A stretch of DNA of 64,000 nt. Origin: Paramoeba atlantica (lineage: Eukaryota; Protista; Discosea). Where the stretch lies: NCBI GenBank assembly GCA_977017575.1, contig CDRNVI010000178.1, positions 124,001 to 188,000 of the forward strand. The letters run 5' to 3'. The notes under the pieces were generated by a model, which saw only the letters and a list, made by a program, of their open reading frames with translations, did not search any database and was not told the DNA's origin. The translations under genes were made by a program, and so were the position numbers. Below are positions 1-64,000 of the stretch, one piece after another (position 1 is the first letter of the stretch; the number at the start of each line of letters is the position of its first letter).

Positions 1-1312
1 CAGATTTTTAGCACTCTTTTTCGAAAAGCCCCATTTGGATTTAGCCACATTCAGTTGCTCCATTTGATTGTTTTGCAACAAAAGCAGATTGAATCAAGGA
101 CTGAGAAGAAGAAATGAGAGCAGAAACACAACAAGAGTAAACAGAAATATTGATTTTATTCATTTTCATCTTCCAAGCATTGATTTTTTGAACAAAAGTG
201 TTGAAATTCACCTTGGCTTGTTGTCCCACAGCACTTTGGTTCGCCGGGTTTGTATTGCAACCTTTCACAATGTGATTGGTGGCACCACAACAAAAACAGG
301 CTTTAGCCAGAGGGGTGGGAGGATCTTCCCATCCAGGGTAATTTCAAAATTGGTTGCACGTTTGAGGAGAAGGAATTAGGGGACTATAGCAAGGAGGGCC
401 ATTTCCTTGTCTTCCTTGGCGAGGAGGGACAACATTTCCTTGTTGATTAGGATTGGTAGCAGGGTTATTCTTCTTCTGAAAAGCAACATAAGCAGCAGCA
501 TTCTCCTTCATCTTCAAGGCTTGTTTCTTCTTATTGGCACTTGAGCGACTACCTTTGATTTGTTTTAATTTCAAGAAAGCAGATTCCACAGTCCACTCTC
601 CCACTCTAAGCAATCCTTGAAAGGCTTCCCAACATTGTTGCAGCATGGAATCTCAAATGTAATCCAATTTCTTGTTCATTGGTATTGGTTTCCCTTTCAA
701 CGCTTCAACGTGAAGAAATAACTTCTTCAGTCTCAACTCAAAACTAGAAATTGTTTCATTTTCTCTGATACAACAATCCTCTAACTTACTTTTCACTTCC
801 TTTACATTGTGAACAATCACAGTACTCAGATTTAAGATTAATGTGTCCCAAATAAGTTTTGGTGTTCTTCTCTTCAAATCACTGAGATACCCCTTTGCTT
901 GACCAACACACACCTTATTCAGTAAGTTTGTGAGATTCATTTGATTGTCCATATGGTCATTGAAACATCTTTGGTTGATTTGCTGTTTGTACTCCAATTT
1001 CTCTTTATGTCTCACCTCCAACTCCTTTCTTTCTGCCAAGATTCTTTTCTTCTCAGCTTCTTCCATTTTTTCTGTAACCTCCTCCAGCTCTTCCTCAAAC
1101 TTGATTAGAACAGGTTCACCTGTAGGAACTTTGTCAAGGAATAGATGATGCACAAGGTTCTGAGTGCTGAGCCAAATGAGTGTTTCTTTCTGCCAGAGCA
1201 TGAATTCAATGGTGGATTCACCTTTGAGTTCATTAATCTCAAGTGCACCCTTCCACATCTTGTTCTTTGGTTCAAACTCTGGCCAATCTACTACTCTGTA
1301 ATCATCTTCCAT
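1..1312 (-). pseudogene. gag: copia gag(-pol), interrupted
   Basis: Starts MEDDYRVVDW; copia-type capsid region; TGA at 653-655 where copy 2 has CGA; CCHC knuckle near 255-300. Confidence 0.85.
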
Positions 1313-1641
1313 AGTTGAGGATGTGGTGAACATAAAAGAGTGAGAAAGAAAAGCAAGAAACAGTGACAGGAGAAGACAGGCAAGAAAAACTGAGAAAACC
1401 ACACAGAATCATGAAAACACATGATTAAAACAAACAGAAAGACAGGCAAAAGGAATGAGAGAGCAAGAGCAATAAAAAGGAAATTGAGTGAAGTTGTTGA
1501 ATGAATGAGAGAATGGGTGTGAACAAGCAAAAACAAAAAAACAAAAATGAAAAACAAAAAACAGAAAATAAAACAAAAATAAAACAAAAAATAAAACAAA
1601 AAAAGGTGTAAAACACTGAAGTTCTACTGATGACAAGATCA

Positions 1642-1665
1642 GGCAGAGAGCCTAGACTCTTAATC
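1642..1665 (-). promoter_or_regulatory. Primer-binding site, half-tRNA-Lys(CUU) type
   Basis: GATTAAGAGTCTAGGCTCTCTGCC directly after the LTR CA; complement contains GACTCTTAATC, the tRNA-Lys(CUU) anticodon loop sequence. Confidence 0.7.
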
Positions 1666-2192
1666 TGTCAAGTGGTGGGGTTTGGTGAAAGAAGATTGCT
1701 GAGAAAAGAAAAGAAAGATGCAAACTTCATTCCATGGTGAGAGCCAGGAACGTGAAAAAAACAAAGTCTCTCACACGTTTATTTATGAACAGGTTTCAAG
1801 CACATATTTATCAATGTAACACCAAGTGCAAAAACAGAGAAACACACACAAATAAAAGCACATGTAAGAGACACAAAGACACAACAAGTTTAAGGAAGGG
1901 AACAACAGATGATGTCAGCACAAATAAATTCACAGGCTGAAAGATCAGAAAATGGAGAATAAACTATGCAATCAAATTGGGTCTGAAATAGAGCAAAGGT
2001 ATTCTTAAAGGCACAATTCAATGATTGATCAATATCTTGGTGTGTAGTTGTCAGATTCAGATGGAACTAGCACCATTTGAAAGAGGAAGGTGAGGCGCTT
2101 CAGGATAGCACATCTCGTGATCATAGAATTTACAAATGATGTTCTCCATTAAGTCAAACATTCTTCAAACCAAGAATACTGATATTCTAACA
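1666..2192 (-). repeat. 5' LTR of copia A copy 1 (527 bp, TG...CA)
   Basis: Same length and high identity to 59555-60081; begins TGTTAG, ends TTGACA on the minus strand. Confidence 0.92.
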
Positions 2193-5100
2193 ATCACCAA
2201 CCTTCAACACAGTGTATGTTCCTTCATTTGCTTTGTCATATCATTGTTTTTGTTTTACAACCACTTTCTCTCTCTCCTCTCAAACTCAATTAATCATGTC
2301 CTCCCTCTCAGTTTGTAACTTCTTGATGTAGTCATCAATCAGTACCACTGGTTTGTTCACAGAGCTGAAGAGAGAATTGATTGGCATAATTGGATGTTTC
2401 CCAAAGTGAAGATAGAAAGGTGTGTAACTAGTCAAGGAGGAATAAGAAGTATTGAAAGCAAATTCCACAAGAGGTAAAGGAAGGTCTCAATTGTCTGCAT
2501 ATTTATCAACAAATGAGTGAATGATTGATTCTGTAACTTTGTGGGAACATTCAACACAGCCATTACTTTTGGAGTTGTAGGGGGCAATAAAGGTTTGATT
2601 CATTCTGAGAAGCTGGGTCAGTTTTGCAAAAATTTGATTTGCAAATTTTGAACCATTATCTGTTACTATCCACAAAGGCATTGAATTAACACAAACATAC
2701 TGAAGTAAGGCTTCAGCAGAGGCTTTAGCAGAGGGATTTGGAATTGCATACAGACATATATAGCCACTAAAGTTATCAAAGATAGTCAAAATAAAAGAAT
2801 TCCCATGAGCAGTGACTTTTGATCCCTTTGTACAATCCAGGTGGAGTAAAATTCTAGGATAAGAAGTTATATAAGGGTTTAAATCAAATGTTAATGTCTT
2901 TGTTTTCAAGTTGATCACACAATTAAAGTAACAGTGATACTAACCTTTGATCACAGCACTCATACCAGGAAAATAATAGGAGACAGCAATTGCATCATAA
3001 AGTTGCTTGAACTTGCAGTGTCCAGAGATTAGATTTGAATGATAAGCATCAAATATTGTATTCCACAAGCTCTGGAGCAGAATTGCAGGTGGGAGATAAC
3101 CAGCAGCTGTAGTTTCATCCACTTTCCTCAAGATTCCAGATTCATCAACTCAGTACTTGTGAGCAGTTTGTTGGAGTGCCCAAAGATAGTGCTTCCTTTT
3201 AGGCAAGAGGCCATTAATCAAGTAATTAATAATCATTGAGCAAAACTTATCTTTCCTTTGAGCCTGAGCAAGGTAAGGAAGTTCAATTAAAACCCAATCA
3301 ATGTCATCCATATCTGCTTCAACATTCTCAGAACTTTCTTTTGCTATGGAAAGTGGCAGAGGCAGTGATTGAATAGGAGGAATGTCATGAATTTCCAGCT
3401 CACTGATTAATTCAATTTTTTCCAAAATGTCATTTTGTCTCAAAAGGATATGGGCTTTTCCTGAAGAAGATTGTCTCAAATCCACCAACTCTTCAAACCA
3501 ACAAGTCACATAATCCTTTGAAGTGGCTTTATCATGATATCCAACATACTGGTGGCTTAGAGCATCAGGGATTGCCATCAACTTTCCAGGTTTGTAAATG
3601 ACCTTTGGGTGATATTCTAGAATTCAAGCAACCCAATCACACAGCATATCATAGTTCAGTACTTTCTGTTGACCTGTTTTAAACACAGATTTGAGAGATT
3701 TGCAATCACAAAACACAATAGGATTTTGACCACAGATGTAATACTTGAAGTTGTTTAATGTCCATAGAATTCCAAGGCCCTCCTACAGAGGATTAGTGTA
3801 CTTTTGCTGTGTTTCTGTGAGTGTTCAAGAAGCATACTCAATAACTCAGTGGTGGCCACTCTTGATCCATCTGAGTGAGAATCGCTCCAAGACCAAGCTT
3901 GCTGGTGTCAACATGGATAAAAAATTCTTTTGAGAAGTCAGGATGGGCCATACAGGTTTCAGATGTTAAGAGCTCCTTTAAGAGATGTATTTCTTTGATG
4001 GATCTTGGGATAGTGAAAACTTCTTTGGATTCATCACTTTGGTTTTTCTCAGGTGTGTTGTTAAACTGGATGAATGAGGAATGAACTGTTTTAACCAAGT
4101 AACCATTTCCAAAAATTTTTCAACTTCCTTTGGAGTAGTTGGAAGTGGGTAATTCTGGATTGGTTCAACTTTTTTTGGATTTGGCTTCAAACCATCCTTT
4201 GTCATGATAAATCCAAGAATTTCAAAATTCAGCTTGCAAAATGAGCACTTTGCTGGTTGGAACATCAAATCATTATCTCACAATCTTTGGAAAATTTTCA
4301 TCAGATCAGCCAGATGTTGTTCAAATGTTGAGCTGTAATAAAGGATATCATCAATGTAGGCAAAACAACATTGCCAAACCAGACCACTCAGGACCATTTC
4401 AATAAACTGTTGTTGTGTTGCTGGAGTGTTATATAATCCAAAAGATATTGAAAGAAATTCCCAAAGACTATATTTGCTGGTAAAGGCAGCCTTTTCAATG
4501 TTTCCTTCTTTGATTGGGATCAACCAGAAAGCTTCAAACAGATCAATAGAGGAAAAATAAGAAGAACTGCCAAGTGCAGTTAAGATTTCATCCATATAGG
4601 GTAGTGGATAAGAGTCCTTCTTTGTTTTTTCATTCAGGCAACAGAAATCTACACAAAACCAAACATTTCCATTCTTCTTGTTTGCCAAGAGAATTGGAAC
4701 AGCCCAAGGAGAGTTAGATTTTCTAATCACTTTCCTTTTCACCATCTTGTCAATATATTTCCATATGATGCAATCTTCAATAGATGTGGTTTTATGGGGT
4801 TTTGCTCTCAAGGGTGGACCTTCTGCCTCAATTGAATGATTTATTGCCATGATTCTAGTAATTGGACCTTTTCACTTCTCATCATTCCATAAGTCTTGGA
4901 AAGAAATCAACATCTCTGCTAATTGTATTTTCTGCCTGTTATTCAATTCAGCATTATCCAAACCAAATTTCTCATATGCTTCTTTGAATTTATCAGGTGG
5001 ATCTTTTTTATGTGTAGTAGACTTGTTTTGGGTGGTGATGTGAGTAAGCAATTGTATCACAGATGAGTCACAATCAAGGTCAGGGTTGGGGTGTTTGGTG

Positions 5101-6285
5101 GATCAATCAGATTTGCCATTTTGATAATTGTGCAACTTCTGTCTCTTCTGTTTAGGTTTTTGAAATAAATCCTCATCCTCAATCATTTTCTCAAGCCATG
5201 GTCCAGCAAGTGCACAAAGATAATTGGCACCAGTTTTTTCATTAATTAATTTTGTGTGAGATGGTTGTTTCTTGGGTACAGATTTTCAAAGATAAGGTTC
5301 AATCAAAGAGTGTTTCAAGAGTTGAAGAAGCTCAGTGTTTTCAACATCATGGTCATTGAGCTGATAAACTGTTCCAACTTTGAGATTTTTCTTCACTTGG
5401 ACCTCAGTCTCAGAATGATTCATCATAAGAACATTCAGTGTGTTGTGTTTTTTACCTTGCTCAATTGTAACCAAGCCAGGAAGGAATAACAAACTCTCTG
5501 ATTCAATTGATGGAAAGAAGAATCCTTCAGGTGACAATGCACAGCCATTCAGTGTTAGTGGAAGGAACACTGATGATCTCAAAGGGATTGCCTTTGTCTC
5601 AGCCAAGAGTACCAAGGGTTTATCTCACCTCTCTATATCAATGTAGAAATCTGGATCTGTGACCTGAGGAAGGGTGATGTTGAGTTGTGCTAAATTTGCC
5701 TGGATGCATTTCCAACCTTTCCATGTTAAATGACCATCTCTGAGGCCTAGGCGACATTGTTTCATGTTTGAACAGGAAGGTCATCAATAATGAAGAACCA
5801 GAGTCCTTGGGAAAACCCCTTTCCAATCTTGACCATGGTGAGAATCTCTTCATTAATCACAACTTCAGTTGAGTTTCCCACTTTGATTTGAAGCTTATCA
5901 GCTTGCCATCAGTTCAGGATCTCAAATCCAGGACACAAAAGTTGCTGACAACTGATTGCATTGATACCAGATCCTATGTCTATACAAGTAGTAGTTGCTA
6001 ATCCACCCACCTGAGACACAACTTCAAATGCACAACCAAATCCTGGCTTTCCACATTGATTACTAAATTTGGAAGAACATTGATCACATGATCTGAAGGA
6101 AGGTTGGTATGGGATGATGAATCAGCCTGAACATGAACATCAAAGTGTTTCAGAGGTTCTTGAACATGAGTGTTGGACTGACTCAGAAGTTCTTTGAATT
6201 CAGTTGAGCAACTAGATGAAATTGAAGAATACAATACAATGGGTTCAGAGCAGTAGAAAAACCCAATGGGAAAACTAGTACTCAA
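2193..6285 (-). pseudogene. pol: Decayed Ty3/gypsy pol (protease-RT-RNase H-integrase)
   Basis: Protease CIDIGSG (~5960); RT SPWAVP...FCVDF...YIDDILYY; RNase H FFIHVDTSKLGLGAILTQ...PDALS; integrase DNFSGY...IVTDNGSKF...NGCVE; many stops and frameshifts. Confidence 0.92.
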
Positions 6286-7019
6286 AGTTAAAAAGAAAAG
6301 AAAAGTAGCTTGCTTAAAAAACCAATTGGTGGAAAAATAGTCAACTCAAAAAGAAGATAAACAATTGAAAGTAAAAGATCAGTTGTTGTGAGGAAACCTG
6401 GCCTTCAGGAAAAAACCTCACTTGAATGTTTGTTTGCAAAAACAAGGCTCTGTTGTTGTTTCAATTCAAAGAACAAATGTTCAATCTCAATATTGAAAGT
6501 GAGTGTGAGTTCTGAAAATTAAAACCAGCATTGCCAATGAACATGTTTACTTTGGTACAAACTAAAGAAGGTGTGTTAGAAATATTTTGAATGGACAACT
6601 GAAGAGCAGTTCTTAGAAGTCTCGTGAAAAAGTGAGAAACTTTCTGATGACATCATCAATAGTATTCTTTATTTAGATTCACAGAAGGTCAACTTGGAGG
6701 AGACCAAGGGTCAACTTGAAGGAGATTGGGAATTGACTTGGAGGAAATCAAGAGTTAGATCAAACAAATAGAGCAAAAAGCCAAGTGTCTTCAAAGTTGT
6801 GCACATTGCTCATGTGCACTCCAAACAACTTTTATTTTTTTAAGAAAAATGGAAACCTGTTTTGTTTGTTTTGATTCAACTTGATTATTCTTCAAACATC
6901 TTCCCTATCATTGGAGACTCTGTGAAGAGATGCTTCTCATCCCCTGGGAGGATGCACAGGAGCTCTGTGCTCCTTGTGGATTGTAACAAAACAACAAAGT
7001 TGATTTTAGTGCTTCAAAT

Positions 7020-8413
7020 TTAGCATGCTTGTCTGAGTTGCACTTTTATGGTCTTGACTTTCTTGTCATTAGCCAAGATTCCATCCTTTGTTGCTGTATA
7101 CCTAAGTAATGTGAAAGATCTTTGACAAAGCTTCACCTTATTCAGATTAATTCACAACTTGTTTTTCTTTAATTTATCCAGTACTCTTTCAAGTGATTGA
7201 ACATGTTCCTCAAAGATTTCTGAGAAAATAACTATGTTATCAATATAGTTGACACATATATGCCACTGTAAGCCAGCAAGTATTGTATCCATGAAATGCT
7301 GCTGTGTTGCTGGAGCATTTGTTAATCCAAACAGTATTGAATTCCATTCCCACCATTCAAACTGTGAAGCAAAAGCTATTTTTTCCTTGTCCTCCTCCTG
7401 AATTAGGATTAACTAAAATGCTTTAATTATATTCAATGTTGAGAAGTATGAAGATCCACCCAGGTATGATAACACATCATTAATTTTTGGCTCCATTTCT
7501 TAATCTTTTCATTTAATTCTCTGTAATCCACATAGAATTGGACTTTACCATTTATCTTTGCCACCAATATAATTGGACTTGTATATGGTGAATTTGATGG
7601 TGGATGACTCTTCTCTTAGCCATCTTTTGAATTTGTTTTTCTTCAATTGTCCTTTTAACCATATCTTTTGTTCAATAAATACATCTAAAAGGCTTTTGGT
7701 CTTTGTTATTGAGTTCAATTCTAAACTCAGTTGCATTTGTGTGTATAATTGAAGCATTATTAAGTATGTTCCACATTTCTTTGTATTTCTCAAAGAGTTT
7801 ATAAAGTTGAATTGTCTGATCAAGATTGAGGTTACTAAAGGTAAGGCCAGTTTTCTTTGCAAACTCCTCATATTCCTCTGGAATTATTTTTTCAGCTTTT
7901 TCCAGATTTTTCTGATCATCTCTCAACAGAATATTTGCAAATATAAAGAGCATTGTACACAAAATACTATTTCCCCTGAGAATTCCTGATTCCTTTGGTT
8001 GCACATGTGTTTTGCCATTCCATAGCAGTTCTCTTGAGGCTGTAGTTCTGGATTGACCAATTTGTCTTTATACATTCCTTTGTCTGACTTCTTTTGGTGA
8101 AGTTTTTTTAATAATTGTTCAAAATATTCACCAACTAGTCGTTTGTTAAGAGGTTTTGCAATGGTTTGTTCTGCATTCTCCTCTGTAACATAAGTATGTT
8201 TTGCAACTGTTGATCTTTTTTCAAATGAGAATGAGGTATTTCTGTCAAAATCCTAGTGTGAACTGATTCCATGCTGTGCAAATTAATTTGTTTCTCTTTG
8301 TACATCACTGTGCTCCCCTGTTGTGTGAATATCCCTGATGAACATTTGTAAAACTGTACAAACTGTTCTGATTCTACATGTATTCCTGTCTCTCTCATTT
8401 GAGCTCTTCTCAC
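7020..8413 (-). pseudogene. Decayed gypsy post-protease/RT fragment
   Basis: LFGLTNAPATQQHFMDTIL...CVNYIDNIVIFSE motifs; FRIELNNKDQKPFR upstream. Confidence 0.8.
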
Positions 8414-8790
8414 CCAGTTCTCACTCTGAATTCAAATTGTTTCCTTAATATTTTTTCTTTGTTTTATATTATCTTTACATCAATTAATTCTATGTTCTGT
8501 AACTTTTATCTATGATTTAATCTCTCTGCTGTGTCCTTTTTCTTGTGTGTTTTTGTTTTTCATTCTGTTTTGCTTCTTATCAATTCCACACTTGTTATAT
8601 TTGTTGTTCCATATGAATACTCCTTTTGTTTGTTGGTAAAAGAAATAAACTTACTTGGTTAGTTTCCTTTGTGATACATCACCAATCTTTTCCATGATTT
8701 GCTCTTGACTTTTCTCTTTCTTTTTTTTCCCTTTCTTTCTTTCCTTCACCTGCTCACTCTTTCCTTCCCCAAACTCCTGGCCACTTCACA

Positions 8791-8816
8791 GATTAAGAGT
8801 TTAGGCTTCCAGCCTG
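8791..8816 (+). promoter_or_regulatory. Orphan LTR end plus PBS of the same half-tRNA-Lys type
   Basis: ccacttcaCA|GATTAAGAGTTTAGGCT versus copia A ccacttgaCA|GATTAAGAGTCTAGGCT; LTR start not resolved. Confidence 0.55.
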
Positions 8817-9185
8817 AGTTTTGAGAAAATCTGTTTGTTGTTCTGTGAACTGAGCATCAAAATTGGAAACCATTTTTCAATTCTTGTTCTTTGTTTCAAA
8901 TCAAGGAAACCAAGTTCTTTTGGTCTTGTTTTGAATGAAGAAATTCTTCTCAGAAAATTTCTTTGCACCTCTAATCCTTGTTCCCATACTTTTACACTTT
9001 AAACCTATTTGTTTTGTTTTTGGTCTTTTGTTTTTGTACTTTTGGATTGAGACTTTGTCCCTCATTGTCTCACTTTACCCTTTACATTTTGTTCATTGCT
9101 CTCAATGATCATTCTATTGTTTGTTCATCTTGTTGAATCTCTTGGTATGTTTATTTGTTGGTTTTGCTCCTGTCTTGAAATGTTT

Positions 9186-9620
9186 TCAATAATTCTTCAT
9201 TTTATGAAGTGCATGTCTTGTTTGTTTATTGTGTTCATAATATATTAAAAGAATTTTTGATCTTTCTTTTGTGAAATGTTTTTCCTGTTTGGATTTTATG
9301 TTTTGAACAACAATTTTGTTTGTCATTTTTGATTTTATAGCTGTGATTAAGCTTCCCATTTTGGTTTTTGGATCTTTCTTGTAGATGATCCTGATTATTG
9401 ATTTTTTAGCACTCTTGGTGTGGATAATTAACATTTTTTTGTTTGTTTTCATGATACAGAGCTGGTTATTCTCTTTTATCCTTCTTCTTTTGATTTATGT
9501 GGACACACCATCTCTTCTATCCTCAGTGATCCTATTATCACTTATTCTCCCCCCTTCTATCAACTTTGATAAGACATCAACTTTTTAGCTTTCAGTTTAT
9601 AATTTTATACTGGTGTGCAC
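9186..9620 (-). pseudogene. Possible LINE apurinic-endonuclease remnant within a long T-rich degenerate segment (~8800-13400)
   Basis: Weak APE-like motif order: TES*...IEGG...RRDGVST*IK...IIRIIY...IVVQN...RSKILL. Confidence 0.3.
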
Positions 9621-11421
9621 TGTTTTAAATTATATTTCTGGCAACCATCTTTGACCTAGCACATGGTTTTTTAATAAGCACAGTTCTGATCACACCTATT
9701 TTTGTTTTTCTCCTTATGTCATGAAAAATTCATGTTATTTTTCTTGTTTCTTGGAGATTATTCTTGTATTTGTTAATGTCTTTCTTTGCCTGTCATAACA
9801 CTCTGTTTTGACTCTGTTTTTGTTTTGTCCAACTGTTCTTTTGGTTCTATTCCTGTTTTATGGATTCTCTCTGCCTTTGATTTGCTCAAGATGATTTCTT
9901 GTTGATTTCCATACTTCATTTTTGTTGGTAAATCTATTCAGTCTTCTTGCTCATTGTTTGTTTTGGTTATTTGTCTTTGGCTATGCTTTTGGAACAGCAT
10001 ATTGTTTGAAATTAACATTCTGGACAACTTCAGTTTATACAACACTGTTTCCTTGTATAATCTTGATTTGAGTTTTGTTTGTCAACATTTCTTCATGTTC
10101 CTCAATCTCTTCTTTGTGTTGGATATTGTGATTGTTGGTTTTATTTGAAAATTTTTGTGATTCTTTCTGTTATTTCAATTGGTCTTTGTTGATGTTCATC
10201 TCATGCTTACAAACTGCATTTTGATGATTATTTTATTGTTGATTTTGAGTTGAGCCTTGATCAAACTTTTTCTCTTGATTCAATGAAAGTTTATTATCTT
10301 TTGTATTGATTAAATGATAGTTGTGTAGTTTTAATACTCATTTTTATTTCATCTTGGATTCATGGATTTGTATTTTTGAATTTTTTGTTCCTCAACTGCC
10401 ACTTCTAATTGTGAATTTTATGATTGTGGATTTGCCTGATTGAATTTATTCTTATGTTTGATGATTTTTCATTTTATTTTATTTTCTCAAAGCTTGATTG
10501 GATTTTTCTCTCTGTCTTGATGATGTTTTTAAAAATTCCTGATATCTTTAAAGTAATTCTGGATTGAATTTATACTTCTTGAATCTGAAGGTACTCTATT
10601 GTTAACTTCTTTGAATTTTTTACCTTGTTATTTCAAATTCCCTGCCTGTGAATTTGAATTCTTATTTTTGATTGAATTCATCCTTGTATTGATTTTATTG
10701 AAGAAATAATTGATTCCATCTCCTTGTTTTTCTTGTAATAATGTTATTTTAAATTTGTTATTCTTGGATTGATACCTTGGGATGATTTTTCTTGTTTTTT
10801 TGTTTTTGGTTGATGATGGAAATTCTCCTGATTTCCTTTTTTACTTTGAAATTGTTAGATTTTTTCCTTCTTCTTACCTTTTGTGATTTCAATTTTAAAC
10901 TTTATTTTCACTTAGATTCCTTTCTTGAATATTCCTACTTGAATTTTGAAATCCATTTTAGTGTTGGAAGAGTGTTCCATTAAAAAATTGTTTTTGTATT
11001 ATTTCAGATGTACCACCCCTGAAGCTGTTTTGATTTTGGTTACTGCACTTTCCCTCAAGTTTTGACCTTTTTAATTTGATATGTTTGTTTTGAAGTTGAT
11101 TTGATTGCTGATGCTTCTTTCTTGTCATTGATACTCTCTGTTCTAAGTTTCTTTTCTCTTTGAGAAATCTCAATTCACATTTTTCTCTGTTATAATTTTA
11201 TATTTTTGTTTATTCTCTAGTAATGATGCTGATTTTTGAATTTGATTTGTAATAGCTTTATTTTCAACAAGTTCCATTGAGCATCTTGCACCATTTATAT
11301 TCTCTAATTATTGGTTGATTTATTGGAATTAAATCTTTTCTTGGTCTTTAATAAGTTGATTTTGGATTTCCTTTGTTGATTTGATTTTGTGATTTGATGA
11401 TTAATACTTTCTCTTGTTTTG

Positions 11422-11814
11422 GGGTTGATGTCTATAGTTTAGTTGTAAATTCAACTATGTCCAACTTTGGGGGGGTAAGTTTAAATTCTAGTTTTTCAAT
11501 ATTATAGAAAATTGTTCTGATGCTGTAGAGTGATAAAATCGGAACAAGTTACATCTCAGCCCTGTTTGCTAAAAAGTTGAGGATAAATTCCCTTGAAAGG
11601 AGTTTTGGATTATTTTCCCTTCTGATGTGCATTCTCCAGCCTGAACTTGTAGAAGTTCTAAAGTTCAGTATAAAGACCAACTGAACTAAACTGAAGTTTA
11701 AAACTTTACCTTTTATTAGAGGTTAAAAAAACAAACATAATTTAATGTAATTCAAATGGCTTAAATTAAAAACTACTAATTGAATAAAGTTTGTTTTAAA
11801 AAAAAAAAAAAAAA
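11422..11814 (+). mobile_element. tRNA-derived SINE family 2
   Basis: A/B-box-like head, AATAAA + poly(A), ~16-bp TSD with 2 mismatches (11406-11421 / 11815-11830); homologous to 27266-27689. Confidence 0.8.
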
Positions 11815-13406
11815 ACTCTTTCTTGTTTTGAAATGCCCTTATTGTAATGAAATCAAAATATTAAATTGAAAGAGAGTGTTTGTGTGACTTGTAACTAATT
11901 TCTTGGCTTTACCTAAAAATATTTTGATATTATTTGATTTCTTTTGTTATTCTCCATAGTTTATTCTCATCAAATTATTGTTGTGCAATTTAATCTTTTG
12001 ATTTAATTTTCACTCTCCAATTCTTTCTTGTTTTATGGTTGATTATGAATATTGTTTCTTTTTCCTTTGTTTTAATATTATTATTTTTGGAAATTGCTAT
12101 TCCATTTCTTTCTGTTCTGCCTGCAATTTAATGACTGCTTTTGTCTTTGCAATCCTTTAAACAATGCTTTCTAACATCACTTTCCTTTTGAAACACCTGT
12201 TACCTTCAAAGGGAGTTCTCATGTCTCCTCTTTGTTCTTTTAAGGGAGTTTTGAGTTTTATTTTCTCTGATTCTTTGAGTCTTTGTTTTTCTTACCTTTA
12301 CAATGGATTTTCACTGGTCCTGTAACATTTTTTCTTTTAACTTATATTCTTCTCATCTCTTTTCTCAAATCTCAATGCAATTGTAACATTTGTTGATTTG
12401 ATCAACATTTATCTTTTATGTAACAACATATTTGTTTTTATATACATGATGTGTAATTTATTTTTGAAAATTCATCTCTTGAACTTTGGAAATACATACC
12501 TGAAATGCTTTGCCTCTGAACCATGTTTTCAGCACTATTTTGGATGATTTTTTTTTGTTTTTTTTATTGCTGTTGCACTCTATTCTTGTTGCTCTCTGTT
12601 CAATGTTCTTCTCACCTGTTCCCAATCATCTTTGAAGCTTGTAACACCTTGATAATTTTTGCTGGACTTTTGATTTCTTTATTTTTATTGAAATTATTTT
12701 GATTTTCTACTCTCAATCTCACTGGTTCATCTTATAATGACTTGTTTTGCTTTTCTTTGAAAAATTCTTTTTTTCAACATCTTCAGCACCTTCCTCTCTC
12801 AATGATGAGTAAATGTAGCATATCTAGAGGAACTATGCAATAATAATTCCTGTTAAACACTTATCCTTTCTCCCTTCCAATTTTCACTCAATAATAAGTG
12901 AATATAGCATTTCTAAGGATTCAATACACCACCTGTATCTCCAGTAGTGAACATAAATTCCTCTCTTCCTATTTCCTGTTGTTTTTTGTTGAATTGACTT
13001 TTTTTTCCCTGGGTTGTATTATTTTTGAATTTCTGAATTGAATTCTTTTGTCTTGTTCTCTATGTCCATGCCTTAAGTTCTCTGATTATCTCTTGTACTC
13101 TTGTATCAATCTTTCTTTTGCTTCAAAGTAATATGTTTTGGATTATTGATTGCTTTTGCATCAATTTCTTATGTTTTTCCATTCTGTTCCACTGATATTT
13201 GTTCCTGTGATTTTGTGATTTATTTTGATTTCCTTGATGGCTTGATATTTGGTTCAATGATGAGTTTCTATTTGTTCACCTTATCTTGATTTGTTATGCT
13301 AAATGTAAATTTCACTTGCTTCAGGCATGAGATTCCCTTCACATACCCATCTGTATCTGGAATAGGTTTGCTTTCAGTCTGACCTTGACTGTTGTAAATT
13401 GTAGCA

Positions 13407-13725
13407 TTTTTTTCTTTTTAACACTAGACTTTATTAAGTGATGGCCTAACCCAAAGCCACTAATTTTTTAAGATTAAAAATAATAAGGATAGAGTTTCAC
13501 CTCTTTAGATTCAAATGGTCCAAAGACCTTTAATTCACTTAAACTCCTTTTTAAGGAATTTATTCTCTGCTTTTTAGTAGATAGAGCAGAGAATAATCTG
13601 TTCTGTTTTTCACATTCAAGTGAGCAAGAAGAGAAAATAATATTTTTAATATTTTCCTCTTTAGAATTTGAACCTACAACCCCAAATTGAAGCAATAGCT
13701 GTTTTACCAACTAAGCCATCATGCT
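13407..13725 (-). mobile_element. tRNA-derived SINE family 1
   Basis: Head TGGCTTAGTTGG (A box) ... GGTTCAAATTC (B box), A-rich tail; homologous to the other family-1 copies. Confidence 0.85.
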
Positions 13726-13771
13726 ACAATTATGCTTTGGCATTTTCTTTCCTTATATTGTGGTAAATTGT

Positions 13772-14097
13772 GGTATGATGGCTTAGTTGATAAAACAGCT
13801 ATTGCTTTAATTCAAGGTTGTAGGTTCAAATTCTAAAGAGGAAAATATTAAAAACATTATTTTTTCTTCCTACTCACTTGAATATGAAAAACAAAACAGA
13901 TTATTCTCTGCCTTGTCTGCTAAAAAGCAGAAAATAAATTTCCAAAGAAGGAGTTTAAGTGAATTAAAGGTCTTTGAACCATTTGAACCATTTGAACCTA
14001 AAGAAATGAAACTCTATCCTTGTTATTTTTAACCTTAAAAATTAGTGGCTTTGGGTTAAGCCATCACCTAATAAAGTCTAGTGTTAAAAAGAAAAAA
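13772..14097 (+). mobile_element. tRNA-derived SINE family 1
   Basis: Same family, head-to-head with the previous copy. Confidence 0.85.
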
Positions 14098-14239
14098 CCT
14101 TAACTATTGAGATTGATCTTGGATCCAATTTTGTTTGTGTAGTTGTTTTTAATTCTTTAATCTTTCTAGAATTGAGAAGGAGTGCCTGAATATAAGCCCC
14201 ATTTCAGCCTTTGATTACTGGATATTTAATTGTTTTATT

Positions 14240-14700
14240 ATTTATCAATTGTTGAAATTCAATGTGTCTTTCATCAAAGTTAAGAACAGCACTGATTTTT
14301 AACAAAAATGAAGTTCCAAAGATAATATCTAATGAAAGATCATCAAATACAACAAATCAGTACCTTTTTCTTCTTCCAGAGATGTTAATTTCTAGGAAAA
14401 CTTCCTTAATTGGCAATACTGATGATTTGTTAGCCAAGAAGATGTAATTTCCTCTGTAAAGTCTTTGAAGTTTAGGAATTGCTTTGTTCAGAAATATTCT
14501 TATCCTGCAAACTCCAGAATTACATAGTGTTTGTGTATTGATATTATTAACCATGTAAGGAATAGTGAATAATTTATTTTTTATTTGGTAAATTTCAAGA
14601 TTTAAGTCTCTGACTAAGTTACCAATAGAGATTGTGAAACCTTTTTCATCCATTTTGATCATTACTTTATGGTTCTGCTGCCCAATATTATGAGTAAAAA
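14240..14700 (-). pseudogene. Decayed gypsy aspartic protease
   Basis: QTLCNSGVC...FVVFDDLSLDIIFGTSFLLKISAVLNFD retropepsin pattern. Confidence 0.65.
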
Positions 14701-15245
14701 ATTAACAAACCATTTCCTTGATTTCTGAGCTCATCCAAAGTCATTTTTCCAGTCACCAAATCTTGAAGAGTATTCTTCAATTTTCTTCTCTTTTCTTTTT
14801 CCTTCTCTTGAGGGACTTCTCTTCCTCTTTTCCCTAGAAGTTTCTTATTCCAATCAACAAATTTCATACAATTGTATTTTCAAGCTGCAGACTCACCATA
14901 ACAAGTCACAAATGATCTTCCACAAGTTTAATTTTTCTTTTTGTTATAAATTTCACAACACTTAACCAAAGACACTCTAAGCTCTTATGGTCACATCTTC
15001 CATAAAGAAAACAGTATTCCCTTCTAAGGTGGTTAATACCTTTTTATTTCAATTCATTCAGAATATAACATTTTTTAGGGAAATAACTACTCTAATAAAA
15101 GAAGCAGGTAATAAATCTTTCTTGACCCCTCCCCAGCCTTTCCTTTGTCCTTTGGTATTCATCTGTTTTTCTCATAAACAATTTGTTTAGACCCTAAGGA
15201 TTCACCACAACTTGGATGAATTTGTTGGAATAAGCTGAGTGGTTG

Positions 15246-15394
15246 TTTTTTTTTTCTTTTTAACACTGGACTTTATTAGGTGATGGTTTAACCCAAAGCC
15301 ACTAATTTTTTAAGGTTAAAAATAATGAGGATAAAGTTTCACCTCTTTAAATTCAAATGGTTCAAAGACCTTTAATTCACTTAAACTCCTTCTC
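15246..15394 (-). mobile_element. SINE family 1, 5'-truncated
   Basis: Matches the 3' ~150 bp of the family including the A tail. Confidence 0.8.
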
Positions 15395-15422
15395 AGTTAA
15401 AAAAAACCCTTAGGAAACATCT

Positions 15423-16277
15423 AAAAGACCAAAAAATTCATCTGAATCAATACTTTGATCAAAGCCAAGTGTTCCATTTGGACACCAACCTGACTATACC
15501 ACCTCTTCATTGAGTGCCCCCTCTGTAGGGTGAACCATCTTACAAGCCTTACTTATACTGTGGAGATCATTTGGAAACAAGGAGAAGATGCCATCAACAA
15601 GCTTTTTGAAGAAGAGCAACAAAGCCTTAGTCTTGAGAAAAATCAAATTGTGATCACAAACACAAAGAAGTATGAAGGAATGAAATTTATTTACAAAAAA
15701 GAAACACCAACTAATGAATGGATCTCTAAGGAAAAAGATGAAATTGCTGAAACAGAGAGTGAGGAGGAAGGAATGAGCAATGGCTCTGAAATGCAAGGTA
15801 AGAATGAACAAGGAAAGAGGGAAGTGAACGAATAGAAAAGAAGGGATGAAGATGGTGATAGAGATATAATTATAATTGGAGGGAGAGAAGCTAACAGTGA
15901 GGAAGAAAACAAGGAGAAAGGGAAGAGTGATAGGTCAGTTACAGTGAAAATCCCTTTGGAAGGAGGAATGATTGAAGAAATGAGTTTTGGTATGAGTGAG
16001 GAAGCTTGAGTGTGGCTGGGGAATCTCTCAACCAAATTCAGGTAAAAGTAGGAAATGAAAGAACTTAAAAAAATGGTTACAAATCTTGAAAACAGGGAAT
16101 ATGAATTATCAAACGAAAAGCTTCAACAAGTTTTGATTGAAGTAATTAAATTTATTATTTCAAACATATCTAAATTTAGGAAGAGACCATGACAATTATC
16201 AGCTGAAGAAACAAGGGAAATAATTGATAAAGGTAAGGAAAAAGTGAGGCAAAGCAAAAAGAAATTGAAAGGTGAGA
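15423..16277 (+). mobile_element. Retroposed LINE ORF1-like fragment with TSD
   Basis: Homologous to 17042-17510; flanked by a 24-bp duplication AAAAAAAACCYTTAGGAAACATCT (15399-15422 / 16278-16301). Confidence 0.6.
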
Positions 16278-16616
16278 AAAAAAAACCTTTAGGAAACATC
16301 TGAGGGTTCTTTTTTACTGATATCTTCCCTTTCTCAAGTTAGCTGTGGTAGAAGACCACTCCACAGGGAGCTGAGCATATCTGCTGATAGCTTTCAACTT
16401 ACTCTATCCAATTATGTCTTCTAGAAGCTCTGACTTGTCTTTCAGCAGAGTTGCTAGAGAAAATGCTAATTTAGCACTACTATTTTTGAAAAAAGCAGTC
16501 CCAGGTATGAACCAAACAATTGCTAAGCTTTGAAAGATGATTGATATTAAGAATGCCTCCCTTTCCACTTGCCTTGCTACTAAACTCAACCCATCTCTCA
16601 TCAAAGGAGTCAGAGT

Positions 16617-17510
16617 ATGCTCCCTTTTTCCAATAGGAGCTTTTGCCTTATTCTTACCTTTCCCAACTTCCTGAGAGCTATTGAAAGCCAAACCAACCTC
16701 AAGGGAAGCATTAGAGTGGAGGCAAGGGCCAAACACTATGCCATCCTTGCCCACAAGGAGGAAGATATTCTCACAATCCAATCTACTATTGAAGAGAAAG
16801 GAAACCTGATTGCCAACCAACTTGAAAGTTCTTGTATCTGGAGAATCAATCATGGTGCTCATTTGTGGGGGATCAAGATCAAACTCCCCTTTCAAGTCTC
16901 AGAGAATGAATGGATTTACAATTTATTCAATGGAAAGAACTGTCTTCCCTCTCTCAATCTTAAAGAAGTGGTATGAGTCTTGGATGACTACATCATCATC
17001 TTCTACAAGTCCATCCTCCTCTCTCTAATCCATCTTATTGCCTTGATCAAAGCCAAGTGTTCCATTTGAACACCAATCCAACCATATCACCTCCTTATTG
17101 AGTGCCCCCTCTGTGGGGTGAACTATCTTGCAAGTCTTACTTGTACTGTGGAGATCATTCGGAAACAAGGTGAAGATGCCATTAGCAAGCTTTTTGAAGA
17201 AGAGCAACAAAGCTCTAGTCTTGAGAAAGACCAAATTGTGATCACAAACACAAAGAAGTATGAAGGAATGAAATTTATTTATGAAAAAGAAACACCAATT
17301 GATGAACAGGTTCTCAAGGAAAAAAATGAAATTGCTGAAACAGAAAGTGAGGAGGAAGGAATGAGCAATGGCTCTGAAATGTAAGGTAAGAATGAACAAG
17401 AAAAGAGGGAAGTGAATGAACAGAAAAGAAGGGATGAGGATGGTGATAGAGATATAATTATAATTGGAGGGAGAGAAGCTAACAGTGAGGAAGAAAACAA
17501 GGAAAAAGAG
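16617..17510 (+). pseudogene. LINE ORF1 (gag-like) remnant with CCHC knuckles
   Basis: One frame with stops: KCSI*TP..YHLLIECPLCGVNYLASLTC followed by an acidic tail. Confidence 0.5.
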
Positions 17511-17523
17511 AAGAAATAATTGT

Positions 17524-17820
17524 GACATGATGGTTTAGTTGGTAAAACAGCTATTGCTTCAATTTGGGGTTGTAGGTTCAAATTCCAAAGAGGAAAATAT
17601 TAAAAATATTATTTTCTCTTCCTACTCACTTGAATGTGAAAAATGGAACAGATTATTCTCTGCCCTGTTTGCTAAAAAGCAGAGAATAAATTCCCTGAAA
17701 AGGAGTTTAAGTGAATTAAAGGTCTTTGGATCATTTGAACCTAAAGAAGTGAAATTCTATCCTTATTATCTTTAACCTTAAAAAATAACACTGAACTTTA
17801 TTAGGTGATTTAACCAAAGG
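17524..17820 (+). mobile_element. SINE family 1 with inverted terminal segment
   Basis: Normal body to ~17785, then the reverse complement of the family 3' end. Confidence 0.75.
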
Positions 17821-18530
17821 ATTTTCAATCCTTTCATCAAAAAAGCAAAATCAAAGGAGATGAAAACCTTTCTTTGAGTTTCAAAGGGAATCTCTTGGAA
17901 GTAACAATCCAAGTAGAAATGTATTCAACATGCAATCATGTGATTGGATGTGAAAAGATGGCCTTGAAAACAAATCCCACTTCCTTCAAACTCAAGAACA
18001 CCATGGTTTCCTTCACTTTTCTCAATTTTTAAATTTCAAATTTTTGATTAGATTTGCTTTGATAAGTTTTCCTAAAAAATGTTTAATTCTTGTAAAATCT
18101 CACAAGCACTTTGAAAGTGGCCCATTTTTCTCAAACTTCTCAAGTTTTTTACCTTGCTTGCCTGCTCCACAAATTACATTTGAGATATTTAGCCACTACT
18201 CCTTTTTAAAATTTTTCAACAACAAAAAAATTCAAAAAGTTTCTCAAATTGAACTTTTTGAAATGTTGAAATAAAAAAAGAGTATTTTTGCTTTTCCATA
18301 AAAAAAAAAGTTTTTATAGAAAAAGTTTTAAATCTTCAATAAAACTAAAAAATCTTTTTCACAAAGAGTTTAATTCATTTGAAATATTTAGTTACCACTT
18401 CTTTCTAAAATTTTTCAATAATAAAAAAATTCAAAAAATTCCTTAAATTGAACTTTTTAAAGTGTTGAAATGAAAAAAGAGTATTTTTGCTTCCCTACAA
18501 AAAAAAGTTTTTTTATGGAAAAAGGTTTCA
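17820..18530 (-). repeat. Dispersed copy of the 199-bp repeat block and unique flank found at 55850-56727
   Basis: Reverse complement alignment over ~700 bp; unit spacing 199 bp. Confidence 0.85.
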
Positions 18531-18627
18531 ACCCTTTCTTTCCTCAGTTTTCCACTTTTATTTTCTTTTTTTCCTTTCCACAATAAAGTGTTTATATTGC
18601 AATTTTAAGCTTCAAAATGGTTCAGTT

Positions 18628-19253
18628 TGTGAGGAGGGGAGCAGGATCAACAGAGAAAACAAGAGAAAAGAAAGAGAAACAGAAACTCTGGATCAAAACC
18701 TTTATGGGAAAGATCCCCAGCCAACACAAACAGAACAAGAAAACAACAACAAAGAAACAAAAAAGCAAGAAGAAGAACAACAAAAAGAATCACAACTGAG
18801 AAAAGCACAGAATCACCGAAACTCAACTCAAATCAGAATCCCAAGTCTATACAGCAACCAAAGAAGGAAGAAAGCAACAAAAAATGATGACAACAAAAGA
18901 AAAGAACAGAAAGCAAGCAAGGCAAGCCAAAAGATCACAAAGGAAAGCAAAGAGAGAGAGAGAGAGCAACAAGAAAGCAGAAAGAAAGCAGAAAGTGGCA
19001 AAGCGGCAAGAAAAGGGGGGCAAAAACACGAACGCAAAAACTGAATAAAAAGAGCGCTAAAAATCTTGTGATTTTAGCTAAAATCACAATAAAATGGCAC
19101 GCGGCTGTCTGTGAGGCTCAGGGCTCTCCAAAAGGACCAAAACTCATGATAAAAGGCATCAAGGAAGCTCAGGGAAGGCTCAGGGAGGCTCAAGGAACTG
19201 AAAAGGCACTGAAAGGCACAACTTCTGTGTTGGAAGCAGGTCTCACCCCAACA
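18628..19253 (-). mobile_element. Solo LTR of the young chromovirus family
   Basis: Homologous to 40336-40960; TG...CA ends; 4-bp TSD AGTT. Confidence 0.95.
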
Positions 19254-19652
19254 AGTTCATTATTGTTTCAAATGCAATGTCTCTTTTCATAGAAGTTGTT
19301 TATCAAAAGAAAAGATTTGTTCAGCAAAATGTTTCCTCCAACCATTTTTCTAGAATCAAAACTCAGACTTCATCAAGTTGAAACCTACAACCCTAACACA
19401 ATTTGTCTTTGGAAAGAAAGATGTTTATTATCAATGCTTTTTTTCTAAGGAGGAAGATTACTTATTTTCCACAATCAATTTTGGTTCAGTGGACAGGATT
19501 GAATAAGACACATTTTCCCTTTCCTAAGTGGATTGAAAAGCGTTTAATTATTGTGATTGCAATGCAGCATTTTGCTCAAGTTATATTAAATACTTAAATT
19601 ATTATGGTGGTTCTTATATGGATTTTTTTAAGTGAATATTGTGGTAAATTGT

Positions 19653-19971
19653 GGCATAATGGCTTAGTTGGTAAAACAGCTATTGCTTCAATTTGGGGTT
19701 GTAGGTTTAAATCCCAAAGAGGAAAATATTAAAAACATTATTTTTTCTTCCTGTTCACTTGAATGTAAAAAATAGAATAGGTTATCCTCTGCCCTGTTTG
19801 CTAAAAAGCAGAGAATAAATTCCCTGAAAAGGAGTTTAAGTGAATTAAAGGTCTTTGAACCATTTGAACCTAAAGAAGTGAAACTCGATCCTTGTTATTT
19901 TTAATCTTAAAAAATTAGTAGTTTTGGGTTAAGCCATCACCTAATAAAGTCCAGTGTTAAAAAGAAAAAAA
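19653..19971 (+). mobile_element. SINE family 1
   Basis: Full head and A-rich tail. Confidence 0.85.
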
Positions 19972-19988
19972 CATTGATTTTGCTTCTT

Positions 19989-20304
19989 AGTGATTTGATT
20001 GGAGTGAGGAGCTTTTGAAGAAGTGTGAAAATCAGAACAGGTTACATCTCAGCCCTGTCTGCTAAAAAGTTGAGAATAAATTCTCTTGGAAGGAGCTTTG
20101 GATTATTCTCCCTTCTAATGTGCATTTTCCAGTCTAAACTTACAGAAGTTCTAAAGTTCAGCATAAAGACTGATTGAACTAAGCTAAAGTTTAAAACTTT
20201 ACCTCTTATTAAAGGTTAAAAACAAACATAATTTAATGTAATTCAAATGGTTTAGATTAAGAACTACTAATTGAATAAAATCTACCTCAAAAGGAAAAAA
20301 AAAA
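19989..20304 (+). mobile_element. SINE family 2, 5'-truncated
   Basis: Matches 27360-27689; A tail. Confidence 0.8.
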
Positions 20305-20655
20305 GTTTTTCAATATTTTAGAAAATTTTTCTGATGCTGTAGAGTGATTTGATTGAAGTGAAGAGCTTTTGAAGAAGTGTGAAAATCAGAACAGGTTACA
20401 TTTCAGCCCTGTTTGCTAAAAAGTTGAGGATAAATTCTCTTGAAAAGAGTTTTAAATTATTTTCCCTTTTAATATGCATTCTCCAGCCTGAACTTATAAA
20501 AGTTCTAAAGTTCAGCATCAAGACTGACTAAACTAAACTGAAGTTTAAAACTTCACTTCTTGTTAAAGGTTAAAAACAAATATAATTTAATGTAATTCAA
20601 ATGGCTTAGATTAAAAACTACTAATTGAATAAAGTCTGCCTCAAAAAAAAAAAAA
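20305..20655 (+). mobile_element. SINE family 2, 5'-truncated, tandem with previous copy
   Basis: Matches 27335-27689; poly(A). Confidence 0.8.
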
Positions 20656-20729
20656 GGTTTGAAAATCATCTTGTTTATTTATGATTTGTGAATTATTCAC
20701 ACCTTTCCAATGTGAAATTTCAAATGGGG

Positions 20730-21290
20730 TTTCTTGATTGTTGCTCTGGTTAGTTGTTCAGTTTAATTACAAAATCAAAAATTAAAAAAAACACCAAACT
20801 TGTCACCAATTATCTTGTTGGAGTCTTTAATATTTCTAAGGAGTTCAATTATTGTGATTACAATGCAACATTTTGTTCAGGTTATATTGAATACTCAAAT
20901 TATTGTGGTGGTTCCTATGTGGATTTTTTGAAGCAAACATTGTGGTTGGCATGAGTCTCCCCCATCTTCAAAACCACAATAAAAGTGGACACAAACTCAC
21001 CTCAAATTGACTATAAGAAAAACAAATATTTCAACTTTAGTGGACAAACAAAAAAGGAAATTACTTTTTTTTTATTAGTTTGCTGGAAAGTCAACTTAAG
21101 AATTGGTGAGTCTTCAATTTACCACCCTCAGTTTTGGATTTGAGAAGAGGTTTTTGAAGAAAGTTTCTTTTGGTATTTGAATCTCAGAAAATTACAGAAT
21201 TTGCAAAACAATAAAATTTTTTCTCCCCTTTTAAGGCCTCTTATCTTTAACAAAAAAAAACCACTTGTTGGTCAAGTTGAAATCTTCTGT
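20730..21290 (+). pseudogene. Fragment of an unknown multicopy gene
   Basis: Homologous to 53410-53960 (minus): ILKLLWWF..GFFE.N..VGMSLP.F.T.IKVDTNSPQIDYKKNK; a shorter piece lies at ~19530-19645. Confidence 0.6.
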
Positions 21291-21296
21291 ATAACA

Positions 21297-23617
21297 AGAG
21301 TTTTTATCAAGCCCATGGGACTTATTCTGTACCCAGCAATTTTTCAACAAGAAAGAGTGAGTTAGGGCACTAAAATAAACAATGGTATTCTTGGTGTCAC
21401 TTTTAGAAAGTTAAAATTTTTATTTAAAATAGAATATAGTCCTCTAAATTTTTGTTAGCTTTACTCTTTCATTTTCTATCTCTCTCTTCCTCATTTTTGG
21501 ATTGCTTTTCCTTTCTCCAAAACTTCTCTTCTTCACTATTTTCACTTTTCTCTTCACTTTTATCTTCTTCAACACTTGCAAGTTCCTCTAATTTATAATC
21601 AAATCCAGGGTACTCCAGGAGCCTCCATCCAGATTGGTCCTTGCATACAGATGGGATGGAAAACAAGGAGTAGAAATAAGATGGGGTGTCAGCAAGCCAA
21701 ACATCCATTGTATCCATCATGAGGTTCTTCCTTTCATTCTCTATCAGTTCAGTGAAGTTTTTCATTATCTCTTTTAAACTCTTGTCTTCACTCTCATCTT
21801 CACTCTCATCTTCTTTCCTCTCATCTTCTTTGCTCTCATCTTCCTCCTCTTCACCACAATTTTTTTTCTTTCTGTTTTAATGAAGGACTTTCACCAATTC
21901 TTTGTTTGTCAGCACAATTGAGTGGATTGGAATCAAGTGTCTTTGCTGTTGTTTCAGTTTGGTCTCTTCAACATCTGCCACTATCAGGGTGGCCAAAGGT
22001 TTGCTTGGATCAACTGGTGAAATCCTGCTGAAGGCAAAGGAACTCTCAATATTTTCCTCAAAACATGCAAAATACAGAGAATGATGGCATTCACAAAGAA
22101 TTTGTTCCTGTTGCTCATTCTTTGTGGCCCATTGATTTTTTTCCACCTCTTCTTAAGTTCACTTTTGAAAACTTTGAAGACTGTCTGATCAAGTGGCTGG
22201 AGAAGGTGTGATGTGTGAGATGGCATTGTAAGCACAACAACATTGTTTTTTCACAACAATTCAATAGTTTCAGGATTTCCACTCTTTGTGATTTTATCTA
22301 AGAGAAGAGGCCAATTCTTTAAAGGGAAAACCACCCCAGGAACATTATAACTTCTATTAGCCTAAATAAATTGAAGTAAAATGATGTGTTCCTTATTTTG
22401 AATTACCTTTTTGACAACTCTCTTCTTATCATGTGGTGAGATCACTTGAAACTTTTGTGTTCCTGGAGCAACCATTGTTTTATCAAAATTCAACAGAAAC
22501 TTCAAATCAATGGATTTAAAGAGTTTTTGATGTTTTTCAAACCACTCAGTAATAACTTTTTTTGAAATGATCTGTTCTTCTACAACTATTTGAGGAAAAA
22601 TGCTTTGAATTGTTTGTGCAATGGCCCAAGAAAGACCAAAGTGATGTAAGAGTTTTCATTCTATCTTTTGTGCCATGAGTATAAGTTTGTTTCAGGTTGG
22701 GTATTCAAGTAGATTCACTTGGATAATTTGATCAATCAAATCTTGCTTTTGATTGAGATTGAGGTAGGTGGGTTGTCTTCTCTTTCCAATCTCATGATCT
22801 TCCCTCATCACTTGCAATGCTCACCTGATTTTTAGTTTTGGAATATCAAAAATAATTTCTGCTGCTCTTTGAGAAAGCAAGTTCTTCTAACAACATAAAG
22901 CTGCTTTTTTAACTGATGAGAATTTAATAAATTCTCTTTTGCCCTTGATTTTTTCATGAAAAATTTTTGGATCAAAGTTTTGTGAAGAAACATAAAGCTT
23001 CTTTTTAATTGTGGCATGATGGCTTAGTTGGTAAAACAGCTATTGCTTCAATTTGGGGTTGCAGGTTCAAATTCCAAAGAGGAAAATATTAAAAATATTA
23101 TTTTCTCTTCCTGCTCACTTGAATGTGAAAAACAGAACAGATTATTCTCTGCCCTGTCTACTAAAAAGCAGAGAATAAATTCTCTGAAAAGAAGTTTAAG
23201 TGAATTAAAGGTCTTTGGACCATTTGAACCTAAAGAGGTGAAACTCTATCCTTATTATCTTTAACCTTAAAAAATTAGTGGCTTTAGGTTAGACCATCAC
23301 TTAATAAAGTCCAGTGTTAAAAAGAAGAAACATAAAGCTTCCTATAAGAAAAAGAGGGTTACTTTCCTACATTAACAGTCTCCTCATAAAATTTTATCTG
23401 ATTCCATTTCTTTTTCATCAAACCAATAGTTTCCTCAAAGATTTCACTTTCATACTGTTTCTATAGAAAATGGCAACTGACAATAAAAATAAATTCCAAA
23501 AAAAGGATAACTATGATAACACCAAGAACATCATTATTTATTTTAGTACCCTAATTCACTCTTTCTTGTTGAAAATTGCTGGGTACAGAATAAGTCCTAT
23601 GGGCCTGATATAACCCT
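21297..23617 (-). mobile_element. pogo/Tigger-like (DDE_1) DNA transposon, decayed
   Basis: ~100-bp TIRs (21297-21398 / 23519-23617); N-terminal HTH-like region; NFDKT, LLLD and MPSHTSHLLQPLDQTVFKVFK motifs. Confidence 0.85.
23002..23323 (+). mobile_element. SINE family 1 inserted in the pogo transposase
   Basis: Perfect 18-bp TSD GAAGAAACATAAAGCTTC (22984-23001 / 23324-23341). Confidence 0.92.
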
Positions 23618-23762
23618 TAGATTTTAGCTTTAGTTTCAGTTCCTCAACCACTTGATAATAATGTAGCTAAGAAAGTTTGTATCAAAACTTGATTCTTATT
23701 TAAGTTATCCTTTTTCCAACTTACTTTTCAACTTTCTAAGGTTATCTTCAATCCTCTCCCAC

Positions 23763-23955
23763 TGTTAGGTTGTGAGAGTGTTTCAACTCTTCTTATTGAA
23801 GATGCTTTTCAATTTGGTGTTGTTTTGTTATTTCTTTTATGTTTTCCTGATTAAGAAGTGTTTTGTTTTGCTTAAATTTGTGTTTCATCACAAATTTGAT
23901 TTGTATTGCTTTTGTTGTGCTTTAAACAGAAGTTGTAGAAAACATAGTAAATTTG
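23763..23955 (+). repeat. LTR (5' part) of gypsy family 2
   Basis: Starts TGTTAGGTTGTGAGAG; ~190 bp homologous to the reverse complement of 28190-28380; 3' end unresolved. Confidence 0.7.
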
Positions 23956-24039
23956 TTCTCAAATGTTGAAAACAGGAGTTTTTAGTATTATTACTTGTTT
24001 GAAGCAATTTCTGAAGATTCAAAGTTAAATCTTTAGAGA

Positions 24040-24876
24040 ATGGATTACTTTACTATGGGTGTTTCTAATATTATTACATTTTTGTTTCAAGATAATCTTG
24101 GTGCTGAGTGGCAAGAAAAAATTCATGTAGCTGCAAAGGATGTGAAACAAAAACCTTTTAAGAAAATCAAGCCATTTATGAATTGGCTTGAGATGTATTT
24201 AAAGGTATTGAATATAGAACTTGATTCAGTTGATGCAAAGAGTATTCTGTATCATGCTCTGATTTCAAAATATTGTGATGTTTTTGAAAGTAAGTTTAAA
24301 AATTTTAATCTTAACAAAACACCTTGGTGTTCTCTAGAAGAATATGACTTTCAAACAGAATTATTTTACAGTTTTGCAAATGTAAGTTCTGGATCTGGGG
24401 GCTTGAGGAAGTGTTATTATTGTGGAAAACATGGTTATGTTCAAAGCAATTGTCCATCTCAGAGATTGAAGAGTCCATCTGAGAAAATTTCATCTGAGAG
24501 AGTCCCATTTGAGAAAAGAGTGCCTTATGAGAAACAAACTTTATTACAGGAAGGAAAATGTTTTAACTGTCAGAAAACTGGACATATGATGAGAGATTGT
24601 TCTGAAAAGAAGTCAATGATTGATTTGGGGGGTGGAAACTCTCCAGTAAATTTATCAAATTATTTGAAAGAAAAATTTGATTCTGATTTGTTCTTGAGTA
24701 AGGTTGAACTTGCTTTTGAGAAATTTGATGGTAGTATTCCTATTTGTTCTCCAGCAATAATGATTTTGTGTTGTGACTATAAATTATGGAAAGGTTTGGA
24801 GGGTGAAGTTGGAATAGGTAAAACTAATTTGATAGGGATTGGGGGTAAATCATTTAATTTAATGAAATTTAAATAG
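24040..24876 (+). CDS. gag: gypsy gag with two zinc knuckles, running into a degenerate protease
   Basis: 278-aa ORF; CYYCGKHGYVQSNC and CFNCQKTGHMMRDC. Confidence 0.8.
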   Translation: MDYFTMGVSNIITFLFQDNLGAEWQEKIHVAAKDVKQKPFKKIKPFMNWLEMYLKVLNIELDSVDAKSILYHALISKYCDVFESKFKNFNLNKTPWCSLEEYDFQTELFYSFANVSSGSGGLRKCYYCGKHGYVQSNCPSQRLKSPSEKISSERVPFEKRVPYEKQTLLQEGKCFNCQKTGHMMRDCSEKKSMIDLGGGNSPVNLSNYLKEKFDSDLFLSKVELAFEKFDGSIPICSPAIMILCCDYKLWKGLEGEVGIGKTNLIGIGGKSFNLMKFK

Positions 24877-24954
24877 GTTTATGGGTATACTCTTATCTAT
24901 TAAGTGAAAATTAAAATCTGGAGGAATGTTATATTGGGTGGAAATCAAATTGTA

Positions 24955-26231
24955 CTCAAGGCAATGGGCTAAATTTAGCACCAGTGGGCCATTATTTGCC
25001 TTCACTTTTTATTGCCATTTTGTTTTTGGATTCATGAATGAATTTAAAAGAAATGTGAAAGTTTATTCTTCAAGGTCCATTGAAAGTAGCCAATTTGTTG
25101 CTTCTTTTATGAGAGAATCAGAAGGAACTCTAAAAGTCAGGGAAGAATCACATGTGGCTGTGCATTTTTCAGGCCTTTCTCCCCATGTTTCTTTCACATT
25201 TTTGGACCCAGACTTTGCAGTGAAAATCGGTTTTTCACTGTGACCCATTTTTAAAAAAGCTTCAAGCAAGCCATACATTCAGGTGAAGTGAGGACTCGAA
25301 CTTGCTTTGTTCTAAAAATTATCTTTCCTCCAGCTTCTTTTCTTTGTTCTTTTTCTTCTTCCAACTTCTTCTTCTTCTCATCTCTTTCCTTTACTGCCTC
25401 CTTGATAGCATTGATTTTCTTTTGCTTTTCTTGATCTTGTTCTTGGACTTGAAACTTTTTAACTTCTGCAATCATTTTCAACAGCTCCAATGGAAAAAGA
25501 CTGACTTGTTTCCAGGAATTTTCAACCACATGACTCATATTCTCTTTTTTCAACACTTGAGCAACAAAGCAGGTGATATCACAACTTTTGACCACAAGTG
25601 AGAAGGCAACATAAGATTGCAAATCTTGATCCAAATTAATTTTGAATTGTTGATTGACTGACCAGTCATTTGGTTGCAGAATGCTCATTGTGTAGGAAGG
25701 AAGACAGACATGTGAACTTTTCGAATGTTCATGACACTCTGCTGGAGTGTACAGTTGACAGTTTGACAACTTACAAGAGGCAGATTGGGCTTATTGGAAA
25801 ATTTTTGCATCCACTCAGTGACCTCTGTTCTGGTGAATTGGGTGTCTGTAGAACTTTTGACTGAGAGCATAAAAATTTCCAAATCTTGTTGATTTTTTTT
25901 CAAAAGATATCATGGTTTTCCAGGACTGAGAGGCCCCCTCTGATGAAACCTTTGCAGTGTGCCATGATTGACTTGAAACTGAGTTGCTACTGCTCTTCAT
26001 GAATCCCCAGTTTTTTGCTTGTAAGCAATTGCTGCAGCTAACTGGTTTGTTTTTCCCATTTTTTATCTTTCAATAAACCTTTACAAAAGAGAATTGATGT
26101 TTATTCTTCTCTATTTCATTGAAAAGGGGAAAGAAAATGGAAAGAAAGGTGGGGTGACTGAACAAGAATTTTTCAAGAAAAGTGGCAGCAAATAATGGTC
26201 CACTGGTGCTAGATTTAGCCTGTCGCCCTCA
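24955..26231 (-). mobile_element. Internally deleted pogo-like (DDE_1) DNA transposon inside gypsy family 2
   Basis: ~50-bp TIRs (GGCTAAATYTAGCACCAGTGGRCCATTATTTGC); HVCLPSYTMSILQPNDWSVNQQFK motif; TSD not clearly resolved. Confidence 0.75.
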
Positions 26232-26249
26232 ATCAAGATGATACTAAGA

Positions 26250-27265
26250 AATTAAGAATCTCAGTTGAAGGTGTTCATTCAGTTTTTTCCTTTTGAAAAA
26301 TAAGTTCCTTTAGGGATAATCATGTTTGATGTGAAGAGGAGGAAGTTTCTATAGATGAGATCCAGTGGGAGAAAAAGAAGGTTGATATACTTCTTCAGAG
26401 TGTTGAAAGTGCTTTGGATGTGAATGCTAAGCTTCCAACAAGCAGTTTTTGTAATTTGATTAATTCAGAATTTCAAGTTGTTCTTAGAGATTCTGATCCT
26501 GTGTATACTCAACAATATCTGATTCCCTGGAATATTCAGCCTGCAGTTTGCCAGAGAATCAAAGAATGGGTGGACAATGGTTAGGTTAAGAAGTGAAATA
26601 AGAATTCAAAAAATGTTTGGAATTCTTCTCTCCTGGCAGTGCCAAAACAATCTAATGGTGTGAATGAGGCTGATGATATAAGATTGTGTATTGATTTGTG
26701 AAAAGTTAATTCAAAGTCAAAGGAACCAATTTATACTTTGCTAACACCTGTTGAAAAGTTTAAAACAGTTGGTGATGCAAAATTTTTCACTGAAATTGAT
26801 TTGTTTAGTGCTTACCACCTTATTAAAGTGGAGGAAGATAGTCAACCTCTGCTTGGTTTTGTTGATCCTTAAGGAATTCAGTATGTTTGGATGAGATTAC
26901 CTTTTGGTCCCAAAGGTGCAGTTACCCATTTTCAGGCTTAAGGTGAGAGAATGATTTTAGGAATTGAAGATGTGATTTCTTACTTGAATAATTTTTTAGT
27001 TGCCTCTCAAATGTTCAAATCTCACTGTGAAAGTGTAAAAAGGGTAATTGAAGCATTGACAGAGGTGGGTTTTCCAATCAATCATAAAAAATGTAAGTTT
27101 CTGATGAAAAAATTGAAATTTATGAGTCATTTAATTGATGGTAATTCTTGCTTGATTGACAGTCACAAGATTAAAGTGGCTGCCAAGATTGCTTGTCCAG
27201 TTACTAGGAAACAAGTGGAACAAATGTTGAGTTTTTTCAATTTTTTGAGAGACTTTATTTCAAAT
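26250..27265 (+). pseudogene. Decayed gypsy RT
   Basis: WNSPLLAVPK...IRLCIDL...IDLFSAYH...RLPFGPKGAVTHFQ...SYLNNFLV. Confidence 0.85.
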
Positions 27266-27689
27266 GAGTTGACACCTGTAGTTTAGTCATAAATTCAACT
27301 ATGTTCAACCCCAGGGGGGTGAGTTCAAATCCCAGTTTTTTAATATTTTAGAAAATTTTTCTGGTGCTGTAGAGTGATTTGATTGGAGTGAGGAGCTTTT
27401 GAAAAAGTGTGAAAATCAGAACAGGTTACATTTCAGCTCTGTTTGTTAAAAAGTTGAGGATAAATTCCTTTGGAAAGAACTTTGGATTATTCTTTCTTTT
27501 GATGTACATTCTCCTGCCTGAACTTGCAGAAGTTCTAAAGTTCAGCATAAAGACTAACTAAACTAAACTGAAGTTTAAAACTTCACCTCTCATTAGAGGT
27601 TAAAAACAAATATAATTTAATATAATTCAAATGACTTAAATTAAAAACTACTAATTGAATAAAGTTTGCCTCAAAAAGAAAAAAAAAAA
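27266..27689 (+). mobile_element. SINE family 2, full length
   Basis: Head TAGTTTAGTC...GAGTTCAAATCC, shared core, AATAAA + poly(A). Confidence 0.85.
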
Positions 27690-28189
27690 GACTTTAAACA
27701 GATTATTGCCATGTTGTTGTAATGTTGCATTTTGTTGCAAGACAAAGTGGCAAGCAGTTCATACATCATCACAAGGAGACAACAAGCCAATAGAATGAGA
27801 AAAACTTTAAAAGAAAGGTTTCAATCCATTTTAGTCATTTAGACAATTCATTCTTCTGCTAGCCACATCATTTCACTTGATCAGTACATCAAAAACCCTG
27901 ACAATTTCTCAAGAAGATATAGTAGATTTTCTTAAAAACATTGTTGCTTAACCTGATGCTGAGAAGGGGGTTATTATAATTGAGAATGAGGATGAGGCTT
28001 CCTTGGACTTGAACAAACCTCAGTTCTCATCTGATCCAATTTCTGGAAGCAAATGGTCAATAACTATTCACAACACCAAAACTGCTTGAAAAATCCTAGA
28101 TGGGATGAATTTCCAGTGTAAGTGGGAGTATAGAGTGGTGCATCTCTACTACTAATCCAAACAGAACAAAGAAATGGATCAGTTTAAAT

Positions 28190-30420
28190 TTCTTAAATTT
28201 ACTATGTTTTCTACAACTTCTGCTCAAAGTACAATAAAAGCAATACAAACCAAATTCATGATGAAACACAAATTTGGACAAAACAAAATGCTCTCTAATC
28301 AGAAAAACACAGAGGAAACAACAAAACAACACCAAATCAAGAAGCATCTTTGAGAGTCAAAACACTCTCACAACTTGACACCCCCCACAAGTGTACATTT
28401 CCACTGAAAATTACATGACAAAACAAAAAATCACAACAAAAAAACAAAAATAAAACTTCCAACAACCACTTACAACAACATCACAGAACAGAAATAATCA
28501 CTTCTTTTGATAAAAGTTATATTTCTTACTCTTTGAAGCCTCTAGATAATATTTTCAAATCAAATCATCAGCAAAAAAGTCAGTTGCAGAAATCCACAAC
28601 TTTTCATCAAACCCTTTCCATTTAACTTGATATTCTTTCTTGCTAACATTACCACAATCTTCCAAAATTTTCTCAACTTTATAAAGTTCATCAACTTTAA
28701 CTTCAGCTTTTACCACTTTCAATCAAGAAATTGAAACCTTGTTAGCATAGGGAGTCTCTATCAAATAAATCAAATTATAACCCTTAGTCTTTGAATCATA
28801 ACTTTTAATTTTAAAAGATCCTTCCCATTCCTGTTGCCATTTCATCTCTTTCATGTATACTTTTTTCATCACAGTTGTTCCAACTTTCAAAGGTTTGTCT
28901 TTGAGAATTTTCTTTTCCTTTCTCTTAGAATTCTTTAACTTACAATTTAACTTTCCTGAAGCAGCAGAAAGTCTTGCAAGGGCTGGATAAACCATATGAA
29001 TCAAATTTCAATTCCTTTCAAGTAAATTGTTCTGGAGTCATGACTTTCAGTTCAATCTTTTTATAATTCCTCACTTGATTCACTTTTCAACTGAACATAC
29101 AAGCAAATGGCATTGACTTGTGATGAGAAATATATCAATCATTCAGTAAAAGTTGAATCACAGGTAAAATTTTTACCTAATAAGTACCCTTACCATGCAT
29201 CATCTTTTTTAATATATTATTAACTTCCTTAACATACCTTTCAACCATACCATTTTAAGCTGGGAAATATTTCAGAACTTTTCTAGAATGAGCTTCAGTG
29301 AGTTCTTTAAACTTATTCATTGATTTGCTCATAAATGATGGATCTTGGTCACTTTGAATTTCCCAGGGAAACCCAAAATTACAAAACACTTCCAATAAAA
29401 CTTCAGCAACAGCTTCTAAAGATTTTGATTTCAATGGATGCAAAAATACAAAACAAGTCACACAATCAATGATAATAAGACCCACAGTAAAACCATTTAA
29501 TGTCTCAGGAAGACCACAAATAAAATCAATTGCTATCAAGTTCATCAGGAGAGTGACAGAAACTGAAGTCAATAGATGAAAACCAATCTTTCCAACATAA
29601 AAGTGAAGACACTCCATACAACCAACACAAACTTTTTCTACCATTTTTCATATATTTGACCAATAATACCTTGAGCAAAACAAATTGTTGAATGTTCCAA
29701 ACACTTCCATATGACTTTCATTATATTTGTTTTGAACTAAAGACAATTTGTTTTTATCAATGGGTTCACATTTATCAATCACAGAATTTAAAAATTCCTC
29801 AAGTCTCTCTTTTGTATACACTCCTGGTTCAGAATTACAATTGACATTTCTAACATCCAACCCAACCAAAGGTAACTCATACTCCACAGGAACTTCTTCT
29901 TTAACACAACAACAGGAAAGAAAATCAGGTAAAATATTCTCTATTTCTTTAATAAAGACAATGGTAAAATCATACTGAAGAAGAAAATCAAACCAGTCAA
30001 GTATTAGAAATAAAGTTGATGAATTCAAATATGTTAAAGCTTTGTAATCAGTTTCCACAACAAATTTTCTTCTCAAAAGATAATATTGAAATTTTTTAAA
30101 CAAGAAAACAATTGCTAATAGTTCCCTCTTAGGAGTAGAATAGTTTCACTGACCTGCTTGAAGAGTCTTCAAGCATAGCATAACATATTTCTTCAAACCA
30201 TTTTCAATTACTTGATACAAAACCACATTAACAGCTTTTTGTGACACATCACAAGCTACCTGAAATTCCAACTCCTAATCAAGTTGAGACAGAACAAGCA
30301 CATGTTCTACCACATATTTCAAATCTTGGAAAGCTTTCTCTTCAGCTTCCCCCCAAGGAAAAGTAATTTTTCTCAATTTTCTTAACTTCTCCAATGGGGA
30401 TGCTATTGAAGCAAAATTTG
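28190..30420 (-). mobile_element. 3' half of gypsy family 2 (RNase H-integrase-PPT-3' LTR)
   Basis: FQVACDVS...RELLAIVF...VETDYKAL; IAIDFI...EIQSDQD; PPT GTGGGGGG at 28381-28388; LTR starts TG at 28380. Confidence 0.85.
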
Positions 30421-30589
30421 AAATTCATCTTTCTTTCCAGAGAAGGTCCACTGGAGTTTCAACTTTCCCACAAGAGACTCAGCCATAGAGAGCTCATTAA
30501 ATTCTTAATCCAAACAAATCCATGAACAACATAGCCACACAAACATAATTTGGTACAGAGAATTTACAGACTGATTTATTGATAAGAGA

Positions 30590-32760
30590 ATAGCAATCAA
30601 AAATGGAACAAAGGATTGATGAATTTGGGGCTTTGTTGTGCTTAACAGATGACTTCAACACAGGTGTGGAAGCTGAGGTAATAAGAAACAGAAAGTGTGT
30701 TTATGAGTTTATTCTAAACTCAACTGAAGGGAATGCCTTCTCTATTGTCAATAATAAGAAGAATGTTCAAGGCAATTCTAAAAAGGTGTGGACTGTTTTA
30801 AAAACAAAATAAGAACACAAAGGTGCTGCTGAGGCTCAGTTATGGATTGTTAAGTTTAATTCCTTGTGGTATGAACCAGGTATAAGTGCCACTGATTTTA
30901 TTAACAAAATTGATTCAGTTCTGATCCAAGTCCAAAAACATGATGGTGTGATTGAAAATTCAACAATCATACACAAGATCCAGGCAACATTTCTCCAACA
31001 TCAAAACTACAAAGCAACAATTTCAATATCCATGACTACTCCAAACCTGCCATATAGTGAATTGAGAAAATCACTTTTGAATGTTGATTCAGTCTTGAAA
31101 TCCTCCCTGGTGCTCAAACATTCATACCAACCTCAGATTGATCCATCCCAAGAGTCAAGAGAAGAGGAGATTGCTTGTTGCGCATCAAGAAGATTCCCAT
31201 ATAACTGCTTCCATTGTGGAAGGTTTAACCATTGAAAATCTGAATGCTGGTCTTGACATCTTCCTCAAAACCCTAGAGCAAAAGCTGCTGAGGAGATGTT
31301 TCTTGCTTTTCAAAACCAATCCACATGTTGAGCAACTGGTGATGAGCAATACCAACTTTTACTTCAAATAAGTGAAATTTTGAATAAAATGACCAAACCC
31401 TATCCTCCTTTGATAGTTGATTCTGGCTCCTTTCCCTCAATTGTTCCTCCACACCCAAATCTCTCAGATGTTTGCAAAATTCCTTTAAAGAATGCCATTC
31501 AAGCTAATGGTTCTTTGTTGCACATTGATGTGAAAGCAAAATGTGATGTATTTCCTTTTTGCCTAAATTTGGAAGTATTTGTATCTCCTAATGTGAACAA
31601 ACCTTTGCTTTCTGTTTCTCAATGTTGCCAAGATTTGAAGCTTTCTGCAATTCTGAACTGGAAAGGGGTTTGATTTGTCCAAGAAGAAATTTCTTTTGTT
31701 GAAAACAAGATTGTAGGATGTGGTACCTTACAAAACAGAAGTTATATTTTTGATCCAGCAAATGTCCTTGGAGAAAATGGTCAAAATCAAATTCCAGAAG
31801 AGAAACACCAAGCCCATTGGAGTGAAATCCAAGAATCGATTGAATCTAAGTTGAATATGAAATCTTGAACCAAGAAACAGGCTCCCTTCATGTTTGATTG
31901 ATCATTGGAAAATGAAGAGAATACCTGGCACAACCATTGTGGACATTTCTCTAATACCTTGACAACTTTGAAATCTAATGCTGTAATTGAAGCCCCTGAA
32001 CTTATTTTCCCAACCAAAAGAAAATCCTGTCTTGCATATATTGCTAGTAAATTGAAACAATGTCCTTACAACCAAAGAATTGAGAAAACTGAGTGGTTAC
32101 CTGGTGAATCACTTTGTATTGATCATTAGATGATAGAGATTCCCTCTCTTGGAGGTGCAAGATATGAATTTAATGTTTATGATGAAGGCTCTGAGAAAAT
32201 TCTTGGTCTCAGCTCAAAGGACTGAAAATCTGCAGAAAACCAACTTGCTCAAATTGTTAAAACTGTGGAATGACAAACTGGGAACAGAATAAAAAGAATT
32301 GTTTGTGATAATGCAAGCAAATTTGTGGGCAAAAACTCTGACTTAGGAAAGCTAATCAAAGAAACTGGAATTCAGCTCATTTTTTCTGATGACTACACTT
32401 CAAATGAGAATTTGAAAGCTGAGAATGCACATAAAATGAGAAGTAAGATTGCTCAAATGATTTGAATTTATACTCAACTCCCAAAATCCTTTTGGGCAGA
32501 AGCAAGTCAGATGATGAAAATTATTAAAGGTATAATCCTGACCAAAGAACAAAACCAAACACCTGATAAAAAATTTTATGGAAGAAAATCTGATATTCAA
32601 ATCCTCCATGCTATGGTTTTGCTTGGGTCCCCAAAGAGTTAAGAAAGAAACAAGACATTTGAAGTTGCCCTGGAATTTACCTTGGACCTGGCTTGCCTAC
32701 ACAAGAACATTGACTGTGGGACCCATTAACAAAAACAGTTTTTCAAGCAAGTACTATTCT
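30590..32760 (+). pseudogene. Ty1/copia family B gag-protease-integrase, decayed and truncated
   Basis: Copia gag; CFHCGRFNH*KSEC knuckle; protease IVDSGS; WHNHCGHFS; integrase with IVCDNA and PKSFWAEA. Confidence 0.85.
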
Positions 32761-32762
32761 AT

Positions 32763-33420
32763 TTGATCAAGTCTAGTGATGAAGAACTGATTGATAACTT
32801 CTTTGATATGAACACAGTGTATGGTACAACTGAAATTTTTAATGTTAATCCAATGCCAAAACATAAAATGATTATTAGTAGAAATAAATCAGATTCAAAG
32901 TATCCTTGTGTATCTATTACTTGGGGGGATAATGAAGTTGATGTATAGACTGTTTTGAATATGAGGTGTTATCTTACTTTTATGAACAAAGAGGTGTTTA
33001 ACAAAATTGATGGTGAGAAATTTCCTTTCAAAAAGAGGGTGGTGGACTTCAATGAGCAAGATTCAAAGGAAGTGGTTCTCAATGCTGCAAAGTTTGTTCC
33101 AGCAAAAACTATGAATGGGAGTGCTAAGTTAATGGTTTGGTGCTGTTTTGTCCTGCTGGAAAATCGAATTTTGATGTCACTATGAGATGCTCAGAGGCTG
33201 GGGATCCATCTTGAAGGAATTTCTATTACTTTCTGCCATCAGAAAGAAGATTTTATTGAAGCTGATTAATCATTATCTGAGAAGATTGAGGGTCCTACTG
33301 GTGAAGAAACTCATTCAGAAGAGATGATTCAAAAAATTCAGGATGTTGTTGCTCTAGAGCTTGAGGAAAACTAGAAGTTACCTGTGAATACCAAATGTTC
33401 TCTTGTCAACTTGTTGTTTA
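32763..33420 (+). pseudogene. Gypsy protease-region fragment
   Basis: YPCVSITWGDNEVDV*TVLNMRCYLTFMN...ILMSL*DAQRLGI resembles a retropepsin. Confidence 0.5.
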
Positions 33421-33424
33421 AGAT

Positions 33425-35345
33425 TTTTCTTTTTTTTTTTTTAATTTTAGACATCAGAGATGCCATTTATTGAAATGAAGTGTAATCTGGACACCCAAGA
33501 ATACACTTAAATTAAATTATTATAATCAAGTAGGATCAACCCACTTCAGTGCCAACTTAGTGGCCAAAAGCTCTAATGTTTCTTTTTATTTCTCATTCAA
33601 ATCTCTTTCAAAATTCTTTTCTTCTCAACAGCCTTAATAGGCCTAATAATCTTCCTTACAATGGAAGGTCTCATTGCACTCTTCAACCAATGGTTCCTTG
33701 CTTGCTCATACTCCTCTCTCCATTTCTGGTTTTCTTTTTCAACAAAACTTTCTAACATCTCTCCAGGTGCAGCTCTTTCTGGAAACCACTTGACAATATC
33801 ATCTGAAATGAACACAGGAGAAATCATCACCCCATCCAGTGCAGCTTGTACTGGGAAGTAAACATTATTAGTTGTAATCACCTTGTCCTTAAACCTCCTC
33901 TTAAACTGAACTTTCTTCACAGGGAAGCTCCAATCCAAATCCAATGGTTCCATCACCCACTTCCACAGCTTGGAATTCTCAATAATCCATTCCTCACTGG
34001 TTGTTGCTAGTTGTTTCGATCTTGGATCCCAGTTCCTATCAAACACAGCTTCCATCCCATCCTCTTCCAAGTGACTTGCTGCTGTTGCAATCGCATCTGA
34101 CCTCTTGTTGAATTCGCGATACACATGAGTGTACTTCACTTTAGCAAATTTACTCTCAGCAATATTTCTGATCTTAGATAGGATCTCATTGAGCTCAAAG
34201 TTATCAATCGGTTTCGTCTTAGGTGCTGCCTCAGTCAGAATTTTACAATCTCCCACCATCTCTACATGTTGCCCAAAGCCAATAACTTGTTGTAGACCAG
34301 CTAAGCATCCTGAAAACTCACCCAAGTTATTTGAGCCTAGTGGGATTGTTTCAAATCCACCTCCAACCTCCAAACCTTCTCTTTTACCTTTGGGGGGAGC
34401 CTTTCTTATAGTTTGTTTGGGGATCATCTTGTTTGTCTTAGCAATTTCATCAAAAATTTTAACAGCAAAGCTTGGGGACTTCGATCCTTCTGCACATACA
34501 GTGATTCACAAGCTCAATAGGGCTGCACTCACTGCAGATGCTTCAGCCTTCTTTAGATACTGGTTCGTAAATCCACACACAAAGTCAGCACTCTCCCACC
34601 CAGGAATCTTTAAAACAAAGCATCTCCTCCCAATAGTTTTCAAAATTGCCTTAGCTTTCAGACATTCTTCAAGAAGGTGCACCCTTGACTCTTTGGCTTT
34701 CCTACACAGCCAACAAAGTGGACTCACAGATATAAAATAGGCAATCTTATCCACAGTTGGAAGACCCCTCAAAAAGAATTTCAAAAGGTTCCGCTTAATC
34801 TGGGGTCTTTGTGGAAGAGACAAATTATAGATCACACATTTCAAGCACCCATCCCCCACATAGAAATTCTCCACTCCCACAGAAATGTTCCGAGAGAGGA
34901 GAGAGAAGGATCTCTTGGTTTTGGAGCCCATCCTCACTTGTTCTGAGATAGCGCCACTAGCTTCCAAAGCATCAATCCTCATGGCCCCAATGGACAATGG
35001 ATTCCTATAATGATCTTGGAGAGGTTTCCTCAATATCAGCAGAGCCCAGTTAAACAGAATAGGGTGTCTAACTTGAGGTTTTTCAAAGAAGGGGGGACAA
35101 AGGGAGGTCATTACACAGGACTTTAGATTTGTATATGCACCTAAGGCTGAATGAATGGCCTTCCACATCTTCGAGGAGACAGCTTTCGAGATAAGCTTAA
35201 ATCTTGCCAAATAACCCACAAGGAATAAGGTAAGTATTGATCATCCAAACTCTCTCATTGAAGCTGCCTTTTCTTTGCTTAATTGCTGTTCCAACCTTCT
35301 GCATTTTCTTGATCACCCCTTCCCAGTTATATTATAAGCAGTCAA
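33425..35345 (-). mobile_element. 5'-truncated L1-like LINE: RT C-terminus, zf-RVT, RNase H, poly(A)
   Basis: NERVWMINTYLIP; GLPTVDKI...CWLC...ESRVHLLEEC; RNase H with a 105-nt deletion; T-run at ~33425-33442. Confidence 0.9.
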
Positions 35346-35919
35346 GGGAATTTTTAAAAAAAGATCATGGGCAATCTGATCAAGCTCAATAACAATAGAA
35401 TCAACAATTGTATCACATGAAAACTTGCTTGCAATATCACTCTCCAAAAAAGAAAGAGCACAAGGAAGATACTTTTCTTTTTGGTTTTTTTTTTAGTTTT
35501 TAGTTTTTAGTTTGTTTACACTTTGATGTGATGAGGGTTCAAGAGAGATGTAGCAATATAGAACAGAGTTTTCTCTTTTAAAAAAAAATTCATCTGCCTC
35601 AAGGAGTTTTCAAGAAGGAGTTTGGGTCTAAATAGAGTGAGCAGTTTGTTCAGACCTTTGAGAAAAAATAAAAAACAAAAAATAAAAAGTAAAAAAAAAA
35701 CAAAAAAAAAAAATAAAATGCTTGAATAAAATCATTTTGGCTGTATTTTTCTACTAAAAAAAAAGAAAAAAAGTAATTTAAAAAGAATTCAATACAAAAA
35801 TTGCTACTTTCTTTCCTTTCTTTCAAATTTTTGATTCTTTTTTTTAAAATGCTCATTAAATTCAATCTCAAAAGAAAAAAACAAATTCAATCAGAAAGAA
35901 AAAAAAGAAAGAGATTAAA

Positions 35920-37248
35920 AATGAATGTTTTGCTCTGTCAATCAATTACTTATGATTTTTTCTTTTCTTCTTCATGGACATTATTGCCAAAAAACCCTTT
36001 TCCTCTCTCAACATTATTGTTACTTCCTGTTTGTCTTTCAGAACCATCATATGAGAATAGTTTCTACTCTCCTCCTTCACTTTTATTATTTGATCATTTT
36101 CATTTTCAGACTATAAGAGAATTTGTAAAAACAAATAAGAGCTTAGTGTCTTGGAAAGTGGTTCATATGGACTCTCAAAACCAATAGATTATTCAAAACC
36201 AAGATGATCATATTATTCTAACAAGAAAACTGGAGAGAAAGCACTGTTGTTGATGAGAACTTATTTTGAAACCAAATCAGTGGAGCCAGTTCCAGTTCTT
36301 TTTAAATTTTTTGAAGTTCCAAAACAAAATTCTCAAACAACAACAATTCTCTTTGATGATGTGAACAGGATTCCATTAGATCACCTCTCAGATTCAAGCT
36401 GGAAGGCTCATTTTCTTGGTGCCACTAAAGATTTTTATCAAAAATTGGCAAATCTAAGTTGTAATACCCAACAAAACCTTTTGAAAGATGAGAATTTATT
36501 GAAGAAATTGACCAGAAATGTTTATTTTAAATTGGAGAATGGCTTGAAGGATATGTTTTGGTTGGAATTAGTTGAATCTCCTGAAGAGGTATATGAACTC
36601 TCAATTCTTCAATGTTTTATATTTATTCTATTATTATATTATCAAACAAAGAGAAATTATCAAGGATGGTGTTTGTTAATGATGGAAATTCATGTAAAGC
36701 AAGCAAATCCAATTCAGGAATATGTTCAAGCAAGTCAAACAAATGATATGATTATTTCATTTGTGGAATCTTTTTTTAGAGGATATGTGATCTTTGAGTT
36801 ATATTTCAAAAAATGAATTTCTTCAACAATCAAAGAGATATCTTCATCTTCCCCACCTCCATCAATATTTGATAAACAGAGAGAATGCATTGAAGACATT
36901 TACAAAAAGTTTAATGTAACTGGACAGCAAATAACTCTTTCAACACAGATTTTCCGCTTGATTGAAGAATTTTGGCTCTTAATTGCTTGTGGGATAGTTT
37001 TTCATCATCACAAAAAAGACATTGGGCTTTCTTTTCTCTTTTATTTAGGATTTGGATGGGAAAATACACCTAGTTTTGGACTTACTGAGTTGGGTTACAT
37101 TTGAAAACACAGTTTTGACTTTGTTGCTGGTATTCGAGCAGCAATATATTATTATATGTCTTTGAAAAATGAAAATAGATTTTGAATTATGGGTGCTGGG
37201 TTTGTGAATTCAATATCTAAAAAAAAAAAAATAAAATTACCACCTTAA
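35920..37248 (+). pseudogene. TET/JBP-like 2OG-Fe(II) dioxygenase homolog A
   Basis: Aligns over ~200 aa with 56869-57588; CGIVFHHHKKDIGLSFLFYLG...GLTELG...IRAAIYYYMSL...RF*IMGAGFVN; three in-frame TGA in the aligned part; 5' boundary approximate. Confidence 0.55.
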
Positions 37249-37384
37249 CAACCATCAAAAAGTTGCTTACAACACCTTTAAATACTAGATTGTTACCAAA
37301 AAAAATAGACCTAAACTTTATTTTTTCAATTTATATTTTTTCAAAAATTGGATGTAGTGTACAGGTCCTGATGATCATCAATAT

Positions 37385-38832
37385 ATGTGGGTTTGTATGT
37401 TTTTTGGTCCAAAAGGAGCTCCAACTCATTTCCAGAAAATTATAGATCAAGTGGTTGTTGCTTTAATTGAATTTGTTCAAATGTATGTTGACAATCTTTT
37501 GATTCATTTGAAAACTTTGAGTGAATATATTGATCACTTGAAGTTGGTTATTCCTACTCTGATGAAAGCTGGCCTCTAACTCAATTTGAAGAAATGCAAG
37601 TTTGGGTACAAAAGAATCCAATTTATGGGGTTTATTATTGATGCACAGAAAAACTATCCAACATTAAAGCAAGAATTATTGGCAATCTTACTGGCTTTGA
37701 AGAGGTGGAATTATGTGTTATATGGACAAAAATTTGTTATGGAAACAGACCACCAAGCACTAACTTACTTAAACAAGAGTGAAAGTTATATGGTAAGAGA
37801 TTGACTCTACTATTTTCTTGGGTATGATTTTATGATCAAATATAAAAAGGGAATTGAACATATTCTTCCAGACATGCTTTCTTGGTTGATCACACTACCT
37901 GAAGATGGAAGTATGGTTGGAGAACTTTCAGACTTAAAGATTGATGATGCAATTCAAAAAAGTTTTTAGAATCAAGTCCAAGGGATGATTGTTGAACTAA
38001 TGGAGAAATTTGAACTTCCAAATGATCAGAAAGAAGAAGTCATCAAGAAGATCCACATAGAAAGTTATATTGGTCCAATAGGGTTATGCATTCTTACCTT
38101 TCAAAAGGGTTATTATTGGAGAGGTATGAAAAAATTGTGTGTGAAGATTGCTCAAGGTTGTCAAGAGTATCTGTTTTTTAATGTGGGAAGGAGTGGATTT
38201 CATCTAATTTCTGCAGTTCTGGCACTCTTACCTTTTAATTATATTGCTTTTGATTTTATTGGCTTATTCTCAGAAACAGCTGAAGGTTATAAGTATGTGC
38301 TGATTATTGTGGATGTAGTGACTTAATTCATCATTTTGAGATCTCTGAAGATGAAATCATCAAAAGAGGTTGTTGGGGTGAGACCTGCTTCCAACACAGA
38401 AGTTGTGCCTTTCAGTGTCTTTTCAGTTCCTTGAGCCTCCCTGAGCCTTCCCTGAGCTTCCTTGATGCCTTTTATCATGAGTTTTAGTCTTTTTGGAGAG
38501 CCCTGAGCCTCACAAACAGCCACGCGCCATTTTATCGTGATTTTAGCTAAAATCACAAGATTTTTAGCCAAATCTCTTGTTTTCTCTGTTGATCCTGCTC
38601 CCCTCCTCACAAGGTAGCTTGAGTTTTGTTGAATGTCTTTGCAAACTTTGGAGTTCTAAAGATGATCCAATATGATCAAGATTCATTTTTTATGAGCAGA
38701 TTGATTTCTGATTTTCATGAAGCTGCTGAATTTCTTCCAAAAGCAATTTTGAAGTATTCTCCTTCAAAGAATGGTATAGCTGAAAGATTTGTGGATGAGG
38801 TAAAGATAATTATGAACAAATTGGGTAAGTAG
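37385..38832 (+). pseudogene. Decayed gypsy RT/RNase H/integrase with internal deletion
   Basis: FFGPKGAPTHFQ...MYVDNLL; QELLAILL...METDHQAL; IAFDFIG...MIQYDQD...NGIAE. Confidence 0.85.
38371..38611 (+). mobile_element. Internally deleted solo LTR (241 bp) of the chromovirus family
   Basis: Both LTR ends present; 4-bp TSD AGGT; removal restores the host integrase frame SSKEVA. Confidence 0.92.
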
Positions 38833-39139
38833 CAGATGAGGGTTTCGATCCATTTTTCTTGAGAGTTTTCATTTTCACCTAGACACAAGCATTACATTTT
38901 TCGATCACCCATTCAATATCATTTAAGAAAACTTTTTGGATAGAATCACTCTCCATGGCATATATCAGTTGATGAGGGTTAGCTAAACCTAAGGAACAAT
39001 GCAGATTTATAATTGAAGAAAATCAAGAAGAGTGACATTACAGAATTTTTGTATAGTGCTAACATATCAATATTTGATTGGTTAAAAAATAAATTGAACT
39101 TTTTTTCATTTTGTTCTCTGTTTTTGATTCTGGCAATGA

Positions 39140-39900
39140 AAGGGAATGAGAAACTGCCAAAACAAACACCAAAAGAACCTCCAATCTCATTAGATGAAAT
39201 TATAGAAATTGATTTCATTACTGAGAAAATTCAACAAACAAAAAAGAGGAAACAAAAAACTGTTAAGAAGTGAAGAAAATGCCAAAAAAGAGGAGTGGAA
39301 AAAACACAGCAGCTGTTGCTGATGGAGACCATTCCTGTTGATGAAGAGAGTTTTAATTTGAATGAAACAAAGTGATGGGTGAACTCTATGATTCTTCTTG
39401 AATTTGAAAAGCAACTTGATTTTGCCTTGAAAAAACAAATTTGATTTTTTCGAATTTAGCTACCATTGCCAAAACAAATTTTCTGTAAGATTTTTTGGGA
39501 ACCATTGAAAAAATTTGAAAAAGTGAAGTTTCAAGTTGATAAATCAAGACAATGTGCTCGAATCTATTCTCAAGACAATTTAAAAAAACTGGATTCTTGC
39601 TTTTTGAACTATTTTGAATGGCAAACCAAAAAGATTTTCTTGCAAAGTTCTTGCAGCAATATTTTTTTAAATGAGGAGGTAAATATTGTTCTTTATCATT
39701 GGATTGAATTTGATGTTATTCAAACTGATAAAAATTGAATAATCAAGTGTGAATCTGAGTTGATTTTAAAATTTACAAAAAAAAAAAGTCAATTTGAATG
39801 CTGTGGAATCATTGAAGTTACAAATGCATCTGGCTTTTGTTGCACTTGAAAGAAATTATTTGTTGAATTATTTTGAAACAAAATTAAATTTATTTTACAA
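39140..39900 (+). pseudogene. Unknown decayed coding sequence
   Basis: Protein-like frames broken by stops; no motif recognised. Confidence 0.3.
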
Positions 39901-40335
39901 AAAAATCTTGAAAAAAATGAAACTATTTTTTAGATTTATTTCCATTATTAGTAAAATGTTAAAAAAAAAAGAGGAAAAAATTTAATTAGTAAATGAAAAA
40001 ATTAACTTTTTCAGTTTGTCAAGTTTTTGCTGCATTTGCCTTTGATGTAAAAGAATTTGATTCATCTGAATTTTGAAAAAAATGGATTAATAAAAAATAT
40101 TAATTGAAAAAAAGAAATATTCAAATCCAAAAAAAAAAAAATACTTGGGTTTGTGAGGATGTGTTATTACCACACATTGTTGATAGTTGGGGATTTTAAA
40201 GTGGTTGTAGGTTTGCTACTGCTGTTGATTGATATATTGGTTGTTGAGCCAATCCATAAATTTGTGAATTGCCATTTTATTGAAATTGGATTTGAGGTGA
40301 AGGATTAAAATTTTGTTGGAATTGTTGGGGTGATT

Positions 40336-40960
40336 TGTTGGGGTGAGACCTGCTTCCAACACGGAAGTTGTGCCTTTCAGTGCCTTTTCAGTTCCTTGAG
40401 CCTCCCTGAGCCTTCCCTGAGCTTCCTTGATGCCTTTTATCATGAGTTTTGGTCCTTTCGGAGAGCCCTGAGCCTCACAGACAGCCGCGCGCCATTTTAT
40501 CGTGATTTTAGCCAAAATCACGAGATTTTTAGCGCTCTTTTTATTCAGTTTTCGCGTTCGCGTTTTTGCTTCTTTTTCTTGCCGCTTTGCCGCTTTCTGC
40601 TTTCTTTCTGCTTTCTTGTCGCTCTCTCTCTCTCTCTTTGCTTTCCTTTGTGATCTTTTGGCTTGCCTTGCTTGCTTTCTGTTCTCTTCTTTTGTTGTCA
40701 TCATCTTTTGTTGTTTTCTTCCTTCTTTGGTTGCTGTGTAGACTTGGGATTCCGATTTGAGTTGAGTTTCGGTGATTCTGTGCTTTTCTCAGTTGTGATT
40801 CCTTTTGTTGTTCTTCTTCTTGCTTTTCTGTTTCTTTGTTGTTGTTTTCTTGTTCTGTTTGTGTTGGCTGGGGATCTTTCCCATAAAGGTTTTGATCCAG
40901 AGTTTCTGTTTCTCTTTCTTTTCTCTTGTTTTCTCTGTTGATCCTGCTCCCCTCCTCACA
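40336..40960 (+). repeat. 5' LTR (625 bp)
   Basis: TG...CA; differs from the 3' LTR by a 2-bp indel and three CpG transitions that I could spot. Confidence 0.97.
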
Positions 40961-40962
40961 CG

Positions 40963-40980
40963 TGGTGCTCCTGGTGACTT
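40963..40980 (+). promoter_or_regulatory. Primer-binding site (tRNA 3' end type)
   Basis: TGGTGCTCC... 2 nt after the LTR; tRNA identity not determined. Confidence 0.7.
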
Positions 40981-43900
40981 CAGTGAGACTGATTGCGCTC
41001 CGATTTATCAAGGATTGTTTTTCTTGATCCTTCTCCTTCTAAAGCAGCTGTGCGTTTTTCGGGCCTTTCTCCCCATGTTTCTTTCGCGTTTTTGGACCTG
41101 GATTTTGTGGCGAAAATCGGTTTTTCGTTTCTCTTGATCTTTCTTTTGCTTTTTCTGCTCTCTTTTCTTTCGTTTTACGATTGAATTTGGTTGTTGGTGA
41201 ATCCTGCCCATTTTCCCCGACCGATTTTGGATTATTAGCGAGAAAGTTCCAGTTTTTGTGATTTTTCCCTCCTTTTTTTTAAGGTGGTGACTTTCAAACC
41301 TCTTCTTTTGTGACTCCTTTTGTTTCATTTCATCCCTTTGTGACTCTTGAGGATATTTGAGACCCAAATAACCGGTTTGGAAACTTGTTTCTCTTTTCTT
41401 GGCTCTGTTTTGGTCAATTTTTGAGAAAAAGAACCCTGATTTGAAGCACTTGTGTTTTGGAATCGATTTTTGCACCGATTTTGCGCCCCATTCTCTTTCC
41501 TTGTTGATTCTCAAGGTTATTTAAAGCTTCAGACAAATTTTTGGAAATTTATCTTGATTTTTGACCTTGTTTTGTTGGAATTTCCGAAATTTTTCCTCTC
41601 TTTGGGCGAATTCTGTTCCAAGGCTGTTTTCTTGTTGGTTCTCCCTCTTTGTTTGTCTTTTATTGATTCTCAAGGTGATTCAAAGCTTTTGACGAATTTT
41701 TAGAATTCAATTCCCTCTTTCGACCTTGTTTCGGTGGAATCTCTGAAAAAAGAAAAATACTCTTAATTGAAACAATTGAGCTTCAAAGTTGTTTTCTTTT
41801 GATTTTGCTTTTCGACCTTGCTTTTTGACGATTACTAGAACAATTCAAAGTCCCCTGCGAATTTTCAGAATTTGATTCTCTCTCTAAACCTTGTTTTGAA
41901 TTGGATTCCCCTTTTGACCTTGTTTTTGCAGAATTTGCAAAAAGACTTATTTGAATCAATTGTGTTTCGGACATGTGTTCTCAACAGTCTTCTCTTCTAT
42001 TTTGTTGTGGGCGATTCTTGAAGTGTTTGGAAGCTTTTGGTGACCTTTCAGAAAATTTATTCCTCGTTTCGACCTTGTTCTGGCGGAATTTCTAAAAGAT
42101 TTCTCTCTTTGAGTTCTTGTGTTTTGGAAGATTTCTCTCTTTGAGCCCTTTGTGTTTTGGAATTGTTTTTGGACAGTTTCTTTTCCCTTTCTTCTTTGTT
42201 GGCGACTCTTGAGGTGTTTGGGAGTTACCAAGTGGCTTTTCAGAAGGTTATCCCCTATTCTGATCTTGTTCCGGCGAAATTTTCAAAGAACCTCTGTTTT
42301 AGACAATTTGAGACAATTATATTTGGACTTGTTTTCTCCAGTGATTTCTTTCCCTTTATTTTGTCCCCTGGCAATCTCCAAGACATTTCGAACAATCCCT
42401 GTAATTTTTGGAAATTTATCCTCCTTTCTGGGCCTGTTCTCGTGGAAATTCGAAAACTTCCCCACAGTGATTGGATCTTGTTTTGAACTGTTCTTTTGAG
42501 TGGTTTTCTCTTCCCTTCTCTTGCTTTTCGACGATTCTAGTGGCAACCTAAGACTCTTAATAATTTCTGAAGTTTTGTTCCCTTTTTGAAGTTGTTTGAG
42601 CAATATTTTGGAAACACCCCGTTTTGGCTGGTTCTGAGCGAGGTCATCCGGATCAGTTCTATTCTGTGGTTTTCTTTCCTCTTATTTTGTTCTTAGTTGA
42701 TCTTTGAAACATCTTGAACAATCCCCATAATTTTTGGAAATTTACCCACTGTTTTGTGCCCTGTTTGCGGAATTTTTGAGAACCACACATTGACTGGATC
42801 GCCCTCTGAATTGCTCCGCTTAGTAGCTTTATTGTTTTTGTTTTGTTCTTTGACGATTCTATTAGCATTAAAAGGTTTTCAACAAATTTGAGAAGTTTGT
42901 TCCCCTCTTTTGAGCCTGTTTGAGTGACACTCCAGAAATACCCTGTTTGGCCGATTTTCAAGTTAATTAAATTTGAAGTCATTTCCTTTAGTGGTCTTTC
43001 AGTTCTCTGCTTATTCCTTTGGTGATTTGCAAAACATTGTTACTCCTTTTGACAATTTCTTAAGAAATTACCCTCAATCTCAGTTCTGTTTTGGTGGTAT
43101 TTCGGAAAGTTTTGTTTGTGTGACTGTGAGGATTCCTGATTTTTCTTTCGTGACCCGCTGACTTTGAGTGTGTTCTCCCCTTCATCCTTGAGTTGAATTT
43201 GTGGACAACCTTCCTTGTAGAATTTTGTGGGACGGGAAAGACCTTTCTGAGATCATATTCTTTCTGAATCATTTTTGAGCCAATCCTTGGATTCTCAAAT
43301 ATTTCATCTGATTTCCTGAGTTTGCAATCAAACCTTGCATTGTTTGAGTCAGTATTGGCGACAAATCACTTCTAAATTTATTGAAGTTCTCTCTTGGATT
43401 GGACCTTCTTCAGAAACAATCCCTTTGTTGGTTATTCTGGACTCTCATTGTTCCGTGGGCTCCAAGTTTCGGATATTCTCTTGTATTTTCCACCAGAGTG
43501 ACTCCCTGTTTTTGCATTTGGATTACTGAGTTCTTTTGTGGCCTTGTTTGCTCCTTACCCAAGCAAGACGACAAGACACCCCTCTCTTCTGAACTCTTTC
43601 CTGTTGTTTTAGAGTGGAAGTTTTGGAATTTCTCACTGTTTTTCGGCCCCGAAACCTTACAGTTCCATCCTGCTTGGCAATTTTCGAGTTTCTGGCATCT
43701 TGTTCCCTTTTTTCTTTTGAATTGAGTGACAACATAAGACATTTTTGAATTATTGCTGTTGGATAATCATTTGTTTGCTGGGATTTTCTGGGATTATTTT
43801 TTTTCTTGATTCCTTTGATTCCTTCTGTGCTGTTTCCAGTCGCCGAACTTTCCTGTATTTCTCTGATTTGTTCATTATTGGAACTGTTTGTGACAAAGTC

Positions 43901-44117
43901 CTTTTGAACTCCTTCTGTTTTTTGGATTTTGCGGATTTTTGAGCATCCCAGAAGTCTAGTTCTCTTCAACCAGTATTCATTCCGGCGAAATCCCTTGAAT
44001 CTTTGTGGTCCAATTCCTTTGCCTGGATTGAGGAATCAAATTTTCTGGAAATCTTCCTTGAAATTACCGGCTTATTGTGTGGAGAATCCTTTGTTTCGAT
44101 TTCTTTCTTGAGTTACC

Positions 44118-47100
44118 TTGCCTGACTGGACCAACCTTGAATTATACACTGTATTTTGTGACTCTGGGACATCTTGTTTTTCGTCCAGCCTGAATTGGAT
44201 CTGTGACTTCTGTGACTTCTGTGACTTCTGTGACTTCTGTGACTTCTGTGACTTCCATGACTTCTGTGACTTCTGTGACTTCCGTGAGTTCTGTGACTTC
44301 TGTGACTTCCGTGAGTTCTGTGACTTCTGTGACTCCTGTGACTATACGCAACTATTTCGTTTGTTTGGAATCTTGGATCATATTTTTTTTTCAGGAGATT
44401 ATCATACGCCCTTATTGGTGAAAGGAAAATTGGGGAACAAAGAAGTGGTGTTTGCAATCGATTCTGGAGCGACAGTTGACTGCATTAGCGGTGATTTTTA
44501 CCAGAAACATTTTAGTCACTTAACCTTAGAAAAAGCGAGACATTCGAGTTGATTTCTCTCTGCTGGTGGTGATGCTTTACAATGTTTGGGGAGAGTAGCC
44601 TTGCCAGTTGTTTTGGGATCTGTGAAGAGGAACATTTATTTCTCTGTCTTGAACAATTTGACTTTGGATGTGATTTTGGGCCTGGGTTACCAAGTTGATG
44701 TGGGTTTGGATATTATGAACAGCCGTGGATTTGTGATTCCTCATGGTGGTATTCCTGTTCCCTTCTCTGTGAAAAAGAAAAAGGAAACTGTCATTGCAAG
44801 CGTGGTTCCCAATCCTCGACCTGTCGCTCTTCTTTACCCACAAGCTGTGAAAATCCCACCCCGTTCAAGAAGAGTTGTGAAATTGAAAGTTTCTGAAAAA
44901 ATGTCCAAAGATACAAATTACCAAGGCAAAAGTGATGGTTATGTCATGCCAGTCCATAGATATTGTCGAGATCTCGTACTCCAAGAGGGCCTAGTAAGAA
45001 TGGAGGGTGGAGAATCTTATGTTGCCATTTCGAATCCTCGCTTTCGAGAAGTCCGATTGGACAATTCCAAGCCAATTGCTCGTGTTGTTTATTGTGAGAA
45101 AAGTGATTTTGACAACATTATAATTACTGAGATCCCAGACTCCAATCTTTTCCAAGAGCACACCCCCGAGTCCATTGATGATCCCAATGAGACTAGTCCC
45201 ATTGATGATTTCAAGAATTTGAAGAGTGTACTGGTGGAAGATGATGATGATGAAATGACTTTGGAAGATACCAATATTCTGAATGCAATTCTTGTCAAAA
45301 GAGCCACTGCTGCCAGAGATAGGAGTGACAAGGGTGTCACAAAGGAAGAATTGGAAGATTTTCATGCCGATTTTCCGAAGATCCTAAATGAATTCAAACT
45401 GGAGGGTTGTGTTTTGAAGCCTGACAAGTTGAAAAAGTTGATGCAAACCTTGATGGACTATGAGGATGTTTGGACTAAACAAGAGAAACTCCAAAGAACA
45501 ACCTTAGCCGAACACCCAATCGAGGTGGAACCTGGCACCCAACCAATCAGAGAAAGAGTGAGGAAGACGACTTTCGCTCAAGACCAATTGATTCATGGCC
45601 ATATTTCGGATATGCACAAAAGAAATGTGATTGAACCCTCAAACTCTCCCTGGGCAGCCCCAATCCACTTGGTTGATAAGAAAGACGGAAAAATTCGATT
45701 TTGTATTGACTATCGATGCCTCAACAAAGTCACCAAGAAAGATGCCTATCCTTTGCCTAGTTTGAATGATATTTTGAACACCTTGGGGAATGCAAAATAT
45801 TACTCAACTGTCGATCTGAGCTCTGCTTTCTGGTCCATTCCAATCAGTAAGGAAGATAGAGAGAAAACTGCTTTCATTTCGAAATATGGTCTTTGGCAGT
45901 GGATCAGTATGCCTTTTGGTTTGACTAATGCTCCTGCAACTCAACAAAGATTTATTGAGAAAGTCTTGGATGGAATGCTTTGGGATTGTTGTATGGTTTA
46001 TGTTGATGACATTGTTATTTTCTCCTAAACGGAAGAAAAGCACATCGAAAAATCAAACAATTGCTCCAGAGATTGCGAGATGCGGGCCTTACGGTGAATA
46101 CTAAGAAATGTTCATTTGCTCAACCTGAATTCGAGATTCTCGGACACATCTGTTCTGGTGATGGTGTTTCTCCAAATCCTAAGAAGGTGTCTGCAATTCT
46201 TGATTACCCAATGCCAGAGGATCGACCTGCCTTGCACCGATTTTTGGGACTCGTTACCTGGGTTGCAAAATTTATTCAGAATACTTCATCAAAAACAATT
46301 AATCTCCAGAAGTTGTTGCATGAGAAAGAGCCTTTCAAGATGGAAGAAGATCACATTGAGGAATTTGAATCTATCAAGAAAGCTTTGGCAGAACCTCCCA
46401 TGTTGGCTTACCCTGAATTTGAGAAACCTTTCCATGTTCATGTTGATGCCAGCAAGAACGGTTTGGGCGCAATCCTTACTCAGTTGGATGAAAATGAGCG
46501 TCACAGAGTGATTGCCTTTGCAAGTGCTCTCCTCAAAGTTGCACAGAAGAAGACGACAGCTTCTGTTTTGGAATGTATTGGTGTTGTTTGGGCTGTTACT
46601 TATTTCAGACAGTATGTCCATGGGCGCTCTTTCTATGTGTATACAGACCATTTGGCTTTGGTGACAACATTTAAGACTCCTTCAACAAGTCAGACACTTG
46701 ACAAATTAGCCACTCGCCTGTTGGGTTATGATATGCACATTATGTATGCTCCTGGAAGTAAAATGACCAGTCCTGATGCATTGAGTCAAGCCAAGTATGT
46801 GAAATATGAAGGTGATCCTCCTGAATATTGTGGGAAGATTGGTGATTTGCCTCTTCAATTTCCAGACCAAGGAACTGATGTGGATGAACGAGTTGGTAAC
46901 CTCAGAGGAAAACTGAACCGTACAGTTAACTCTATTGTGGAAAATCAGCCAATAATGGGATATGATTTGGTGGTGAGAACTTCAAGTGATGGAAGTTGTA
47001 CAGAGTGGATATTTGAACCTGTCTCAGAGAAGAAAAGTGGTATGATGGTGAATGCAATTTCTGCAAAGAAACCAAGAAGAAAAAAGTCAATCCAGTCAGA

Positions 47101-49816
47101 AGAATTGAGAGATAAACCATTAGAAGAAACTCCTTGCTCTCCGGAACTTGTTGGGTCTTCTAAACCTGTTTATAGTAGCGAGAAAGATGATGTTCAAAAA
47201 CTTGGGGAAAGAAGTCTGTGCATTCAAGATTTGAGAGTAAAAGTCGGTCCTAGAGAACGCAAGATTCAGGATTTGTGTGTCCAGAGGCCAACAACAAACC
47301 AAGAGTCCTCAGGTCAATCATACTCTGAACTCCAGATAATTGAGGATTCAAGTTCAACTGAATTGGGGATTATGAATGGCTCTTTGACTGGAGACCCTTT
47401 ATTTGATCTAATGAAGGAGAATGAGATGAATCAAGGGTCTGATGGGAATCCTGCTTTGGGTGATGGAGACTGTATTTCAGTCAATCCAGTTTCTGTTCTC
47501 CAAGCACATAAGGAATCCAATGTTGATGAGGACTCAAGGGAAGTTGAAATGGATGCTCAAGTCGATTGGAAACGTTCTGGGAAACGATATGAGATAGACG
47601 GAAGAGAATTTGTGTTTGGCACAGCCCCTCTTCCAGGTTTGAGAGTGGAAGACAAAGTCCTGGGACCGGCAGTTCAAGAATCATTGTGTGATTTGAAAAA
47701 GAAAACCCATGTTGATGGTATGAAATGGTGTCCATCCGGTGGAGATGGATGTAGAAGCCTACCCGACGATGGTAGCCGTTCTGTTGAGACAAGCGATAAG
47801 CCTGAGAGTGTCAATATTCATGATGTACAAACCCTTGCTGGTTTCAATTCTGAAAATTGTTCTTCTCAGTTGGTTAGTGGAGATCCTGATACTCAAAATC
47901 TTTATGAGAATCCTGATACTCACAAATTGCGCTGTGAACATACGAATGTGTTGTCTGAGCCATGCCAGCCTGTCCAGGAATCTTCCGAAACCGTGACTCA
48001 CAGATTGAGAACTAGAAAACAGAAGGAGAGAGTGGAAAGTAAAGGAATGGAGATAAGTGAAGAAGAACAAGATTCAGAATCAGGAAAAGGAAAAGATTCA
48101 GAAGAGGAAAGTGAAACTAACAAACCATTAACAGATTACAAGAGCAAACACCCATCAGAATTCTTAATAGATGATAGGAAACTAATCAAAGAACAGGATA
48201 AGGATAACTGGATCAAATCAATTAAGAGAAGATTGGAAACAGGAAAATGGCCAAAAGATAAGAATGAGAAGAACAGATTGCAGAGAAAGGAAGGAGATTT
48301 TTACCTTGCAGATGGGATTCTTAGAAAAGTAGACCCAAGTGTCCTCCCAAATGCACTTCCACCAGCAGTACTTCCCGACCATTTAATAGGTGCAGCACTT
48401 CTCCAATTTCATGTTGACCCAATTGCCGGACATCTTGGAGGTTTATTAACTTACTTAAAAATCAAATCCAGATTCTATTTCCTAAAGATGTACACTGTGG
48501 TGCGACAATTTTGCAGAACTTGCCTAACTTGCCAACTCAACAAAACTGGAAGAGTGGACCAACCTCCAGCTGGAGAAGAAATAGAACCAGAGGGATTTCC
48601 AGGAATCATTTTGCATGTTGATAACACCCGAGTCAGCAGGACAGCCTGAGGCAACAACCACATTCTAAATATTTCAGACAGGTTCACAAAATTTCACAGA
48701 TTCTATGCAACAAAAGGAGTTTCGGCCATTCTTACTGCAAACAAACTGCTGGATTATGTCTGTACTTTCGGCTGCCCAGTGAAGATTATTTCAGATCAGG
48801 GATGTGAATTTGATGCAAAACTGACCACTGAGTTTGGAAAGATGATGGGAGTGAACCTGAAATGCACAACTAGTTTCAACCCAAGAGCAAATGGAGCGGT
48901 CGAGAGACCCTGGAGAACACTCAAGGACATGTTCAAAGCTTATGTTAACACAAGACAGGATAATTGGGACACATTCTTACCGCTTTTGCAGCTTGCATTC
49001 AACACCGCCCAGAGTTCAACAACAAATTTCACTCCTTATTTTCTAATGTTTGCAAGACAGGCCATATTACCCTTGGAAGTTCATTGGGACATTGCATCCA
49101 GACCCACAATGACAAGAAGCAAGTATATTAAATCTTTACAACAGGAATTGCCTGCGATTTTCGAATTAGTTAGGGAACATGTTAGTTCTTCAAGGAAGAA
49201 ATCACAGTTGGATCAGGAGAAAAGAAACCCTGTGAGAGAAACTTTGCTGGTCGGAGATTTAGTTTTGTGTGAGAGGAAACTCAAGAAGAAAGGCCTCAAC
49301 CCGAAATTATTACCAAGATATGGGAATGTAATTTACCAGGTGGTAGAAAAGCCCAATAATCATGCTGTTGCCCTCAGAAACATCCATTCTCAAGAAATGC
49401 TGCCGCACCTCATGAATGTCAGAAGAGTTAAGAAATGTAGAGTCACAACTTTGTGAGATGTACCAGGAGTTGAGATAACAAAAATACTTGCTGAAAGAGG
49501 TAATGAGAAAAAAGAATATTTAGTTGAATGGTTAGGTTACAGCCAAAAGAAGAATTCATGGGTTGGAGCAGCTTCATTGAAAGGAAATCACCTTCTTTTC
49601 CAGTTTAGGAGAACAAATGCAATCACTTCAGCAGTAGGTAGAGAAGAAGAATCAAGTTCTGATATTGAGTTGGAAGAGGAAGATTCAAGATTTGAGGGAG
49701 AATTAAGTGAAAGAAAAGAAAGTCCAGATTCAGAAATGGAGACAAGTGAAAAGGAAAGTTTTGAGTCGAACGGGCTGGTATTGGACAAGGACTCGGATTC
49801 AGACTTTCTGGGATGA
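44118..49816 (+). pseudogene. pol: pol: protease, RT, RNase H, ~460-aa insert, integrase, chromodomain, acidic tail
   Basis: DSGAT; YVDD; VDAS...TDH...DALS; HVDPIAGH...CRTC; SDQG...NGAVE; KEYLVEWLGY...NSWV. Stops at 44550, 46026, 48647, 49454 and one frameshift near 46050. Confidence 0.95.
44202..44345 (+). repeat. 9-bp minisatellite (TGTGACTTC)x16, in frame with the protease (CDF repeats)
   Basis: Directly visible; variants HDF, REF, CDS, CDY. Confidence 0.97.
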
Positions 49817-50395
49817 GAAACTAACTTTCGTGGTTGGATAACCCCTATTGCTTCTCTTTATTGAGTTGTTTCCTTTCTTTTGTTGTTTGAGATTTGGTTG
49901 TCTTTGCTATTAATCAATTTCGAAGATTGTTTTGACTATGTGACTGGTTCGGGATATTGGTTTCAAGAATTGCAATCCTGTTATGCTTCCTTCTGCCCTG
50001 GGAGACTGTAAATATTGTGAATGCTGTAAATATGATGAAGATTTGGGTTTACTGGTTTCCCTGGACAGAGGTCCTAAATATATCAAAACATTTTTTTTCA
50101 AGTAAGTCCCCAGCCATTGTGTTTTGTGTTTGTTCTCTTTTCTGTGTTTTGTTTTGTGTTTTGTTTGTTTTATTCTCCTGTCATCCCCCTTGGTGAGCTG
50201 CATTTTACGATTTGTTGACACCCCGAATTGATTCCTTGGGTCTTCTGCTGCTGATTCCCTTCTTTTGATTGCTTGGTCGGAGAATTGATTCTGATTTTGT
50301 GGATTCCCATGGATTTCTTTCATCTTTTTGGACCCTGTTGAGTTTCTGGCCTCTTTTCTCTTGGTGCCTGCAACCCCACACTCTTGTTTTGTTTC

Positions 50396-50406
50396 AAAGG
50401 GGGAGG
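50396..50406 (+). promoter_or_regulatory. Polypurine tract
   Basis: AAAGGGGGAGG immediately before the 3' LTR. Confidence 0.9.
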
Positions 50407-51029
50407 TGTTGGTGAGACCTGCTTCCAACACGGAAGTTGTGCCTTTCAGTGCCTTTTCAGTTCCTTGAGCCTCCCTGAGCCTTCCCTGAGCTTCCTTGAT
50501 GCCTTTTATCATGAGTTTTGGTCCTTTCGGAGAGCCCTGAGCCTCACAGACAGCCGCGCGCCATTTTATCGTGATTTTAGCCAAAATCACGAGATTTTTA
50601 GCGCTCTTTTTATTCAGTTTTCGCGTTCGTGTTTTTGCTTCTTTTTCTTGCCGCTTTGCCGCTTTCTGCTTTCTTTCTGCTTTCTTGTCACTCTCTCTCT
50701 CTCTCTTTGCTTTCCTTTGTGATCTTTTGGCTTGCCTTGCTTGCTTTCTGTTCTCTTCTTTTGTTGTCATCATCTTTTGTTGTTTTCTTCCTTCTTTGGT
50801 TGCTGTGTAGACTTGGGATTCCGATTTGAGTTGAGTTTCGGCGATTCTGTGCTTTTCTCAGTTGTGATTCCTTTTGTTGTTCTTCTTCTTGCTTTTCTGT
50901 TTCTTTGTTGTTGTTTTCTTGTTCTGTTTGTGTTGGCTGGGGATCTTTCCCATAAAGGTTTTGATCCAGAGTTTCTGTTTCTCTTTCTTTTCTCTTGTTT
51001 TCTCTGTTGATCCTGCTCCCCTCCTCACA
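50407..51029 (+). repeat. 3' LTR (623 bp)
   Basis: TG...CA, followed by TSD GATT. Confidence 0.97.
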
Positions 51030-53960
51030 GATTGAATAGAAAGTATTTGATAGGAAGTTTGGTTTTGTGGAATTGATTGAAAATTGTAATTTGGTTGGGT
51101 TTGAGAAGATTGAGGAAGTGGAAGTTGAATTATTGTTTGTGGAGTTGAAAATGTTTCATAAAAAGTTGGTTTTTGTTGAGGAAAAAATGGGTTGGATTGA
51201 ATTTGAATAACTTGAGGTATTGATGGTGGTTGATTTTGAATAAAAAGATAGGAGTTTGTTGCTCTTTCTTTGAATGGAATGGAGGTGGAATTTGATTGAA
51301 AAGACTGAAGTGGTAGTTGTTGAATTATAGATTTGTTTTGATTTATTGGATTGGAGGAAGTGGAATTAGAGTGGAATTGTTGAATGTGATCAAGTGTTGG
51401 TATGTTTGAAATCATTGGCTCAAAAGTTAGTGGATTGATGTTTAATTGTGATTGTTTCATTTTTGTTGAAGAAGAGTGGAGTATTAATTGACTGGAGATA
51501 GGTTTTTCAGGTTGTAAGGATTGGTCAGTTTCAATTGGTGAAGGAGATTGTTGAAGTTTTGGTGATTGGAGAAGTGGGGAACCTTGTGGAGATGAGGTTG
51601 CTGGTAATGAGTGATCAGTTTCCTTATTTGTGTTGGCTTTTTTTTGCTTTTTTTCATTTGGGAGGGAATTGAAAATGTAATCTTCTAAATGGTTGTGTCG
51701 TGTGGGACGCAGGGAGGGTTTTGAAGTTTGTTTCTTATTATTTTGAGGATATGCAGTTTGAGATTGCTTGGGGATCATTGAGGGAAGAGGAGAGGTTTCT
51801 TGGGCCCCCCCAAAGGTAAAAGAGAAGTGAAACAACCAAAGTTCAAGTACCCTGCCTTGCAAGTGTTTTATGATGGCTCTGGGCATGTAGACCCTCACAT
51901 CGGGGGATCTGGGTATGTGATTATTAAGGAAGGTTTGGAGGTTGGAGGTGGATTTGAAACAATCCCACTAAGTTCAAATAATTTGGGTGAGTTTTCAGGA
52001 TGCTTAGCTGGTCTACAACAAGTTATTGGCTTTGGGCAATGTGTAGAGATGGTGGGAGATTGTAAAATTCTGACTGAGGCAGTGCCTAAGACGAAACCGA
52101 TTGATAACTTTGAGCTCAATGAGATCCTATCTGAGATCAGAAATATTGTTGAGAGTAAATTTGCCAAAGTGGAGTACACTCATGTGTATCGTGAATTCAA
52201 CAAGAGGTCAGATGCGATTGCAATGGCAGCAAGTCACTCTGAAGAGGATGGGATGGAAGCTGTATTTGATAGGAACTGGGATCTAAGATCAAAACAACTA
52301 GCAACAACCAGTGAGGAATGGATTATCGAGAATTCCAAGCTGTGGAAGTGGGTGATGGAACCATTGGATTTGGATTGGAGCTTCCCTGTGAAGAAAGTTC
52401 AGTTTAAGAGGAGGTTTAAGGATAAGGTGATTACAACTAATAATGTTTACTTCCCAGTACAAGCTGCACTAGATGGGGTGATGATTTCTCCTGTGTTCAT
52501 TTCAGATGATATTGTTAAGTGGTTTCCAGAAAGAGCTGCACCTGGAGAGATGTTAGAAAGTTTTGTTGAAAAAGAAAACCAAAAATGGAAAGAGAAGTAC
52601 AAGCAAGCAAGGAATTGTTGGTTGAAGAGTGCAATGAGACCTTCCATTGTAAGGAAGATTATTAGGCCTATTAAGGTTGTTGAGAAGAAAAGAATTTTGA
52701 AAGAGATTTGAATGAGAAATAGAAAGAAACATTAGAGCTTTTGGCCACTAAGTTGGCACTGAAGTGGGTTGATCCTACTTAATTATAACAATTTAATTTA
52801 AGTGTATTCTTGGGTGTCCAGATTACACTTCATTTCAATAAATGACATCTCTGATGTCTAAAATTAAAAAAAAAAAAAAAAAAGAGAGGTTTCTTGGGCT
52901 GATTTTTCCTTCCTCTTGCGCTTTGGCATTTTCTTTCCTTGCTGAAACTCCTTTGAGGCTTTTTGGTTGGTTGATTTTTGCCAAGGGAGATGATGGTCAG
53001 TGTTCAAGGCCTTGATGAAGAGGTAATCAGAACTTGGAAAAAGAGAATCTACTCTGTTCAATTGAATCTTTTCTTTAATCAACAGTGTTGAGTGAATGAG
53101 TTCAAAAACATTCCTTGAATTGAGTGGTTTGGAGGGGTTCAACTTCTCTAAAATTGCTTGGTTGGTTGTAGGGAAATTATTTTCTCAAATAAAAATGAAA
53201 ACTTCATTCAGCAATGAATCAAGGAGTTTTTTCTTACTCAGAACCAGCAAATAATCCTTTAGAAGTAAAAGTGGGCACAGAGTTAGTGATGTTGATGGAT
53301 TCCATGGTTTATCATAAGAATTACTTCTAATGAAAAGGTTCCCTTGATTTGGAAAGGGTAAGCAGAGTTGGAGCAAGCAGGAATATTCTTATTTCCTCTG
53401 ACTACAGAGGGTTTCAACTTAACCAACAAGTGGTTTCTTTTCATCAAAGATAAGAGGCCTCAAAAGGGGAGGGAAAGTTTTGTTGCTTTGCAAATTCTGT
53501 AATTTTCCAGGATTCAAATACCAAAAGGAACCTTCTTCCAGAACCTCTTCCCAAATCCAGAACTGAGGGTAAGTTGAAAACTCACCAATTCCTGAGCTGA
53601 CTTTCCAGCAAACTGATGAAAAAAAAGTAATTTCCTTTTTTGTTTGTTCACTAAAGTTGAAATATTTGTTTTTCTTATAGTCAATTTGAGGTGAGTTTGT
53701 GTCCACTTTTATTATGGTTTCGAAGGTGGGGAGACTCATGCCAACCATAACATTCACTTCAAAAAATCCATTTTGGAACCACCACAATAATTTGAGTATT
53801 CAATGTAACCTAGGGCAAAATGCTGTGTTACAATCGAAATAATTGAATCCTTTGGAAATATCAGAGACTCCAACGAGATAATTGGTGACAAGTTTGGTGT
53901 TTTTTTCAATTTTTGATTTTGTAATTAAACTGGAAAACCAACCAAAGCAACAATCAAGAA
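51030..53960 (-). pseudogene. Unknown gene with Q/S/P-rich C-terminus, split by a LINE and by the chromovirus (continues at 40335-40150)
   Basis: Removing both inserts joins KEKSAQETS-PLPSMIPK and ILSIQS-PQQFQQNFNP in frame. Confidence 0.7.
51806..52883 (+). mobile_element. 5'-truncated L1-like LINE (RNase H + 3' end)
   Basis: FYDGSG...NNLGEF...VGDCK...NKRSDAIA; poly(A); 16-bp TSD GAGAGGTTTCTTGGGC (51790-51805 / 52884-52899). Confidence 0.95.
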
Positions 53961-54188
53961 ACCTCAATAATAAACTGAACTGTTTTGAATCTCAGAATTG
54001 CAATATAAACACTTTATTGTGGAAAGGAAAAGAAGATAAAAGTGGGAAACTGAGGGAAGAAAGGGTCAAAAGATCTTTTTTATAAAAAAACTTTTTTTGC
54101 TCTTTCATACTGTTTTTCCTCAATTCTTGAATTTATTGAATTATTTGAATCACAAAACACAGCCTTTTTTTCCCCTTTTTCAGTGCTT

Positions 54189-55816
54189 TATGGCTCATAA
54201 TGCATAGAGGGAAAAAAAAACCCACAAAGCACCAAAAAAAGGCAAAAAAAGGCAAAAAAAAGTCATGCACCAGTTTTTATTGAAATTTCAAAAAACACAA
54301 AAAAAACAAGCTTAAAAAAATCAAACAAGCAGCCCTGTAAATGTGCTGTGGACCACTTCCATGGTTGACTGGAGCACCAGAAGATGAGGATAAAGAGGAT
54401 GAAGAGGAAGAAGAGAAAGAAGAGGATGTGGAACCATACATCAACTGGGTGGCTCTTTGTTTTTGAGCAGTTGTTGAATTTGCAATGTAACCTTTTGCAA
54501 TCTGCAAATTTTTTCAATCCCCAGCATTCATTAAGTCCAATTTCATAGCTTCTGAATTGACTATTTCTGTTGCTTCTGTTCTCCAAAATGAATGTCTACT
54601 GTAAGACACTTCTTCTTGTGGCAATTCAAGGAAATCTACCATCTTCTGGACCAAGTTTGCAATGTAGTTTCTTCCAATTGAACTCTTGTTGAAAATTTGG
54701 TTCTTTGTACTGAAACTATTCCAGAGATGAGTGTTCTTTCTGAAATCTTTTCTGTGTGATTTTTCAAGGAGACCAAGATGCTTTTTCCAGAGTTTTACAA
54801 CATTTGCTTTTCCTCCATGAATAATGTAAGGGTGTGTTGTGAGTCCACCCTTCTTGTGTTGCAAATTGATCACCAAATGGTCATCTTTTAGCACCACATC
54901 TTGAACTTTTAATTGAAAAACCTCAATGGCTCTCCTCAAAGTGAAATAAGTACAAAGAGTGATTAAAGAATCTTGTTTTGCTTTGGCTTCATTGAATATG
55001 GGTGCTTTTTGACAAAGAAATTCTTTAATTTCAAGCCAAGTGAAAACACCAGCTTTCTTTTTCTTGTACTTCTTTTCAAATTTTTGCATCAACACATTCA
55101 CATCATGCAATTCCTTCAAGTTCACCCCATGAGCAAAGAGACAAAATTTCTTCACATGTGAAATTTTTGGAAAGAAGGAGCCAAAGGAAAGAATACACTT
55201 GCTGGTTTTTCCACTCAGAGGATACAAAAATTCTTTAAAAAATCGAAAAATCAACTTCTTGGAGAAAACCACTTCCTCTTGTTGGTCCAACCAGTATTGA
55301 AATCTACTGATTGCAATTAAAAACGGTCCAACAGATGTGCTTTCCTTCAGTTGACAAACACTTGGCTTTTTTTTGTTAAAAAACAGCACTTCCCAAGTGA
55401 GATGAGGGATGTTGATTATTAGTAGCAAATCCACTTTTTGCTTTGCTCTTTTTTCTTTCTTTCTTGAAGTTGCAGTGTCATTTTCATCATGCTTTTGTTT
55501 CACACCCTTGCTCTCCATCCTTAACAAAAAAGAAAAGAGTGACTTCTTTTTTCTTATTTTACTGTTACTTTTTTGAATTCAAATTTTTTGAATTTTCATT
55601 TCATTAAAAATAAATTGAAGGTTCAAAAAACAGAATTGAAGAAAAAACAACTTGCAATATAGCAAAAAATGTTGTTTACAACAAGTGTGCATTATAAAAA
55701 CAGAATTTAACTCATTCCCTTTCTCAGCTTTCAGGTTTTTTTTATACCTTCAGGCTAGAGGCCCTCAAGTCTAAAAGAAAACCCTCAAGCTTTGAAAGGA
55801 AACAAGTGCATTATGG
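54189..55816 (-). mobile_element. Crypton-like tyrosine-recombinase transposon
   Basis: Single YR gene bounded by TATGG direct repeats (54189-54193, 55812-55816) inside 21-bp quasi-palindromes. Confidence 0.8.
54277..55518 (-). pseudogene. Tyrosine recombinase (~413 aa, one internal TGA at 54514)
   Basis: KAGVFT..EI..FL; TLRRAIE (R); HKKGG (K); RHSFWRT (HxxR); GD*K (W site); AKGY (Y). Confidence 0.88.
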
Positions 55817-55852
55817 TTCATAAGGCACACCGGTGCAAAAACAGCTATTTTT

Positions 55853-56372
55853 GTGGGAAAGCAAAAATACTTTTTTTTTATTTCAACACTTCAAAAAGTT
55901 CAATTTGAAAAACTTTTTGAATTTTTTTATTGTTGAAAAATTTTAAAAAGAAGTAGTGGTTAAATATTTCAAATGAATTAAACTCCCTCTGAAAAGGATT
56001 TTTTAGTTTTATTGAAGGTTTAAAACTTTTTCTACAAAAACTTTTTTTTTTGTGGGGAAGTAAAAATACTCTTTTTTCATTTCAATACCTCAAAAAGTTC
56101 AATTTGAAGAATTTTTTGAATTTTTTTATTGTTGAAAAATTTTAGAAAGAAGTAGTAGCTAAATATTTCAAATGAATTAAACTTCCTCTAAAAAAGATTT
56201 TTTAGTTTTATTGAAGGTTTAAAACTTTTTCCACAAAAACTTTTTTTTTTGTAGGGAAGCAAAAATACTCTTTTTTTATTTCAACACTTCAAAAAGTTTA
56301 ATTTGAGGAACTTTTTGAATTTTTTTGTTGTTGAAAAATTTTAGAAAGGAGTGGTGGCTAAATATCTCAAAT
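55853..56372. repeat. 199-bp tandem repeat, ~2.6 copies
   Basis: Units start at 55853, 56052 and 56251. Confidence 0.92.
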
Positions 56373-56774
56373 ACAATTTGTGGGGCAGGCAGGCAAGGCA
56401 AAAAACTTGAAGAGTTTGAGAAAAATGGGCCACTTTCAAAACGCTCGTGAGATTTTACAAGAATTGAACATTTCTTGGAAAACTTATCAAAGCAAATCCA
56501 ATCAAAAATTTGGGATTTAAAAATTGAGGGAAGTGAAGGAAACCATGGTGTTTTTGAGTTTGAAGGAAGTGGGGTTTGTTTTTGAAGCTGTCTTCTTGCA
56601 CCTGATCACATGATTGCATGTTGAATGCATTCTACTTGGATCATTACTTCCAGGAGATTCCTTTCGAAGCTCAAAGAAAGGTCTTCACCTCCTTTGATTT
56701 TGCTTTTTTGACAAAAGAATTGAGAGTTAAATAATAAATGGGATCAGAAAGGTTGGTTTTGAATCTATCCAGAA

Positions 56775-57588
56775 TTGAATGATAGACCCAAAATTTTGGA
56801 ACAACTTTCAGATCAATCAGGTGGGTTTTTAAAGCACTTGAATTTATTGGTTGAGGAAAACTTTTTAAATGTCATTTCTGGGGATTTATACATTTCATCT
56901 CAGAGTGGTCATAATGACACATTTTTTTTATTCCCAGGTAGCTTCAGAAGAGGAGATTTACAAAATGTCAATTTTTCAATCTTTGCTTCTCTCTTTGAAC
57001 CCCCTTCTGCCAAAATGTAAGCAGAATGCTCAGGGGTGGAACCTCATAGCTCTTGGACTTCACAAAATTCAAAACTCTTTAATGAAATGGGTTCAAACTC
57101 AACATCTAACAGATGACATGAAGAAAATTCTTTTGTCCCTTTTAATTGTATATGAGATAAGAGAGTATTGCTTGATGAAGTGGATAATTGGATTAAAAAA
57201 GAATTCAAACTTTTTTGCAGAACAAATTGGGATGTATGAGAAATTTCAAACAGCTTGGAAGGAAACAGGAAAAGATATGAGAGTTCAACTTCCAATGAAA
57301 TGTACTCAACAAATTTGGATTGGAGGAGGCTGTGGAACCCTCCTCCACAAAGATGCTTCAAACTTCGGTTTGTCATTTTACCAATATTTGGGTTTCAATT
57401 GGGGGGAAAGTGATTGTGGTGTTGGTCTCCCCAAACTTTGAATCCTTTGGAAAAATTCACCAGAATCTGCAATGGCTATTTGTGCTTGTTGTTACTTTTA
57501 CATGAGTTTGCCACTTGATTTAGGGTTGAAAATGATAGGTGTGACTTTTGTTAATCATAAAAAAAAATCAAATCCTCTGAAAAACTAA
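56775..57588 (+). pseudogene. TET/JBP-like 2OG-Fe(II) dioxygenase homolog B
   Basis: CGTLLHKDASNFGLSF..YLG (HxD at 57346-57354)...GLPKL*ILWKNSPESAMAI.A..YFYMSLPL...KMIGVTFVN; one TGA in the core, probable frameshift near the 5' end. Confidence 0.6.
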
Positions 57589-57669
57589 ATAAAAGGAAAG
57601 CAACACACAAACCAAAGCCCTCAAAAAAATTGGTTAAAGTGAAATTGATAAAAAACTTGTAAATTTTAT

Positions 57670-59554
57670 TTCTCATCACCATCTTTTTTCAAAGAAATTT
57701 CAGTTTTGAGATTGTACATTCATGTGAGGAAAAGGTCTTCCTGAGCAGCTCAAATCAATTTTGGGTTTGTCACCACTTCACTTCTTTGATTTAAATTTGT
57801 TTGGGTTGCTCGAATTTCTTGTGGGATATCCAAAGAGGTTTGATATTGATTTGCTAAAGAATGGCTGTATCAAAAACAAAATCCAGTTGTGAGAACTTTA
57901 GTGTTCAGATTTGCAGAACCTTGTTGGCTACTCCAATAGAAGTGCATACAATCCAAGTAGTGGACCTGCTCCCCAGCTTCTGCTACCCAAGGTTGCAAAT
58001 TCCCAAACTGATAATACGTATCTGTTGCATGAGCTTCCAGAATGTGGAAATAAATTCACCAGGTGGAACCCATCTCCCCTCCCCAATCTATGAAGCTTTC
58101 CTTCCAAGAACCAATTTTTTTTTCAAAATTAATAGTGATTACTTCATGATTTGACCCTTTTGAAGGGTCACTTGTCAGCATTTGAAAACATTCTCAAAAA
58201 ATAACCCACAATGATGTTGTGGATGGTCAATTTGGATTGCAATAAAAGATTCTTTTGACATTTTCCAATACTTGCTGCATTTGAGTGCCCATGTATTGCC
58301 CCAATTTCCAATTTCCATCATCACCAACTTAGAATTGAAAAGAAATTTTGCATTTAGAAAACACAAAAACCAGCAACTTCAATGATTTGGTTTTCAATGA
58401 GTAATTCTTCTCAAATTGTTCTTTTGTGGAGCTTTTCTCATATTTTTCCTCCAGACAAGATTTCAACAAAAGGAAAAAGGAAGGTGAAGAAGAAGAAGAT
58501 GAAAAGGAAGAGGAAGAGGAAGAGGAAGAAAATGAAGATGAGGAGGATAAGAAAGATGAAGGTGAGTTCAACAATGAGGATGAAGGTGAGTTCAACAATG
58601 AGAATGAACATGAAGAGAAATCTTGAAAGTCAGCCCACCACTTTGCCATTAAATCAATTCTCAAGATTAAATGAACTGAGTTCTTTGGTATCTTTTACTT
58701 ACAAAAGTTTGATTTCCATTTGTCCTGCAATGACTCACTGTTCAATCCTTCCAACCATTTTTCCTCTTCTTGAAATTGTATATTCTCATTAGAATATTGA
58801 TAAAAAAGCAAGAAATTAAGTTCATCATGGCATTTCTGTTGAGACCTCCCCCAACCCCAATCTGAAAGTGTACTTTTTCTGGCATCCACTTATTTTCCTT
58901 CAATTCATTTTGAATTTGAGTTTTGGCAAATTCATCAAGAACAGTTTCAACAATATTCATTGCAGTCTCAAATTTTGTTTCAAAAAAGCTTCACTTTAAA
59001 ATGACATAATTTATCCACAATTCAAGAAATTTCATTCCATCAAATGTTTCATGGTCACAAAAAGCTTTCATCATATTTAGCAACCATTTTTATCCATTCA
59101 AGGTTTGAGGTGGGTTTGGAGGCAATTGATTCTTTTTGCTTATATTTTGTCCACTTTCCAAAAATCTTTGCTCTTCTTCCAAATACCTTCCAAAATATCA
59201 ATTTTCAGCTTCAAATTCAAAGAGAAAATCCTTCAAAAACAAAATTGACTCTTTGTTTTCAGTGATTGCAAGTAGTTCACACTGTTTTTCTTCTTCTGAC
59301 AACATCCCAGGAAGAGAATATATCTTTTTTTTGTTTTCAATTTCAATATTTAATAAACAAATTCATTCTTTCAATGGAGATGAGTAACTGCCACTTTGAG
59401 ATCACAAATTTTTAAGAGTCAATTGAACTTGAATGTTGAGCTTCTGATAAACAAGATGACAAGCAGTTTTGTGAAAGTTTTGAATTGCCTCAATCTTCCC
59501 CTTAACTTGGAAAAAATGAGATGAAAAGGTATTTGCTGGGTTCTTGGGGAAACC
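57670..59554 (-). pseudogene. RAG1/Transib-like DDE transposase, decayed, 5' end cut by copia A copy 2
   Basis: IYFHILEAHATDTYYQFGNLQPWVAEAGEQVH (~57960-58052) matches the spacing of the RAG1 H-x4-H / W-x2-E-x2-E motif; LILRIDLMAKW (~58650) is a candidate second Asp; first-Asp site reads QIGVGGG. Confidence 0.6.
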
Positions 59555-60081
59555 TGTTAGAATATCAGTATTCTTGGTTTGAAGAATGTTTGACTTAATG
59601 GAGAACATCATTTGTGAATTCTATGATCACGAGTTATGCTATCCTGAAGCGCCTCATCTTCCTCTTTCGAATGGTGCTAGTCCCATCTGAATCTGACAAC
59701 TACACACCGAGATATTGATCAATCATTGAATTGTGCCTTCAAAAATACCTTTGCCCTATTTCAGACCCAATTTGATTGCATAGTTTATTCTCCATATTCT
59801 GATCTTTCAGCCTGTGAATTTATTTGTGCTGACGTCATCTGTTGTTCCCTTCCTTAAACTTGTTGTGTCTTTGTGTCTCTTATGTGTGCTTTTATTTGTG
59901 TGTGTTTCTCTGTTTTTGCACTTGGTGTCACATTGTTAAATATGTGCTTGAAACCTGTTCATAAATAAACACATGAGAGACTTTGTTTTTTTCACGTTTC
60001 TGGCTCTCACCATGGAATGAAGTTTGCACCTTTCTTTTCTTTTCTCAGCAATCTTCTTCCACCAAACCCCACCACTTGACA
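59555..60081 (+). repeat. 5' LTR of copia A copy 2 (527 bp)
   Basis: TG...CA; matches 1666-2192. Confidence 0.93.
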
Positions 60082-60105
60082 GATTAAGAGTCTAGGCTCT
60101 CTGCC
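60082..60105 (+). promoter_or_regulatory. PBS, half-tRNA-Lys(CUU) type
   Basis: GATTAAGAGTCTAGGCTCTCTGCC. Confidence 0.7.
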
Positions 60106-60432
60106 TGATCTTGTCATCAGTAGAACTTCAGTGTTTTACACCTTTTTTTGTTTTATTTTTTGTTTTATTTTTGTTTTATTTTCTGTTTTTTTGTTTTTTG
60201 TTTTTGTTTTTGTTTTCACTCATTCGCACCTGTTCTCTCATTCGTTCAACAACTTCACTCAATTTCTTTTTATTGCTCTTGCTCTCTTGTTCCTTTTGCC
60301 TGTCTTTCTGTTTGTTTTAATTATGTGTTTTCACAATTTTGTGTGGTTTTCGCAGTTTTTCTTGCTCATCTCCTCCTGTTGCTGTTTCTTGCCTTTCTCT
60401 CTCACTCTCTTACATTCGCCACATCCTCAACT

Positions 60433-63400
60433 ATGGAAGATGATTACAGAGTAGTAGATTGGCCAGAGTTTGAACCAAAGAACAAGACATGGAAGGGTGC
60501 ACTTGAGATTAATAAACTCAAAGGTGAATCCACCATTGAATTCATGCTCTGGTGAAAAGAGATGCTCATTCGGCTCAGCACCCAAAATCTCATTCATCAT
60601 CTATTCCTCAATAAAGTTCCTACAGGTGAACCTGTTCTAGTCAAGTTTGAGGAGGAGCTGGAGGAGGTTACAGAAAAAATGGAAGAAGCTGAGAAGAAAA
60701 GAATTTTGGCAGAAAGAAAGGAGTTGGAGGCAAGACACAAAGAGAAATTGGAGTATAAGCAGCAAATTAACCAAAGACGTTTTGATGACCATATGGACAA
60801 TCAAATGAATCTTACAAACTTACTGAATAAGGTGTGTGTTGGTCGAGCAAAGGGGTATCTCAGTGATTTGAAGAGAAGAACACCAAAAATTATTTGGGAC
60901 ACATTGATCTTAAATCTGAGTACTGTAATTGTTCACAATGTAAAGGAAGTGAAAAGTAAGTTAGAGGATTGTTGTATCAGAGAAAATGAGACAATCTCTA
61001 GTTTTGAGTTGAGACTGAAGGAGTTATTTCTTCACGTTGAAGCGTTGAAAGGGAAACTGATACCAATGAACAAGAAATTGGGTTACATAGCTTGTGGATC
61101 ACTGTATGTGCAGAAGGATCGAAGTCCCCAAGCTTTGCTGTTAAAATTTTTGATGAAATTGCTAAGACAAACAAGATGATCCCCAAACAAACTATAAGAA
61201 AGGCTCCCCCCAAAGGTAAAAGAGAAGTGAAACAACCAAAGTTCAAGTACCCTGCCTTGCAAGTGTTTTATGATGGCTCTGGGCATGTAGACCCCCACAT
61301 CGGGGGAGCTGGGTATGTGATTATTAAGGAAGGTTTGGAGGTTAGAGGTGGATTTGAAACAATCCCACTAGGCTCAAATAACTTGGGTGAGTTTTTGGGA
61401 TGCTTAGCTGGTCTACAACAAGTTATTGGCTTTGGGCAACGCGTAGAGATGGTGGGAGATTGTAAAATTCTGACTGAGGCAGCACCTAAGACAAAACCAA
61501 TTGATAACTTTGAGCTCAATGAGATCCTATCTGAGATCAGAAATATTGCTGAGAGTAAATTTACCAAAGTGGAGTACACTTATGTGTATCACGAATTCAA
61601 CAAGAGGTCAGATGCGATTGCAACGGCAGCAAGTCACTCTGAAGAGAATGGGATGGAAGCTGTGTTTGATAGGAACTGGGATCCAAGATTGAAACAACTA
61701 GCAACAACCAGTGAGGAATGGATTATTGAGAATTCCAAGCTGTGGAAGTGGGTGATGGAACCGTTGGATTTGGATTGGAGCTTCCCTGTGAAGAAAGTTC
61801 AGTTTAAGAGGAGGTTTAAGGACAAGGTGATTACAACTAATAATGTTTACTTCCCAGTACAAGCTGCACTGGATGGGGTGATGATTTCTCCTGTGTTCAT
61901 TTCAGATGATATTGTCAAGTGGTTTCCAGAAAGAGCTGCACCTGGAGAGATGTTAGAAAGTTTTGTTGAAAAAGAAAACCGGAAATGGAGAGAGGAGTAT
62001 GAGCAAGCAAGGAACCGTTGGTTGAAGAGTGCAATGAGACCTTCCATTGTAAGGAAGATTATTAGGCCTATTAAGGTTGTTGAGAAGAAAAGAATTTTGA
62101 AAGAGATTCGAATGAGAAATAGAAAGAAACATTAGAGCTTTTGGCCACTAAGTTAGCACTGAAGTGGGTTGATCCTACTTGATTATAACAATTTAATTTA
62201 AGTGTATTCTTGGGTGTCCAGATTACACTTCATTTCAATAAATGGCATCTCTGATGTCTAAAATTAAAAAAAAAAAAGAAATTGGGTTACATTCGAGATT
62301 CCATGCCGCAACAATGTTGGGAAACCTTTCGAGGATTGCTTAGAGTGGGAGAGTGGACAGTGGAGAGTGCTTTCTTAGAGTTAAAAGAAATCAAAGGTAG
62401 TCACTCCAGTGCCAACAAGAAAAACAAGCCTTGAAGACCAAGGAGAACACCGCTGCTTATGTTGCTTTTCGGAAGAAGAATAACCCTGCTGCCAATCCTA
62501 ATCAACAAGGAAATGTTGCCCCTCCTCGCCAAGGAAGACAAGGAAATGGCCCTCCTCACCATAGTCCTCTAATTCCTTCTCCTCAAACATGCAACCAATT
62601 TCAAAATTACCCTGGATGGGAAGATCCTCCCACCCCTCCAGCTAAAGCCTGTTTTCGTTGTAGTGCCACCAGTCACATTGTGAAAGGTTGCAACACAAAC
62701 CCAGCAAACCAAAGTGTTGTGGGATAACAAGCCAAGGTGAATTTCGATGCTTTTGTTCAAAAGATCAACACTTGGAAGATGAAAATGAATAAAATCAATA
62801 TTCCTGTTTACTCCTGTTGTGTTTCTGCTCTCATTTCTTCTTCTCAATCTTCGATTCAATCTGCTTTTGTTGCAAAACAATCAAATGGAGCAACTGCTCT
62901 TGCTGATTCAGCTTGTTCAAATACAATTGCGAATGATCCAAATCTTACAACAAAAAACGCTCCACCCGCAATGACCATAAGCATCAAGCAAGTGAATGGT
63001 GATCTGATTCCTGTTACAATGCAAGGTGACTTGGCAATTCATTCTGATTTGCCGCCTCTTCAAGACGTCTCTGTAGTCCCCAATTGTGAAATGAATCTTC
63101 TCTCTGTGGCTCACATGTGTGAAACTTGGGATGCTTCTGTTGTTTTGGATTCTGACCAAATTTGTGTGATGAAAAAGAAGATCAATTTGAGTGATTCCCA
63201 GACGATTTTGAGTGGTCCACAGAACAATGGCTTGTATTATTTGGCTTTACCCAGTCGAACCAACCATCAACAATCTTATATTGCTGAAGAAGTTACTCAC
63301 CCAAAAAATGAAACCCCTGAGGATGCTTCTTCATCTCAACCTCTCCACAAGAAAAGAATCTGTAGAACCCTCTGTCCGACCCATGAGAAAGAATGGAAAT

Positions 63401-64000
63401 ATTGGCATAATAGACTGTGTCATTTTTCTGGTTTGAAGAGGACTATTAATGCTCATGCGGTTGATGGTTTGCCCCTGCAATATCACAGATTGAGAATGGA
63501 TCAAAATGTTTGTACTGCTTGTGAGTTGGCCAAAGCGAAAAAGAAGAGTCATACCCCTGGTACGAGAACAAAATGAAAACTCAGTGAAATGTTGCACATT
63601 GACAACCATGAAAAAAATATACTTTCTTATCAGAAGAACAAATACTCTCTCTCAGTTGTTGAAGACTACTCCAAGATGGATTTATCTGAATTCCTCAAGA
63701 AAAAGAGTGATGCTGGCGAAGTGCTGATCAATCTGATTGCAAAGCTTCAAAGACAATTGGATGTGAAGGTCAAAATCATTCAATGTGATGGTGCTTGAGA
63801 ATTTGTCGGTCCTGCAACGAAAATTGGACAATATTGCGCTGAAAAAGGAATTCATATCAGATTTTCTAGTAGAGATGATTCTGCTGAAAATAGTGTTGCT
63901 GAATGTGCAAATGAGACTCAATGGAACACTGCTCAAGCAATTCGAATCCATGCTGGATTGCCTGAACAATTTTGGGATTATGCTGAAAAACTTGCAAGTG
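60433..64000 (+). pseudogene. copia gag-protease-integrase, interrupted
   Basis: CFRCSATSHIVKGC knuckle; LHID...VVEDYS...IIQCDGA...ENSVAE...LPEQFWDYA; stops and LINE insert. Confidence 0.9.
61089..62275 (+). mobile_element. 5'-truncated L1-like LINE (RNase H + 3' end) in copia gag
   Basis: 347-aa open frame; poly(A); 17-bp TSD AAGAAATTGGGTTACAT (61072-61088 / 62276-62292); empty site visible in copia copy 1 near 655-675. Confidence 0.97.

Follow-up and report, generated by a model that had tools for sequence, protein, structure and literature searches.

The window, which is the whole 64,000-nucleotide stretch of Paramoeba atlantica DNA that was analysed, holds two convergent pseudogenes towards its right-hand end. 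On the minus strand, a stop-riddled frame (59554 to 57669) contains IYFHILEAHATDTYYQFGNLQPWVAEAGE (window 57873-58055) and is broken by in-frame TGA as well as TAA. On the plus strand, a gene with the motifs LHKD, GVGLPKL and KMIGVTF extends to 57588, which leaves 78 bp up to the stop codon on the minus strand (57666-57668). The first-pass annotation had described these genes as a candidate tail-to-tail pair of RAG1/Transib-like transposase and TET/JBP-like dioxygenase, and the frames, motifs and arrangement that it reported are all present. The stretch that it singled out (55826-59554) is the right-hand third of an element copy, and this copy is interrupted by four nested insertions.

Structure of the element

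Four segments of the window (39051-40335, 51030-51805, 52884-54098 and 55848-59556) are co-linear with positions 5511-12483 of the sister contig ctg3419c at 93-95% identity. The left segment (39037..40335, plus strand) carries small ORFs and the start of the region of a third gene, ORF3, and is 93.5% identical to L001 5511-6792. It is followed by the middle part of ORF3 (51030..51805, minus strand; 94.8% identical to L001 6789-7564) and by its 5' part together with a spacer (52884..54098, minus strand; 93.1% identical to L001 7549-8763). ORF3 encodes 683 aa, is intact in L001 (6581-8632) and gave no Pfam match. A 199-bp tandem array (55848..56372, plus strand; 2.6 copies with 91% matches by Tandem Repeats Finder), which had been noticed at the outset, is an internal feature of the element found in every sister copy. 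The upstream block had also been seen to recur in inverted orientation, and 17817-18533 indeed matches 56723-56017 at 89%. The recurrence belongs to an inverted fragment of another element copy (17808..18627, minus strand), comprising the array and the 5' end of the TET-like gene and 88-90% identical to positions 8638-9659 of the unit.

The leftmost insertion is a chromovirus (Ty3-type LTR retrotransposon; 40336..51029) with LTRs 99.5% identical, TG..CA ends, a 4-bp target-site duplication (GATT) and an empty site in ctg3419c. It is followed by a poly-A retrocopy of an internal copia segment (51806..52883), 96% identical to 61202-62281, with an A18 tail and the 16-bp target-site duplication gagaggtttcttgggc, and by a Crypton-like tyrosine-recombinase element (54099..55847, minus strand), which has a weak Phage_integrase match (E 0.031) and is absent from L001, where the empty site lies at 8762/8763. 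The fourth is a copia-type LTR retrotransposon (59557..64000, plus strand), across whose insertion point the sister contigs run uninterrupted and whose LTR end matches an inverted copia copy at 657-2192. This insertion severs the transposase gene from its first ~62 codons and the element from its right end. The CAC terminus proposed at 55826 lies 22 bp inside the Crypton insertion, which L001 lacks, and is thus not an end of the element.

A single unit of 7.46 kb (7,461 bp), bounded by perfect 47-bp terminal inverted repeats (TIRs), contains both the dioxygenase gene and the transposase gene. The right end was found in six copies, whose flanks are unrelated, and the left end in two; all read ATTACGG..CCGTAAT, the right end being CCGTAAT in place of the predicted GTG. 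At the left, homology to ctg3419c begins exactly at 39037. The TIR at this point (39037..39083, plus strand) reads ATTACAGAATTTTTGTATAGTGC... in the window copy and ATTACGGAATTTTTGTATGGTGCC... in less mutated copies, it matches the right end at 47/47 positions, and the sequence outside the left end of the window copy bears no relation to that outside ctg copy 3. A target-site duplication was sought among these six right and two left ends, which never occur together on one intact copy, and no empty site for the element was found among the recovered copies. All matches in word-index homology searches were unannotated copies belonging to the same metagenome assembly, and a JGI metagenome scan with residues 300-524 of the transposase relative P0019 gave no match. 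Four sequencing runs of a single study contain 26-40% of the sampled words, and none of the runs listed is recorded as RNA.

Besides the window, the two genes are adjacent at nine further places (two in ctg3419c and one each in L003, L004, L005, L006, L011, L012 and L013, the last with the transposase gene reduced to its start), in the same order, orientation and spacing and within common TIRs. These observations support the conclusion that the two genes form one mobile unit. That two unrelated genes came to lie side by side by chance, for which only prior expectation could be cited, would not explain this identical arrangement and has practically no probability left.

The common form of the element, to which the window copy belongs, is the short form of 7,461 bp, defined by a 1,528-bp internal deletion whose junction lies at 58925..58927 (minus strand). 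The missing segment corresponds to L003 5634-7161, is also present in L004 and L005, and encodes both catalytic Asp residues (D1 and D2) and the CxxC motif. The first-pass annotation had expected the rest of the transposase beyond the copia element. Only ~62 codons belong there, and the D-D-CxxC half was lost through the deletion, which is common to most copies. Since the short form is devoid of both catalytic Asp residues and the CxxC, it could move only with transposase supplied in trans. The long form would measure ~9.0 kb (the short form plus the extra segment) and would encode a transposase of ~1,190 aa, a convergent TET/JBP-like Fe(II)/2-oxoglutarate dioxygenase of ~330 aa and the 683-aa ORF3.

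Hypermutation of the window copy

In the window copy, 184 of the 195 substitutions are C>T and one is a transversion, and the CpG count has fallen from 77 to 6. Six in-frame TGA codons occur in the last 220 transposase codons; the sister copy has CGA at three of these and likewise TGA at the other three, and it has CGA in place of the single TGA of the plus-strand dioxygenase gene. The in-frame stops are the product of near-pure C-to-T hypermutation (CGA>TGA, CAA>TAA), not of a variant code or of ordinary decay. If TGA were a sense codon of a variant nuclear code the genes would be intact, and it is true that reading TGA as sense lengthens many ORFs and that two TGA codons of a second dioxygenase pseudogene in the window (TET-1, see below) align with Trp of the first (TET-2). 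Against this, sister copies have Arg codons (CGA) at the TGA of the dioxygenase gene and at three of the six TGA positions in the last 220 transposase codons, TGA pairs with CAA or CAG in copia copies, indicating a CGN ancestor, TAA stops and frameshifts occur too, and the intact proteins P0002, P0026 and P0021 have no stop. A reading of TGA as Trp was rejected because of the CGA codons at those sites, and we give the variant code virtually no credence. The window copy is dead through hypermutation, frameshifts and the four nested insertions, in addition to being internally deleted.

The minus-strand transposase

The short-form transposase pseudogene (57666..59556, minus strand) comprises codons ~63-683 including the stop in a codon-level alignment of nine copies, all of which contain stops; that of the window has nine TGA and three TAA codons in frame plus one frameshift. 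It keeps an H-x4-H motif (YFHILEAH) and a putative catalytic Glu (AEAGE), with D1, D2, CxxC and an LHC motif missing. A profile search of 1.84 billion proteins retrieved relatives (P0015-P0021; E 1e-36 to 1e-53) in which the H-x4-H and Glu are conserved, so that the motif first noted in the window is not a chance occurrence. The usable family profile was a two-piece overlap (alignment A1), full-length tiling having been abandoned because MAFFT stacks non-overlapping pieces.

Intact relatives have the order D ... D-x20-CxxC ... LHC ... H-x4-H ... E. The block CVF(L/V)MCGDL..WALF..C.GI.G.E.CP.C is common to P0019, P0021, L008 and the long-form ORF in L003, in all four of which MCGDL-x18-CP(C/Y)C ... 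H-x4-H ... EAGE can be read directly, and LHCLLR(I/V)G(D/E)FAL is common to P0019, P0021 and L008. P0015-P0021 and the window family have the C-terminal module WRIY(F/L)HI..H..PW..EAGE in common, and the D1 region (WKLHxD..) is 32% identical between L007 and L003 over 387 aa (E 9e-51). FDGMKF and VGDDGNW had been considered as D1 and D2 and were rejected, since the relatives place the real D2-CxxC block in the deleted segment. No TET-like gene was found next to the related transposase gene at L008 (another species) or L007.

Searches of Pfam, PHROGs and the PDB by sequence and profile with both proteins and their relatives were blank up to E 1-10, so that the profile match to RAG1/Transib or Tet_JBP for which the first-pass annotation had asked did not appear. 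For the transposase in particular, neither phmmer nor hmmsearch, run on the PDB with pieces and with family profiles, returned a RAG1/Transib entry at E up to 10, and no sequence similarity to Pfam Transposase_21 or Plavaka was detectable. In protein-language-model space, the nearest neighbours of the C-terminal piece were RAG1_ZnH2/ZnC2 clusters (0.96), and those of an independent N-terminal piece were Transposase_21 (0.94), RAG1_RNase_H (0.92) and Plavaka (0.89).

An AlphaFold model of P0019 had block-mean pLDDT values of 58-94, mostly above 70, over residues 298-443 and below 50 in the D2/CxxC part. Foldseek ranked HzTransib top (E 0.53), with RAG1/Transib entries making up 24 of the top 50 matches, and in VIA-align comparisons spanning 117-129 residues Z was 7.2 for HzTransib, 6.7-7.1 for mouse RAG1 and 6.3-6.4 for BbRAGL. 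Model residues 302-444 superpose on RAG1 822-959 and Transib 302-428 (Z 5.2-7.2, rmsd 3.7-4.9 A, 117-129 residues), a modest match given that Z is below 8 and that unrelated 75-residue helical hairpins reach equal Z. The offset of this superposition places H422, H427 and E447 on RAG1 H937, H942 and E962, which reproduces, for this relative, the alignment of the motif with RAG1 in the first-pass annotation.

The probable plus-strand dioxygenase

The dioxygenase pseudogene of the element (TET-2; 56636..57588, plus strand) is 88% identical to the intact protein P0002. Relative to its sister copy, it has a 34-bp deletion at ~56724, a +1 frameshift in a T-run at ~56925, a CGA>TGA change at 57439-57441 and a change of the distal His to Tyr (CAC>TAC) at 57499-57501. 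The paralogous pseudogene TET-1 (36139..37248, plus strand) lies outside the element and is 30% identical to TET-2 (E 2e-23); its intact copy P0026 reads LHRD..YYHMSL..FRIMGAGF. P0002 and P0026 represent two paralog families that are ~32% identical, between which the HxD and the distal His are invariant (alignment A6). The predicted Fe(II) triad and basic residue are H248-K-D250, H299 and K309 in P0002 and H251-R-D253, H301 and R311 in P0026, with a His-to-His spacing of 49-51 residues and the R/K at +10 from the distal His. Tet_JBP clusters made up 52 of the 60 nearest language-model neighbours at a score of 0.96, with a recognition value (2117) under the tool's reliability mark.

Discussion

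Kojima (2025; PMC12730594) reported that fungal transposons pair TET genes with RAG1-similar transposases of the CMCT type, and credited the first mention of such TET-carrying elements (ESTA, TET+ EnSpm of rusts and TET+ Plavaka of Agaricales) to Iyer et al. (2014). The first-pass annotation knew of no described example of the pairing; the present element is a new example of a published pairing and not a new kind of element. The signature of the CMCT clade and of RAG1 is C(2)C plus H(3-4)H (PMC12730594), and both parts are present in the family, the window copy retaining only the H-x4-H and Glu because of the 1,528-bp deletion. The motifs thus support placing the minus-strand protein in the CMCT clade (CACTA/EnSpm, Mirage, Chapaev, Transib/RAG1) as a probable distant relative of RAG1. 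The CA..TG termini usual for the clade were not found, ATTACGG..CCGTAAT being present instead. However, since these termini are described for the clade only "in most cases", with target-site duplications of 2-5 bp (PMC12730594), atypical ends do not exclude membership. We propose, with a probability of about 0.72, that the sequence from 39037 of the window to beyond 64000 represents a single old copy of a cut-and-paste transposon, bounded by TIRs and carrying a CMCT-clade transposase and a TET/JBP-like gene.

The RAG1-like character claimed at the outset stands in the sense that the transposase is probably a CMCT-clade relative of RAG1/Transib; an element of the Transib/RAG1 lineage proper, of the ProtoRAG kind with a TET gene replacing RAG2L, is improbable. 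Such an element would explain the convergent genes and the ranking of HzTransib, RAG1 and BbRAGL as best structural neighbours of the model. The Glu context (N/A)EAGE also resembles that of RAG1, which is SEGNE. To our knowledge, there is no solved structure for any CACTA-type transposase and the only solved CMCT structures are those of RAG1 and Transib, so that both must rank top and a comparison with PDB entries cannot tell Transib apart from the remaining CMCT lineages. The structural ranking is therefore forced, and the Transib/RAG1 lineage is further contradicted by the blank searches against RAG1/Transib PDB chains (E 10) and every Pfam model, by termini that are not CAC..GTG, and by the D1-D2 region having Transposase_21 (CACTA), not RAG1, as its top language-model neighbour.

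As to the partner gene, we regard a TET/JBP dioxygenase as probable from its sequence motifs and language-model neighbours. The alternative, that it encodes some other conserved accessory protein in which HxD...H is coincidental, the element being otherwise as described, would account for the blank Pfam Tet_JBP search (E up to 10), for the lack of any match to PDB TET/JBP/NgTet chains or PHROG, for the mean pLDDT of 34 of the P0002 model and for the sub-threshold recognition value. It is less readily reconciled with the invariance of the HxD and distal His between such divergent paralogs, with the His-His spacing and basic residue, with the predominance of Tet_JBP among the nearest clusters, or with a genomic context that fits published TET-carrying transposons, and we consider it unlikely, while giving it more weight than any other reading that competes with the TET-carrying CMCT transposon.

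In such a transposon, the transposase would cut at the 47-bp TIRs, and the dioxygenase may oxidise 5-methylcytosine on the element's DNA and so resist methylation-based silencing, by analogy with the anti-silencing mechanism proposed for fungal TET-carrying transposons. These elements provide the clearest example of mobile DNA equipped with its own counter-measure against DNA methylation, and have so far been published from fungi only. A TET-carrying family with a RAG1-related transposase, in a genome that is strongly methylated and probably not fungal, would widen the host range and add a branch to the clade that gave rise to RAG1. It is possible, if on balance doubtful, that the family is an undescribed CMCT lineage nearer to Transib/RAG1 than to CACTA, with its own termini (ATTACGG, 47-bp TIRs) and a TET/JBP gene in a non-fungal protist. 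If so, RAG1-type transposons captured TET outside fungi, either independently or via cross-kingdom transfer of a rust-type (PU-like) TET gene. The window copy, dead and without the catalytic half of its transposase, is useful as a family marker and not as an experimental object; further attention is better given to the long-form copies and to the intact relative on L007.

Compared with Transib, RAG1 and ProtoRAG RAG1L (PDB 6pqn, 4wwx and 6b40), the C-terminal catalytic module of the modelled relative overlays RAG1 822-959, with the H-x4-H predicted to coincide with the ZnH2 histidines and the Glu with E962, and intact relatives have the CxxC ~20 residues after the second Asp. Unlike these systems, the element has no profile-level similarity to them and no CAC heptamer-like ends, and the family transposase of ~1,190 aa has long low-complexity inserts. 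No RAG2-like partner, a feature of ProtoRAG, was detected by sequence, the convergent partner being the dioxygenase-like gene. Among the fungal elements (PMC12730594), ESTA transposases were likewise recognised only by HHpred similarity to RAG1. The family differs from ESTA (CACCAC..GTGGTG termini, TA target-site duplications) and EnSpm (CAC..GTG, 3 bp) in its ATTACGG..CCGTAAT termini with 47-bp TIRs. Rust TET+ IS3EU elements have TIRs of more than 30 bp ending TAYGG..CCRTA and a 6-bp target-site duplication (PMC12730594). TACGG..CCGTA occurs at TIR positions 3-7 of the present family, whereas its transposase has the CMCT signature. PHISTA, another TET+ lineage, has an extra third protein (PMC12730594), as does this element in ORF3. 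The HRDKKDI of intact TET-1 (P0026) has a counterpart, HQDKKDI, in the rust PU-type TET protein directly before the ESTA-1_PGr row in Table S1 of PMC12730594, HxDKKDI being common to both. A Utp21 fragment on a sister contig gives a higher score with human WDR36 than with Utp21 of yeast or Chaetomium, which speaks against a fungal host. As for the fungal TET+ elements, the host genome is methylated; unlike theirs, this host is Paramoeba atlantica, a protist.

Results

The element in the window, which starts at 39037 and extends past 64000, represents a transposon of the CMCT clade (the CACTA/Mirage/Chapaev/Transib transposases together with RAG1) that carries a TET-like gene; this copy is decayed and non-autonomous. 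Its minus-strand transposase-like gene and plus-strand dioxygenase-like gene are convergent, as the first-pass annotation had described, with the plus-strand ORF ending at 57588 and the minus-strand stop lying 78 bp away. Since their order and orientation are kept in the window and at nine further places (at one of which, on contig L013, the transposase gene is reduced to its start), chance adjacency can be excluded and the two genes belong to one unit, as had been proposed.

In the AT-rich window (GC 33-40%), the element is divided into blocks at 39051-40335, 51030-51805, 52884-54098 and 55848-59556, which are co-linear with positions 5511-12483 of the sister contig ctg3419c. Between them are nested a chromovirus (40336-51029, with a 4-bp TSD, GATT), a poly-A retrocopy (51806-52883, with a 16-bp TSD) and a Crypton (54099-55847), and a nested copia follows from 59557 on. 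A tandem array of 2.6 copies of a 199-bp unit occupies 55848-56372, and a second, inverted occurrence of this array together with the 5' part of the plus-strand gene was found at 17808-18627, in agreement with the earlier reading. The CAC terminus formerly placed at 55826 falls within the nested Crypton and had to be abandoned. The element in fact ends in 47-bp inverted repeats that match perfectly, ATTACGGAATTTTTGTATGGTGCCAACGTGTCAATATTTGATTGGTT; the left one is at window 39037 and the right one outside the window. The right repeat was present in six copies whose flanks were unrelated to each other, the short-form unit was 7,461 bp in length, and none of the recovered copies contained both flanks.

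The sister contig ctg3419c (ENA ERZ24900291, 17.6 kb; L001/L002) carries three short-form copies arranged head-to-tail with spacers of ~300 bp, which are 99.5% identical and have their stops in common. The middle copy has a left repeat without its outer 14 bp and a 20-bp direct duplication on its flanks (ATCACCTTGCACACAATGTG). This triple array looks like the product of tandem duplication rather than transposition, and the final "c" of the contig name possibly stands for circular. A third gene of the element, split by insertions at window 40124-53967, is intact on the minus strand of L001 (6581-8632); its 683-aa product has a structured N-terminal half and a tail rich in Gln, Pro and Ser, and found no match in Pfam.

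The minus strand from 59554 to 57669 is, as first noted, a single frame interrupted by TGA and TAA codons and containing IYFHILEAHATDTYYQFGNLQPWVAEAGE. The gene is one 683-codon frame in the sister contig, stops were present in all nine copies examined, and no piece of it matched Pfam or the PDB. When a two-piece overlap alignment (A1) was compared with 1.84 billion representative proteins, six relatives (P0015 to P0021) were recovered at E-values of 2e-53 to 4e-36, of which P0021 is located on contig L007 of the same assembly (ERZ24900291), downstream of an 865-aa ORF. The relatives and the own-family copies L003, L005 and L004a hold sequence missing from the window copy, including, each in at least one of these sequences, the motifs WKLHxD with the first Asp, CVF(L/V)MCGDL..WALF..C.GI.G.E.CP.C with the second Asp and then CxxC, and LHCLLR(I/V)G(D/E)FAL. 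The missing segment is clean-edged, measures 1,528 bp (L003 5634-7161) and corresponds to position 58926 of the window. Because this motif-bearing segment is missing, the copies in the window, ctg3419c, L006, L004b, L011 and L012 are, by sequence comparison, the deleted short form; the long-form transposase would be ~1,190 aa. Language-model neighbours of the C-terminal piece were RAG1_ZnH2/ZnC2 clusters and those of the N-terminal piece were Transposase_21, RAG1_RNase_H and Plavaka, such that two separate parts of the protein agree.

The relative on L007 (ctg1822l, 1500-6130) consists of two ORFs (865 and 645 aa) free of in-frame stops, with a Cys-rich B-box-like tail and a CpG observed/expected ratio of 0.4. 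No dioxygenase gene was found on this contig, and the relative could be an active TET-less transposon or a domesticated gene.

An AlphaFold model of the relative P0019, built from 13 input sequences, was confident only in regions 121-231 and 298-443. With Foldseek its top match was HzTransib (E 0.53), and 24 of the top 50 matches were RAG1/Transib entries. VIA-align gave Z-scores of 7.2 for HzTransib (118-119 residues aligned), 6.7-7.1 for mouse RAG1 (118-121) and 6.3-6.4 for BbRAGL (127-129), modest values that unrelated helical hairpins also reached. Residues 302-444 of the model superpose on RAG1 822-959, and by that offset H422, H427 and E447 correspond to RAG1 H937, H942 and E962, which we take to be the Zn-binding His pair and the catalytic Glu; the earlier alignment by eye of the H-x4-H and Glu had arrived at the same match. 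We know of no CACTA-type transposase structure with which to compare the model. The predicted match supports homology with the RAG1/Transib module, not placement inside Transib.

The plus-strand ORF has the motifs LHKD...GVGLPKL...KMIGVTF. Intact copies of the dioxygenase-like gene are represented by P0002 (327 aa) and its paralog P0026 (326 aa), which are 32% identical. In both, the H-x-D and the distal His are invariant (H248, D250 and H299 of P0002), the two His lie 49-51 residues apart, and an R or K occurs 10 residues past the distal His. Although the protein found no match among Pfam, PHROGs or PDB profiles and AlphaFold gave no usable fold, 52 of its 60 language-model neighbours were Tet_JBP clusters. 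The TET/JBP assignment is upheld by the conserved HxD...H and these neighbours, with the profile searches and the fold prediction counting against it, and the gene probably encodes a TET/JBP dioxygenase. The window copy has suffered a 34-bp deletion, a +1 frameshift, a CGA>TGA change and a CAC>TAC change at the distal His codon. Absence of this His is confined to the mutated window copies of the two paralogs. P0026 is the intact counterpart of "TET-1", a family seen at window 36139-37248 (directly beyond the left repeat and outside the element), L010 10001-10981 (flanked by retroelement fragments) and L006 1544-2502.

Reading TGA as sense gave many longer ORFs in the window, and a ciliate-type code was therefore first suspected. 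Proteins 90% identical to a 190-aa piece of the plus-strand ORF turned up, by word-index search, in a single metagenome assembly (ENA ERZ24900291), whose contigs hold sister copies with 93-95% identity to the window. The internal TGA of the dioxygenase gene is CGA (Arg) in the sister copy. The final 220 codons of the transposase gene include six TGA, of which three are likewise CGA in the sister and three are TGA in both copies. CGA at several window TGA sites rules out the ciliate-type code, and on this comparison the in-frame stops are mutations. Between window 55848-59556 and L001 8762-12483 (3.7 kb) there are 195 substitutions; in 184 the window copy has T for C (or A for G), and one is a transversion. 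CpG falls from 77 in the sister to 6 in the window copy (92% gone), and 7-10% of CpA, CpC and CpT cytosines are hit, both strands alike; CpG observed/expected is 0.16 across the window and ~0.02 in old repeats. This deamination spectrum looks like RIP-like or methylation-driven hypermutation of repeats.

In the copia copies 132 of 144 substitutions are transitions. The chromovirus (LTRs 99.5% identical) has three in-frame TGA codons from protease to chromodomain and 16 CGA left, consistent with very rapid conversion of CGA to TGA once the element had inserted. The 1.08-kb insertion at 51806-52883 has an A18 tail and 96% identity to the internal copia segment 61202-62281, suggesting that a partial copia transcript was retrocopied there in LINE style. 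The Crypton-like tyrosine-recombinase element sits in a T-run of the transposon, at a site that is empty in L001 (8762/8763). A foldback (palindromic) repeat family with arms of ~400 bp occurs at window 11435-11815, 19989-20655 and 27265-27689, and at L003 7281-8110, inserted in the long-form transposase gene.

Discussion

The first-pass annotation had proposed a RAG1/Transib-like element paired with a TET/JBP gene. The observation stands and its interpretation is supported in part. Membership of Transib proper is argued against by the termini of the element, among other things. The pairing had also been thought undescribed. It is already published, as Kojima 2025 (PMC12730594) reports fungal TET-carrying transposons from many superfamilies, including EnSpm, Plavaka and ESTA, the transposases of the last being known through HHpred similarity to RAG1. 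The P. atlantica element differs from these fungal transposons in its termini, and from the named families in being without any HMM link. Its host is also probably different and non-fungal; for a Utp21 fragment adjoining one element copy, human WDR36 gave a higher score than fungal Utp21 did.
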